41,319 bases of DNA, from contig JBGOTT010000002.1 of the NCBI GenBank assembly GCA_041476585.1, forward strand, positions 1-41,319, written 5' to 3'. Numbering within the stretch: position 1 is the first letter of the stretch; every line of letters begins with the position of its first letter. The translations under genes and the position numbers were made by a program. The notes under the pieces are model-generated. The model did not search any database and had not been told where the DNA came from. It was given only the letters and a program-made list of their open reading frames with translations. Origin of the DNA: Gammaproteobacteria bacterium (GTDB taxonomy: Bacteria; Pseudomonadota; Gammaproteobacteria; Burkholderiales; SG8-39). Of this stretch, positions 1 to 41,319 are shown one piece after another.

Positions 1-54
1 AAAGATACGCCAAACGACATCAACTCCTCCGGTCGTCCAAAGCGCGCGTAAGAT

Positions 55-366
55 CTATGACACATCAGCGCGCGTACCGCCAGCGGCGATCGCGAGCCGC
101 AGATGGTGCAGCGGATTGAATGGATGGCCCTGAGGGAACCGAAACGGCACGCCATGCGCGTCGGCCCAGTATTGGCACGCGCGATAGGTCCAGCGGCGTT
201 TTGACGCGATTTCCGCTGGCCCTTTCTGCCCCCAGTGCCCGAGCAAGCCGGCAAAAAGCACGGGCCTGAGTTCGATCGCAAGGTCGGCGGGCAGTTCACG
301 GAGGCGTCCGAAGCACAGGTAGGCATACGGCGAAACGAAATCGAAATACCAGGTGGCGGCACGCAC
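55..366 (-). CDS. DsbA-like 2-hydroxychromene-2-carboxylate isomerase family protein; only 103 aa, probably interrupted by an in-frame TAG
   Basis: N-terminus MRAATWYFDFVSPYAYL plus GHWGQKGPAEI and HPFNPL resemble the DsbA-like HCCA-isomerase family, which is usually about 200 aa. The ORF stops at TAG (55-57), but the same frame stays open for the remaining 18 codons to position 1 (ILRALWTTGGVDVVWRIF). Confidence 0.55.
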   Translation of the reverse strand: MRAATWYFDFVSPYAYLCFGRLRELPADLAIELRPVLFAGLLGHWGQKGPAEIASKRRWTYRACQYWADAHGVPFRFPQGHPFNPLHHLRLAIAAGGTRADVS

Positions 367-435
367 GGTTGAGCCTCAGAATTGCTCCACGGTTCCGCAT
401 TATTCACCCGCGCAAGGGCGCAGAGGGAGGGGTGC

Positions 436-1308
436 ATGAAGTTCAAGACGCTGCTATATTCGATTTCGGGCCGTATCGCGCGCATCACCCTGAACCGGCC
501 GGAGCGGCTGAACGCGATCGACGACAGAATGCCTGGCGAAATCCGCCGCGCGGTGCAAGCCGCGAACGCAGATGACGCGGCGCACGTGATCGTGCTCGCG
601 GGCGCGGGGCGGGCCTTCTGCGCCGGCTACGACCTCAAGAAGTTTGCCGAGGGGGATGCAACGAACCGCTGGACCCAGGACATGCCGTGGGATCCGATGC
701 GTGACTATCGCGGCATGAAGGCCAATACCGACGATTTTTTCTCGATCTGGCGCAGCTACAAGCCGGTGATCTGCAAGGTGCAGGGCTACGCGGTCGCCGG
801 CGGCTCGGACATCGCGTTGTGCGCCGACATCGTGGTGATGGCCGAGGACGCGAAAATCGGCTACATGCCGGCAAGAGTGTGGGGATGCCCGACCACGGCG
901 ATGTGGGTGTATCGCCTCGGCGCGGAGAAAGCCAAGCGCATGCTCCTTACCGGCGACACTATCGATGGCAGGACCGCGAAGTCATGGGGGCTGGTGTACG
1001 ACGCGGTCCCGGCGAAAAAGCTCGACGCGGCGGTCGAGGCGCTCGCCGAACGCATCGCCTCGGTGCCGCGCAGCCAGTTGATGATGCAGAAGCTGATGAT
1101 CAACCAGGCCTACGAGAACATGGGCCTCGCCAACACGCAGATGATCGCAACGCTGTTCGACGGCATCACGCGCCACTCGCCCGAGGGCATGTGGTTCAAG
1201 CGCGAAGCGGAGGCAAAGGGATTTCATGCCGCCGTCGCGTGGCGCGACGGCGGCAAGCCGATACCGGATGCTCGTGATCTTCACCCCAGGAAAAGGAGAC
1301 AGCGATGA
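436..1308 (+). CDS. enoyl-CoA hydratase/isomerase (crotonase) family protein
   Basis: Track ORF 382-1308. The internal ATG at 436 is preceded by [47 protein letters not shown] and [14 protein letters not shown] are crotonase-fold signatures. Confidence 0.85.
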
Positions 1309-2135
1309 CGGTGCGCATCGAGAAGAGCGGCGCGGTGTGGACGGTGATCCACAGCCGTCCGGAAGCGCGGAACGCGATGGACCCGGCGAGCGCTGAGGCT
1401 CTGGTCGCGGCGTTCAATGAGTTCAATGAGGACGCGGGCGCATCGGTGGCGGTGCTATGGGGCGAGGGTGGCGCATTCTGCGCCGGTTTCGACCTGAAGC
1501 ACGCGGGGTCGTTGCAGGGCGCCGAGCGCCCGCTCGATGCGCCTGCGTATCCAGACGACGATGGTACGCCTCTGCGCCGCGGCCCGGAGTGGAATCGGGC
1601 CGCTCGCGGTCCGATGGGGCCCACCCGCATGGAGCTCGACAAGCCGGTGATCGCGGCGATCGCCGGGCCCGCCGTGGCGGGCGGTTTCGAATTGGCGTTG
1701 TGGTGCGACGTGCGCGTGATGGAAATCTCGGCCTACTTCGGCGTGTACTGCAGGCGCTGGGGCGTGCCGCTCATCGATGGCGGCACCGTGCGCCTGCCGC
1801 GCATCGTCGGTATAGGTCGCGCGATGGAGCTGATCCTCACGGGACGCAAGCTGCCGGCGGACGAGGCGATGCGGATCGGGGCCTGCGAGCAAGTCGTTCC
1901 CGATGGCGAATCGCGCGTGTACGCCGAAGCGATGGCGCACGACGTCGCGCGCTTTCCGCAGGTCTGCATGCGCGCCGATCGGCGCTCGGCGTACATGCAG
2001 CAGGGGCTCACGCAGCGCGAAGCGATGCGCTACGAGTGGGTGAACGGGACTCCAGCGTTCGCGGTCGAGGGCGTGCAGGGCGCGCAGCGCTTCGCATCGG
2101 GCAAGGGGCGCCATGGGAGCTTCAACGACACCTAG
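1305..2135 (+). CDS. enoyl-CoA hydratase/isomerase (crotonase) family protein
   Basis: ATGA overlap with the upstream gene and AAAAGGAGA RBS at 1291-1299. [19 protein letters not shown] and [18 protein letters not shown] motifs. Confidence 0.85.
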
Positions 2136-2299
2136 CGCCCGCGGCGCTACCGACGCTCAGGCCGATGGTTTGGGCGGCTTCAATCCGATCGAATTCGCTT
2201 CAATCTATCGGCTGGGATCCTCAAGCCGCCCGCGTCGATTCGGTCTCTGGCAGGTTCTACGCGTTACCAAAAAGTCGTGCCAGGTCGCACCAAAGCCAT

Positions 2300-2355
2300 A
2301 TTAAAGTTGATTCTTAGGCAAGTTGCATAATACTACGTTTTTGTGCTAATTTATC
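2300..2355 (+). promoter_or_regulatory. AT-rich putative sigma-70 promoter region upstream of the EPS export gene
   Basis: This is the only AT-rich stretch in the 327-nt intergenic gap. It holds TTGCAT (2323-2328) - N18 - TAATTT (2347-2352). An alternative is TTGATT (2307-2312) - N15 - TAATAC (2328-2333). Pattern match only. Confidence 0.3.
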
Positions 2356-2462
2356 CAAGCAGTTAGTGTCGCGGCAGGTCGGGAACCCTAAACCGATGGC
2401 TGGCCGACCTGGGCAAGTCTAGAATCGCCGCGAGCGACATCATTTTTGAAGGGGGACATGCC

Positions 2463-3077
2463 GTGAGTGTCAAGCGCTTGGCGGGTTTGGGGTTGATGGC
2501 TCTGATGCTCGGTCTGGGAGGGTGCGCCGCGGTCTATCCGCCAGCGCCGGCCGAGATCGAGCAGTTCGAACCGCAGTACCTGATTGGCCCGGGGGATACC
2601 ATCAACATCCAAGTCTGGCGCAATCCGGAGCTTTCGATGCCGTTAGTTTTCGTCCGGCCGGATGGCAAGGTCACGACTCCACTGGTGGAGGACGTGCCGG
2701 CAAGCGGCAAGACCCCTACGCAGCTTGCGAGGGAAATCGAAAAGGCCCTTTCAAAGTACATTCAAAGCCCGGTGGTCACGGTCATGGTCACCCGCTTCCT
2801 TGGTCCCTACAGCGAACAGATTCGCGTCGTTGGAGAGGCGGCAAAGCCGCAGATCGTGAGCTACCAGGAGAACATGACGCTGCTCGATGTCATGATCGTT
2901 GTGGGCGGCATCACCGATTTCGCGGACGGGAACAGGGCAAGCATCCTGCGCGTCGCCGGAGGCACGACCGAGCGGCTCGGGGTGCGGCTGAGAGATCTGC
3001 TGAGGAGAGGCGATCTGTCGGCGAACGTGGCGATGCGCCCCGGCGATGTCCTCATCATTCCACAAAGCTTTTTCTAG
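2463..3077 (+). CDS. polysaccharide export lipoprotein (Wza-like Poly_export + SLBB), PEP-CTERM-locus type
   Basis: GTG start after AAGGGGGA. Lipoprotein signal with lipobox LGLGGC. YLIGPGDTINIQVWRNPELS is the Poly_export motif. The SLBB-like part is VVGEAAKPQIVSYQENMTLLDVMIVVGG. Confidence 0.85.
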   Translation: MSVKRLAGLGLMALMLGLGGCAAVYPPAPAEIEQFEPQYLIGPGDTINIQVWRNPELSMPLVFVRPDGKVTTPLVEDVPASGKTPTQLAREIEKALSKYIQSPVVTVMVTRFLGPYSEQIRVVGEAAKPQIVSYQENMTLLDVMIVVGGITDFADGNRASILRVAGGTTERLGVRLRDLLRRGDLSANVAMRPGDVLIIPQSFF

Positions 3078-3227
3078 ACGTCAGGATCGGGCCGGCGTGG
3101 CGAGAAATCGGAAGTTCCGACGAGTTTCCAACCGATGTTCAGGTCCAGCCGCTCGCGAGAGCGCAGCAGGTCCGACGAACTCTGACGCCTTTGCGGACTC
3201 TCACTCCAGCGAGTAGGACTCCGTGGT

Positions 3228-3243
3228 TGGCATGGAACTTGCT
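3228..3243 (+). promoter_or_regulatory. candidate sigma-54 (RpoN) -24/-12 promoter
   Basis: TGGCATGGAACTTGCT versus consensus TGGCACG-N4-TTGCW. The GG (3229-3230) and GC (3241-3242) have the exact 12-nt register. It lies about 60 nt upstream of the chain-length determinant start. Confidence 0.6.
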
Positions 3244-3302
3244 TACCACGCTTGGTTAAGCTTCGTCGCGTTTAGACGATATAACAGCCCGAGGATTTGA
3301 AA

Positions 3303-4877
3303 ATGCACGAACTGGCCGCCCAACTTCTATCCCACCTGAGGGCGATCTGGCGGTACCGGTGGCACGCCGTAGTCTTCGCTTGGGTCGCTGCAATCGCGGG
3401 TTGGATTGCCGTGCAACAGATGCCAGACAGCTATGCAGCGTCTGCCCGCGTCTACGTGGATACTCAGTCCGTGCTGAGACCACTGCTTGCAGGTCTTGCG
3501 GTGCAGCCCAACGTCGATCAGATCGTCTCAATGATGAGCCGGACCTTGATCAGCCGCCCGAACCTGGAGAAGGTGATCCGGATGGCTGACATGGACATCA
3601 AGCTCAAGACCCCTGAAGACCGCGAGCAAATGATCAACCAATTGGCCAAGGGTCTCACGATCGGAGGCACTGGCCGCGATAATCTGTACACCATCTCCTA
3701 CAGCAACCCGAACCCCCAGGAGGCGAAGCGGGTTGTGCAGTCGCTGCTGACGATCTTCGTCGAAGGGAGCCTCGGCGACAAACGCAAGGACTCCGACTCG
3801 GCGCGCCGTTTTATCGACGAACAACTCAAAACCTATAGTGAAAAACTCGTGGCCGCCGAGTCTGCCGTGACCGAGTTCAAGCGCCAGCATCTGGGGCTGA
3901 TGCCCGGCGAAGGCGGGGGCTACTATGGACAACTGGTGCAAGCAAAGGTGGCCATGGAACAGGCCATGCTGGAATTCAAGGAAGCTGAGAACGCGCGCGA
4001 CGCAATCAAGAAACAGCTTACCGGCGAGACGCCGTCGCTCCTGAGCGATCCGGGCGCCGCCGCGCCCGAGGCACCCAGCCCCGAGATCGATGGCCGCGTC
4101 CTGGGGCTCCAGCAGAAGCTGGACATCCTGCGGCTCAACTACACCGAGCAGCATCCGGATATCGTCGCCATCCTGCGCACCATCGCTCAGTTGAAAGAGC
4201 AGAAAAAGGCAGAGGCTGAATTGAAAGAGAAGAAGAGGGCGGAAGCAAAGCCCGGGAAGCCAGCCCCGACGCCGACTGAGGCCCGGGACCCCTTGTATCA
4301 GCAACTGAACCTCGCGGTGGCGGAGGTCGAAGCGAGGGTGGCTGCCATGAAGGCCCGGGTGGCGGAATACGAAAAACGCTACAACGAATTGAAAGCGTCG
4401 GTCAACTCCTTACCCCAGATCGAAGCGGAGTTCAAACAACTCACGCGGGATTACGAGGTGACCAAGAGAAACTATGAGCAACTGTTGTCGCGGCGCGAAT
4501 CTGCCCAGATCTCGGGGGAGATGGAAGCCAATACCAGCGTCATGGACTTCCGCGTGATCGATCCGCCCCAAGTGCCGTCAACGCCCGTTGCGCCAAATCG
4601 CCCGCTGCTGATGTCGTTGGTTTTGCTGGCCGCGCTCGCAGGCGGGATCGCCTTTGCCTTTCTGATCAGCCAGCTCAAGCCGACGATTCAGGACGAGCGC
4701 GGACTGCGCGAGATCAGCGGACTGCCCGTGCTCGGTTCAGTGATCATGGCCTGGACGGATGCGCAGCGGGCGAAATTGAAGAAAGGGCTGATCGGATTCG
4801 CGCTTTCCGTTGTGAGCCTGCTTTCGGCCTATGGCGCCATCATGGCGGTGCTTATGCTGTCGACAGCGAGGACCTAG
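3303..4877 (+). CDS. polysaccharide chain-length determinant (PCP/Wzz-like), PEP-CTERM locus subfamily
   Basis: ATG at 3303 lies 7 nt after GAGGA (the track ORF begins at TTG 3297). An N-terminal TM segment (AVVFAWVAAIAGWIAV) is followed by a long coiled-coil middle, then a C-terminal TM segment (LLMSLVLLAALAGGIAFAFLI). This is typical Wzz/PCP topology. Confidence 0.85.
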   Translation: MHELAAQLLSHLRAIWRYRWHAVVFAWVAAIAGWIAVQQMPDSYAASARVYVDTQSVLRPLLAGLAVQPNVDQIVSMMSRTLISRPNLEKVIRMADMDIKLKTPEDREQMINQLAKGLTIGGTGRDNLYTISYSNPNPQEAKRVVQSLLTIFVEGSLGDKRKDSDSARRFIDEQLKTYSEKLVAAESAVTEFKRQHLGLMPGEGGGYYGQLVQAKVAMEQAMLEFKEAENARDAIKKQLTGETPSLLSDPGAAAPEAPSPEIDGRVLGLQQKLDILRLNYTEQHPDIVAILRTIAQLKEQKKAEAELKEKKRAEAKPGKPAPTPTEARDPLYQQLNLAVAEVEARVAAMKARVAEYEKRYNELKASVNSLPQIEAEFKQLTRDYEVTKRNYEQLLSRRESAQISGEMEANTSVMDFRVIDPPQVPSTPVAPNRPLLMSLVLLAALAGGIAFAFLISQLKPTIQDERGLREISGLPVLGSVIMAWTDAQRAKLKKGLIGFALSVVSLLSAYGAIMAVLMLSTART

Positions 4878-4878
4878 C

Positions 4879-5766
4879 ATGAGTATCGTTGAAAGAGCGG
4901 CAGAAATCCGCGCGCCGTTTCCCGCGGCGCCGGACCTGATCGAGCGGGCAGTGAGCAGCAAGAGCCCGCGCCCCGATTCGGCGAACGACCGGAACCTCGC
5001 GAAGAGATCGACGGCTGAGGCCGTAGCCGAGCGATCCAACCGGAAGGCTCCCCGAATCCTCAAGATCAATCAGGACTGGCTGCGCCAGCAAAGCATTGTC
5101 ACGCCAGCCGGCGAACGAACCGCGATCGGCGAGAGTTTCAGGCGCGTCAAGCGGCAGATCCTTGCGAACGTGGCCAACCTTGGCGCTGGCGCGCCCACCA
5201 ACCTCGTCATGGTGACGAGTTCCCTCGAGGGCGAAGGCAAGACGTTTTGCGCTAGCAATCTTGCGATCAGCATCGCCATGGAGATGGACCGCACGGTGCT
5301 GCTGGTGGACGCTGACGTAGCCAAGCCGTCCGTTCCACGGACGCTCGGCATCGAGGTGGGAAAGGGATTGATGGACGTGCTGCTCGACCCGAGCATCGAC
5401 CTGGCCGATGTCATGTGGCGAACCGACATCGAGAAGTTGTCGATCCTTCCGGCCGGCACAGGGCACCGGCGCGCCACCGAGTTGCTCGCGAGCGAACGGA
5501 TGCGTGCGCTGCTCACGGAAATGGCGACGCGCTACCACGACCGAGTCATCATATTCGACTCTCCACCGCTGTTGGCCGCAAGCGAGGCTGGCGTCCTGGC
5601 GAGCTACATGGGACAGATCGTCATGGTCGTGGAGGCGGGGAAGACGACCGAGCACGACCTCAAGGACGCGCTGCGCCGTATCGAGTCGTGCGACATCGTC
5701 GGCGTGCTGCTCAACAAAGGAGGGGCCCCGAACTTGGGGTACTACTATGGCGCCTATGGCGCATAG
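4879..5766 (+). CDS. BY-kinase-like ATPase (exopolysaccharide tyrosine autokinase), PEP-CTERM locus type
   Basis: ATG at 4879 lies 1 nt after the upstream stop. Walker A SLEGEGKT, Walker A' LLVDADVAKPS and Walker B IIFDSPPLL are present. The C-terminal Tyr cluster is GYYYGAYGA. Confidence 0.85.
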   Translation: MSIVERAAEIRAPFPAAPDLIERAVSSKSPRPDSANDRNLAKRSTAEAVAERSNRKAPRILKINQDWLRQQSIVTPAGERTAIGESFRRVKRQILANVANLGAGAPTNLVMVTSSLEGEGKTFCASNLAISIAMEMDRTVLLVDADVAKPSVPRTLGIEVGKGLMDVLLDPSIDLADVMWRTDIEKLSILPAGTGHRRATELLASERMRALLTEMATRYHDRVIIFDSPPLLAASEAGVLASYMGQIVMVVEAGKTTEHDLKDALRRIESCDIVGVLLNKGGAPNLGYYYGAYGA

Positions 5767-7279
5767 CAGGACCCTGCTCCTTTCGTTGTCTGCGGCCATA
5801 CCGGCACTGGTCGCCGGTCCGATCTGGGCGGCCAAGTGGGAGATCCATCCCACGCTGTCGACGGAGGCGACCTATACGGACAACGTGGCGCTTGCACCTG
5901 CCGGGTCGGAAAAACGCGACTGGGTCACACAAGTCACGCCCGGGATTTCGGTAAATGCCACCGGAGCCCAGCTGCGGTTCAACGCCACCTACGGTGCGCA
6001 GTTTCTGAACCGCGCCGAGACCGGAGGCGGTGGCGTAAACCACCAATTCAGCGGCAGCGGGAACGCGGAGCTGGTGAAGCGGGTCCTCTTCGTGGACGCC
6101 ACCGGTTCGGTCTCGCAGCAAAACGTTTCCCTGCTTGGCCCGCAGGCCGATAGCAACATCAATAACACGGGAAACCGCGCGACCGTGCGGGTGTTTTCTG
6201 TAAGTCCGTATCTGCGTCAGGATTTCGGCTACAGCGCGCAAGGAGAGTTGCGGCTCACGCACAGCACAGCGAGTACCTCTGACACCACCAGCCTCGCAAG
6301 CACCCAGTCGAACGGGCTCAACATGCGGGTCTCAAGCGGCCCGGCGTTCAAGCTATACACGTGGAATGTTTCCTATAGCAGGAACAGCATCGATTCCACG
6401 GGTCAACCGCCGGTCACCACCGAAACGTTCACAGCGGGTGGACGGCGGCTGATCACCCCCCAGGTGGCTTTGACAGCTAGCACGGGCTACGAGAAAAGCG
6501 ATTACGTGGCGATTGGAAATGCGCCCAGCGGATCGTTCTGGAATGCGGGGCTCGAATGGACTCCGACGCCTCGCACGCGTCTCGCCGCCGGCATCGGCCA
6601 TCGCTACTTCGGCAGCACCCGCTCTCTCGACTTCAGCCACCGCTCGCGGCTCACGACGTGGAGCGCCGGCTACAGCGAGGACATCACCACTACGCTGGGG
6701 CAGGCCCTAGTGCCTTCGAGCGTCAGCACGGCGGGCTATCTCGACACGTTGTTCTTGTCCAGTGTTCCCGATCCGGTAGAACGTCAGAAGGCTGTTCAGG
6801 CATTTATCGCGCAGAACGCGCTTCCGCCGAGCCTGAGCGTTCCTCTCAATTTCCTCACCACCCAGACGATCCTGACGAAACGCTTGCAGGCATCGGTCGG
6901 CATCCAGGGAATCCGCAACACGGTGCTGACCAACGTATTCAGGCAGACCAGCGAATCGCTGGCTGCCGGCGTGTCGCTGTCCGGGCAGGGGGACTTCGCA
7001 TCCAGCAACAACGTCCAGCAGACCGGGGCGAGCGCTCTTTGGAACTGGCGCGTCGGGACACAGACGGCCGCCAACCTGACCGCAAGCTATATCCGCAACG
7101 AGTTTCCAGGCCTCGACCGCAGGGACGATGTGAAATCCGTCCTGCTGAGCGTCAACCGGCAGTTCCTGCCGCGAGTGTCCGGATCTCTGAACTACCGCAG
7201 TCTGCGAAATGATTCCAGCGTGAGCAGCGCCGCGTACAGGGAAAATGCAGTTACGGCGGCAGTCAACCTGAGGTACTGA
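5747..7279 (+). CDS. PEP-CTERM-system-associated outer-membrane beta-barrel protein
   Basis: Track ORF 5408-7279. Plausible starts are ATG 5747 or 5756, both inside the end of the kinase gene. Signal peptide MAHSRTLLLSLSAAIPALVAGPIWA. The composition is Ser/Thr/Asn/Gly-rich with an alternating pattern. The C-terminal AVNLRY ends in an aromatic residue, as in OMPs. Confidence 0.75.
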   Translation: MAPMAHSRTLLLSLSAAIPALVAGPIWAAKWEIHPTLSTEATYTDNVALAPAGSEKRDWVTQVTPGISVNATGAQLRFNATYGAQFLNRAETGGGGVNHQFSGSGNAELVKRVLFVDATGSVSQQNVSLLGPQADSNINNTGNRATVRVFSVSPYLRQDFGYSAQGELRLTHSTASTSDTTSLASTQSNGLNMRVSSGPAFKLYTWNVSYSRNSIDSTGQPPVTTETFTAGGRRLITPQVALTASTGYEKSDYVAIGNAPSGSFWNAGLEWTPTPRTRLAAGIGHRYFGSTRSLDFSHRSRLTTWSAGYSEDITTTLGQALVPSSVSTAGYLDTLFLSSVPDPVERQKAVQAFIAQNALPPSLSVPLNFLTTQTILTKRLQASVGIQGIRNTVLTNVFRQTSESLAAGVSLSGQGDFASSNNVQQTGASALWNWRVGTQTAANLTASYIRNEFPGLDRRDDVKSVLLSVNRQFLPRVSGSLNYRSLRNDSSVSSAAYRENAVTAAVNLRY

Positions 7280-7285
7280 CGTTTC

Positions 7286-8140
7286 ATGTACGAAGCTTTC
7301 TACCGCCTCCGCATCAAGCCGTTTCAGCTCAGCCCTGATCCGCGGTTTTTTTTCTCCAGCAAGGGCCACAAACGCGCCATGGCCTACCTGGAGTACGGCG
7401 TGCAGCAGGGCGAAGGGTTCATCGTGATCACCGGAGAGATCGGCGCCGGCAAGACGATGCTCGCCCGCACCCTTGCCCGCAAGCTGGAAGCTGCGAACAA
7501 CGTCGTGCTGGCCCAGGTGGTGAGCACCCAGCTCGAAGCCGACGATATGTTGCGCATGGTCGCCGCGGGGTTCGGGCTGCCTGACGAGAACAGCAAGGCG
7601 GTGTTGCTGAAAAAGCTTGAGCAGCGTCTGCTCGGCATACATTCCCAGGGCAAGCGCGCGCTCCTGGTGGTGGACGAAGCGCAGAATCTTCCGCCCAGGT
7701 CGGTGGAGGAATTGCGCATGCTGTCGAATTTCCAGAGCGGCGAAAAGCCGCTGCTGCAGAGCTTCCTGCTGGGCCAGCCGGAGTTCCGCAGAACGCTGCA
7801 GGACGCCTCGATGGAGCAACTCAGGCAGCGGGTCATCGCCTCATGCCACCTGGGTCCGCTGGACGCCGCCGCGGAAACCCAAGGGTATATCGTGCATCGG
7901 CTGCAGACGGCTGGCTGGCGCGGCGATCCTTCGTTCAGCGAGGATGCCTTCGCTGCCATTCATGTATACAGCGGAGGCATTCCGCGCAAGATCAACGTTC
8001 TCTGCGACCGCCTGCTGCTGTTGGGCCGCCTGGACAAGAAGCATGAGTTCAGCGGAAAGCAGGTAGCCGAAGTGGTCGACGAACTGCTGCAGGAGTTTGC
8101 GCCCCCGATGCTGCAGGCCAGCCGCGCGGGAGCGGGCTGA
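7286..8140 (+). CDS. ExeA-like AAA ATPase (putative secretion ATPase, PEP-CTERM locus subfamily)
   Basis: MYEAFYRLRIKPFQLSPDPRFFF matches ExeA/GspA-like N-termini. Walker A is GEIGAGKT and Walker B is LLVVDEAQNL. Confidence 0.85.
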   Translation: MYEAFYRLRIKPFQLSPDPRFFFSSKGHKRAMAYLEYGVQQGEGFIVITGEIGAGKTMLARTLARKLEAANNVVLAQVVSTQLEADDMLRMVAAGFGLPDENSKAVLLKKLEQRLLGIHSQGKRALLVVDEAQNLPPRSVEELRMLSNFQSGEKPLLQSFLLGQPEFRRTLQDASMEQLRQRVIASCHLGPLDAAAETQGYIVHRLQTAGWRGDPSFSEDAFAAIHVYSGGIPRKINVLCDRLLLLGRLDKKHEFSGKQVAEVVDELLQEFAPPMLQASRAGAG

Positions 8141-9294
8141 TGCGATCGCGCAATCGTGGCGCCCGCATTCTCTGCGTGGTGGGTGCGCGACCGAACTTCA
8201 TGAAGATCGCCCCGGTCATCCGGGCGATGCAGGGCGCTACGCCGCCTTTGCCGGTGCGGCTCTTGCACACCGGGCAACACTACGACGCGGAGATGAACAG
8301 CCAGTACTTCGAGGCGCTTGGAATACCGGACCCGGACATCAATCTCGGCGTGGGATCGGCCTCTCACGCGGTGCAGACCGCCGAGGTGATGCGGCGCTTC
8401 GAACCGGTCCTGGACCAGGAGCAGCCCGCAGCGGTGCTGGTGGTGGGGGATGTGAATTCGACGCTCGCGTGCGCGCTGGTGGCGGCCAAGAAAGGTGTGG
8501 CGGTGATTCATGTCGAAGCGGGACTGCGCAGCTTCGACCGGGACATGCCGGAGGAAATCAACCGCGTGCTGACCGATCAGATCTCGGATCTGCTGTTTAC
8601 CACTGAGAAGAGCGCGCGCGAAAACCTGCTGCGCGAAGGCATTTCCGAATCGCGCATCCACTTCGCCGGCAACGTCATGATCGACACGCTGCGCGACAAC
8701 CTGAAGCGGGCCGTGCCATCCACGCAGACCTTCAACCGGCACGGCGCTCCGGGGGATTGGGGGCGAAGCGGCTTTGCTGTACTCACGATGCACCGACCCT
8801 CCAACGTGGATGACGCCGCCACGCTGCGTTCGCTGCTGGGTGCGATTCGGGACGTCAGCCGCCGGGTTCCGGTGGTCTTCCCGATGCACCCCAGGACCCG
8901 CACCAAGATCGAGCAGCACGGACTGGGCAGCATGCTCGATGAGGGCTCGATCCTCAAGCTCCCGCCGCTGGGTTATCTGGAAATGCTGGGACTGATGCAG
9001 GCGGCGCGGCTGGTGCTGACCGACTCGGGCGGCATCCAGGAGGAAACCACCGCACTGGGTGTCCCGTGCATCACGCTGCGCGACAACACCGAGCGACCGA
9101 TTACCGTCGAGCAAGGCACCAATACCCTGGCAGGACAGAATCCGGCACGCATTCTTGCCGTGGTGGACGACGTCTTACGCAACGCGGGAAAAGCCGGAAG
9201 GATTCCCGAGCTATGGGACGGCCGGGCTTCACAGCGCATTGCGGCCGTCATGCGCGACTGGCTGGATGGCGCGGCCGAGCGGCTGGTCGCGTAA
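8140..9294 (+). CDS. wecB: UDP-N-acetylglucosamine 2-epimerase (non-hydrolysing)
   Basis: TGATG 1-nt overlap with the upstream gene. Motifs: VVGARPNFMKIAPV, HTGQHYD, VHVEAGLRSFD, PEEINR and DSGGIQEE. Confidence 0.9.
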   Translation: MRSRNRGARILCVVGARPNFMKIAPVIRAMQGATPPLPVRLLHTGQHYDAEMNSQYFEALGIPDPDINLGVGSASHAVQTAEVMRRFEPVLDQEQPAAVLVVGDVNSTLACALVAAKKGVAVIHVEAGLRSFDRDMPEEINRVLTDQISDLLFTTEKSARENLLREGISESRIHFAGNVMIDTLRDNLKRAVPSTQTFNRHGAPGDWGRSGFAVLTMHRPSNVDDAATLRSLLGAIRDVSRRVPVVFPMHPRTRTKIEQHGLGSMLDEGSILKLPPLGYLEMLGLMQAARLVLTDSGGIQEETTALGVPCITLRDNTERPITVEQGTNTLAGQNPARILAVVDDVLRNAGKAGRIPELWDGRASQRIAAVMRDWLDGAAERLVA

Positions 9295-9349
9295 CCCCGC
9301 AAGCTGAGTGATCCGCGGTTCGCCGAAAGCGGAACGCGGAGATATTCCC

Positions 9350-10216
9350 ATGAGCCCCACACCGATCCGAAACGCATTGACCATAGACGTGGAAGACTAC
9401 TTCCAGGTGTCGGCTTTTGCGTCGCACATCGCACCCCATACCTGGGATCAGTTGCCTTGCCGGGTCGAGCGCAATGTGGACCTGATCCTTGCGCTGCTCG
9501 ATGAGCACGGCGTCCACGCAACGTTCTTTACCCTGGGCTGGATCGCGGAGCGATATCCCGGCCTGGTACGCCGGATCGTAGAGCGGGGCCACGAGTTGGC
9601 GAGCCACGGACATGCCCACCAGCGGGCGACCGACCAGAGCCACGCGGAGTTTTCGCGCGACATCACGCGCGCTAAAGGACTGCTGGAGGATATCGGCGGT
9701 GTCGAAGTTAAAGGCTATCGGGCGCCCAGTTTCTCCATCGGCCGGGGCAACCTGTGGGCGCAGCAGTGCCTGAGCGAAGCGGGCTACCGCTACAGCTCGA
9801 GCATCTATCCGATACGGCACGATCACTACGGCATGCACGACGCGCCGCGCTTCGCCTTCTATCCGGAAGGCGGCGGCGGGCTGCTCGAGTTGCCGATCAC
9901 CACGGTAAACCTGTTCAACCGCAATTTGCCGGCGGGTGGCGGAGGCTATTTCCGGTTGTTGCCTTACGGCGTGTCGCGCTGGTGCCTGAATCGCGTAAAC
10001 ACGGTCGATCGGCAGCCCTGCATTTTCTATTTCCATCCCTGGGAGATCGACCCCGATCAGCCGCGCCAGAGGGGCATCGGCCTGAAGACCCGATTCCGGC
10101 ACTACGTCAACCTCTCCTCGATGGAGCGGCGCATCCGGGCGCTGTGCAAGGATTTTCATTGGGGCCGTCTGGATCACCTGTTTCTGGATGCGAAAGATGA
10201 ACCAGCTCGCGTCTGA
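9350..10216 (+). CDS. polysaccharide deacetylase family protein, PEP-CTERM locus subfamily (NodB-like + DUF3473)
   Basis: Internal ATG at 9350 (the track ORF starts at 9308). Motifs: NALTIDVEDYFQV, FFTLGW, ELASHGHAH and GYRAPSFS. GGGYFRLLPY is typical of the DUF3473 part. Confidence 0.85.
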   Translation: MSPTPIRNALTIDVEDYFQVSAFASHIAPHTWDQLPCRVERNVDLILALLDEHGVHATFFTLGWIAERYPGLVRRIVERGHELASHGHAHQRATDQSHAEFSRDITRAKGLLEDIGGVEVKGYRAPSFSIGRGNLWAQQCLSEAGYRYSSSIYPIRHDHYGMHDAPRFAFYPEGGGGLLELPITTVNLFNRNLPAGGGGYFRLLPYGVSRWCLNRVNTVDRQPCIFYFHPWEIDPDQPRQRGIGLKTRFRHYVNLSSMERRIRALCKDFHWGRLDHLFLDAKDEPARV

Positions 10217-11261
10217 TCCTGCGTTGGTGGAAACCGTGCGGGTCGCAGAGTTGCGACCCGCTGATGTTTTTCGCTGGGACGAGTTCATCACCGGTTGCAG
10301 CGAAGCCACGTTCTTTCACCGCGCGGGCTGGAAGAGCGTTATCGAACGGTCATTTGGGCACCGAACGTATTTTCTCTACGCCGAAACCGGTGGCCGGATC
10401 GAGGGCGTGCTGCCGCTTGCCGAAGTGAGCAGCCTGTTGTTCGGGCATACGCTGGTATCGCTGCCTTTTTGCGTCTACGGGGGCGTTGCGGCCAGGACCG
10501 AGCGGGCGCGGCGTGCCCTCGATGCGGCCGCGCGGGCGCTGGCGGAAAAGTTGCGCGTCGATCATCTGGAATACCGCAACCTCGCGCCGCAGCACTCCGA
10601 CTGGGTCAGCAAGGATCTCTACGTCACGTTCCGCAAACCGATCGATCCGGACCTGGAGCGCAACCTGCTGGCGATCCCGCGCAAGCAGCGGGCCATGGTG
10701 CGCAAGGGAATCAAGGCAGGCCTGAAGAGCGAGTTCGACAACGGCGTCGAACGCTTCTTCGCGCTCTACGCCGATAACGTCCATCGGCACGGTACGCCTG
10801 CGCTGCCGAAGCGCTATTTTGCATTGCTGCGCCAAGTGTTCGGAGACGATTGCCGGGTACTCACGGTCGTCGATGCGCAGGGAGCGCCCGTGTCGAGCGT
10901 ACTGACGTTCTACTGGCGGGATGCAGTACTGCCCTACTACGCCGGCGATGCAGTCGCGGGCCGCGCCGTTGCCGCGAACGACTTCAAGTACTGGGAGCTG
11001 ATGCGCGACGGCTGCGAGCGCGGCTTCCGCGTGTTCGACTACGGCCGCAGCAAGCGCGGCACCGGCTCGTTCGATTTCAAGAAAAACTGGGGCTTCGAGC
11101 CGCAGCCGCTGCACTACGAGTTCCTGCTGGTCAAGGGAAAGCACGTCGCCGCGCACAATCCGCTCAACCCGAAATACCGCCTGCTCATCAAGCTGTGGCA
11201 GCAAATGCCGCTGCCGCTCGCCAATCTGATCGGCCCGCATATCGTAAAGAGCCTGGGTTAG
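10188..11261 (+). CDS. FemAB-family (aminoacyl-tRNA-dependent transferase-like, GNAT fold) protein, PEP-CTERM-system associated
   Basis: About 355 aa. Starts at ATG 10188 or 10197, overlapping the deacetylase stop. ATFFHRAGWKSVIE, RKQRAMVRKG and the YYAG / FKKNWGF motifs resemble the FemAB-related EPS family. Confidence 0.75.
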   Translation: MRKMNQLASDPALVETVRVAELRPADVFRWDEFITGCSEATFFHRAGWKSVIERSFGHRTYFLYAETGGRIEGVLPLAEVSSLLFGHTLVSLPFCVYGGVAARTERARRALDAAARALAEKLRVDHLEYRNLAPQHSDWVSKDLYVTFRKPIDPDLERNLLAIPRKQRAMVRKGIKAGLKSEFDNGVERFFALYADNVHRHGTPALPKRYFALLRQVFGDDCRVLTVVDAQGAPVSSVLTFYWRDAVLPYYAGDAVAGRAVAANDFKYWELMRDGCERGFRVFDYGRSKRGTGSFDFKKNWGFEPQPLHYEFLLVKGKHVAAHNPLNPKYRLLIKLWQQMPLPLANLIGPHIVKSLG

Positions 11262-11273
11262 CAGAGGGCTTCC

Positions 11274-12809
11274 ATGCAGCGCTTGCTCTTTCCCGGCCGG
11301 TGGTATGCGATGGCCCTCGTGCTGAGTGCGATTTTCTGGCTGCTCGCCTGGTACTGGAGTACGGCGCAATCAGTGGTCGCCATCTGGCTGCGCTCGGAGA
11401 CTTTCACCCACGGTTTTCTGATCGTGCCGATCAGCGTGTGGTTGATCTGGCGCCGGCGCCACGACCTGGCGGCGTTCAACCCCCGGCCCAATTTTCTGGC
11501 GCTGCTGGCGCTGGCGCTGGCGGGATTCGGCTGGCTGCTGGGGCATTTGGCAGGGGCTGATATCGTGCAGCAGTACGGTCTTGTCGTCATGATCCAGCTG
11601 CTGGTCTTGACCATTCTGGGCGGCCAGGTCGTCCGGGCACTCGCATTCCCGCTTTTTTTCCTGTTGTTGGCGGTGCCATTCGGCGAGGTCCTGCAACCGA
11701 TGTTGATGGAGCAAACCGCCGACTTCACGGTTTTCGCGCTCAGGCTGACCGGCATCCCCGTTTACCGCGAGGGCCAGTTCTTCACCATCCCGAGCGGAAG
11801 CTGGTCGGTGGTCGAGGCGTGCAGCGGGCTGCGCTATCTGATCGCGTCCCTGACGCTGGGCCTACTCTACGCGTATCTGACTTATCGGAGCCTGGCGCGG
11901 CGCGCGATCTTCGTCGCACTTTCCGTGATCGTGCCGATCGTCGCCAACTGGTTGCGTGCCTACATGATCGTCATGATCGGCCACCTGAGCAGCATGAAAT
12001 ACGCGGTTGGCGTCGATCACCTGATCTACGGCTGGCTGTTTTTCGGTGTCGTGATGCTGATCCTGTTCTGGGTGGGCTCTTTCTGGCGCGAAGATCTCGT
12101 GCCGCGCGGGGCGGCGCCAGGTTCCGTGCAGCTTGCGCAACGAGACGATCCTTTCTTGGGTAGGATTGTGACGGCGACCATCGCGGCGGCGGTGATCGTC
12201 GCGGTGTGGCCCGTCGCTGCCGCGCACCTGGCTGGTACGGGCCCCGGCCAATCGCCGGTGCTCCAGGCACCGCCGCCGGTTGGAGGCTGGCAACCGATTG
12301 CCGGGCACCTGACCGGCTGGACGCCGCACTTCCTGAAACCCCGGGTTCAGATCAACCAGACCTACGCCAAGGACGCAGCGCGTGCAGGGCTCTATGTCGG
12401 GTATTACCGCAACCAGCGTGAAGGGGCCAAGCTCATTTCTTCGCAGAGCGAGCTCGTCTCCAGCACCGACAGAGAATGGGGCAACATCGGTGAAACCCGC
12501 CGCGCCCTGGTTTTCAGCAATGAAACAATTCCGTCGATCGAGACGAAACTACGAGGCCGATCCCACTACCTGCTCGTATGGCACTGGTATTGGTTGGACG
12601 GCCAGTACACGGTGAACCCGTACTGGGCGAAGCTGCTGCAGGCGAAGTCCACCCTCCTTGGCCGCGGGGACGACGGGGCCGTCGTGATCATCTACGCGCC
12701 CTACAGCGACCGGCCGGAGGCCGCGACGCAGGCAATGCAGGATTTTGCGAATGCCATGCTGCCCGCCATCACCCGGACTCTGGACAATGCGCGCCAAGCT
12801 GAACAGTAA
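11274..12809 (+). CDS. xrtA: exosortase A (XrtA/EpsH) fused to a C-terminal EpsI-family domain
   Basis: Polytopic N-terminal part of about 290 aa with the exosortase catalytic motifs VVEACSGLRYL (Cys), ANWLRAY (Arg) and VDHLIYGWLFF (His). The C-terminal part of about 210 aa (about 12171-12809) has one TM segment then YVGYYRNQREGAKLISS, EpsI-like. Confidence 0.9.
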   Translation: MQRLLFPGRWYAMALVLSAIFWLLAWYWSTAQSVVAIWLRSETFTHGFLIVPISVWLIWRRRHDLAAFNPRPNFLALLALALAGFGWLLGHLAGADIVQQYGLVVMIQLLVLTILGGQVVRALAFPLFFLLLAVPFGEVLQPMLMEQTADFTVFALRLTGIPVYREGQFFTIPSGSWSVVEACSGLRYLIASLTLGLLYAYLTYRSLARRAIFVALSVIVPIVANWLRAYMIVMIGHLSSMKYAVGVDHLIYGWLFFGVVMLILFWVGSFWREDLVPRGAAPGSVQLAQRDDPFLGRIVTATIAAAVIVAVWPVAAAHLAGTGPGQSPVLQAPPPVGGWQPIAGHLTGWTPHFLKPRVQINQTYAKDAARAGLYVGYYRNQREGAKLISSQSELVSSTDREWGNIGETRRALVFSNETIPSIETKLRGRSHYLLVWHWYWLDGQYTVNPYWAKLLQAKSTLLGRGDDGAVVIIYAPYSDRPEAATQAMQDFANAMLPAITRTLDNARQAEQ

Positions 12810-13995
12810 GCCGGGCGTGCCCCTGGTCGCGCACGTGATTTATCGCCTCGACGTGGGAGGGTTGGAGAATGGACTGGTGAACCTGATCAACCGCATTCCC
12901 GCGGAGCGCTTCCGTCATGCGATCATCTGCCTGACCGGCTACTCGGAGTTCCGCCGGCGCATCCGGCGCAGCGACGTTCCGGTGTTCGCACTCGACAAGC
13001 CTGCAGGCAACAGCCCAATCACCCTTCTCAAGCTGTGGCGGTTATTGAGGCAGCTTCGCCCCGACATCGTCCACACGCGCAACCTCGCCGCGCTCGAGGG
13101 AACGCTGCCGGCGGCGCTGGCCGGGGTGCCGGTGCGCATCCACGGCGAGCACGGCCGCGACGTCGGGGACCTTGATGGCAGCAGCCCCAAGGCCCAGTGG
13201 CTGCGTCGCCTGTTCAAGCCGTTCGTGCACCAGCACATCGCGCTGTCGAAGGACCTGGAGCGCTACCTTCTCGAGAAGATCGGGGTGCCCCGCGCGAAGG
13301 TTGCGCAACTCTACAACGGGGTGGACACCGAGTTGTTCCATCCGGCGCACGGCGGGCGCGAGCCGCTGCCAGTCCACGCTTCGACCCCGGCCGATTTCGC
13401 TTCGCCCGACGCGTTCGTCATCGGCACTGTCGGCCGCATGCAGACGGTGAAGGACCAGGTCACGCTCGCTCGCGCGTTCGTGCTTCTGCTCGAGATCGCA
13501 CCGCAGGCTCGGCAGCGGTTGCGGCTGGTGATGGTCGGCGAAGGGCCGCTGCGCAAGCAGGTTGCCGACGTCCTGGACCAAGCCGGCGCGGGCAGGCTTG
13601 CCTGGCTTGCCGGCGAGCGCGACGACGTGCCGCGCATCATGCGGGGGCTGGACTTGTTCGTGCTTCCCTCACTCGCTGAAGGCATCTCCAACACCATCCT
13701 CGAAGCGATGGCGAGCGCTCTGCCGGTGGTCGCGACCGCGGTGGGCGGCAACCCCGAACTGGTGGACGAGGGGCGCACGGGCACCCTCGTTCCGCCGGAT
13801 GACCCGCAAGCGATGGCGCAGGCCATGCTGCGCTACTACACCGATGCGGCCGAATGCCGGCGCCAGGGACGCGAGGCCCGACGGATCGCGGAACAGCGTT
13901 TCAGCATGACAGCGATGGTGAGCGGCTACCTCGCTATCTATGACCGCATGTTGGAACGACGACATATTTCAGGGAGCGCGAATTGCACATCCTGA
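12787..13995 (+). CDS. GT4 glycosyltransferase, PEP-CTERM/exosortase-A-associated type
   Basis: Internal ATG at 12787 overlaps the xrtA end. AHVIYRLDVGGLENGLVNLIN matches the stp2-type N-terminus. The EX7E region is PSLAEGISNTILEAMASALPVV. Confidence 0.85.
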   Translation: MRAKLNSKPGVPLVAHVIYRLDVGGLENGLVNLINRIPAERFRHAIICLTGYSEFRRRIRRSDVPVFALDKPAGNSPITLLKLWRLLRQLRPDIVHTRNLAALEGTLPAALAGVPVRIHGEHGRDVGDLDGSSPKAQWLRRLFKPFVHQHIALSKDLERYLLEKIGVPRAKVAQLYNGVDTELFHPAHGGREPLPVHASTPADFASPDAFVIGTVGRMQTVKDQVTLARAFVLLLEIAPQARQRLRLVMVGEGPLRKQVADVLDQAGAGRLAWLAGERDDVPRIMRGLDLFVLPSLAEGISNTILEAMASALPVVATAVGGNPELVDEGRTGTLVPPDDPQAMAQAMLRYYTDAAECRRQGREARRIAEQRFSMTAMVSGYLAIYDRMLERRHISGSANCTS

Positions 13996-15014
13996 TCACC
14001 GGCGCCGCAGGTTTCATCGGCGCTGCGCTGGCCGCGCGCCTGCTCGAGCGCGGGGACACAGTCCACGGCATCGACAACTTGAACGACTATTACGACGTCA
14101 GCCTCAAACAGGCGCGGCTGGCGCTTTTGACGAAACATTCCAGATTCAGGTTCTCGCAACTCGACATCATCGACCGCGCGGCGATGGCAGACCTTTTCGC
14201 CGGCGAACGCTTCGACGCGGTCATGCATCTCGCCGCACAGGCAGGCGTGCGCTATTCGCTTGAGAATCCGGCTGCGTATATCGACGCCAATCTGGTGGGC
14301 TTCGGCAACGTGCTTGAAGGCGCGCGGCACTCGCGCGTCGGGCACTTGGTGTTTGCGTCTTCGAGTTCGGTGTATGGCGGCAACACCCGGCTGCCGTTCT
14401 CGGAGCACCACAATGTCGATCATCCGGTTTCGTTGTACGCCGCCACCAAGAAGGCCAACGAATTGATGGCGCACAGCTATGCGCACCTGTTCGGCCTTTC
14501 CTGCACCGGTCTGAGGTTTTTTACCGTTTACGGGCCGTGGGGGCGCCCGGACATGGCGCTGTTCAAGTTCACCGCCGGCATCATCGCAGGCACGCCGATT
14601 CCGGTATACAACGGCGGCATGATGGTGCGTGATTTCACTTATGTCGACGATATCGTCGATGGCGTGGTTCGGGTCATCGACCGGCCCGCCGCCGCCGATC
14701 CGCACTGGAGCGCCGACGCACCCGACCCCGCCGCGAGTTTCGCGCCATGGCGCATCTACAACATCGGCAACAGCCAGCCGGTGGACCTGATGCGCTACAT
14801 CGAGGTGCTCGAGCAATGCCTGGGCCGCAAAGCGCAGTTGCAGATGCTGCCGATGCAGCCAGGAGACGTGCAGGCGACGCTGGCCGATGTCACCGAGCTC
14901 GCCAAAGCAACCGGTTTCCGGCCGAACACGCCGGTGGAACAAGGCATCGCGAAATTCGTGGCGTGGTACCGGGACTACTACCGGGTCGGCCATGACGCAG
15001 GGGCGCTGACATGA
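13983..15014 (+). CDS. NAD-dependent UDP-glucuronate 4-epimerase (SDR family)
   Basis: TTG start overlapping the upstream gene. Rossmann motif ILITGAAGFIG. NLNDYYDVSLKQARL is typical of UDP-GlcA 4-epimerases. The catalytic motif is YAATKKANE (YxxxK). Confidence 0.8.
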   Translation: MHILITGAAGFIGAALAARLLERGDTVHGIDNLNDYYDVSLKQARLALLTKHSRFRFSQLDIIDRAAMADLFAGERFDAVMHLAAQAGVRYSLENPAAYIDANLVGFGNVLEGARHSRVGHLVFASSSSVYGGNTRLPFSEHHNVDHPVSLYAATKKANELMAHSYAHLFGLSCTGLRFFTVYGPWGRPDMALFKFTAGIIAGTPIPVYNGGMMVRDFTYVDDIVDGVVRVIDRPAAADPHWSADAPDPAASFAPWRIYNIGNSQPVDLMRYIEVLEQCLGRKAQLQMLPMQPGDVQATLADVTELAKATGFRPNTPVEQGIAKFVAWYRDYYRVGHDAGALT

Positions 15015-16342
15015 ACATCAGCATCATCGGGACCGGTTACGTCGGGCTGGTGACCGGCGCGTGCTTTGCCGAAATGGGCAACACCGTCACCTGCGTTGAC
15101 AACGACTCTGCCAAGGTAGATCGCCTGAAGAATGGCGAGCTGCCGATCCATGAGCCGGGGCTGGACAACATCGTCGCGAGCAATTTCCGCGAAGGCAGGC
15201 TGCGTTTTACCACCTCGCTTGCCGAAGCGGTCGCCGCCTCGAAGCTGTACTTCATCGCGGTCGGCACGCCGCCGAACGAGGATGGATCGGCCGACCTGCG
15301 CCATGTGCTGGAGGTTGCGCGCGAGCTGGGCCGGCTGATCTCGGGGCACTGCACGGTGGTCGACAAGTCCACGGTGCCGGTCGGCACCGCCGACGAGGTC
15401 AAGGCGGCGATCCGTGCCGAACTCGAGCGGCGCGGCGCCGAAGTCGATTGCGACGTGGTGAGCAATCCGGAGTTTCTCAAGGAGGGCGATGCGGTCGACG
15501 ATTTCATGCGGCCTGACCGCGTCGTCATCGGCACCGACAGCGAGCGCGCGGCCGAGCTGATGCGCAAGCTCTACGCGCCGTTCACGCGCAATCACGAGCG
15601 GATCCTGGTGATGGGCCTGCGCGACGCGGAGATGACCAAGTACGCGGCCAACTCGATGCTGGCGACCCGCATCTCGTTCATGAACGAGATCGCGAATCTG
15701 TGCGAACGCGCGGGTGTCGACGTGGAAAACGTGCGCAAAGGCATCGGGTCGGACGGCCGCATCGGCTATTCGTTCATCTACGCCGGTTGCGGCTACGGCG
15801 GCTCGTGTTTTCCGAAGGACGTGAGGGCCCTGGTTCACACCGCGCGCAGTTACGGCCTCGAGCCGATGATCCTGAACGCAGTCGAGGCGCGCAACGAGGC
15901 GCAGAAACAGCGCCTGTTCGGGAAGATCACCGCACGCTTTGGCGCCGACCTCGACGGGCTCGCATTCGCGGTCTGGGGGCTGGCGTTCAAGCCCGGCACC
16001 GACGACATGCGCGAGGCGCCGTCGGTGGTGCTGCTGCAGCAGTTGATCGACGCCGGTGCCCGTGTGAAAGCCTACGACCCGGTGGCAATGCAGGTCGCGC
16101 GCCGGATGCTACCTGCGCAATGGTTCGAAAGCGGACGGTTGACTCTCGCTGAACACCAGTACGACGCGCTCGACGATGTCGTGGCGCTCGCACTGGTGAC
16201 CGAATGGAAGCCGTTCCGCTATCCCGACTTCGGGGTGCTAAAGAAGCGCATGAAACAGCCGATCATCTTCGATGGGCGCAACCTTTACGACCCGGCGGAA
16301 TTACGCGGGCTCGGTTTCGAGTATTCCGGCATCGGCCGGTAG
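15011..16342 (+). CDS. ugd: UDP-glucose 6-dehydrogenase
   Basis: ATGA overlap with the upstream gene. IIGTGYVGLVTGACFAEMG, the catalytic GGSCFPKDV, and GLAFKPGTDDMREAP. Confidence 0.92.
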   Translation: MNISIIGTGYVGLVTGACFAEMGNTVTCVDNDSAKVDRLKNGELPIHEPGLDNIVASNFREGRLRFTTSLAEAVAASKLYFIAVGTPPNEDGSADLRHVLEVARELGRLISGHCTVVDKSTVPVGTADEVKAAIRAELERRGAEVDCDVVSNPEFLKEGDAVDDFMRPDRVVIGTDSERAAELMRKLYAPFTRNHERILVMGLRDAEMTKYAANSMLATRISFMNEIANLCERAGVDVENVRKGIGSDGRIGYSFIYAGCGYGGSCFPKDVRALVHTARSYGLEPMILNAVEARNEAQKQRLFGKITARFGADLDGLAFAVWGLAFKPGTDDMREAPSVVLLQQLIDAGARVKAYDPVAMQVARRMLPAQWFESGRLTLAEHQYDALDDVVALALVTEWKPFRYPDFGVLKKRMKQPIIFDGRNLYDPAELRGLGFEYSGIGR

Positions 16343-16353
16343 GACCATCGATC

Positions 16354-18279
16354 GTGTGCGGCATTACCGGCTTGTTCGACGCCAGGGGAAGGAGCGAAAT
16401 CCCGCGGCCCCTGCTCGAGCGCATGAACCAGTCCCTGTTCCACCGCGGCCCTGATGAAGGCGGGCTGCACCTGGAGCCCGGGGTCGGGCTCGGCCACCGG
16501 CGCCTGTCCATCATCGATCTTTCGACCGGACAGCAGCCGCTCTTCAACGAGGACGGCAGCGTGGTGGTGGTGTTCAACGGTGAGATCTACAACTACCAGG
16601 AACTGGTGCCCGAGCTGCAGGCGTTGGGACATGTGTTCCGTACCCGCAGCGACACCGAAGTGATCGTCCACGCCTGGGAAGCCTGGGGAGAAGCCTGCGT
16701 GCTGCGTTTCCGCGGCATGTTCGCGTTTGCGCTGTGGGACCGCAACCGCGAGACGCTGTTCCTCGCGCGCGACCGGCTGGGAGTGAAGCCGCTTTACTAC
16801 GCGATGCTGGACGACGGCATGCTGCTGTTCGGTTCAGAACTGAAAGCGCTGCTGGTGCATCCGCGTCTTCAACGTGTGATCGATCCGGCCGCGGTCGAGG
16901 ATTATTTCGCCTACGGCTACGTGCCCGAGCCGCGCACGATTTTCCGCAGCGCATTGAAGCTGCCGCCCGGATGCATGCTTTCGCTCAGGCGCGGCGAGCA
17001 ATTGCGCGAGCCGCGTGAATACTGGGACGTTCCATTTAAGCCTGGGCCGGCTTTGTCCGAACGCGACGCGATCGAGGAACTGACCGCGCGCCTGCGCGAA
17101 TCGGTGAGGATCCGGCTGATGTCGGAAGTGCCGCTCGGCGCGTTCCTTTCCGGCGGCGTGGATTCGAGCGGGGTGGTGGCGATGATGGCGGGATTGCAGT
17201 CCGATCCGGTCAATACCTGCTCGATCTCGTTCGGCGACCCGGCATTCAACGAGTCGGCCTACGCGCAGACGGTGGCGGATCGATACCACACGCGGCATCG
17301 CGTAGAGCAGGCGGATCCGGACGACTTCGGCTTGGTCGACAGGCTTGCCGGACTCTACGACGAGCCGTACGCGGACAGCTCGGCGATGCCGACCTACCGC
17401 GTGTGCGAGCTCGCGCGCAAGAGCGTGACCGTCGCGCTTTCCGGCGACGGCGGCGACGAGAGCTTCGGCGGCTACCGGCGCTATCGCTGGCATGTCAACG
17501 AGGAACGCGTGCGCTCGCTGCTGCCGCTGAAGCTGCGCCAGCCCGTATTCGGGCTGCTCGGCAGGCTCTATCCCAAGGCGGACTGGGCGCCGCGGGTGTT
17601 CCGGGCCAAGGCGACCCTCGAGTCGCTCGCGCGCAACTCGGTCGAGGCGTATTTTCACAGTGTCTCGATCCTGCACGACGGGATGCGCAGCAAGCTGTTC
17701 AGCGCGCCCTTTCGCAGCGAGCTGCAAGGCTATGCCGCCGTCGAGGTGTTGAAGCGGCACGCCGCGCGCGCGCCATCGGATCATCCGCTGTCGCTGGTCC
17801 AGTACCTGGACCTCAAGACCTATCTGGTGGGCGACATCAACACCAAGGTGGACCGGGCCAGCATGGCCCACTCGCTGGAAGTGCGCGAGCCGTTAATGGA
17901 TCACCCGCTGGTGGAATGGCTCTCCGGCCTTCCTCCGGACTTGAAGCTGCGCAACGCGGAGGGCAAGTACCTGCTGAAAAAGGCGCTCGACCCGTATCTG
18001 CCGCCCGAGATCCTTTACCGCCCCAAGATGGGCTTCGGGGTTCCGCTCGCCAAGTGGTTCCGGGGGCCGTTGCGGCAGTCGGTGAGGAACGCCGTGCTGG
18101 GGCCGGTACTGGCCGATACCGACTGGTTCAATGCGTCCTACCTGCGCCGGATGGTGGACGATCACCAGTCGGGGCTGAGCGACTACAGCGCGTCGCTGTG
18201 GACGCTGATGATGTTCGAGTCGTTCCTGCGCAACGTAATGGCCGAGCCGGCCGTCCGGGAGGCGCAAGCCGCGGCCTGA
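16354..18279 (+). CDS. asparagine synthetase B-like glutamine amidotransferase (exosortase-A-system-associated amidotransferase type)
   Basis: The GTG at 16354 gives (M)CGITG, the obligatory N-terminal Cys nucleophile. The PP-loop is FLSGGVDSSGV. The track ORF start at 16204 is an upstream extension overlapping ugd. Confidence 0.88.
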   Translation: MCGITGLFDARGRSEIPRPLLERMNQSLFHRGPDEGGLHLEPGVGLGHRRLSIIDLSTGQQPLFNEDGSVVVVFNGEIYNYQELVPELQALGHVFRTRSDTEVIVHAWEAWGEACVLRFRGMFAFALWDRNRETLFLARDRLGVKPLYYAMLDDGMLLFGSELKALLVHPRLQRVIDPAAVEDYFAYGYVPEPRTIFRSALKLPPGCMLSLRRGEQLREPREYWDVPFKPGPALSERDAIEELTARLRESVRIRLMSEVPLGAFLSGGVDSSGVVAMMAGLQSDPVNTCSISFGDPAFNESAYAQTVADRYHTRHRVEQADPDDFGLVDRLAGLYDEPYADSSAMPTYRVCELARKSVTVALSGDGGDESFGGYRRYRWHVNEERVRSLLPLKLRQPVFGLLGRLYPKADWAPRVFRAKATLESLARNSVEAYFHSVSILHDGMRSKLFSAPFRSELQGYAAVEVLKRHAARAPSDHPLSLVQYLDLKTYLVGDINTKVDRASMAHSLEVREPLMDHPLVEWLSGLPPDLKLRNAEGKYLLKKALDPYLPPEILYRPKMGFGVPLAKWFRGPLRQSVRNAVLGPVLADTDWFNASYLRRMVDDHQSGLSDYSASLWTLMMFESFLRNVMAEPAVREAQAAA

Positions 18280-18281
18280 CC

Positions 18282-19508
18282 ATGCGCATCCTGCATATCC
18301 TCGATCACTCGATCCCGCTGCATAGCGGCTACGCCTTCCGCACGCAGGCGATCCTGAAACAGCAGCGCGCGCTGGGCTGGGAGACGTTTCATCTCACCGG
18401 CCCGAAGCAGGGGCCGGCGCCGCCGACCAACGAAGAGCAAGTGAACGGCTGGCATTTCTATCGTACACCGCCCCCCGGCGGGCTGCTGGAAGGTGTGCCG
18501 GGATTGGGGGAAATCGAGTTGATGGGTGAGATCACCTACCGGGTCGATCGCGTGGCGAAGCGCATACGGCCGCATATCCTGCACGCCCACTCCCCGGTAC
18601 TGAATGCGATTCCTGCGCTGCGCGTTGGACGGCGGCTAGGCATCCCGGTGGTCTACGAAGTCAGGGCCTCGTGGGAGGACGCGGCGGTGGACCATGGCAC
18701 CGCCAGCGCGGGGGGCTTGCGTTACCGGCTGAGCCGGGGACTGGAAACCTGGGCCCTCAGGCGCGCCGATGCGATCACGACGATCTGCGAGGGCCTGCGC
18801 GGGGACATCCTGGCCCGCGGCCGCATCCCGGCGGAGAAAGTGACGGTCATCCCGAACGCGGTGGACATCGAAGAGTTCTCCGCTGGCGGCGCGCCCGATG
18901 CCGATCTGAAGCGACAACTCGGGCTCGACGGCGCGCTGGTGCTGGGATTCATCGGATCGTTTTTCGCCTACGAGGGGCTCGCCATGCTGCTGCGCACGCT
19001 GCCGCAAATGCTGGCGCAGAACGCTTCCTTTCGCGTGTTGCTGGTTGGCGGCGGGCCGCAGGAGGCACAGCTCAAACAGTTGGTCGCGGAACTCGGCGTC
19101 GCCGACAAGGTCGTTTTCGCCGGCCGTGTCCCGCACGGCGAGGTGCGGCGCTACTACGACCTCATCGACGTGCTGGTGTATCCGCGCCTGTCGATGCGGC
19201 TCACCGAGTTGGTGACGCCATTGAAGCCGCTGGAAGCGATGGCTCAGGGGCGGCTGCTGGTCGCTTCCGACGTCGGCGGGCACCGCGAACTGATTCGTCA
19301 CGGCGAAACGGGAATCTTGTTCAAGGCGGGAGACCCGCAGGCGCTCGCGGCGGCGGTGCTCGACCTGGTGGGCCGTCCGGAGCGCTGGGCCGCGCTCAAA
19401 TCCACTGCGCGCAGCTTCATCGAGAAGGAGCGCAACTGGGCGCACAGCGTTGCGCGCTACCGCCAGGTTTATGCGACCGTGCTGCAGGCACGGGGCATTA
19501 ATCCATGA
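18282..19508 (+). CDS. GT4 glycosyltransferase, PEP-CTERM/exosortase-A-associated
   Basis: ATG at 18282 lies 2 nt after the asnB-like stop. MRILHILDHSIPLHSGYAFRT. The EX7E-like region is TPLKPLEAMAQGRLLVASDVGGHRE. Confidence 0.85.
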   Translation: MRILHILDHSIPLHSGYAFRTQAILKQQRALGWETFHLTGPKQGPAPPTNEEQVNGWHFYRTPPPGGLLEGVPGLGEIELMGEITYRVDRVAKRIRPHILHAHSPVLNAIPALRVGRRLGIPVVYEVRASWEDAAVDHGTASAGGLRYRLSRGLETWALRRADAITTICEGLRGDILARGRIPAEKVTVIPNAVDIEEFSAGGAPDADLKRQLGLDGALVLGFIGSFFAYEGLAMLLRTLPQMLAQNASFRVLLVGGGPQEAQLKQLVAELGVADKVVFAGRVPHGEVRRYYDLIDVLVYPRLSMRLTELVTPLKPLEAMAQGRLLVASDVGGHRELIRHGETGILFKAGDPQALAAAVLDLVGRPERWAALKSTARSFIEKERNWAHSVARYRQVYATVLQARGINP

Positions 19509-20749
19509 CCGAAACCTTGCCGCGCCTGGTCGTATTTACCACGCTGTTTCCAAATCCAGGCCAGCCTGGCGCCGGCCTGTTCATCCGCGAACGGATGTTC
19601 CGGATCGGTCAGCGGCTTCCGCTGACCGTGGTGGCGCCGGTGCCGTGGTTTCCGTTCCAGCATCTGATCCGCCGGTGGCGGCCGCATTTCCGTCCTCCGG
19701 CGCCGCGCGCCGAGATGCAATCGGGCTTCGAAGTGCTGCATCCGCGATTCTTTTCCGTGCCGGCGGTGTTCAAGTGCCTCGACGGCTGGTTGCTTGCGCT
19801 GTGCACGCTGCCGATGATGCTGCGGCTGAAGCGCCAAGGCAGGCTCGATCTGATCGACGCGCACTTCGCCTATCCCGACGGTTTTGCGGCCACGCTGATC
19901 GGGCGCTGGCTCGGAGTTCCGGTCGCCGTGACCCTGCGTGGAACGGAAGTGCCGATATCGCGGACCTGGGTCCGGCGGCGGATGATGATCGCCGGGCTGA
20001 AGCGAGCCACGAGAATCTTTTCCGTGGCCGATGCGCTGAAGCGCCATGTGGTCGCGATGGGGATCGCCGCCGACAATATCGTGGTGGTCGGCAACGGCGT
20101 GGACACCCGGAAATTTCAGTCCACGGACAAAGCCCAAGCGCGGCGGGACCTCGGCATCGCGACCGACGCGCAGGTGCTGATTTCGGTGGGCGGGCTGGTC
20201 GAACGCAAAGGCATGCACCGGGTGATCGAGTGCCTCCCGCTGCTCAAGAAGCGCTTTCCGCGCATCCAGTATCTCGTCGTCGGCGGTGCGAGTCCCGAGG
20301 GTAACTACGGCGCAACGCTGCAACGCCTGGCCGTGGATCTCGGGCTCCGCGACACCGTGCGGTTTCTCGGGCCCGTGGCTTCCGAAAAGCTCAAGGGCCC
20401 TTTGTCGGCGGCCGATGTCTTCGTGCTGGCGACCAGCAACGAGGGTTGGGCGAACGTCTTCCTGGAAGCGATGGCCTGCGGACTTCCCGTTGTCACCACC
20501 CTGGTCGGCGGCAACGCCGAGGTGGTGTGCAGGCCCGAGTACGGCAGATTGGTTCCTTTCGGCGTTCCGGGCGAACTGGCTGCGGCGATCGCCGATGCGC
20601 TCGACACGGACTGGGACCGGGCGCGCATCATCGAATACGCGCGGGCCAATTCATGGGACAGCCGCGTCGCGGTGCTCGAGCGCGAGTTGGTGCAGCTTGC
20701 GCGGTCGCATAGGGGCGCAGCCGCCGGTGCGGCCGCCGGCGGGGGATAG
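19505..20749 (+). CDS. GT4 glycosyltransferase
   Basis: ATGA overlap with the upstream gene. VVFTTLFPNPGQPGAGLFIRER; the C-terminal part has SNEGWANVFLEAMACGLPVVTT. Confidence 0.85.
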   Translation: MTETLPRLVVFTTLFPNPGQPGAGLFIRERMFRIGQRLPLTVVAPVPWFPFQHLIRRWRPHFRPPAPRAEMQSGFEVLHPRFFSVPAVFKCLDGWLLALCTLPMMLRLKRQGRLDLIDAHFAYPDGFAATLIGRWLGVPVAVTLRGTEVPISRTWVRRRMMIAGLKRATRIFSVADALKRHVVAMGIAADNIVVVGNGVDTRKFQSTDKAQARRDLGIATDAQVLISVGGLVERKGMHRVIECLPLLKKRFPRIQYLVVGGASPEGNYGATLQRLAVDLGLRDTVRFLGPVASEKLKGPLSAADVFVLATSNEGWANVFLEAMACGLPVVTTLVGGNAEVVCRPEYGRLVPFGVPGELAAAIADALDTDWDRARIIEYARANSWDSRVAVLERELVQLARSHRGAAAGAAAGGG

Positions 20750-20753
20750 CCCC

Positions 20754-22118
20754 GTGCACGATGCGTACACCTGCATGGTCGCGCGGCTGCTGTTTCCGCT
20801 GCACGAATGGTTGAAGGGGCACAGCACCGTGGCTGTGCGCAGGAAACTCGAGCAGTCGCAGTGGTGGGACAGCGCGCGCATCTCGGCGTTGCAGCTCGAA
20901 CGCCTGCAGCGGCTGCTGCGTCATGCCGCCGAACGGGTGCCATACTATCGCGGGCTGTTCGCGCGCATCGGCTTCGAGCCCGGAAAAGTGCAATCGCTCG
21001 CCGCGCTGCACGAACTTCCGTTCCTGACCAAAGCGATCATCCGGGACAACCTCGGGGGATTGAAGGCGCAAGGCGCGGTCCGGCTGGCGCGCTACAACAC
21101 CGGCGGTTCCAGCGGCGAGCCGCTGATCTTTTTCATCGGCAGGGATCGCGTCAGCCACGACGTCGCGGAGAAATGGCGTGCCACGCGCTGGTGGGGCGTC
21201 GATATCGGCGATCCGGAGATCGTGGTCTGGGGATCGCCGATCGAACTGGGCGCGCAGGACCGCGTGAGGGCGCTGCGCGATGCGCTGCTGCGCACCAGAC
21301 TGCTGCCCGCGTTCGAAATGTCGGAGGCCAACCTCGACCGCTTCCTCGTTGAGATCCGCGCGCGCAGACCGAGGATGCTGTTCGGTTACCCTTCGGCGCT
21401 GAGCCACATTGCGCGCCACGCGCGCGCGCGGCGCGTGCGCATGGACGATCTCGGCGTCAAGGTGGCGTTCGTCACTTCCGAGTGCCTGTACCCCGACCAG
21501 CGCAGGGACATCGCCGAAGTGTTCGGCTGTGCGGTCGCCAACGGCTACGGCGGACGCGACGCCGGTTTCATCGCGCACGAGTGCCCGCAGGGCGGCATGC
21601 ACATCAGCGCGGAGGACATCATCGTCGAGATCGTCGATGCGGGCGGGACACCGCTGCCCGCCGGCCAGGCCGGCGAGATCGTCGTCACCCATCTCGCAAC
21701 GCAGGATTTCCCGTTCATTCGCTACCGCACCGGGGACATCGGCGTAATCGATGCCGCAGGCTGTCCGTGCGGGCGCGGCCTGCCGCTGCTGAAGGAGATC
21801 CGGGGGCGCACCACCGATTTCGTGGTGGCTGCCAATGGCACGGTAATGCACGGGCTGGCGCTGGTCTATGTGCTGCGCGACATGCCCGGCATCCGCGCGT
21901 TCAAGATCGTGCAGGAAAGCCGTTCGCGCACGAGGGTGCTGATCGTGCCGGAGCCGTCGTTCACGCCCGAAGACGAGGAAAAGATCAGGCGCGATTTCCG
22001 CCAGCGGCTGGGCGACGCCACCGAGGTGGTGGTCGAGCGCCTGTTCGACATCCCGGCGGAGAAATCCGGCAAGTTCCGCTATGTGGTCAGCCACGCGTTG
22101 CCCGCGGCGAGCGCCTGA
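20754..22118 (+). CDS. CapK / phenylacetate-CoA-ligase-like adenylate-forming enzyme (ANL superfamily)
   Basis: GTG at 20754 lies 7 nt after GGGGGA; the alternative ATG is at 20775. ERVPYYRGLF, the AMP-binding-like NTGGSSGEP, and IRYRTGDIG. The track ORF start at 20286 is an out-of-context extension. Confidence 0.8.
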   Translation: MHDAYTCMVARLLFPLHEWLKGHSTVAVRRKLEQSQWWDSARISALQLERLQRLLRHAAERVPYYRGLFARIGFEPGKVQSLAALHELPFLTKAIIRDNLGGLKAQGAVRLARYNTGGSSGEPLIFFIGRDRVSHDVAEKWRATRWWGVDIGDPEIVVWGSPIELGAQDRVRALRDALLRTRLLPAFEMSEANLDRFLVEIRARRPRMLFGYPSALSHIARHARARRVRMDDLGVKVAFVTSECLYPDQRRDIAEVFGCAVANGYGGRDAGFIAHECPQGGMHISAEDIIVEIVDAGGTPLPAGQAGEIVVTHLATQDFPFIRYRTGDIGVIDAAGCPCGRGLPLLKEIRGRTTDFVVAANGTVMHGLALVYVLRDMPGIRAFKIVQESRSRTRVLIVPEPSFTPEDEEKIRRDFRQRLGDATEVVVERLFDIPAEKSGKFRYVVSHALPAASA

Positions 22119-22121
22119 TCG

Positions 22122-23567
22122 ATGGGCTCGTTCCGCAAGTCGCTGGTTCTGCAGTTCGCAGAACGCTATTCGGCGCTGGCCGTTCAGATCGTGTCGACCC
22201 TGATTCTCGCGCGGCTTTTGACACCACGCGAGATCGGCGTTTACTCGGTCGCCGCGGTGCTCGTCGGGCTCGCCCACGTCATGCGCGACTTCGGCGTCGG
22301 CCAGTACATCATGCAGGAGCGCGAGCTTACCGCAGAGCGCATCCGCACCGCGTTCGGCATTGCGATTTTGCTGGGGTGGCTGATTGCGCTGATTCTGTTC
22401 GGAGTTTCGCGATTCGCCGCGGATTTCTATCGTGAGCCCGGGGTCGGCGAGGCAATCGGTGTACTGGTTCTCAATTTTGTGCTGCTGCCGTTCACGACCG
22501 TGCAGGTCGCACTGTGGCGAAGGGACATGAACTTCGTGCAGCCCTACTACATCAAGACTGCCGGAGTGATCGTGTACGCGGTCACCGCGGTAACCCTCGC
22601 ATACGCAGGCTTCGGCTACATGAGCATGGCCTGGGCTGCGGTCGCGGGCGTAGCTACCAACGTGCTGATCGCGAGCACCTTCTGCCGTCACAGCCAGATG
22701 CAATGGCTGCCCGCATTCACGGAATTCAGGCGAGTATTTTCGATCAGCGGCATGGTGAGCGTCACGGTTGCGGCAAAGGAACTGGGGACCGCCGCGCCCG
22801 ATCTGATCATCGGGCGCATGCTCGGTTTCGCGGAAGTCGGTCTGTTCGGCCGGGCGACGGGGTTGGTCAGGATGTTCGAGCAGAACGTGAGCGCCGCGGT
22901 GTCGGGGGTGATGCTGCCGCATCTGTCAGCGGAGCATCGTCGGGGGATCCAGGTCGGAAGCATGTATCTCAGGGCAGCGAGCATGATCACCGTAGCGGCC
23001 TGGCCGTTCTTCGCGCTGCTGGGACTGATGGCCTACCCGGCGATCCGCCTGCTTTTCGGCCCGCAATGGGAAGCGGCGGCGCCGCTGCTGTCGATTCTCT
23101 GTCTGTGGGGCGCGAGCAACGCGCTGTTCTGCTTCGCGGGTTATACGCTGATCGCGGTCGGGGCGGCGCGCGCGAACATGCTGCTGGAATGCACCGTGCA
23201 GTCCGTCACTGTCGCGCTGCTGCTGGTCGGCGCCGTGTTCGGCCTGCACCAGATCGCGCTGGCCGTGACGTGCAGTTCCGCTCTGGCATTCGCCGTCTCG
23301 ACGAACGCGCTGCGGCGGCATATCGGAGTGTCGCTGAAGGATATGCTGGCCGCTACGCGGAAAAGTCTGGCGGTGACGGTGCTGAGCGGCTGCATTCCGC
23401 TCTGGGTGAGGTTGCAGATGGAGATCGGCCCGGACAGCTACGTGCTGCCGCTCGCGCTGGCCTCCGCCGGGGCCGTGGCGGGCTGGCTGCTCGGCGTGTT
23501 TGCGCTGGCCCATCCGGCGCGCGTCGAGATCCTGAATTTGCTGAAGCGAGGGCGTGGCCTTCGATGA
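22122..23567 (+). CDS. Wzx-like oligosaccharide flippase (MOP superfamily polysaccharide biosynthesis protein)
   Basis: 481 aa, hydrophobic throughout (about 12-14 predicted helices by eye). The N-terminus FAERYSALAVQIVSTLILARLLTPREIGVYS is typical of the Polysacc_synt family. Confidence 0.8.
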   Translation: MGSFRKSLVLQFAERYSALAVQIVSTLILARLLTPREIGVYSVAAVLVGLAHVMRDFGVGQYIMQERELTAERIRTAFGIAILLGWLIALILFGVSRFAADFYREPGVGEAIGVLVLNFVLLPFTTVQVALWRRDMNFVQPYYIKTAGVIVYAVTAVTLAYAGFGYMSMAWAAVAGVATNVLIASTFCRHSQMQWLPAFTEFRRVFSISGMVSVTVAAKELGTAAPDLIIGRMLGFAEVGLFGRATGLVRMFEQNVSAAVSGVMLPHLSAEHRRGIQVGSMYLRAASMITVAAWPFFALLGLMAYPAIRLLFGPQWEAAAPLLSILCLWGASNALFCFAGYTLIAVGAARANMLLECTVQSVTVALLLVGAVFGLHQIALAVTCSSALAFAVSTNALRRHIGVSLKDMLAATRKSLAVTVLSGCIPLWVRLQMEIGPDSYVLPLALASAGAVAGWLLGVFALAHPARVEILNLLKRGRGLR

Positions 23568-24484
23568 CCGACGAACCGTTCTTTCTGGTCGGATTCCAGC
23601 GCAGCGGGACCACCATGCTGCGCCTGATGCTGAACGCCCATCCGGACATCGGCATGCCGCATGACTCGGCCGAGCTGTGGTCCGGCTACCAGGCGAAACT
23701 CCCGGGCTACAACGATCTGCGCACCCCGGAGGACTCGCGAAGGATGATCGAGGACCTGCTGGCCGAGCCGCGCATCAAGGCGTGGCAGACCGAATTGCCG
23801 AAGCCGATGCTGCTGGCGCAACCGCTGCCGGACAGCTTTGCCGGCGTGATGCGGCGATTCCACGAGGCCTATCTCCACGCGCACGGCAAGCGGTACTGGG
23901 GCGACAAGAACACCGGAACACTGATCGAACTCGATCGACTCAATCGCCTGTTCCCGCAATGCAAGTTCATTCATCTGCTGAGAGACGGGCGCGATTGCGC
24001 GTTGTCGCACCTGTCCAAGGAATACATCTACGGCTACTCCAACGTGCTGCGCTGTGCGCTCGAATGGCGCGAACAGGTCACGCTATGCCGCAAGATGGGC
24101 GCGATGCTGCCCGCCGAGCGCTTCCTCGAACTGCGCTACGAAGACTTGCTGGCGGAGCCGGAGCGCTGGCTCGCGCGCATCTGCACGTTCCTCGGCGTAG
24201 CGTTTTCCCCTGCCATGCTCGAGTACTTCAAGGACGTCGGCAGCAATGTTCCGGACGAGCGGCGCAGCCTGTGGCCGATGATCGATCAGCCGCCGATGCA
24301 ATCCAACACCTACAAGTGGAAGACGAAGATGAGCCCGACCGACCGGGCGGTATTCGAGCGCATTGCCGGCGCGCTGCTGTGCGACTGCGGCTACGAAACC
24401 CTGCCGGCGCCGGTGACCGCCGGCCGCGTGCGCGAACTCTGGTATCACGTCCATGACCGCATCGCATGGCGCCTCAAACGCTGA
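23564..24484 (+). CDS. PAPS-dependent sulfotransferase
   Basis: ATGA overlap with the flippase stop. The 5'-PSB loop is FLVGFQRSGTTML and the 3'-PB motif is IHLLRDGRDCALS. No signal peptide. The track ORF start at 22514 is a spurious extension. Confidence 0.85.
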   Translation: MTDEPFFLVGFQRSGTTMLRLMLNAHPDIGMPHDSAELWSGYQAKLPGYNDLRTPEDSRRMIEDLLAEPRIKAWQTELPKPMLLAQPLPDSFAGVMRRFHEAYLHAHGKRYWGDKNTGTLIELDRLNRLFPQCKFIHLLRDGRDCALSHLSKEYIYGYSNVLRCALEWREQVTLCRKMGAMLPAERFLELRYEDLLAEPERWLARICTFLGVAFSPAMLEYFKDVGSNVPDERRSLWPMIDQPPMQSNTYKWKTKMSPTDRAVFERIAGALLCDCGYETLPAPVTAGRVRELWYHVHDRIAWRLKR

Positions 24485-24492
24485 GGTAGAAA

Positions 24493-25641
24493 ATGCTGCT
24501 GAAACGCATGTCGGTTGCGTTGCGCGATTGGTTGGGACGCGGGTTTCCGGTGTCGGATCCCGCAACGCATTTGCGCCAGACCATGCGCTGGCTGTGCCGC
24601 GCACAGGACGCGGCCGAGGGCGGCGGGGTTTCGCGCAGCTATGCGTTGCGCTGGATGCGCGCGCACCGGCGCCAGGGCTGGCTCGCCGCGTATCCGGAAA
24701 CCACGGGCTACATCATCCCGACGTTTCTCGCCTACGCCAGGCTTGTAGGCGAGAACGAGTTTCGCGCGCGGGCGTTGCGCATGGCCCAATGGGAAGCACG
24801 GGTGCAGATGGACAACGGTGCGGTGCAGGGGGGCGTGATCGGTTTTCCCCCCACTCCGGCGATTTTCAACACCGGGCAGGTGCTGTTCGGCTGGGCCGCG
24901 GCGTACAGGGAAACCGGGGAACAGGCATTTCTCGATGCGGCGCAGCGCGCGGCCGATTTTCTGACTGCGGCGCAGAACCCGGACGGCGCCTGGCGCCAGC
25001 ATGGTTCGCAGTACGCGCGCGCGGGCGTCAACGTCTACGACGCGCGCACGGCGTGGGGATTGCTCGAGGCCTCGCTGGTCACTGGCAAAGCCGTCCACCG
25101 CGATGCCGCGATACGCAACCTCGATTTCGTGCTGACCAAGCAGCAGCCCAATGGCTGGTACGCCGAGTGCTGTCTCGATGACAACCGGCGCCCGCTGTTG
25201 CATACCATCGCCTACACGATGGAAGGCCTGCTCGAAGCGGGCGCGATCCTCGATCTTGCGCGGTTCCGGGACGCCGCGCGCAAGGCCGCCGATGCGCTGT
25301 TGAAGCTGCAGCGACCGGACGGAAGCCTTGCAGGACGCTTCGATTCTGCTTGGCTGCCGGCTGCCGGCTGGAGCTGCCTGACCGGCGATGCGCAGACCGC
25401 GATCGTCTGGTTCCGGCTGGCCGAGATCACCGGCGAGGGCGCGTACGCGGACGCGGCGCGGCGCATGAACCGTTACCTCGCCGGCACCCAGGACTTGAGT
25501 TCGGGAGATCCCGGCATCCGGGGCGGTATCAAGGGTGCGCAGCCGATCTGGGCGGAATACGGCACCTACGAATACCCGAACTGGGCGGCCAAGTTCTTCG
25601 CGGATGCATTGATGCTCGAACTCGCCTGCCGGCGGCCATGA
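24493..25641 (+). CDS. alpha/alpha-toroid protein with prenyltransferase/squalene-cyclase-like repeats; function unknown
   Basis: Repeated QW-like motifs: AQNPDGAW, KQQPNGWY and LQRPDGSL. The spacing pattern is helical-repeat-like. No signal peptide. Confidence 0.5.
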   Translation: MLLKRMSVALRDWLGRGFPVSDPATHLRQTMRWLCRAQDAAEGGGVSRSYALRWMRAHRRQGWLAAYPETTGYIIPTFLAYARLVGENEFRARALRMAQWEARVQMDNGAVQGGVIGFPPTPAIFNTGQVLFGWAAAYRETGEQAFLDAAQRAADFLTAAQNPDGAWRQHGSQYARAGVNVYDARTAWGLLEASLVTGKAVHRDAAIRNLDFVLTKQQPNGWYAECCLDDNRRPLLHTIAYTMEGLLEAGAILDLARFRDAARKAADALLKLQRPDGSLAGRFDSAWLPAAGWSCLTGDAQTAIVWFRLAEITGEGAYADAARRMNRYLAGTQDLSSGDPGIRGGIKGAQPIWAEYGTYEYPNWAAKFFADALMLELACRRP

Positions 25642-25681
25642 CGTCATCGGCCGCATATCCGCGAGAGCCGGTGGACAGCAC

Positions 25682-27181
25682 GTGCTTTTCAACTCCTACG
25701 AATTCCTGCTGATCTTCCTGCCGCTGACGGCGGCAGGATTCTTCGCGCTGTCTGCAGGGGGCTATTTGCGCAGCGCCGCAACCTGGCTCGCGCTGGCCTC
25801 GATCGTCTTCTACGGTTACTGGAGTCCGAATTACGTCCTGCTTTTGCTCGCTTCGATCGGCGGCAACCTGGTTGCCGCGCGCGCCGTCCTGCGCTATCGG
25901 ACATCGCAGCGTTTTTCCACGGCGAAAAGAGCGCTTGCGCTGGCGGTGATCGCCAACCTCGGTGCACTGGGCTATTTCAAGTACGCCAACTTTTTCGTCG
26001 ACAGCCTCAACTTCGTGGCGCACACGCAGCTCACGCTGGCACACGTCGTTCTGCCGATCGGCATCTCGTTCTTTACCTTCACGCAGATCGCTTTTCTCGT
26101 CGACACTTACCAGGGCAAGGTGCAGGAATCCAGGGTCATGCCCTATGTGCTGTTCGTGACCTATTTTCCGCACCTGATCGCCGGCCCGGTCCTGCACCAC
26201 GCCGAGATGATGCCGCAGTTTGCGCGCGACGAAACCTACCGCTTCCGCCTGGACAACTTTCTCATCGGTTCCGGGTATTTTCTGATCGGCTTGTTCAAGA
26301 AGGTCGTCCTCGCCGACGGCATCCAGCCCTACGTCGGTCCGGTTTTCGAAGCCGATCCCGCCTACCCGCTGAGTGCGATGGAAGCCTGGGGCGGGGTGCT
26401 GGCGTATACGCTGCAGATCTATTTCGATTTCTCGGGATATTCCGACATGGCCATCGGCCTGGCGAAGATCTGCAACGTGGATCTGCCGCTCAACTTCAAT
26501 TCGCCCTACAAGGCAACCAGCATCACCGATTTCTGGCGGCGCTGGCACATGACACTCTCGCGCTTTCTGCGCGATTACCTTTACATCCCGCTCGGCGGCA
26601 ATCGCAAGGGAGTGTTCAGCCGCTACCTGAATCTGATGATCACGATGCTGCTGGGCGGATTGTGGCACGGGGCCGGGTGGACTTTTGTCATCTGGGGCGG
26701 ATTGCACGGTTTATATCTCGTGATCAACCACGGTTGGCAGGCGCTGCGTGTGCGCTTGCTCGGCCACGATCTGGTGCGCTCGACCCGTCTGGGTCGGGCG
26801 CTGGGGGTGCTGACGACATTTCTGTTCGTCGTGATTGCGTGGGTGTTCTTTCGCGCGACGAGCCTGGATGCGGCGCTGCGAATTCTCCATGCCATGTTCG
26901 ACCTGCAAGGGCTGCAGGAAGGATGGGCCCGGTCCGGAAAGCTCGATGCGTTTGGCGGAAATCGGCAGGTGGCGTGGATCACCGTGCTGCTGGCAATGGC
27001 CTGGGCATTGCCGAACTCGCAGACGCTGATGGGGCGTTTTCGCGAGACCGCGCGCGTTGCAAGCGAGAGGCGCGGCGAATGGGCCTGGTTCTCGCTGGGT
27101 TTCATCGTTGTGCTGTTGGGCCTGCTCGCCATCATCAACGGTTCGCGCGGCGTATCCGAATTCATTTACTTCAACTTCTGA
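25682..27181 (+). CDS. MBOAT-family membrane O-acyltransferase (AlgI/DltB-like)
   Basis: MLFNSYEFLLIFLP N-terminus. FWRRWHMTLSRFLRDYLYIPLGGNR contains the catalytic His region, followed by GGLWHGAGW. Confidence 0.9.
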   Translation: MLFNSYEFLLIFLPLTAAGFFALSAGGYLRSAATWLALASIVFYGYWSPNYVLLLLASIGGNLVAARAVLRYRTSQRFSTAKRALALAVIANLGALGYFKYANFFVDSLNFVAHTQLTLAHVVLPIGISFFTFTQIAFLVDTYQGKVQESRVMPYVLFVTYFPHLIAGPVLHHAEMMPQFARDETYRFRLDNFLIGSGYFLIGLFKKVVLADGIQPYVGPVFEADPAYPLSAMEAWGGVLAYTLQIYFDFSGYSDMAIGLAKICNVDLPLNFNSPYKATSITDFWRRWHMTLSRFLRDYLYIPLGGNRKGVFSRYLNLMITMLLGGLWHGAGWTFVIWGGLHGLYLVINHGWQALRVRLLGHDLVRSTRLGRALGVLTTFLFVVIAWVFFRATSLDAALRILHAMFDLQGLQEGWARSGKLDAFGGNRQVAWITVLLAMAWALPNSQTLMGRFRETARVASERRGEWAWFSLGFIVVLLGLLAIINGSRGVSEFIYFNF

Positions 27182-27182
27182 G

Positions 27183-28268
27183 ATGCGTGCGCCGCTTTCC
27201 GGACTGATGTGGCTTGCAGCGGGAGCGCTGGCCGCGCTGCTCGTGATCGAGGGAATTTTCAGGCTGCTGCCGGTGCCCATGGGACTTTACCGTACCGAGC
27301 AGTTCGATCGCTGGCCCCTGCAGGGGTATCAGCCCGGGCAGTCTTTCACGTCATCGGAAACCTGGCAGATGCTGAACGTGCGTCGTGGAAAGACCAACAA
27401 CTATGGCCACCGCGCGCCATTCGATTATCGCGTGGGATCGCATCCGGTGATCGTCGTCGGAGACAGTTATGTCGCGTCGCCAAAGAACGTCTATGAAGAA
27501 TCCATACAAGGGCGACTGGGCGAGCATCTTGGATCCCGCGAGTCGGTGTATGGCCTTGCTTTTACCGGCCTGTCGGCCAGCGACTATCTGGCCCTGTCGC
27601 GACTTGCCAAAGCGGAATTCGCTCCCTCGGCCGCAGTGTTTGTCGTCATCGATGGAGATTTGTCCGAAAGTCTCCCGGCCCGGCTCGGCTATTATCACTT
27701 CGTGCCGCAAGGCGATTCGTTCCGGCTGGAGTACCTTCCGTTGCGCGGCGAGACCCTCGGGAAAGCAGTCCGCAAAACGATCGGTGAGATATCCCTCTAT
27801 CGCTACATCTACGACAACCTGGGTTTTTCGTCCGAGGCGCTATTCAAGTTCGGCCGGAGCGGGGAGCAGCCTCAACCAGCCCGCGTTGTGGGGGATGCCG
27901 TACTTCAACGCAGGATGGTCGATTACTTCCTGGCCGAACTGCCGCGAGCGCTCGGCGTGCCTCCTCGATGCATCGCTTTCCTCGTTGATTCGGATCGCTA
28001 CGCTATCTATGATCCCCGGTCGCCCTCGGAGCCCAAGGAAACGCCGGAGGTGCGACGTTACTTTCTCGACCAGGCGCAAGAATCGGGGTTCGCGGTCAGC
28101 GACCTGGACCCCGTCTTCCGCGCGCGCTACGCCCGGGATCGCACGAAGTTTGACTTCTGGCCGATGGATCGGCACTGGAACAGGACGGGTCATAGTGTGG
28201 CTGCAGACGAGGCCTATCGCCTGCTGTTTGGCGCGGGCAAGCGAGAGTGCCTGCCGGGTTTGCATTGA
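27183..28268 (+). CDS. AlgJ/AlgX/DltD-like SGNH-type partner of the MBOAT (polysaccharide O-acetylation)
   Basis: ATG 1 nt after the MBOAT stop. The N-terminal signal-anchor is LMWLAAGALAALLVIEGIF. VIVVGDSY is a GDS block and DRHWNRTGH resembles the AlgJ/AlgX D-x-H-W block. The start is uncertain because no clear RBS is present. Confidence 0.6.
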   Translation: MRAPLSGLMWLAAGALAALLVIEGIFRLLPVPMGLYRTEQFDRWPLQGYQPGQSFTSSETWQMLNVRRGKTNNYGHRAPFDYRVGSHPVIVVGDSYVASPKNVYEESIQGRLGEHLGSRESVYGLAFTGLSASDYLALSRLAKAEFAPSAAVFVVIDGDLSESLPARLGYYHFVPQGDSFRLEYLPLRGETLGKAVRKTIGEISLYRYIYDNLGFSSEALFKFGRSGEQPQPARVVGDAVLQRRMVDYFLAELPRALGVPPRCIAFLVDSDRYAIYDPRSPSEPKETPEVRRYFLDQAQESGFAVSDLDPVFRARYARDRTKFDFWPMDRHWNRTGHSVAADEAYRLLFGAGKRECLPGLH

Positions 28269-28499
28269 TACGGCAGGCAGCTCGCTGACCAGGAGGTTCT
28301 GTCGCAAAGTTTGATCTTCTGGTCCAATTGCCTATGTTCCGGGAATCGATCAAACGGCGCGACGGGTATGATTGATGCTAAAGGTAGACGGTATTGGATG
28401 CACGGACTGAAGTCGGCGTGCGGTATTGCGACCTCGGCCGCCTGCAGCCACGGCCATCAAGCCGGCACCGGAATTCCCAGGCGTTAAACGAACAAGCCA

Positions 28500-29474
28500 A
28501 TGGATACCGCAACGAATCGGCTCGGGCCCGATCGGGAACTCACGATCTGCACGGTGTCTTTCCACAACGCGCCACACCTCATTGCGAACTGGGAACTCGG
28601 GGAGCGCCTTAACCGCGGCAAGGGACGACTTAAGTGGATCGTTGCGGAAAATACGCCCGACGGATCGAGGCACAAGCTGACAGCGCCCGATCCACGGTTT
28701 CGTCTGATCGCCGGCACGGAAGGGCGACACCGGGACAATTATCACCATACCATTGCCTTGCAAAAAACGCTCGGTCTGGTCGATACGCGGTTTTTGCTGG
28801 TACTGGATCCGGATTTCTATATCGTCCGCCCGAGTTGGCTGCAAGAGGTACTGGATTACATGGTCGAGGGTGGTCTTGGAATGTTCGGAGTCCCGTGGCA
28901 TCCAAAATATATCGAGAAATACCGCTATTTCCCCTGCGTGCACTGTTTCTTCGTCGATCTCGAGAAGGTTTCGATGTCCGAGCTCGACTTCCGCCCTTCT
29001 TGCCCGGACGTGGTGAACGGCGAGGAGCAAGAGAGTGGCCGCGACCGCTCGGGTGTGATTGCCAGAGTGTTCAACACACTTACGCTGCGGCACAGGCAAA
29101 AGGACTACCGCGACACCGGGACACGCATGTATCTTCGCTTCGCCAATGATCATCGCGTGAAATACGAGTGCGCCACGCCTGTCTATCGACTCCCCGAGGA
29201 CTTCCCCGGTACGCGAAATCCGCTGGCATTGCGCAGCCGTCTGATCGAAGCCGTGCTTCCCGACAGCCTGTGTTACGTTCCGAAACGGCGGGGCGCGTTT
29301 GCACGCAACGGTTTCCTCGAGCGGGCGCCGGATTCCAACCGCGGGCATTGGGAAGAGTTTCTCTGGCGTGGACAGCCGTTCGGTTTTCATATGCGCCGCA
29401 ACGCGGAGAAAATGCAGCGCGACGAAGACGTGGAGCTCGATGCCCTGGCACGCATTCTCCGCCAGTTTGGTTAG
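28500..29474 (+). CDS. putative GT-A-fold glycosyltransferase (GT2-like); low-GC gene
   Basis: LTICTVSFHNAPHL matches the GT2-type N-terminal beta-strand. FLLVLDPDFYIV is a DxD-like motif. The amino-acid composition is balanced, unlike the antisense ORF 28350-29390. No clear RBS. Confidence 0.45.
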   Translation: MDTATNRLGPDRELTICTVSFHNAPHLIANWELGERLNRGKGRLKWIVAENTPDGSRHKLTAPDPRFRLIAGTEGRHRDNYHHTIALQKTLGLVDTRFLLVLDPDFYIVRPSWLQEVLDYMVEGGLGMFGVPWHPKYIEKYRYFPCVHCFFVDLEKVSMSELDFRPSCPDVVNGEEQESGRDRSGVIARVFNTLTLRHRQKDYRDTGTRMYLRFANDHRVKYECATPVYRLPEDFPGTRNPLALRSRLIEAVLPDSLCYVPKRRGAFARNGFLERAPDSNRGHWEEFLWRGQPFGFHMRRNAEKMQRDEDVELDALARILRQFG

Positions 29475-29564
29475 ACCTCAAAGAAACTCAAAGCCCTGCT
29501 CAGACCGGCGGACACCCAACAGAACCGAAACGTTCAGCAGGTCGCCGCTTAAAGTGTACCGAGC

Positions 29565-30323
29565 TCACCGCTTGACGATGCAAGCCATAGAATCAACGGC
29601 ATCCCGGAGAGGAGAATCAAAAAACCGAATCTCGCCGGCCTTGTCGATTAGCTGATGTAGCGCAGGCAGGTCCTTGAGAAGGTCCAGTGTTTTTCGACTT
29701 TTTGGCAGCGAGCTTTCCAACTCGGGTAGCTGTTGATCCAAGTCCTCGATCACATAGATTCCGCCAGAAGCCACATACGGCCATAGCGTCCGAAGCGAGG
29801 TCTGCTGATGAAAAGAGGCGTGGCTGCCATCGTCGATCACGATATCCAGTTTTGGATAATCCGCGACCACCCGCAGAAGGTCTTCCGGCTTACCCTGGTC
29901 GCCTCGAAAAATCGCGGTACGCGGTTGGTGTAGCATCGAAAAATCATCAATATCAAAGCCCACAATACTCGCATGTGGGAAGTATTCAGCCCAAAGCTGG
30001 AGAGATGGACAGGTCACCCGTGGGTCACCCCTGTCGCGTTTCCTGGCCAAGCCGATCTCCAGGATCGTGACCGGTAGGTGTCTCATTGCATTGAAGAGAC
30101 GGTGGTAATGCCTTGTGTACCCGTTGAACGGATAAAATGTGACTCCCTTGTCGGTCGGGTGTATCGAGGCGATTCGAGTCAGTTCGTCGTAAAGCCGCCA
30201 CCGGCATCTAAGATCCCGATACACAACGGCAGCAAGCTTGTGAAGGAATTCCATCTTATCCATACCGAGCGGGAGACCGAAGGGCAGAGACAGGGCACGT
30301 CGAATTGGGAACAGAAAAGTCAT
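29565..30323 (-). CDS. class I SAM-dependent methyltransferase (CmcI/TylF-like; likely sugar O-methyltransferase)
   Basis: ATG at 30323 lies 6 nt after AGGAGA. ILEIGL, GFDID and the DIVIDDGSH ... GGIYVIED pattern are typical of this O-methyltransferase family. GC is about 50%. Confidence 0.7.
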   Translation of the reverse strand: MTFLFPIRRALSLPFGLPLGMDKMEFLHKLAAVVYRDLRCRWRLYDELTRIASIHPTDKGVTFYPFNGYTRHYHRLFNAMRHLPVTILEIGLARKRDRGDPRVTCPSLQLWAEYFPHASIVGFDIDDFSMLHQPRTAIFRGDQGKPEDLLRVVADYPKLDIVIDDGSHASFHQQTSLRTLWPYVASGGIYVIEDLDQQLPELESSLPKSRKTLDLLKDLPALHQLIDKAGEIRFFDSPLRDAVDSMACIVKR

Positions 30324-30474
30324 GAGCGATCTCCTGGGGGGTGCGTCCGATGGCGAGTGGACGAATATGCGCGCAGCCGCGCACCCGACAGAATCGAAGG
30401 GTTCAGCAAGTTGCCGCTTGATCAATCCGCCATACACGAGATTTGACGATGGCTACTGCCGGGGACCTTCCCAA

Positions 30475-31203
30475 TCAACGCGACTTGTGGAGCCAGGAAA
30501 GTGTAGAGATAGCGCTCTGCATTATTCTGAACCAACGATCTCCAAGAGTCTTCGCGGCAAACGCACGATAGGTGTGAACTCTCCCACCGCTCTGTGCATC
30601 CAGCCACGCATCTATACTCTGGCCGGCTTTCTCCCACGCCGCAGTAGTATGTTTCGCTAGCTGGCTTCCCTTCCTGATCCCCAAGAACAGGAGGTCGTAG
30701 TGGTCCCAGTTTGTCCAGAAGCGGTACAACGAAAAGGACGACGCAAGGTCCGCCGCCCTTTCAAAATCCCTCTTTGTCAGGTTTTTGTAGTAGTTCCAAC
30801 CAAGTGCGACCGTCAATGGCGATCCCTCGGGCCCGCTTCGGGCTGTTCCGTGCTCCGGACGGCCGGTTGTCGCGCAGGTCATTATTACAAGGCCACCTGG
30901 CCGACATAGACGGATCATATTTCGAAAGGTCTCCGCCGCGTAGGGGTTGTGCTCCATCGCTTCGCAGGAAATGGCCACGTCGAAAGTCGCGTCGGGAGCA
31001 TCGTACTTCTGGCCCTCGCAAACGACATCGACCCCCTTCCCCGGGCCTACATCAAGTCCGACGTAGTCGCACTCTGCGAAGAAACTACGTATCGATCCAG
31101 CAATGTCCAGTGATCCGATTTCCAAGACCCTGCTACGGTGAAAGAACTGATCAAGGTGTACCGATAGTAGCCCGACGTATTCCAACTGCGCGGCGTGAGC
31201 CAT
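30475..31203 (-). CDS. class I SAM-dependent methyltransferase (Methyltransf_11-like)
   Basis: ATG at 31203 lies 5 nt after GGAGG. VLEIGSLDIAG (motif I), YVGLDVGPG, FDVAISCEAMEHNP and LCRPGGLVIM. The track ORF extends to 31467 without recognisable homology. Confidence 0.7.
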   Translation of the reverse strand: MAHAAQLEYVGLLSVHLDQFFHRSRVLEIGSLDIAGSIRSFFAECDYVGLDVGPGKGVDVVCEGQKYDAPDATFDVAISCEAMEHNPYAAETFRNMIRLCRPGGLVIMTCATTGRPEHGTARSGPEGSPLTVALGWNYYKNLTKRDFERAADLASSFSLYRFWTNWDHYDLLFLGIRKGSQLAKHTTAAWEKAGQSIDAWLDAQSGGRVHTYRAFAAKTLGDRWFRIMQSAISTLSWLHKSR

Positions 31204-31524
31204 TATCGCCTCCAAGACCACGTCTAAGTAAAAATGAATGCGAAATATAACTGTACCAGACGGCCGGGCCGCACAGCGAACGAAGCGTGGTATCTGCCCG
31301 CTAGGATCGAGACGGTGCTCGAAGGGAGCGCTCCTGACTTGGAAGAGCCTCGGCATCGATTCCAAGGTAGAACTACCCGTGGCGGCGGGGCGTCGGAGAA
31401 AAGCCGAACCACCGAGCTCGAACGGTGCGAGACACGGCAGTGACCATTGCCGAGTGGCGGACAGCATGTAATGCGTTCAAGCAGCGACCTTTTCTCTAGC
31501 CTATTTTCTTAACTGCATTCTTCA

Positions 31525-31770
31525 TCAATCGAATGTTTCCGATTCGGACAACAGCAATCTGGCACGATCTTTCTCGGAGAGCATCGACTCGCAACCGATC
31601 GGCCATAGGATGCCGATGGCGGGATCGTTCCACCGAATGCAGCGCTCGAACCGCGCGGCGTAGTATTCCGTTGTCTTGTACGGAAAATCCGCATGCTCAG
31701 ACAAGACAGGAAACTCGTGCGCAAAGCCTGCGGGTATCCAGGCGATGCGCTTGATTTCGGCGGAGAGCCT
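31525..31770 (-). pseudogene. rmlC: 5'-truncated dTDP-4-dehydrorhamnose 3,5-epimerase fragment (C-terminal about 80 aa)
   Basis: LSAEIKRIAWIPAGFAHEFPVLSEHADFPYKTTEYYAARFERCIRWNDPAIGILWP...MLSEKD matches only the C-terminal half of RmlC. The N-terminal cupin half is absent. Confidence 0.75.
31720..31734. repeat. 15-nt direct repeat CGCAAAGCCTGCGGG, copy 1 (inside the minus-strand rmlC fragment)
   Basis: Identical 15-mer at 31720-31734 and 31810-31824, read directly from the sequence. Confidence 0.9.
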
Positions 31771-31809
31771 GAACCTGCGCCGTGCCGCGCTCGGCAATCC
31801 TACGTACAA

Positions 31810-31824
31810 CGCAAAGCCTGCGGG
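31810..31824. repeat. 15-nt direct repeat CGCAAAGCCTGCGGG, copy 2 (at the 5' boundary of the plus-strand rmlC fragment)
   Basis: Identical 15-mer exactly 90 nt downstream of copy 1. Confidence 0.9.
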
Positions 31825-32029
31825 GATGGCGCACGGCTTTCTGGTGCTGTCGGACAGCGCGGAGTTACTCTACAAGACGACAGACTACTGGGCGCCCGAG
31901 CACGAGCGCTGCATCATCTGGAACGATCCGACGCTGGCCATCGAATGGGCGGCCTTGCAGTGAGCGCCGCTGCTGTCGAACAAAGATGCCGCCGGGCAGG
32001 CGTTCCTTCAGGCGGAGGTGTTCGAGTAA
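31811..32029 (+). pseudogene. rmlC: 5'-truncated dTDP-4-dehydrorhamnose 3,5-epimerase fragment with an in-frame TGA
   Basis: KPAGMAHGFLVLSDSAELLYKTTDYWAPEHERCIIWNDPTLAIEW is followed by TGA (31961-31963). The same frame then continues as APLLSNKDAAGQAFLQAEVFE to TAA (32027-32029), a typical RmlC C-terminus. Confidence 0.75.
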
Positions 32030-32052
32030 CGCCGGCCTCGGGACATCGCGAG

Positions 32053-33966
32053 TCAGGGGCCCTCGCCGATGATGCCCTGGCGCCGCAGCTCGGCCAGCAC
32101 CTGGTCGGCCGCGCCTTCCGGACTCAGGCTGGCGGTGAGGACGCGGATCTCCGGCGCCTCGGGCTCCTCGTAGGGGGAGTCGATACCGGTGAAGTTCTTG
32201 ATCTCGCCGCGCCGCGCCTTCCTGTAGAGCCCCTTGGCGTCGCGCTGCTCGGCGATGCCGAGCGGCGCGTCGACGAAGACCTCGATGAATTCGCCGTCCT
32301 TCAGCAGGCCGCGCGCCATGCGCCGCTCGGCGCGGAACGGCGAGATGAAGGCGGTGAGCACGATCAGGCCGGCATCGACCATCAGCTTCGCGACTTCGGC
32401 GATGCGCCGGATGTTCTCCACCCGGTCGGCGGCGGTGAAGCCGAGATCCTTGGTCAGGCCGTGACGCACGTTGTCGCCGTCGAGGATGTAGGTGTGGTGA
32501 CCCATCGCGTGCAGCTTCTTCTCCACCAGGTTGGCCAGCGTGGACTTGCCCGCGCCGGAAAGCCCGGTCAGCCACAGCACGCAGGCCTTCTGGCCCTTGA
32601 TCGCCGAGCGCGCCGCCCTGTCCACGTCGACGTGCTGCAGGTGGATGTTGTGCGCGCGGCGCAGCGCGAAGCGCAGCATCCCGGCGCCCACCGTGTGGTT
32701 GGTCAGGCGGTCGATCAGGATGAAGCCGCCTGTATCGCGGTTTTCCGCGTAGGGATCGAACGCGATCGGCTGGTCGAGCTCGAGCTCGCATACCCCGATC
32801 TCGTTCAGTTCGAGCTTCTCGGCGGCGAGGTGCTCCAGCGTGTTGACGTTGATCTGGTACTTGAGCGGCGCGATGGTCGCGGCAACGATCTTGGTGCCGA
32901 TCTTCATCGAGTAGGTGCGCCCGCGCAGCATCGGTTGTTCGCCCATCCAGACGACCGTCGCCTCGAACTGGCCGGCCACCTCGGCCGGAGCGTCCGCCGC
33001 CGCGATCAGGTCGCCGCGCGAGATGTCGATCTCGTCCTCGAGCGTGAGCGTGATCGACTGCGTGGCGACCGCCTGTTCGAGATCGCCGCCGGCGGCGACG
33101 ATGCGCGCGACGCGGCTCTCCCTGCCGGAGGGTTGCGCGCGCACGCGGTCTCCGGGGCGTACCGTGCCGCTGGCGATGGTGCCGGCGAAGCCGCGGAAGC
33201 CGAGGTCCGGCCGGTTGACCCACTGCACCGGGAGCCGGAACGGCAGCCGCTGCAGCCGCTGCTCGTCGATCTCGACGGTTTCCAGCCAGCCCATCAGCGT
33301 CGCGCCACGATGCCACGGCGTATGCGGGCTGGGGGCGATCAGGTTGTCGCCCTTCAGCGCCGACACCGGAAGGCAAGTGACCTCGGCGATGCCGAGCTGC
33401 GCCGCGAACTCGCGGTATTGCGCCTCGATCTCGCGGAAGCGCTTCTCCGAATAGTCGACCAGGTCCATCTTGTTGACCGCGAGCGCGACATGGCGGATGC
33501 CGAGCAGCGAAACCAGGTAGCTGTGGCGGCGCGTCTGGGTGAGCACGCCTTTGCGCGCGTCGATCAGCAGGATCGCCGCGTCCGCGGTCGAGGCGCCGGT
33601 CGCCATGTTGCGCGTGTACTGCTCGTGCCCCGGTGTGTCGGCGACGATGAACTTGCGCCGCTCGGTGGAGAAGAAGCGGTAGGCCACGTCGATGGTGATG
33701 CCCTGCTCGCGCTCGGCCGCCAGCCCGTCGACGAGCAGCGCGAAGTCGAGCGCGTCGCCCTGAGTGCCGAATTTCCTCGATTCGCCGGCCAGCGCGGCGA
33801 GCTGGTCGTCGAACAGTACCCGCGTCTCGTACAGCAGGCGTCCGATCAGCGTGCTCTTGCCGTCGTCCACGCTGCCGCAGGTGATGAAGCGCAGCAGGCT
33901 CTTGCGCTCGTGCGACTTCAGGTAGCCGTCGATGTTGCTCGCGATCAGGTCCGAGACGTGCGCCAT
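32053..33966 (-). CDS. cysNC: bifunctional sulfate adenylyltransferase subunit 1 / adenylylsulfate (APS) kinase (CysN-CysC fusion, NodQ-like)
   Basis: The start at 33966 ([11 protein letters not shown]) overlaps the cysD stop by 1 nt (TGATG). GTPase motifs [18 protein letters not shown] and NKMD. The C-terminal APS kinase P-loop is [13 protein letters not shown]. The track ORF start at 34677 is a spurious extension. Confidence 0.92.
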
Positions 33967-35198
33967 CAGAAGTAGCCTTCCTGCTTCTTCTTCTCCATCG
34001 ACGCGGCCGCGTCGCGATCGATCACGCGGCCCTGGCGCTCCGAGGTGCGCGCCAGCAGCATCTCCTGGATGATCGCCGGCAGCGTGTCCGCCGCGGATTC
34101 GATCGCCCCGGTCAGCGGATAGCAGCCCAGGGTGCGGAAACGCACCTTCTTCATCATCGGCACCTCGCGCTCGCCGAGCGGCATGCGCTCGTCGTCGACC
34201 ATGATCAGCGTGCCGTCGCGCTCCACCACCGGGCGCGGCCTGGCGAAGTACAGCGGCACCACGGGAATGTTCTCGACGCGGATGTACTGCCAGACATCGA
34301 GCTCGGTCCAGTTGGACAGCGGAAACACGCGCATCGACTCGCCCTTGTGCTTGCAGGTGTTGTAGAGCCGCCAGAGCTCGGGGCGCTGGTTCTTGGGGTC
34401 CCAGCGATGCTGCGCCGAGCGGAACGAGAACACGCGCTCCTTGGCGCGCGACTTCTCCTCGTCGCGCCGCGCGCCGCCCAGCGCGGCGTCGAATCCGTGC
34501 TTGTCCAGCGCCTGCTTCAGCGCCTGCGTCTTCATCACGTCGGTGTGGATCGCCGACCCGTGCACGAAGGGATTGATGCCCATCGCGGTCCCCTCGTCGT
34601 TGACGTGCACGATCAGGTCCATGCCGGCCTCGACGACGGCGCGGTCGCGGAACGCGTACATGTCGCGGAACTTCCACGTGGTGTCGACGTGCAGCAGCGG
34701 GAACGGCGGCCTCGCCGGGTAAAAGGCCTTTCGCGCCAAGTGCAGCATCACCGAACTGTCCTTGCCGATCGAGTAGAGCATTACCGGTTTGGCGGCCTCG
34801 GCGACCACCTCGCGCATGATGTGGATGGCTTCCGCCTCGAGCCGCTGCAGGTGGGTCAAGGTCGACAACTTCGTGCAGGGCGCGATCGGATCGACCTTGT
34901 CGCCCGGGCTGGAAGGGTCGGAATTCCGGTTCGTGAAAATTTGATTAATGTTGTTGGCGGCTTGGCCGGTTTCTGGGGCAATCGCCTTCCTCCTCACTCC
35001 CCTGCCGCGCGGACCTACCGGAACGGCGCCCCAGCCGCCGGCCTGGTAGGCTTTCAGTGCGCGGATCACCGTGGGTTGGCTGAGACCAGCTTTCGCAGCC
35101 GTTTCTACAATGGAGAAGCCGGAGAGCCTGAATTTCACCGCTTGGACCCTGCGCTCGTTAAGCGCTTCGACGGTAACGTTACGGCCATCTGTTGGCAT
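33966..35198 (-). CDS. cysD: sulfate adenylyltransferase subunit 2 (CysD, NodP-like) with an in-frame 110-aa N-terminal extension containing a transposase-like HTH
   Basis: The CysD core runs from [21 protein letters not shown], with PP-loop [13 protein letters not shown], to the C-terminal [12 protein letters not shown] at 34868 would give a canonical 300-aa CysD. Upstream and in frame lies [43 protein letters not shown] (HTH), with ATG at 35198 and no stop codon between them. Confidence 0.8.
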
Positions 35199-35231
35199 GG
35201 CGTCAAAAATATCGAAACAAAAGTTGTTGCA

Positions 35232-35260
35232 AGATTAAACAAATAACAACAGCGTGTCAA
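35232..35260 (-). promoter_or_regulatory. candidate sigma-70 promoter for the HTH-cysD-cysNC unit
   Basis: On the minus strand: TTGACA (35255-35260) - N17 - TAATCT (35232-35237), about 34 nt upstream of ATG 35198. It lies in the only AT-rich gap between the heparinase-like gene and cysD. Confidence 0.5.
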
Positions 35261-35369
35261 CGTAACGCTATCCGCCAACATGAAGCTTTGCAAATGGACC
35301 CGACCGGATTCTCGAACAGATCATCCCGATCGCCCGCGCGGCAGGCGATGCGCGGCTCGAGGTCTATTC

Positions 35370-37757
35370 TCAATCGGTGTCCGTCCGCGTTGCATCCATC
35401 GGGACAACCAGCCCCGTGATCGACACCTGGTCCGCAGCGCAGCCGCTGGTCGCGATGCCGCCCGTTTCCGCCCGGAGTTCCAGTTCGCGCAGCGCTCCGG
35501 AGCGCGCTTCGACCACGATGCGCTGCGCATCGACAGTCACTCGCGTGCCATCGAGCCAGCCGATGCGCCGGGCGGCACCGCCCTGGCAGCGCAGCAACAG
35601 CAGCGCGCCCGCAAAGTTGATTCCCCAGGCCGAGATTTCCTTGCCGTCAGGGTCCGCGTTCAGCAGAAGGTAGTCCTGCCGATCGCCGCAGGTGACGCGG
35701 AATCCGTAGCCGGTGCCGCCGATCCCGAGCGCCTCGACTTGCGGCGCGGACTGAACGGCTGCGCCGGCCATGAGCAGGGTGGCGATGAGGGAATGCGACC
35801 CGTCCACCGCCATCCTCAGCATCGGAGCCGGCTCGAGTTGTCCGTAGCGTTCCGACAGCCATCCGGCCAGCGGAGCGTGCGAGCCGCAGAGAATGCTGCA
35901 TTCTCCGGCAGCTTCGCTGGCGGCGATCCACAAGCGCTGTCCCGCGCACTCCACCAGGAAGGCGCGTGCGCCCCGGGCGTCGAGCCGCGCGTCGCGCGCG
36001 AGCTGGTACTGGATCCAGGCTCGACCGGCGCCCGCCGCCTGCGGCAGCACGTCGTAGCACAGCCAGTAGCCGCCGCGCACGTGCACAACGCCGCGGCGAT
36101 GCCCCGCATAGGCAGTCTGCCCCGCGATCGCGCTCTCCACCCACGCCAGCACTGCGCCGCTGCGGCAAGCCCGCCCGACCGCCCTCGACTGGATCGGAGT
36201 CAGCGGAAAGTCACCGCTGCGGGGACCCAACGGATCCAGGCCGTCGAGGCAGAAACCGCTGTGCGCGCCCGCTCCGCGCAGGTGCGCGCGCCACGGCGGC
36301 GTTCCTGCCGGCCAGTTTCCCTCGCACGAGCGATAGGTATAGGTGCCCGGGTCTGCGATCACCGCGTGACCGGCGAGGTTGAGGCACACGCTGTGCAGGT
36401 CGGCATGCATGTGCCCCGGCATGACCGCCGCTTCCGGCGCGGGGCCGGTGCGCAGCACCAGGCGGGTTGCCGGGTCGGTCTCGGGGAACACGAAATAGCC
36501 GCCGTCCGGGAAAGCGCGAAATGCGCCTGCGGCAGGCTCGCGCGGCGGCGGCGCGAGCCTGCCTCCGAGCAGCCAGAAGGCGCGTTCCGAGCCGCGCGCG
36601 TCGGACTGCGGCGGCGGGCAATCGGGCGCAAACAGCGCGCGCAGGATCTCCCGCGGCGCCGACGACGCCAGCGCGTCGAATCCGTCGAGCGCGAACATCG
36701 CGCCCTCGACGCCGTCGCCTTGCGCCAGGGTCGCGGTCTCGGGACCCGACAGCTCGGCCTGGAACTCGAGCATGCGCCGCAGACGCTCGATCACCCAGTC
36801 CTCGGGCTCGGCGCCATTGCGGCGCTTGAGCAGCACATAGGCTGCGGCGAGTTCGCAGGCCAGATCGTGATAGCGCACGGAATGCTCGAAGCTCGTGCCG
36901 TCTTCGTAGATCTGGCGCCGCAACTCGCGAAGCCACACCGCTTCGCCCGCGCGTTTCCATTCTTCAGCGCCGGCGAATTCCGGAAGCAGGGTGCCCAGAT
37001 ACCAAAGCGCGAATCCATCCGCCAGCAGATGATTGTTCGCAAACGACGTGCCGAGCCGCTTCGCCAGGAAGCGCGCGTCATGCAGCAGTATGCGCAGGAT
37101 GGTGAACTCGATTTCCGTGGTGTCTTTCTCCGAGGTAGACAGGAACAACCACGCCCAGCTCAGCGCAATCGCGCGGTAGACCGCAATCAGACAGCTCGAA
37201 TAGCCGTCCGGATTGCGCGTGGCTTCGGTGTAGGCGATCCAGGAATCGAGATAAGTCTGCAGTTTCTCCTCCCTCGGTGCGCCGTAGGCGATCGCACGCG
37301 CAATGCGTACGGCGCCTGCGAAGTGATGGACGCGATCACGGGGAAGCTGATCCTCTCCCGGGCCCCGGGGGATTTCAGCCCACTGCGCAACCGAGGCCGG
37401 CGTGCTCGCCGCAGCTATTTCCTGTCTGCTCAGCGCTCGTTCGCGCCAGGACGGGTATTGCTGCGTGATTGCATCGAGCGCCTGGTCAAGTTCCTCTGCC
37501 CCGATGAAGAACCGTGGCGTGCGCCGCTGGCGGAACTGCCGAACCAGCAGCAGCTTCGCCTCGTGCAACGCGCCACGCCGGAACGAATCCTGTACCGCGC
37601 TTATAGCGGGAAGATCGGCGCGCAATTGACCGAGCACCTCCTCATCGCCCGGAAAGCGGACACACAGGTCTTCCGCTGGTGCGACGCGGCGCAATCTTCG
37701 CACCATGGAACCGATGGCGCGCCGCACTCGTGACGCCAGGCTCACGCCGGTTCGCAA
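35370..37757 (-). CDS. heparinase II/III-like (alginate-lyase-like N-terminal toroid + Hepar_II_III C-terminal domain) protein
   Basis: The middle region has NNHLLADGFALWYLG and the C-terminal region has MPGHMHADLHSVCLNLAGHAVIADPGTYTY (the GH-H-D...D-G-Y-Y signature). The start is uncertain (TTG 37757 or ATG 37706). Neither candidate N-terminus has a hydrophobic signal peptide. Confidence 0.75.
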   Translation of the reverse strand: MRTGVSLASRVRRAIGSMVRRLRRVAPAEDLCVRFPGDEEVLGQLRADLPAISAVQDSFRRGALHEAKLLLVRQFRQRRTPRFFIGAEELDQALDAITQQYPSWRERALSRQEIAAASTPASVAQWAEIPRGPGEDQLPRDRVHHFAGAVRIARAIAYGAPREEKLQTYLDSWIAYTEATRNPDGYSSCLIAVYRAIALSWAWLFLSTSEKDTTEIEFTILRILLHDARFLAKRLGTSFANNHLLADGFALWYLGTLLPEFAGAEEWKRAGEAVWLRELRRQIYEDGTSFEHSVRYHDLACELAAAYVLLKRRNGAEPEDWVIERLRRMLEFQAELSGPETATLAQGDGVEGAMFALDGFDALASSAPREILRALFAPDCPPPQSDARGSERAFWLLGGRLAPPPREPAAGAFRAFPDGGYFVFPETDPATRLVLRTGPAPEAAVMPGHMHADLHSVCLNLAGHAVIADPGTYTYRSCEGNWPAGTPPWRAHLRGAGAHSGFCLDGLDPLGPRSGDFPLTPIQSRAVGRACRSGAVLAWVESAIAGQTAYAGHRRGVVHVRGGYWLCYDVLPQAAGAGRAWIQYQLARDARLDARGARAFLVECAGQRLWIAASEAAGECSILCGSHAPLAGWLSERYGQLEPAPMLRMAVDGSHSLIATLLMAGAAVQSAPQVEALGIGGTGYGFRVTCGDRQDYLLLNADPDGKEISAWGINFAGALLLLRCQGGAARRIGWLDGTRVTVDAQRIVVEARSGALRELELRAETGGIATSGCAADQVSITGLVVPMDATRTDTD

Positions 37758-37873
37758 CCCTTGATCCGCACGCGCGGTGAGCGCGCGGCAGCGGAGCCCT
37801 GAGCCCGGGAAGTCTGGCTATACTTGCGGCTGCAGCGATCGTTCATCGTCGCTCAATTGAACGAGACCGCAGC

Positions 37874-39127
37874 GTGAGACACGCCTTGTTTGTCGTTTTT
37901 CACTATCCGCCCGAAGCAAGCAGCAGCGGGGTGTTGCGTACGCTTAAATATACCCGGTATTTGCCCGAGCACGGTTGGCGCACGACCGTACTCACGCTGA
38001 ACCGGGACGCATACGAGGTGACGGATTCGAAGCTGGAACGGCAGATCCCGGAACAGGCGCGCGTAATCCGCACCCGCTATCTGAACGCCAAGACGCATCT
38101 TTCGCTGTTCGGCATTTATCCGCCGATTCTCGCGGTCCCCGACCGCTGGATCGGCTGGTACCCTTGGGCGGTGGCGGCGGGGCGGCGCGCGCTGCGCGAA
38201 GATCCGTTCGACCTGGTTTATTCGACCAGCCCGGTCGCGACCGCGCACCTCATCGGGCGTTCGCTCGCGCGCAGTGCACGGGTGCCGCTGGTCACGGACT
38301 TTCGCGATCCCTGGTACGAGGAGCCGCCGGAGCCGGGCACGCCCGGCGTGGTGCACTGGTTTGCCCCGCGGCTCGAGCGGCGCGTAATTGCGGCTGCAAG
38401 CCATGTGGTGACCAGCACGACGCATCTGCGCGACATGCTGCAGGCGCGCTATCGCGAGCAGCCGGCGGACAAGTTCACCGCGATCCTGAACGGCTATGAC
38501 GAGGCAGACTTCGCCGCACTGCCCGCCGCGCTGGCACGCAACGACGGGCGGATGCTGGTGGTGCACGCGGGCAACATCAATCCGGAGTTCCGCGATCCGC
38601 GCCCGCTGTTTCGCGCGGCGAGGACTCTGGCCGACCAGGGCCGCATCGATGCTTCCCGGTTGCTGTTCCGGTTCATCGGCGGCGGTGCGTTCGGTGAATC
38701 CGGATCGATGCGGCAATGCCTGGCTGAAACGGGGTTGCGCGATAGCGTCGAGTTTCTGCCGCGGGTGCCGTATGAGGCGGCGCTGCAGGAGCTGGCGCGG
38801 GCCGACCTGCTGCTGTTGCTGCAGGCATCCGACGATACCGTCGGGCTGGTTCCGGCCAAGCTCTACGAATACCTGCGCGCGCAGAAACCGGTGCTGGCCC
38901 TGCTGTTTCCCGGGGCCACCGGCGAGGTGTTGAAACAGACCGGCGGCGGCTGGGCGGTCAACCCGGGCGAGGTCGCGGAGCTCGAGCGCGTGATGGGCGA
39001 AGCTTTTGCGAGATGGAGCGACGGCAGTCTGGCGGGGTACGCGGCCCGCCTGGCGGTGTTGCGGCAGTTCGATCGGCGCACGTTGACGGCGAAGCTGGCC
39101 GGCTTGTTCGATGCGCTGGCGCGGTGA
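37874..39127 (+). CDS. glycosyltransferase (GT4-like)
   Basis: GTG start. FVVFHYPPEASSSGVLRTLKYTRYLPEHGW N-terminus. The C-terminal half is GT-B-like: LLLLLQASDDTVGLVPAKLYEYLRAQKPVLAL. Confidence 0.7.
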   Translation: MRHALFVVFHYPPEASSSGVLRTLKYTRYLPEHGWRTTVLTLNRDAYEVTDSKLERQIPEQARVIRTRYLNAKTHLSLFGIYPPILAVPDRWIGWYPWAVAAGRRALREDPFDLVYSTSPVATAHLIGRSLARSARVPLVTDFRDPWYEEPPEPGTPGVVHWFAPRLERRVIAAASHVVTSTTHLRDMLQARYREQPADKFTAILNGYDEADFAALPAALARNDGRMLVVHAGNINPEFRDPRPLFRAARTLADQGRIDASRLLFRFIGGGAFGESGSMRQCLAETGLRDSVEFLPRVPYEAALQELARADLLLLLQASDDTVGLVPAKLYEYLRAQKPVLALLFPGATGEVLKQTGGGWAVNPGEVAELERVMGEAFARWSDGSLAGYAARLAVLRQFDRRTLTAKLAGLFDALAR

Positions 39128-39143
39128 GACCGGACCTGCACGC

Positions 39144-39893
39144 ATGATGCACGGCGAATCGTTTGAAAAGCGCTGGCGCGCGCGATTCGAGGGCTTCGCG
39201 CAGCACAGCGACGATGATGCCGGCATCGCGGGCTGGTCGCGCGGCGGTCTCGAGGCGCGCATGCGCAACTTTGCGCGAATCTGGCGCACCGACCGGCCGG
39301 GTGCGCGCTGGCTCGATGCCGGCTGCGGAGCGGGAACGTATTCGCGTTTTATCGCCGACCGTGGCATTCAGGTGTGCGGTTTTGATTATTCCTTCCCGAC
39401 GATCCAGAAGGCGCGCATGCGCGCTGCTCCCGGCATTGTCTGGGGCGTGGCCGATGTAACGCGCCTGCCGGCGAAAACGGGATCGTTTGACGGCGCGGTC
39501 TGCTTCGGCGTGACGCAGGCGCTCGCCGACTCGGCGCCGGCGCTGGGCGAGCTGTGCAGGGCGGTGCGGCCCGGAGGCGCGATCTGGATCGATGCGCTCA
39601 ACCGCTGGTGCCTGCCCAACCTGCTCGATACGTGGCTGCGCCGGCTGCGCGGCCGGCCGCTGCACCTGCGCTATGAGTCGCCGCGCAAACTGCGGGAATT
39701 GTTCCAAGCCAATGGCCTGGTCGACGTCCATCTGCATTGGGTGCCGATTCTGCCGGCGCGCTTGCGGCATTTGCAGTGGTTGATGGAGGCGCGCGCCACT
39801 CGATGGTTGATTCACGTGCTGCCCTGGCTCGGAACGCTGGTGAGCCACGCGTTTGTTCTCACCGGCCGCCGCGGCGGAGAAAAACCGCAGTGA
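39144..39893 (+). CDS. class I SAM-dependent methyltransferase
   Basis: ATG at 39144 (the track ORF starts at 39111). WLDAGCGAGTYS (motif I), GFDYS, FDGAVCFGV and VRPGGAIWI. Confidence 0.8.
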   Translation: MMHGESFEKRWRARFEGFAQHSDDDAGIAGWSRGGLEARMRNFARIWRTDRPGARWLDAGCGAGTYSRFIADRGIQVCGFDYSFPTIQKARMRAAPGIVWGVADVTRLPAKTGSFDGAVCFGVTQALADSAPALGELCRAVRPGGAIWIDALNRWCLPNLLDTWLRRLRGRPLHLRYESPRKLRELFQANGLVDVHLHWVPILPARLRHLQWLMEARATRWLIHVLPWLGTLVSHAFVLTGRRGGEKPQ

Positions 39894-39910
39894 CCGATCG
39901 TGCGAGGTCG

Positions 39911-40882
39911 ATGAGTCTTGTGCTGCTCAAGGCGTTGGCCGGGCTGTTTTCGCCCTCCGGCGCGAGGGCGCGGCTGTCGATCCTGATATTCCACCGGGTG
40001 CTGCGCGCACCGGACCCTTTGCTGAACGACGACCTCGACGCGGCGACCTTCGATGCGTTGATGCAGGCACTGGCTGAAGGCTGCAACGTATTGCCGCTTT
40101 CGGAGGCGGTCCGGCGGCTGCGTGCGAAGAGCCTTCCCACTCGCGCCGCGTGCGTCACCTTCGACGACGGCTACGCCGACAACTTCGAGGTCGCGCTGCC
40201 GGTGCTGCAACGCCACGGAATCACCGCCACCTTCTTCATTTCCACCGGATTCCTCGATGGCGGACGCATGTGGAACGACACGATCATCGAATCGGTGAAG
40301 CGCGCCGCGGGGCCGCAACTCGAACTCGCGGCGGCCGGACTGGGCAGCTTTTCTCTGGCGGGCATCGGCGAGCGCCGCAGCGCCGCGCTGGCGCTGATCA
40401 GGGCTGTGAAACATCGCGAGCCTGCCGAGCGGGAGGCGCTGGTGGCGCAGATCGCCGATGCGGCAAACGCGGCGTTGCCCGATGACCTCATGATGACCGC
40501 GCAGCAGGTGCGCGGGCTGCGCGCCGCCGGCATGGAGATCGGCGGGCACACCGTCCGCCATCCGATCCTGGCGCGGCTCGACTGCGCCGCGGCCCGGCGC
40601 GAGATCGCCGACGGCAAGGGCGCGCTGGAGGGCATCACCGGCGAGCGGGTGGAGCTTTTTGCGTATCCGAATGGCAAGCCCCGCGCGGATTATTCCGCCG
40701 AGCACGTCGCCTTGGTCAGGGAGATCGGCTTTACCGCCGCGGTCTCGACGGCCGCGGGCGTGGCCGATTGCGGCAGCGATCTGTATCAGCTGCCGCGCTT
40801 CACGCCCTGGGACCGGACGCCGGTACGGTTCATGCTGCGTCTCACCCGGAATCTGCTGCGCAGGCAGCGCGAGAAGGTCTAG
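39911..40882 (+). CDS. polysaccharide deacetylase (NodB homology domain)
   Basis: ATG at 39911; the alternative GTG at 39890 overlaps the upstream stop. CVTFDDGYADNFEVALPVLQRHGITATFF is NodB motifs 1-2. GGHTVRHP and FAYPNGK are also present. Confidence 0.8.
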   Translation: MSLVLLKALAGLFSPSGARARLSILIFHRVLRAPDPLLNDDLDAATFDALMQALAEGCNVLPLSEAVRRLRAKSLPTRAACVTFDDGYADNFEVALPVLQRHGITATFFISTGFLDGGRMWNDTIIESVKRAAGPQLELAAAGLGSFSLAGIGERRSAALALIRAVKHREPAEREALVAQIADAANAALPDDLMMTAQQVRGLRAAGMEIGGHTVRHPILARLDCAAARREIADGKGALEGITGERVELFAYPNGKPRADYSAEHVALVREIGFTAAVSTAAGVADCGSDLYQLPRFTPWDRTPVRFMLRLTRNLLRRQREKV

Positions 40883-41019
40883 CCAAATGAGCGGGGCCAC
40901 GTGTTGAGTGTGCCCAGCGGGCGGTTGAGTTTCCCTATCTTTTCACCCACGAGGGCCCGTTGGCCATCGAGGGCAACGTGTGTGGGCAGTTGCTGCCAAA
41001 CCCTCTCAACGGTGAACAT

Positions 41020-41319
41020 ATGCTCATAGACGAAGTGCGAATCACGCCGATCAATCGCGACCGCGTGGAGGTCAGCGCGATGTGCGGTGGTCGTTCTTTG
41101 TATTACCGTCTTCCGACATCGCGCCTCTGCCGGCGGGCGATCGGCGATGCTCTTATCTTATCGGTCCTGGCGCCGGCAATGCGTGCTGGATCTTCCATAC
41201 GGCTGCCCGATGAAATCCCCATTTCTTCGCAACTGTCCTCGAACCTCGATGGTATTCAACGTGTCTGGATGAGCTGGAATGCAGGCTTGAAGAAAGTGCG
41301 GTTGGAAGCCTCCGTTTAC
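41020..41319 (+). CDS. partial ORF of unknown function running off the window end
   Basis: The frame is open from 40891 to 41319 and is absent from the supplied track because it has no stop. The first ATG is at 41020 (MLIDEVRITPINRDRVEV...), with possible GTG/TTG starts upstream. GC is lower than the core locus. No family was recognised. Confidence 0.3.
   Translation, partial: MLIDEVRITPINRDRVEVSAMCGGRSLYYRLPTSRLCRRAIGDALILSVLAPAMRAGSSIRLPDEIPISSQLSSNLDGIQRVWMSWNAGLKKVRLEASVY

Follow-up and report, generated by a model that had tools for sequence, protein, structure and literature searches.

A sulfotransferase and a PAPS-synthesis cassette within an exosortase-A exopolysaccharide locus that probably makes a sulfated polymer

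Overall organisation of the locus

The window (the whole stretch of 41,319 nucleotides that was analysed) is an entire metagenomic contig of an uncultured betaproteobacterium. The best explanation of the region as a whole, and a likely one, is an exopolysaccharide locus of the exosortase-A (XrtA/PEP-CTERM) type whose variable half, the one that decorates the polymer, codes for sulfation. With a sulfotransferase and local PAPS genes, the cluster, as read from its genes, probably makes a sulfated polymer. All comparative tests that were run favour a putative functional link between the sulfotransferase, polysaccharide assembly and local PAPS supply.

We infer that the acceptor is a sugar in the repeat unit carried on undecaprenyl; the sulfotransferase, translated together with Wzx, would O-sulfate this sugar at the cytoplasmic face, the sulfated unit would then be flipped by Wzx, and the final polymer would carry sulfate esters. 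An autonomous cassette would be the local source of PAPS, with HTH-CysD and CysN making APS and the fused CysC kinase making PAPS. The cassette may have been captured by recombination, the junctions being marked by a cysQ stub and rmlC debris. Besides sulfate, the polymer would receive O-acetyl, O-methyl and amide groups from the decorating genes and would be deacetylated; it is likely to contain uronic acid.

The core and the continuation of the locus are:
2463..22118, plus strand, core XrtA/PEP-CTERM exopolysaccharide locus (NCBIfam and Pfam matches)
11274-12809, plus strand, XrtA-EpsI fusion (TIGR03109, 357 bits, cut-off 208)
37874..40882, plus strand, locus continuation (GT4, methyltransferase, polysaccharide deacetylase)

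Loci of this kind were reportedly described by Haft et al. in 2006. The core encodes, in order, an export protein, a chain-length determinant, a tyrosine kinase, an outer-membrane protein and an ATPase; a WecB epimerase, a deacetylase, a FemAB-like protein and the XrtA-EpsI fusion; and then glycosyltransferases, an NAD-dependent sugar epimerase/dehydratase, a UDP-glucose dehydrogenase, an amidotransferase and a CapK-like ligase. Ten further hallmark models (TIGR03027, 03007, 03018, 03016, 03015, 03006, 03019, 03088, 03108 and 04063) each score above their curated cut-offs. Judged by these matches it is a textbook exosortase-A polysaccharide locus, and the exosortase-A setting that the original prediction gave to the three sulfation genes holds. 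The ORFs scanned in the window included no recognisable Wzy polymerase and no recognisable priming transferase, which counts against our explanation.

The sulfotransferase and the flippase

The sulfotransferase gene directly follows the flippase gene:
22122..23567, plus strand, Wzx/MOP flippase (Polysacc_synt_3 5e-58)
23564..24484, plus strand, predicted cytoplasmic PAPS-dependent sulfotransferase (Sulfotransfer_3, TPST-like fold; Pfam, AF2, Foldseek)

The 306-residue protein matches Sulfotransfer_3 (2.6e-35; 123 bits, cut-off 27) and Sulfotransfer_1 (1.7e-14), far above the cut-offs, and contains both motifs on which it had been called a PAPS-type enzyme, the 5'-PSB (GFQRSGTTML, residues 10-19) and the 3'-PB (LLRDGRDCALS, residues 138-148). 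The predicted structure (AF2 pLDDT 92.9) has a confident sulfotransferase-like fold and matches TPST1 in Foldseek (8e-13). When aligned with TPST, the 5'-PSB comprises R13, S14, G15, T16 and T17, the 3'-PB residues are R140 and S148, D34 takes the position of the catalytic base and K115 that of the catalytic lysine. Across 30 homologues each of these positions either never varies or is conserved in 90% or more, and the PAPS-binding residues are kept on proper alignment. The first strand of the fold begins at residue 6, hydropathy over 19 residues peaks at 1.22, and there is neither a membrane segment nor a signal peptide, the latter as expected from the initial reading. The ATG shares four nucleotides with the TGA of wzx (cgATGAcc), which agrees with the coupling proposed earlier. 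NoeE gives a weak local match to the P-loop region, and the assignment as a NodH/NoeE orthologue was ruled out (32 bits, cut-off 500).

In other uncultured Betaproteobacteria, XrtA loci have orthologues of 62-69% identity in the same slot after Wzx. A Wzx orthologue lies immediately 5' of the sulfotransferase gene in L002-L004, L006, L092 and L093, and two of these, the distant loci L092 (from a MAG annotated as Gemmatimonadota) and L093, have coordinates that give the same 4-nt overlap. Loci L002-L004 are collinear, in the order XrtA-EpsI, glycosyltransferase, AsnB, two glycosyltransferases, CapK, Wzx, sulfotransferase and barrel protein; further on come an MBOAT and, further again, a heparinase-like gene, in the same order.

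The PAPS cassette

The genes for PAPS synthesis and the features at their edges are:
32053..33966, minus strand, cysNC, ATP sulfurylase GTPase subunit plus APS kinase (NF004035, APS_kinase)
33966..35198, minus strand, HTH-cysD fusion (NF009214 553 bits, HTH_28 9.8e-7)
31525..31963, both strands, two converging C-terminal rmlC fragments (dTDP-4-dehydrorhamnose 3,5-epimerase; PF00908 5.5e-21, 1.9e-16)
35226..35260, minus strand, TTGACA...ATTTGTTTAAT block upstream of HTH-cysD
35302..35388, plus strand, 5' end remnant of cysQ (PAP phosphatase), 29 codons (tblastn against L009 CysQ)

CysNC (637 aa) was confirmed as a CysN-CysC fusion with an APS-kinase domain by NF004035 (bifunctional CysN/CysC; 1045 bits, cut-off 715), TIGR02034 (656 bits) and Pfam APS_kinase (1.4e-69); neither its GTPase motifs nor the P-loop of the kinase (GLSGAGKST) is disrupted. 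As the APS kinase is fused to CysN, the product would be PAPS. The gene first read as cysD does belong to that family (NF009214, 553 bits, cut-off 413, residues 109-410), but it does not encode CysD alone; the 410 residues comprise an HTH_28-type helix-turn-helix (about 4-75), a linker and the CysD core (about 109-410), and this fusion is kept in frame in L009-L012 and L018. The two genes overlap by 1 nt and lie 7.5 kb from the sulfotransferase gene on the opposite strand. The two stop-to-stop ORFs in which cysNC and cysD lie have a coding-like third-position GC of about 0.76-0.86. The family check by HMM search thus finds the sulfotransferase, cysD and cysNC intact and far above curated cut-offs, and all three are full-length and within the XrtA locus, as the original prediction had placed them.

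Members of this cysD-cysNC clade move together with cysQ as one cassette (cysQ, HTH-cysD, cysNC), which often adjoins sulfotransferases. The nearest CysNC relatives (85-86%) are flanked by cysQ, glycosyltransferases, a deacetylase and a sulfotransferase; in Comamonas testosteroni JL40 and two Pseudomonas, all of them isolates, cysQ/HTH-cysD/cysNC is followed by DUF1214 plus a Sulfotransfer_3 gene. The cysQ remnant in the window (48% over 29 aa with L009 CysQ, E 1e-7 for that comparison) is divergent from cysD and stops where the heparinase-like gene ends. The rmlC fragments are, from their sequence, pseudogene debris at the downstream edge. Because the cysQ stub and the rmlC fragments flank cysD/cysNC, the cassette looks inserted here. 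That cysQ, the usual partner, is truncated counts against our explanation. Four of the five loci compared have TTGACA and L012 has TTGCCA, and the AT-rich block includes several positions that never vary; the TTGACA...ATTTGTTTAAT block, which a consensus promoter scan did not flag, is a candidate promoter or operator of the cassette.

It is rather unlikely that cysD and cysNC are ordinary, possibly the sole, sulfate-activation genes that ended up by chance in the variable part of the locus, and that the sulfotransferase uses the general PAPS pool, as in the case of RaxST and RaxPQ in Xanthomonas, with no dedicated supply. The window is a whole contig and the pair could be the only sulfate-activation genes of the organism; in a genome-contig scan no genome had two matches among the matches listed. 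The conserved TTGACA/AT-rich block could be the cassette's own promoter or operator, independent of context, and in L011 the cassette adjoins a sulfate-binding protein (Sbp) and CysA, sulfate-uptake genes in a housekeeping-like context. In L002-L004, which are the nearest XrtA loci by synteny, PAPS genes are absent from the 10 kb on either side of the sulfotransferase, so local PAPS synthesis is optional. Several observations nevertheless argue for a dedicated supply. HTH-linked cassettes are enriched for cysQ and for adjacent sulfotransferases (5 of 15 HTH-linked cysD loci have one at a distance of up to 10 kb, compared with 3 of 57 others; Fisher p = 0.008). The cassette is present in Pseudomonas (L017, L023), a genus in which cysD/cysNC belong to the core genome and are not known as neighbours of cysQ. 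Among the sulfotransferases of L001 and L005 (three or four in each, of different families) there is a PUA_2-ATP-sulfurylase-APS kinase (Sat-CysC fusion), a PAPS synthase non-homologous to cysD/cysNC, which suggests independent recruitment to sister loci. Three of the six close loci (the window, L001 and L005) have a PAPS synthase no more than 10 kb from this sulfotransferase family, and so do 4 of 26 distant loci, these too with the non-homologous type, against a rough estimate of about 1% for a random gene. The APS-kinase fusion has also been retained.

The sulfotransferase target and the other decorating genes

The remaining genes around the sulfotransferase are:
24493..25641, plus strand, apparently cytoplasmic (alpha/alpha)6-barrel protein (AF2 pLDDT 84)
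25682-27181, plus strand, MBOAT of an O-acetylation pair (MBOAT 4.4e-31)
27183-28268, plus strand, AlgX/SGNH-like protein of the O-acetylation pair (ALGX 5.9e-6)
28500..29474, plus strand, conserved cassette gene, possible GT-A-type glycosyltransferase (Glycos_transf_2 weak, E 0.012)
29565-30437, minus strand, methyltransferase-like gene (Methyltransf_24, weak)
30475-31467, minus strand, methyltransferase-like gene (Methyltransf_11/23)
35370..37757, minus strand, heparinase II/III-like protein (Hepar_II_III_N 1.5e-18, Hepar_II_III_C 7.2e-21)

The barrel protein matches 3wiw in Foldseek (9e-9, TM 0.70) as well as cellobiose 2-epimerases and GH88/GH105; the model is carbohydrate-active-like, with the fold of an unsaturated glucuronyl hydrolase or sugar 2-epimerase. 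It is invariably paired with this sulfotransferase family, the adjoining orthologues being 64-74% identical in L001-L008 and 48-50% in distant loci. Orthologues of the possible glycosyltransferase (54-60% identity) adjoin the sulfotransferase/barrel pair in L002, L006 and L007, and one of the methyltransferase-like gene at 29565-30437 is found in L002 and L006 (37-39%). The heparinase-like protein, which matches heparinase III in the PDB (8e-9) and has no N-terminal signal peptide, belongs to the gene set conserved with the sulfotransferase (39-43% in L002, L003, L006 and L007). GC content dips at 26-31.5 kb of the window.

We regard it as quite improbable that the target is not the polysaccharide, being instead the tyrosines in a protein or peptide (secreted or PEP-CTERM), or a lipid or small molecule. 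The XrtA system itself sorts proteins, and the best solved matches are human and tick tyrosylprotein sulfotransferases (1.6e-17; Foldseek 8e-13). The identity to TPST is just 21-24%, however, and the clan offers no solved carbohydrate sulfotransferase for comparison. The constant neighbours are the GH88/epimerase-like barrel, the heparinase-like protein and glycosyltransferases, the overlap with Wzx is seen even in distant loci, and no RaxX/RaxB-type peptide precursor or exporter was seen in the window. The closest solved structures, protein-tyrosine and polyketide 'activating' sulfotransferases and not carbohydrate ones, do count against polysaccharide sulfation.

Transient sulfation, in which sulfate is a leaving group eliminated by the barrel or lyase-like enzymes and the mature exopolysaccharide is unsulfated, is very improbable, and there is the same slight chance of its product, a deoxy, unsaturated or anhydro sugar (compare CurM/OLS or anhydro-ring formation in carrageenan). 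The sulfotransferase domains of CurM and OLS are among the closest structures, and the enzyme always occurs with the (alpha/alpha)6 barrel and usually with the heparinase-II/III-like protein (a beta-elimination fold), both apparently cytoplasmic. This is pure analogy, however; the three or four sulfotransferases of different families in sister loci fit multi-site decoration better than one activation, and a high-capacity local PAPS supply suits stoichiometric sulfation of a polymer. A decaying mosaic, with sulfation genes non-functional as a system, is scarcely credible; the cassette has the truncated cysQ on one side and two rmlC fragments on the other, and the GC dip indicates patchwork, but the sulfotransferase, HTH-cysD and cysNC are full-length, score like intact members and have intact catalytic motifs, and the third-position GC of the ORFs with cysNC and cysD is coding-like.

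Comparison with known systems

Rhizobial NodP/NodQ with NodH (NoeE), in which NodQ is a CysN-CysC fusion, resembles the present locus in that a CysD/CysN-CysC pair is co-located with a PAPS-dependent sulfotransferase, a carbohydrate sulfotransferase in rhizobia. The acceptor there is a lipo-chitooligosaccharide signal, whereas here it would be a polymer repeat unit. What defines NodPQ is that it is a second copy; cysD/cysNC are a putative one. In Xanthomonas, RaxP (CysD) and RaxQ (a CysN-CysC fusion) provide PAPS for RaxST, a cytoplasmic Sulfotransfer_3/TPST-like enzyme. The target of RaxST is a tyrosine in a secreted peptide, and RaxPQ doubles as the housekeeping pair, whereas the sulfotransferase here is coupled to a flippase and carbohydrate-active genes; the raxX-raxSTAB cluster has been described (PMC6637879).

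The xss cluster for synechan in Synechocystis PCC 6803 is a Wzx/Wzy-type exopolysaccharide cluster with embedded sulfotransferases (PMC8205485); a search of its text for PAPS and cysN gave no match. The paper cites the general Wzx/Wzy model, according to which the lipid-linked unit is modified at the cytoplasmic face before flipping by Wzx. The xss cluster is cyanobacterial, plasmid-borne and without an exosortase, in contrast to the XrtA locus here. Floc-forming Betaproteobacteria such as Aquincola carry XrtA/PEP-CTERM exopolysaccharide loci (PMC9850573), with which the window shares the complete hallmark set, the usual order and the XrtA-EpsI fusion; the window and L002-L004 differ in having the sulfotransferase gene set directly after the hallmark genes. 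A search of the accessible literature found no paper linking XrtA/PEP-CTERM loci to sulfotransferases or sulfation, and this link, the conserved gene set around the sulfotransferase and the HTH-CysD fusion appear undescribed.

A further close parallel is the capsule cluster of Vibrio sp. KMM 8419, with sulfotransferases, second copies of cysC/N/D and sulfate proven by NMR; its authors call a sulfotransferase with extra cysD/cysN/cysC a hallmark of sulfated polysaccharide synthesis (PMC11641403). That mark of a sulfated polysaccharide cluster is therefore already published, and only the XrtA context is new. The Vibrio cluster comes from a marine gammaproteobacterium and is of the ABC-transporter (Kps) capsule type, whereas the locus here is a Wzx-dependent XrtA/PEP-CTERM locus of an uncultured betaproteobacterium with a CysN-CysC fusion and an HTH domain on CysD, the pair being a cysQ-linked cassette.

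The exosortase A locus

Polysaccharide genes fill the window, a complete contig of 41,319 bp, nearly end to end. The genes between 55 and 2135, at the left contig edge, are unrelated to the EPS locus, which places its upstream boundary near 2.4 kb. The XrtA (exosortase A)/PEP-CTERM hallmark genes occupy 2.4–22 kb on the plus strand, and all score beyond the NCBIfam curated cut-offs, exosortase A itself together with ten more XrtA/PEP-CTERM models.

Genes of the left edge and XrtA hallmark genes
55–366, minus strand: DsbA-like fragment, unrelated to the EPS locus
382–1308 and 1305–2135: two tandem enoyl-CoA hydratase genes, unrelated to the EPS locus
2.4–22 kb region, plus strand: export protein (TIGR03027)
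2.4–22 kb region, plus strand: chain-length determinant (TIGR03007)
2.4–22 kb region, plus strand: tyrosine kinase (TIGR03018)
2.4–22 kb region, plus strand: outer-membrane protein (TIGR03016)
2.4–22 kb region, plus strand: ATPase (TIGR03015)
2.4–22 kb region, plus strand: deacetylase (TIGR03006)
2.4–22 kb region, plus strand: FemAB-like protein (TIGR03019)
2.4–22 kb region, plus strand: XrtA–EpsI fusion (TIGR03109, 357 bits, cut-off 208)
2.4–22 kb region, plus strand: glycosyltransferases (TIGR03088, TIGR04063)
2.4–22 kb region, plus strand: amidotransferase (TIGR03108)

The locus further encodes WecB, an NAD-dependent sugar epimerase/dehydratase, UDP-glucose dehydrogenase and a CapK-like ligase. 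The rest of the decorating half holds an MBOAT/AlgX-like pair, up to three methyltransferase-like genes, a second deacetylase and another GT4 glycosyltransferase. Neither Wzy_C nor a priming sugar-phosphate transferase was matched among the window ORFs scanned; Wzy_C genes are found nearby in five loci of sulfotransferase relatives (L001, L005, L006, L092, and L093), and the polymerase and priming genes may lie beyond the contig end. The GC content of about 65% dips to 57–60% between 26000 and 31500, over the MBOAT, AlgX-like, GT-like and methyltransferase genes, which suggests that this block is a horizontally exchanged, serotype-like variable part of the locus.

Identity and fold of the sulfotransferase

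The genes central to the sulfation question lie in the right half of the window.

Sulfotransferase, sulfate activation genes and their neighbours
23564–24484, plus strand: sulfotransferase (ST), 306 aa, GFQRSGTTML and LLRDGRDCALS motifs, Sulfotransfer_3
24493–25641, plus strand: predicted cytoplasmic (α/α)6 barrel protein (AF2 model, Foldseek)
32053–33966, minus strand: cysNC, 637 aa, NF004035 1045 bits (cut-off 715), APS_kinase 1.4e-69
33966–35198, minus strand: cysD, NF009214 553 bits (cut-off 413), residues 109–410
35370–37757, minus strand: heparinase-II/III-like protein, 795 aa, both heparinase II/III domains, heparinase III structures 8e-9

The original prediction described ST as a cytoplasmic PAPS-type enzyme. 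Both motifs are borne out in the translation, which matches PF13469 (Sulfotransfer_3; 2.6e-35, 123 bits, cut-off 27) over profile positions 1–215 of 216 and Sulfotransfer_1 at 1.7e-14. The protein has no hydrophobic segment and no space for a signal peptide, in keeping with the predicted location. By sequence, the closest solved proteins are tyrosylprotein sulfotransferases (TPST) 1 and 2 (1.6e-17) and the CurM/OLS polyketide sulfotransferase domains. In the alignment, R13-S14-G15-T16-T17 corresponds to the PRSGTT loop of TPST1 (the 5′-phosphosulfate binding loop), R140 and S148 to the RDGR...S segment (3′-phosphate binding) and K115, the putative catalytic lysine, to the lysine of TPST CNKDP. 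D34 falls, counting from the P-loop, at the presumed position of the TPST catalytic glutamate, an assignment based on the alignment and on TPST2 numbering. In 30 homologues (43–69% identity), R13–T17, D34, K115, R140, and S148 are either invariant or conserved to at least 90%; the PAPS-binding residues are thus kept on proper alignment. The AlphaFold (AF2) model calculated from the homologue alignment has a pLDDT of 92.9 and a pTM of 0.90, and Foldseek places it with TPST1 (8e-13, TM 0.65–0.73); CurM ST, mycobacterial Stf proteins (Stf9), cytosolic SULTs, and NDST are also matched. From profile, motifs and model, ST is predicted to be a PAPS-dependent sulfotransferase with a TPST-like fold. 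To our knowledge, no carbohydrate sulfotransferase of the Sulfotransfer_3 clan has been solved, so the fold is silent on the acceptor.

Proposed coupling to the flippase

The ATG of ST overlaps the TGA of the Wzx/MOP flippase gene (22122–23567), as expected for the translational coupling that had been proposed. An exact-sequence look-up found no identical ST in the database; the family has at least 533 detectable relatives. Orthologues with 62–69% identity come from uncultured bacteria, Betaproteobacteria where the source is named or where an XrtA context is shown. Three of their loci (L002–L004; two NCBI MAGs and an ENA assembly) are collinear with the window, in the order XrtA–EpsI, GT, AsnB-type amidotransferase, GT, GT, CapK-like ligase, Wzx, and ST, followed by a small ORF, the barrel protein, two unknowns, MBOAT, an unknown, the heparinase-II/III-like gene (minus strand), and a second ST. 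Wzx, ST, barrel, and heparinase-like gene are also kept together in L006 and L007. In a tblastn panel, five window genes travel with ST: Wzx, the barrel gene (64–74% identity), ORF 28500–29474 (54–60%), ORF 29565–30437 (37–39%), and the heparinase-like gene (39–43%).

More distant homologues (45–47%; for example L092, L093, L098, L100, and L103) have Wzx directly upstream and, on the opposite strand at a distance of about 3 kb, a barrel homologue (48–50%). In L092, a MAG whose ST cluster carries a Gemmatimonadota annotation, and in L093, the Wzx and ST genes as called share 4 nt, as in the window. That the flippase overlap recurs in such distant relatives is the best single reason to think that ST acts on the Wzx substrate. 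The close relatives whose context was examined lie in Wzx-dependent polysaccharide loci; one lineage has the collinear XrtA locus, and a private PAPS source is frequent. The metagenome scan by ST alignment gave mostly short contigs or relatives of 30–37% identity and serves for a rough co-occurrence count only.

The sulfate activation genes

The family assignments of cysD and of the cysN–cysC fusion, like that of ST, held when HMMs were run, all three genes matching above curated cut-offs; the APS kinase domain of cysNC scores 257 bits with TIGR00455 (cut-off 139). In the translations, all three activities keep intact nucleotide-binding motifs, including the CysD PP-loop SIGKDSS and the kinase GLSGAGKST and LDGDN. 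An N-terminal helix-turn-helix (HTH) of the HTH_28/IS630 type (residues ~4–75) is fused in frame to CysD in the window and in L009, L010, L011, L012, and L018. Window and L011 share about 70% identity in the HTH part, which indicates that this part is under selection and that the start is not mis-called. An IS630 remnant or a mis-called start was ruled out by the protein-level, in-frame conservation in the five other loci. We know of no description of such a fusion. HTH-CysD may autoregulate the PAPS cassette (cysQ, HTH-cysD, and cysNC). In L016 (Comamonas testosteroni JL40), a single ORF of 639 aa (8987–10906, plus strand) runs from HTH_23/29/33 domains to a full CysD core, with a degenerate DDE_3-like region (similar to IS630 transposase) between them; CysD here seems to have been joined to the N-terminal part of a domesticated transposase. 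A similar arrangement is present in two Pseudomonas loci, L017 and L023.

Upstream of HTH-cysD, TTGACA is followed by a ATTTGTTTAAT-like AT-rich block (35226–35260, minus strand). The same block is present in L009, L010, L011, and L012 (with TTGCCA replacing TTGACA in L012), giving five unrelated contexts. On sequence conservation, it is a candidate promoter and/or operator for the HTH domain, and cassette expression is perhaps set by the cassette and not by the EPS locus. A generic promoter scan of the window did not call the block, and terminator-like matches were at background level only. Obligatory co-transcription of cysD/cysNC with the heparinase-like gene is less likely, as the conserved block precedes HTH-cysD.

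Linkage of PAPS supply and sulfotransferase

ST lies at 23.6 kb and cysD/cysNC at 32–35 kb, with polysaccharide genes flanking both sides. The pair had been likened to NodPQ as a PAPS supply paired with the sulfotransferase; alternatively, these could be ordinary assimilation genes that are merely sited here, with ST still active, which we regard as unlikely. Sister STs have unrelated PAPS synthases recruited beside them: L001 (three STs) and L005 (four STs, with the closest ST orthologue, 69%) carry a PUA_2–ATP-sulfurylase–APS-kinase fusion among the STs, and Sat plus APS kinase lie 3–4 kb upstream in 4/26 more distant ST loci (loci of at least 9 kb). By our own rough estimate, the chance of a PAPS synthase within 10 kb of any gene is about 1%. 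Chance is hard to credit when the same ST family has attracted two ATP sulfurylases that are not homologous, each linked to an APS kinase.

The view from the cassette is similar. Sulfotransferases produce a by-product that is cleared by CysQ, the PAP phosphatase. The nearest CysNC relatives (85–86%) have a divergent cysQ before them and glycosyltransferases and a deacetylase after them, in L010 also a Sulfotransfer_1 gene. L016 and the Pseudomonas isolates L017 and L023 have cysQ (divergent), HTH-cysD, cysNC, DUF1214, and Sulfotransfer_3. In C. testosteroni JL40 and in Pseudomonas alkylphenolica the cassette occurs, but the window's own ST does not. Physical linkage of PAPS genes to a sulfotransferase thus recurs in the window, L010, L016, L017, and L023. 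In a set of 72 CysD loci, each at least 12 kb long, a sulfotransferase lies within 10 kb of 5/15 HTH-linked cysD cassettes versus 3/57 others (Fisher p = 0.008, small sample).

In favour of ordinary assimilation, the L011 cassette adjoins a sulfate-binding protein and CysA. This context and the cassette's own upstream block speak against a strictly dedicated PAPS role. Xanthomonas RaxPQ serves cysteine synthesis and RaxST alike, so the link to ST would stand even if this were the sole cysDN copy. No two-copy genome was found among 80 CysD loci, of scattered phyla, kept from at least 600 matching stretches, a number owed to the high conservation of CysD.

The cassette looks inserted in the window. 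A 29-codon cysQ 5′ stub (DRILEQIIPIARAAGDARLEVYS; 35302–35388, plus strand), divergent from cysD, ends at the 3′ end of the heparinase-like gene. Two converging, partly overlapping RmlC C-terminal fragments (31525–31869, minus strand, and 31664–31963, plus strand; PF00908, 5.5e-21 and 1.9e-16) mark the other edge, and in L002–L004 the MBOAT region runs directly into the heparinase-like gene. The window contains no intact PAP phosphatase. The RmlC (dTDP-4-dehydrorhamnose 3,5-epimerase) fragments are pseudogene debris, duplicated in inverted orientation, that separates cysNC from the methyltransferase gene.

Neighbouring proteins and the acceptor

By sequence, the barrel protein has only sub-threshold matches to squalene cyclase, pectate lyase, and C5-epimerase (C5-epim_C, E 0.0038). 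Its model (pLDDT 84) most resembles the structure 3wiw (a heparin-specific unsaturated glucuronyl hydrolase; 9e-9, TM 0.70), cellobiose and GlcNAc 2-epimerases, and GH88/GH105; unsaturated glucuronyl hydrolases and sugar 2-epimerases are matched about equally. The model therefore points to a carbohydrate-active (α/α)6 barrel. The family is uncharacterised, with more than 4,000 relatives, and is a constant companion of the ST family (L001–L008, L092, L093, L098, L100, and L103, including the one Gemmatimonadota-annotated MAG). Automatic names in the family vary between YyaL and DUF1680. No signal peptide was found in the barrel or heparinase-like protein.

The coupling to Wzx and these carbohydrate-active neighbours are suggestive of a carbohydrate as the acceptor of ST. 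That the acceptor is something else is quite improbable; the TPST-like fold would allow a protein, but the carbohydrate-active folds of the barrel and heparinase-like proteins argue against one.

Proposed mechanism

We consider it probable that the locus as a whole makes a sulfated EPS, by means of ST and the adjacent PAPS synthesis, before Wzx flipping. The repeat unit would be built on undecaprenyl phosphate by the GT4 enzymes of the locus from UDP-GlcA-type and ManNAc-type precursors. Decoration would take place on the cytoplasmic face and would include O-sulfation by ST, using PAPS made next door (HTH-CysD/CysN to APS, the fused CysC to PAPS). The finished unit would be flipped by Wzx, co-translated with ST, and then be polymerised and exported via the XrtA-associated Wzc/OPX components. 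We infer which sugar accepts the sulfate, that transfer precedes flipping and that the mature polymer carries sulfate; the sulfation reading of the locus is supported at the level of sequence. That sulfate serves as a transient leaving group is less probable still than a non-carbohydrate acceptor, and a decayed system is the least probable. Should the sulfation prediction prove wrong, this is simply another decorated EPS cluster.

Four observations bear on a possible glycosaminoglycan-like modification (uronyl C5-epimerase plus O-sulfotransferase): UDP-glucose dehydrogenase, the heparinase III match (8e-9), the sub-threshold C5-epim_C match, and the two-way fold match of the barrel. Chemical analysis finds 'sulfated glycosaminoglycan-like' polymers widely in sludge granules and environmental biofilms. 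A bolder proposal, which we hold to be doubtful, is that the cassette of Wzx, ST, (α/α)6 barrel, GT-like, methyltransferase-like, and heparinase-II/III-like genes, with an optional PAPS module, represents the missing genes for these polymers; XrtA floc-formers would use cytoplasmic enzymes with no relation to the animal pathway to epimerise or remodel and O-sulfate a uronic-acid polymer, and HTH-CysD would be a DNA-binding regulator coupling PAPS synthesis to its own expression. Sulfated glycoconjugates have been measured in EPS from both aerobic and anaerobic wastewater granules; the responsible genes are not known, and the dominant organisms have few matches to reference sulfotransferases (PMC10483923). 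With its at least 533 relatives, Wzx-dependent contexts and frequent private PAPS source, the ST family is a concrete, testable candidate for granule sulfation. It could also be used as a marker in metagenome searches for organisms that make sulfated polymers, products of biotechnological value.

Comparison with known systems

Several recent papers call sulfated polysaccharides uncommon in bacteria outside cyanobacteria, or exclusive to cyanobacteria (PMC8205485, PMC13390465). The closest precedent is the capsule of Vibrio sp. KMM 8419, for which sulfation is proven by NMR; its cluster has second copies of cysC, cysN, and cysD and three STs, so that there, as in the window, ST and PAPS genes lie inside a polysaccharide cluster, a combination its authors name a hallmark of sulfated polysaccharide synthesis (PMC11641403). 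The Wzx/Wzy-type synechan xss cluster has STs too; neither PAPS nor cysN came up in a term search of the paper on it (PMC8205485). NodPQ/NodH follows a similar logic of supply and use, but the acceptor there is a signalling oligosaccharide. Given these precedents, the general idea is not new. The literature search found nothing relevant that ties a sulfotransferase to an exosortase or sulfation to PEP-CTERM. Relative to the known systems, the exosortase A context, the conserved Wzx–ST–barrel–heparinase-like cassette and the cysQ/HTH-cysD/cysNC cassette with its HTH–CysD fusion appear to be undescribed.

Follow-up and report, generated by a model that had tools for sequence, protein, structure and literature searches.

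Gene organization of the locus

The analysed stretch of DNA, called the window in the following, comprises 41,319 nucleotides and carries a heparinase II/III-like gene on the minus strand (Table 1). The ugd gene, the 4-epimerase-like SDR gene, the sulfotransferase gene and the two deacetylase genes named in a preliminary description of this DNA were all confirmed, the second deacetylase gene likewise being encoded in the window. Judged by these assignments, the enzymes of the window are predicted to make UDP-GlcA and probably also UDP-GalA. The module that diverges from the heparinase-like gene was also as described before, since a glycosyltransferase of family GT4, a methyltransferase and a deacetylase were found in it by Pfam. 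No sigma-70 consensus was found in the 116-nt region separating the two directions of transcription.

The preliminary description had further placed the heparinase-like gene next to the PAPS genes. The adjacency as such holds, with cysD and cysNC following downstream on the same strand. However, it is not conserved: among 33 loci from other genomes, each 12 kb or longer, none has cysD or cysNC within 10 kb of the homologue, so the association with the PAPS genes is a feature of this window alone. The gap between the heparinase-like gene and cysD is AT-rich and promoter-like, and no terminator was found between the two genes. CysD homology begins near position 34868 and is preceded by an in-frame HTH-like extension. 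The cysD/cysNC genes probably have their own promoter. An operon shared with the PAPS genes was rejected on the basis of the promoter-like stretch before cysD together with the homologous loci.

Table 1 Features of the window discussed in the text, in order of position.
Feature	Position	Strand	Basis or remark
SDR 4-epimerase-like gene and UDP-glucose 6-dehydrogenase gene (ugd)	13983..16342	+	NCBIfam; uronic acid precursor source
Wzx flippase	22122..23567	+	In other genomes adjoins the heparinase-like gene more often than any other gene does
PAPS-dependent sulfotransferase	23564..24456	+	PF13469 2.4e-35; family HMM 1e-109
Cytoplasmic (alpha/alpha)6 toroid protein	24493..25641	+	Fold nearest GH88; co-occurs with the heparinase-like gene
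cysD and fused cysN/cysC	32053..35198	-	PAPS supply; downstream of the heparinase-like gene
Heparinase II/III-like gene	35370..37757	-	ORF and translation; PF16889/PF07940; AlphaFold model
GTYTY	36333..36347	-	Last Tyr invariant; aligns with GSYVY of heparinase III
HMHAD	36399..36413	-	First His is a candidate for the catalytic His of the C-domain; motif-level alignment to 5jmd
Alpha/alpha toroid domain (Hepar_II_III_N)	36552..37649	-	Pfam residues 45-346; model helices H21 to H379; aligns with the heparinase III toroid
RYH	36867..36875	-	Tyr matches Tyr294, a catalytic residue of heparinase III, in the alignment
NNH motif	37029..37037	-	Second Asn corresponds to catalytic Asn240 of Pedobacter heparinase III, His to His241; by HMMER against 4mmh and 5jmd
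N-terminal cationic amphipathic helix (ASRVRRAIGSMVRRLRRV)	37683..37736	-	Candidate membrane-surface anchor, not a signal peptide
Divergent intergenic region, heparinase-like gene versus GT4 operon	37758..37873		Sequence
Divergent GT4 glycosyltransferase	37874..39127	+	Pfam; clustering places the family in 14 of the 33 homologous loci, tblastn in 15
SAM-dependent methyltransferase, divergent module	39111..39893	+	Pfam; family in 4 homologous loci
Polysaccharide deacetylase, NodB type, weakly HfsH-like	39737..40882	+	Family in 11 to 13 homologous loci

Start site and N-terminus of the heparinase-like protein

Translation from the TTG at position 37757 yields a product of 795 aa, and translation from the alternative ATG at 37706 one of 778 aa. 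The TTG start is favoured because a conserved N-terminal helix is located upstream of the ATG. An Arg-rich ORF on the plus strand (35280-37733), which lacks a Pfam match, was discarded as a high-GC shadow of the minus-strand gene. The N-terminal helix of the window protein has a hydrophobic moment of 0.81 and a net charge of +7; the median moment in the family is 0.54, and 74% of the homologues lie above their own 95th percentile. A helix of this kind suggests that the protein is probably held at the membrane surface.

In agreement with the preliminary description, no Sec or TAT h-region was seen after either start of the window protein. A signal peptide was likewise found in none of 47 N-termini (the window protein, 41 aligned homologues and 5 further relatives), the highest 12-residue Kyte-Doolittle mean in the hydrophobicity scan being 1.58. 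As no N-terminus examined has an h-region, Sec or TAT export was ruled out, and the protein is predicted to stay in the cytoplasm, as had been proposed. Such a location had been called unexpected for a lyase, but it is not odd in itself for this fold, as the exolytic oligo-uronate lyases of families PL15 and PL17 are also cytoplasmic.

Domain architecture and active site

The assignment to the heparinase II/III family was upheld by matches to PF16889 (Hepar_II_III_N, 67.7 bits versus a gathering cut-off of 22) and PF07940 (Hepar_II_III_C, 75.2 bits versus 24), both repeated in the own-genome search, and by the presence of the HMHAD and GTYTY motifs. The HepC equivalog level was not reached (NF045573, 41.9 bits versus a cut-off of 700; NF045572, 31.9 versus 600), and PF06662 (C5-epim_C, the Glce-type glucuronyl C5-epimerase) gave no match in the protein at E values up to 0.1.

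The AlphaFold model (pLDDT 92.5) comprises three domains, i.e., a toroid, a beta-sandwich and a further beta domain, and together with the fold search it bears out the N-terminal toroid anticipated from the sequence. The best fold match is heparinase III (PL12) 4fnv, with a Z score of 27.1 and an rmsd of 3.8 over 594 aligned residues; Foldseek E values for heparinase III matches range from 1e-20 to 4e-23. The same fold is seen in human dermatan sulfate epimerase 1 (6hzn; Z 18.4 over 585 residues, Foldseek 7e-16).

Residue numbers (Asn225, His226, Tyr279, His280, His432 and Tyr458) refer to the 778-aa form starting from the ATG. By HMMER alignment, Asn225, Tyr279 and His280 correspond to the catalytic Asn240, Tyr294 and His295 of heparinase III, whereas the C-domain His was placed against His424 (P. 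heparinus numbering) at motif level only; within these bounds the likeness of the catalytic residues to heparinase III is confirmed. All 118 homologues share the NNH motif, Tyr279, His432 and Tyr458 without exception. Altogether fourteen residues, including the whole catalytic set, do not vary across these sequences of about 35-45% overall identity. Within HMHAD, the first His is conserved to 100%, the second to 94% and the Asp to 98%. The latter two are candidate metal ligands, in an H-x-H arrangement as in heparinase II and DS-epimerase 1 (PMC8006597). His226, Tyr279 and His432-x-His434, which are candidates for a set like that of DS-epimerase, are conserved among the homologues. Two positions next to the active site that hardly vary in the family differ in the window protein, namely His278, which is Arg here and His in 116 of 118 homologues, and Asn483, which is Ser. 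The choice between lyase and epimerase posed in the preliminary description is a real one.

The extent of this conservation also bears on the idea that the protein catalyses no reaction and only binds sugar or acts as a scaffold within the assembly machinery. Nothing specific points to such a role, apart from the adjacency of Wzx in many loci, and the invariance of the catalytic set at the given sequence divergence makes it scarcely credible.

Homologous loci in other genomes

The neighbourhood survey covered 43 loci by clustering, the 33 loci from other genomes that reach 12 kb or more, and 9 loci with called genes and Pfam labels. Orthologues are also encoded by cultured bacteria, examples being Nitrosococcus halophilus Nc 4, Parahaliea mediterranea and Pelagibius sp. 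A Wzx/Wzy polysaccharide-synthesis context was found in all 9 Pfam-labelled loci and in the clustering of the 43. The family is large and widespread, and its surveyed members lie in synthesis loci only, which supports the biosynthetic context claimed before. A catabolic role was rejected, since neither a sugar importer nor a KduI/KdgK-type gene was named in any of the 9 loci with Pfam labels, nor in the clustering among the neighbour families listed as most recurrent (28 to 32 of them).

Wzx is present in 22 of the 33 loci and directly adjoins the heparinase-like gene in 14; a methyltransferase-kinase fusion adjoins it in 10. A sulfotransferase gene occurs within 10 kb in 16 of 31 loci that are scattered over the tree, a distribution for which at least 6 to 7 changes are needed. 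The sulfotransferase family of the window recurs in 18 heparinase-like loci, and in three loci (L043, L045 and L049) the sulfotransferase gene overlaps or abuts the heparinase-like gene. A uronate-forming dehydrogenase is encoded nearby in some loci, not in all. Because sulfotransferases recur beside the family in many unrelated genomes, the glycosaminoglycan-like logic that the preliminary description had read into the locus is strengthened. Sulfotransferases in general are common, with 222 of 400 sampled genomes encoding them, and therefore only proximity at the level of the locus is informative; a genome-level association test has too little power, since the subfamily occurs in just 3 of the 401 genomes sampled from the class.

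An exhaustive profile search revealed two independent GT4::heparinase-like fusions with identical gene order in related clades; fused forms had not been found by a word-index search. The GT4 part of these fusions is not the orthologue of the divergent GT4 of the window. In a sister clade, whose 660-aa proteins have the same catalytic residues, three loci were examined, and in each of them the heparinase-like gene adjoins genes for a GT4 and a nucleotide-sugar 6-dehydrogenase.

These data allow the periplasmic role considered in the preliminary description to be weighed, i.e., that of an AlgL-like trimming lyase which would leave the cytoplasm by an unrecognised route and cut the exported polymer. 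The lyase catalytic set is intact, and a lyase gene within a synthesis operon has a known precedent in alginate biosynthesis. Against such a role stand the lack of a Sec/TAT signal in the N-termini examined, the fusion of relatives to cytoplasmic GT4 domains and the overlap with genes for cytoplasmic sulfotransferases. Moreover, AlgL is a single-domain PL5 toroid, and its structure (4ozv) aligns only with the toroid of the window protein (Z 14.4). Taken together, periplasmic trimming appears very improbable.

A co-travelling toroid protein and the possibility of an editing lyase

By fold, the toroid protein encoded in the window comes closest to unsaturated glucuronyl hydrolases of family GH88 (3wiw; Z 33.7, Foldseek 1.4e-10), with 2-epimerases almost level (Z 32). 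The profile match to 1vd5 is weak (0.04), and the Pfam matches of the toroid family are weak and mixed, comprising GH127, squalene cyclase, C5-epim_C and GH88. Its gene lies near the heparinase-like gene in all 3 subfamily-carrying genomes of the 401-genome class sample, in one of them in the order heparinase-like, sulfotransferase, toroid. Overall it was found in 21 of 400 genomes, mostly without a heparinase-like gene.

A genuine beta-eliminating lyase, paired with the GH88-like toroid protein of the same loci, is a serious rival to an epimerase. Such a cytoplasmic enzyme would serve editing or homeostasis, cutting stalled or mis-built lipid-linked intermediates that contain uronate, after which the toroid protein would take off the unsaturated sugar at the end and so release the lipid carrier. 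The complete PL12 catalytic set, the true lyases among the top matches, the hydrolase-like fold of the toroid protein and the presence of its gene in all three carrier genomes of the class sample are in keeping with this scenario. However, the near tie with 2-epimerases, the mixed Pfam matches and the many toroid genes lacking a heparinase-like neighbour loosen the pairing. A glycosyltransferase fused to a deglycosylating enzyme is difficult to account for, polymer is absent from the cytoplasm in Wzx/Wzy pathways, and the gene is located among decorating enzymes. On balance we consider an editing lyase less likely than an epimerase.

A cytoplasmic uronate C5-epimerase as the leading interpretation

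Our leading reading, which we hold tentatively, is that the protein acts as a cytoplasmic uronate C5-epimerase built on lyase machinery, like human dermatan sulfate epimerase. Since the family sits in polysaccharide-synthesis loci, often beside sulfate-adding enzymes, its predicted role is most likely to reshape an acidic sugar during synthesis instead of breaking the polymer down. The protein would be one of the tailoring enzymes in a Wzx/Wzy pathway for exopolysaccharide of the exosortase (XrtA) type. It retains the full PL12 machinery for removal of the C5 proton of a uronic acid, with Asn neutralising the carboxylate and Tyr and His acting as base and acid. Action is envisaged before the flippase step, on a uronic acid with a free O4, which may be either the nucleotide sugar or the new terminal residue of a repeat unit carried on undecaprenyl diphosphate. 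Since O4 would bear no leaving group, re-protonation from the opposite face would lead to C5 epimerisation and not to chain cleavage, converting GlcA to L-IdoA or GalA to L-AltA. An adjacent sulfotransferase or glycosyltransferase would then lock the new configuration, in parallel to the animal dermatan/heparan sulfate epimerases and sulfotransferases. While the data show the fold, the conserved catalytic residues, the cytoplasmic location, the biosynthetic context and the gene links to sulfotransferases, GT4 and a dehydrogenase, we infer that the reaction ends in epimerisation, at which level the substrate is met and that the protein associates with the membrane.

Several lines of evidence argue for an epimerase. 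DS-epimerase 1 shares the fold of the window protein, and a lyase fold with a His/Tyr set is known to work as an epimerase (PMC8006597). Signal peptides are absent, the loci are biosynthetic, and sulfotransferase genes lie within 10 kb in about half of them. The GT4 fusions, the dehydrogenase beside the sister clade and the predicted supply of UDP-GlcA in the window fit as well. On the other hand, the computed results do not discriminate between epimerase and lyase. The nearest proteins by sequence and fold are true lyases, every lyase catalytic residue is kept, and GH88 enzymes, which the co-travelling toroid protein resembles, are classical lyase partners. The loci without a nearby sulfotransferase or uronate-forming dehydrogenase and the deviations at positions 278 and 483 also weigh against an epimerase. 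In the literature, we found neither a bacterial enzyme of heparinase fold demonstrated as an epimerase nor a characterised bacterial member of the biosynthetic heparinase-like clade.

A sub-case of the epimerase reading takes the nucleotide sugar as the exclusive substrate: a UDP- or GDP-D-uronic acid would be converted to its L-configured C5 epimer and then transferred by the partner GT4. The gene order of the sister clade and the GT4 fusions would suit this order of events, and the same role has been postulated for GnlB/WeeF in Acinetobacter L-GalNAcA synthesis (PMC9676051). However, the preprint on GnlB itself doubts the sugar-synthesis role (bioRxiv 10.64898/2026.07.20.739706). The clade of the window adjoins Wzx, sulfotransferases and methyltransferase-kinase fusions, not dehydrogenases, the long cleft of the fold binds chains in all known members, and the amphipathic N-terminus suggests a membrane-bound substrate. 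We consider a role restricted to nucleotide sugars improbable.

Returning to the epimerase in general, a more far-reaching proposal would be a bacterial cytoplasmic lyase-fold C5-epimerase that partners PAPS-dependent sulfotransferases, sometimes fused to a glycosyltransferase, and acts on lipid-linked units. It would give rise to L-iduronate/L-guluronate-type sulfated GAG-like exopolysaccharides and be a prokaryotic counterpart of DS-epimerase. We regard this full scenario as possible but doubtful. If true, the bacterial counterpart might be the evolutionary source of dermatan sulfate epimerase, and a genetic basis for the 'sulfated GAG-like' polymers of granular sludge might be at hand. Such polymers have been measured chemically in wastewater granules, and their biosynthetic genes have been described as unknown (PMC10483923, PMC7356697); heparinase-like loci are candidates for these genes.

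Heparinase-fold genes recur in bacterial capsule, O-antigen and exopolysaccharide loci, where their role is a puzzle that curators of the Acinetobacter K loci raise for GnlB as well (bioRxiv 10.64898/2026.07.20.739706). As epimerases, these proteins would account for L-configured uronic acids in Wzx/Wzy pathways and offer a bacterial parallel to animal glycosaminoglycan tailoring, in which epimerisation is coupled with sulfation. They would also serve as soluble bacterial tools for the engineering of polymers resembling heparin or dermatan. Lyase activity, by contrast, would point to an undescribed cytoplasmic editing step in polysaccharide assembly.

Comparison with known systems

Heparinase III/HepC of family PL12 (4MMH from Pedobacter heparinus, 4FNV and 5JMD from Bacteroides) is the best match of the window protein by both sequence and fold (Z 24-27). 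The two share the toroid and beta-sandwich as well as the catalytic Asn, Tyr and C-domain His. However, the window protein is only 16-18% identical to heparinase III, lacks a signal peptide, is encoded in a synthesis instead of a catabolic locus, and has about 100 extra C-terminal residues that form the further beta domain. In place of its H-x-H motif, the aligned Bacteroides heparinase III has H-C-Q.

DS-epi1 (6HZN) has a His/Tyr catalytic set and an H-x-H metal motif, for both of which the window protein has candidate equivalents, and it takes part in biosynthesis together with sulfotransferases (PMC8006597). The window protein is 11% identical to it, without a match at sequence level, and the DS-epi1 domain is assigned to DUF4962 (PMC8006597), whereas the window protein has Hepar_II_III_N. 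The substrate of DS-epi1 is the completed chain, which it modifies in the Golgi lumen; the bacterial protein is predicted to be cytoplasmic and would be an epimerase by inference.

AlgL (PL5) resembles the window protein in that a polysaccharide-synthesis operon encodes an enzyme of lyase fold, and its alpha/alpha toroid contains a motif of the NNH type. Yet AlgL consists of a single toroid, carries a signal peptide and works in the periplasm in a synthase-dependent pathway, whereas the window protein has three domains and no signal peptide.

GnlB/WeeF, encoded in Acinetobacter K loci and in the emulsan cluster of A. venetianus RAG-1, is a heparinase-fold protein of a capsule-synthesis locus and is likened here to the window protein by description. 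Synthesis of UDP-L-GalNAcA has been postulated for GnlA and GnlB (PMC9676051); a heparinase-like fold was later recognised in GnlB, and its role was questioned (bioRxiv 10.64898/2026.07.20.739706). In contrast to the heparinase-like proteins described here, GnlB pairs with GnlA and not with sulfotransferases.

Results

The heparinase-like gene and its domains

The window carries a canonical XrtA/PEP-CTERM exopolysaccharide locus, in which NCBIfam models identified an export protein, chain-length determinant, tyrosine kinase, outer-membrane protein, ATPase, WecB, XrtA-type deacetylase, FemAB protein, exosortase A, stp2 glycosyltransferase, SDR 4-epimerase-like enzyme, UDP-glucose 6-dehydrogenase, XrtA amidotransferase, GT4, CapK-like ligase and Wzx. 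The heparinase-like gene, present in one copy of its subfamily in this genome, is real and was correctly described in the preliminary description: the ORF was recovered, the HMHAD and GTYTY motifs are present, and both Pfam models scored well over their cut-offs (Hepar_II_III_N, residues 45-346, 67.7 bits; Hepar_II_III_C, residues 412-653, 75.2 bits). The HepC equivalog models of NCBIfam matched weakly (41.9 bits vs a cut-off of 700). The TTG codon is the better start, because the conserved basic helix of the homologues aligns with the N-terminal stretch upstream of the ATG; positions in the conservation analysis are nevertheless numbered from the ATG. A plus-strand ORF overlapping the gene was rejected as a shadow, being Arg-rich and without a family match.

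Coordinates of features in the window and in loci of other genomes (L numbers)
Feature	Position	Strand	Remark
Heparinase-like gene	35370-37757	minus	795 aa from TTG 37757; 778 aa from ATG 37706
HMHAD motif	36399-36413	minus	heparinase-like gene
GTYTY motif	36333-36347	minus	heparinase-like gene
Arg before catalytic Tyr	36873-36875	minus	heparinase-like gene
Ser at Asn483 position	36258-36260	minus	heparinase-like gene
Sulfotransferase	23564-24456		after Wzx; PF13469, 2.4e-35
Toroid protein	24493-25641	plus	after sulfotransferase
Lower-GC stretch	26001-32000		GC 0.57-0.60 vs ~0.65
cysD in-frame N-terminal extension	34869-35198	minus	~110 codons; HTH_28/HTH_23 match, 9.8e-7
AT-rich, promoter-like stretch	~35200-35290		between heparinase-like stop codon and cysD frame
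Methyltransferase-APH fusions	L022:12371-14431, L001:12624-14720, L043:6609-8327		examples
Kelch-type beta-propeller proteins	L001:8741-9979, L002:5337-6515, L002:15392-17701		
GT4::heparinase-like fusions	L051:8001-11594, L052:8001-11525		independent contigs
Sister-clade loci	L046:6548-9887, L047:6255-9593, L048:7690-11036		unrelated genomes

Fold and active site

An AlphaFold model built from 42 homologues (pLDDT 92.5, pTM 0.93) contained the anticipated toroid followed by beta-sandwich domains, and its top fold match was the PL12 lyase heparinase III (4fnv, Z 27.1, 594 residues aligned). Other heparinase III structures (5jmd and 4mmh) gave Z scores of 24-25, followed by PL15, PL17, PL33, GAGase II/VII, Dp0100 lyases and heparinase II (Z 19.5-22) and by human dermatan sulfate epimerase 1 (DS-epi1; 6hzn, Z 18.4, Foldseek 7e-16). 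In HMMER alignments to 4mmh and 5jmd, the family motifs NNH and (H/R)YH fall on the heparinase III catalytic residues Asn240/His241 and on Tyr294/His295, respectively. The crystallised-chain and published numberings of heparinase III differ by 24 residues, an offset that would correspond to its signal peptide.

Among 118 homologues of ~35-45% overall identity, Asn224, Asn225, His226, Tyr279, His432, Tyr458 and eight other residues are invariant. His434 (94%), Asp436 (98%), Asp/Glu452 (85%), His482 (94%) and Asn483 (95%) are strongly conserved, and at the sequence level this combination of an H-x-H motif, an acidic residue and His/Asn recalls the metal site reported for heparinase II and DS-epi1 (PMC8006597). 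The window protein itself carries two substitutions that are rare within the family, namely Arg directly before the catalytic Tyr, where 116 of the 118 homologues have His, and Ser at the candidate metal-site position 483, where 112 have Asn.

Cellular location and domain fusions

The absence of a signal peptide was confirmed: no hydrophobic N-terminal stretch was seen in the window protein, 41 aligned homologues or five further relatives (12-residue Kyte-Doolittle mean, maximum 1.58). The N-terminus instead forms a strongly cationic amphipathic helix (hydrophobic moment 0.81 and charge +7 in the window protein), with a moment exceeding the protein's own 95th percentile in 74% of homologues. 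Such a helix would fit a location on the inner membrane face.

An exhaustive search returned two proteins of ~1,180 aa with a complete GT4 glycosyltransferase ahead of the heparinase-like domains. Both lie in the gene order Wzy, Wzx, AsnB, GT4, fusion, and one of the contigs carries a nucleotide-sugar dehydrogenase 4 kb distant. Because GT4 enzymes draw on nucleotide sugars at the cytoplasmic side, the fusion fixes the compartment and links the heparinase-like activity to glycan assembly.

A sister clade of ~660-aa proteins, which match the family profile at E 1e-41 to 1e-52, shares the catalytic residues and showed no signal peptide. At each of the three loci examined, the immediate neighbours of its gene are a nucleotide-sugar 6-dehydrogenase and a GT4, an adjacency that ties heparinase-like proteins of this type to uronic acid supply. 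One of these loci, L046, holds two further ORFs with sulfotransferase-like N-termini. In four genomes carrying the window's own clade, two of the five heparinase-like loci examined have a dehydrogenase at a distance of 10-35 kb, and for the remaining three it is farther off or on another contig.

Conserved neighbourhood

The family is large. A word-index search gave 194 matches, the closest at 44% identity, and the exhaustive search of 50%-identity cluster representatives gave ~110 better than 1e-140, 1,615 better than 1e-30 and 14,564 better than 1e-3. Carriers include Nitrosococcus, Candidatus Accumulibacter, Rhodanobacter, Halieaceae, Pelagibius, Acidobacteriota and Anaerolineae. Inside single groups the subfamily is sparse, found in 3 of the 401 genomes sampled from the window's class (the class tallies of 401 or 400 genomes include a few flagged as unpublished, G296, G141, G039 and G308, on which no individual claim depends).

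All ORFs of 43 loci were clustered and neighbours counted over the 33 loci of at least 12 kb. In line with the biosynthetic setting first proposed, Wzx, Wzy_C, GT4, deacetylase and sulfotransferase genes recur in the loci of the homologues. The Wzx flippase was present in 22 of the 33 loci (directly adjacent in 14), the window's divergent GT4 family in 14 (adjacent in 5), Wzy_C and an AsnB-type amidotransferase in 14 each (never adjacent), the window's second deacetylase family in 11 (adjacent in 1) and the toroid family in 10 (adjacent in 2). The second commonest direct neighbour was a ~690-aa fusion of a SAM methyltransferase and an APH-type kinase (16 loci, adjacent in 10); the window has a stand-alone methyltransferase only. 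Kelch-type beta-propeller proteins occur in several loci.

Two sulfotransferase families accompany the gene. The first, to which the window's enzyme belongs (1e-109), had HMM matches in 18 loci; the second occurs in 10, in 6 of which it abuts or overlaps the heparinase-like gene. In a tree built from 31 full-length proteins (one pair of rows identical), a sulfotransferase lies within 10 kb for 16, on both deep branches, and this distribution requires at least 6 to 7 changes. The count is a lower bound, since the window's own sulfotransferase, 10.9 kb off, escapes the 10-kb flank. Sulfotransferases are common in the class (222 of 400 genomes, ~2 per genome); by rough arithmetic, one would fall within 10 kb of a random gene with a chance of only a few percent.

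The typical order elsewhere is Wzx, heparinase-like, sulfotransferase, toroid (e.g., loci L043, L045, L049 and L050). This module seems to be present in the window as well, with the lower-GC stretch and the PAPS genes (cysD and fused cysNC) lying between its two parts. The stretch separates the Wzx/sulfotransferase/toroid/MBOAT operon, in which MBOAT follows the toroid gene, from cysNC, cysD and the heparinase-like gene on the minus strand, and it looks like an insertion because the flanking genes are contiguous in other genomes. The neighbours named in the preliminary description (ugd, the 4-epimerase-like SDR, two deacetylases, the sulfotransferase and the divergent GT/methyltransferase) are all present, with GT4, methyltransferase and second deacetylase divergent from the heparinase-like gene. 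Its placement next to the PAPS genes holds in the window but does not extend further: neither cysD nor cysNC was found near any homologue in other loci, and the adjacency is incidental. No terminator was found between the heparinase-like stop codon and the cysD frame; the promoter-like stretch before cysD means that the heparinase-like and PAPS genes are not counted as one operon.

Discussion

Whether the protein is an epimerase or a lyase was the right question to ask, and the evidence tilts the answer moderately towards an epimerase that is cytoplasmic and coupled to sulfation. To our knowledge, the only cytoplasmic uronates in a Wzx/Wzy pathway are nucleotide sugars and residues of lipid-linked repeat units. 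The protein retains the machinery for uronate C5-proton removal, and a newly added terminal uronate has its O4 free. On chemical grounds, an O4 without a leaving group would lead from proton removal to re-protonation, i.e., epimerisation, rather than elimination, and the product could be locked by the nearby sulfotransferase or GT4. We regard a cytoplasmic uronate C5-epimerase, whichever substrate level it acts on, as the most likely, though still tentative, assignment.

The main rival, which we consider less likely, is an editing pair of a heparinase-like lyase with a GH88-type hydrolase; it becomes attractive if the separate toroid protein is such an enzyme. This cytoplasmic-looking (alpha/alpha)6 protein (model pLDDT 85) has GH88 unsaturated glucuronyl hydrolases as its top fold matches (3wiw, Z 33.7, Foldseek 1.4e-10), and its gene is close by in all three class-sample genomes with the heparinase-like subfamily. 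Cellobiose 2-epimerases are nearly tied (Z 32), a profile search gave squalene-cyclase repeats (8e-7) ahead of the GH88 enzyme 1vd5 (0.04), and Pfam matches across 13 family members were weak and mixed (GH127 10, squalene cyclase 10, C5-epim_C 6, GH88 5). The toroid gene occurs in 21 of 400 class genomes, in 18 of them without the heparinase-like gene. The GT4 fusions and the position of the heparinase-like gene among decorating enzymes speak against such a pair.

For the epimerase assignment DS-epi1 is a precedent, as it shares the fold and the His/Tyr set and acts together with a sulfotransferase; according to the authors of its structure, small changes can convert a lyase into an epimerase (PMC8006597). 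The window protein belongs to a biosynthetic branch of the Hepar_II_III superfamily that is widespread and uncharacterised, and the literature searched yielded no characterised member of this clade. Sulfated glycosaminoglycan-like polymers have been reported from granular sludge, with biosynthetic genes said to be unknown (PMC10483923, PMC7356697), and Accumulibacter carries a member of the family. PL12 is the nearest family, from which the protein differs in its HepC equivalog score, its lack of secretion and its non-catabolic context. Closest among published systems is GnlB/WeeF of Acinetobacter K loci, for which a part in UDP-L-GalNAcA synthesis was postulated (PMC9676051) and a heparinase-like fold, 'suggesting a different functional role', was recently reported (bioRxiv 10.64898/2026.07.20.739706).
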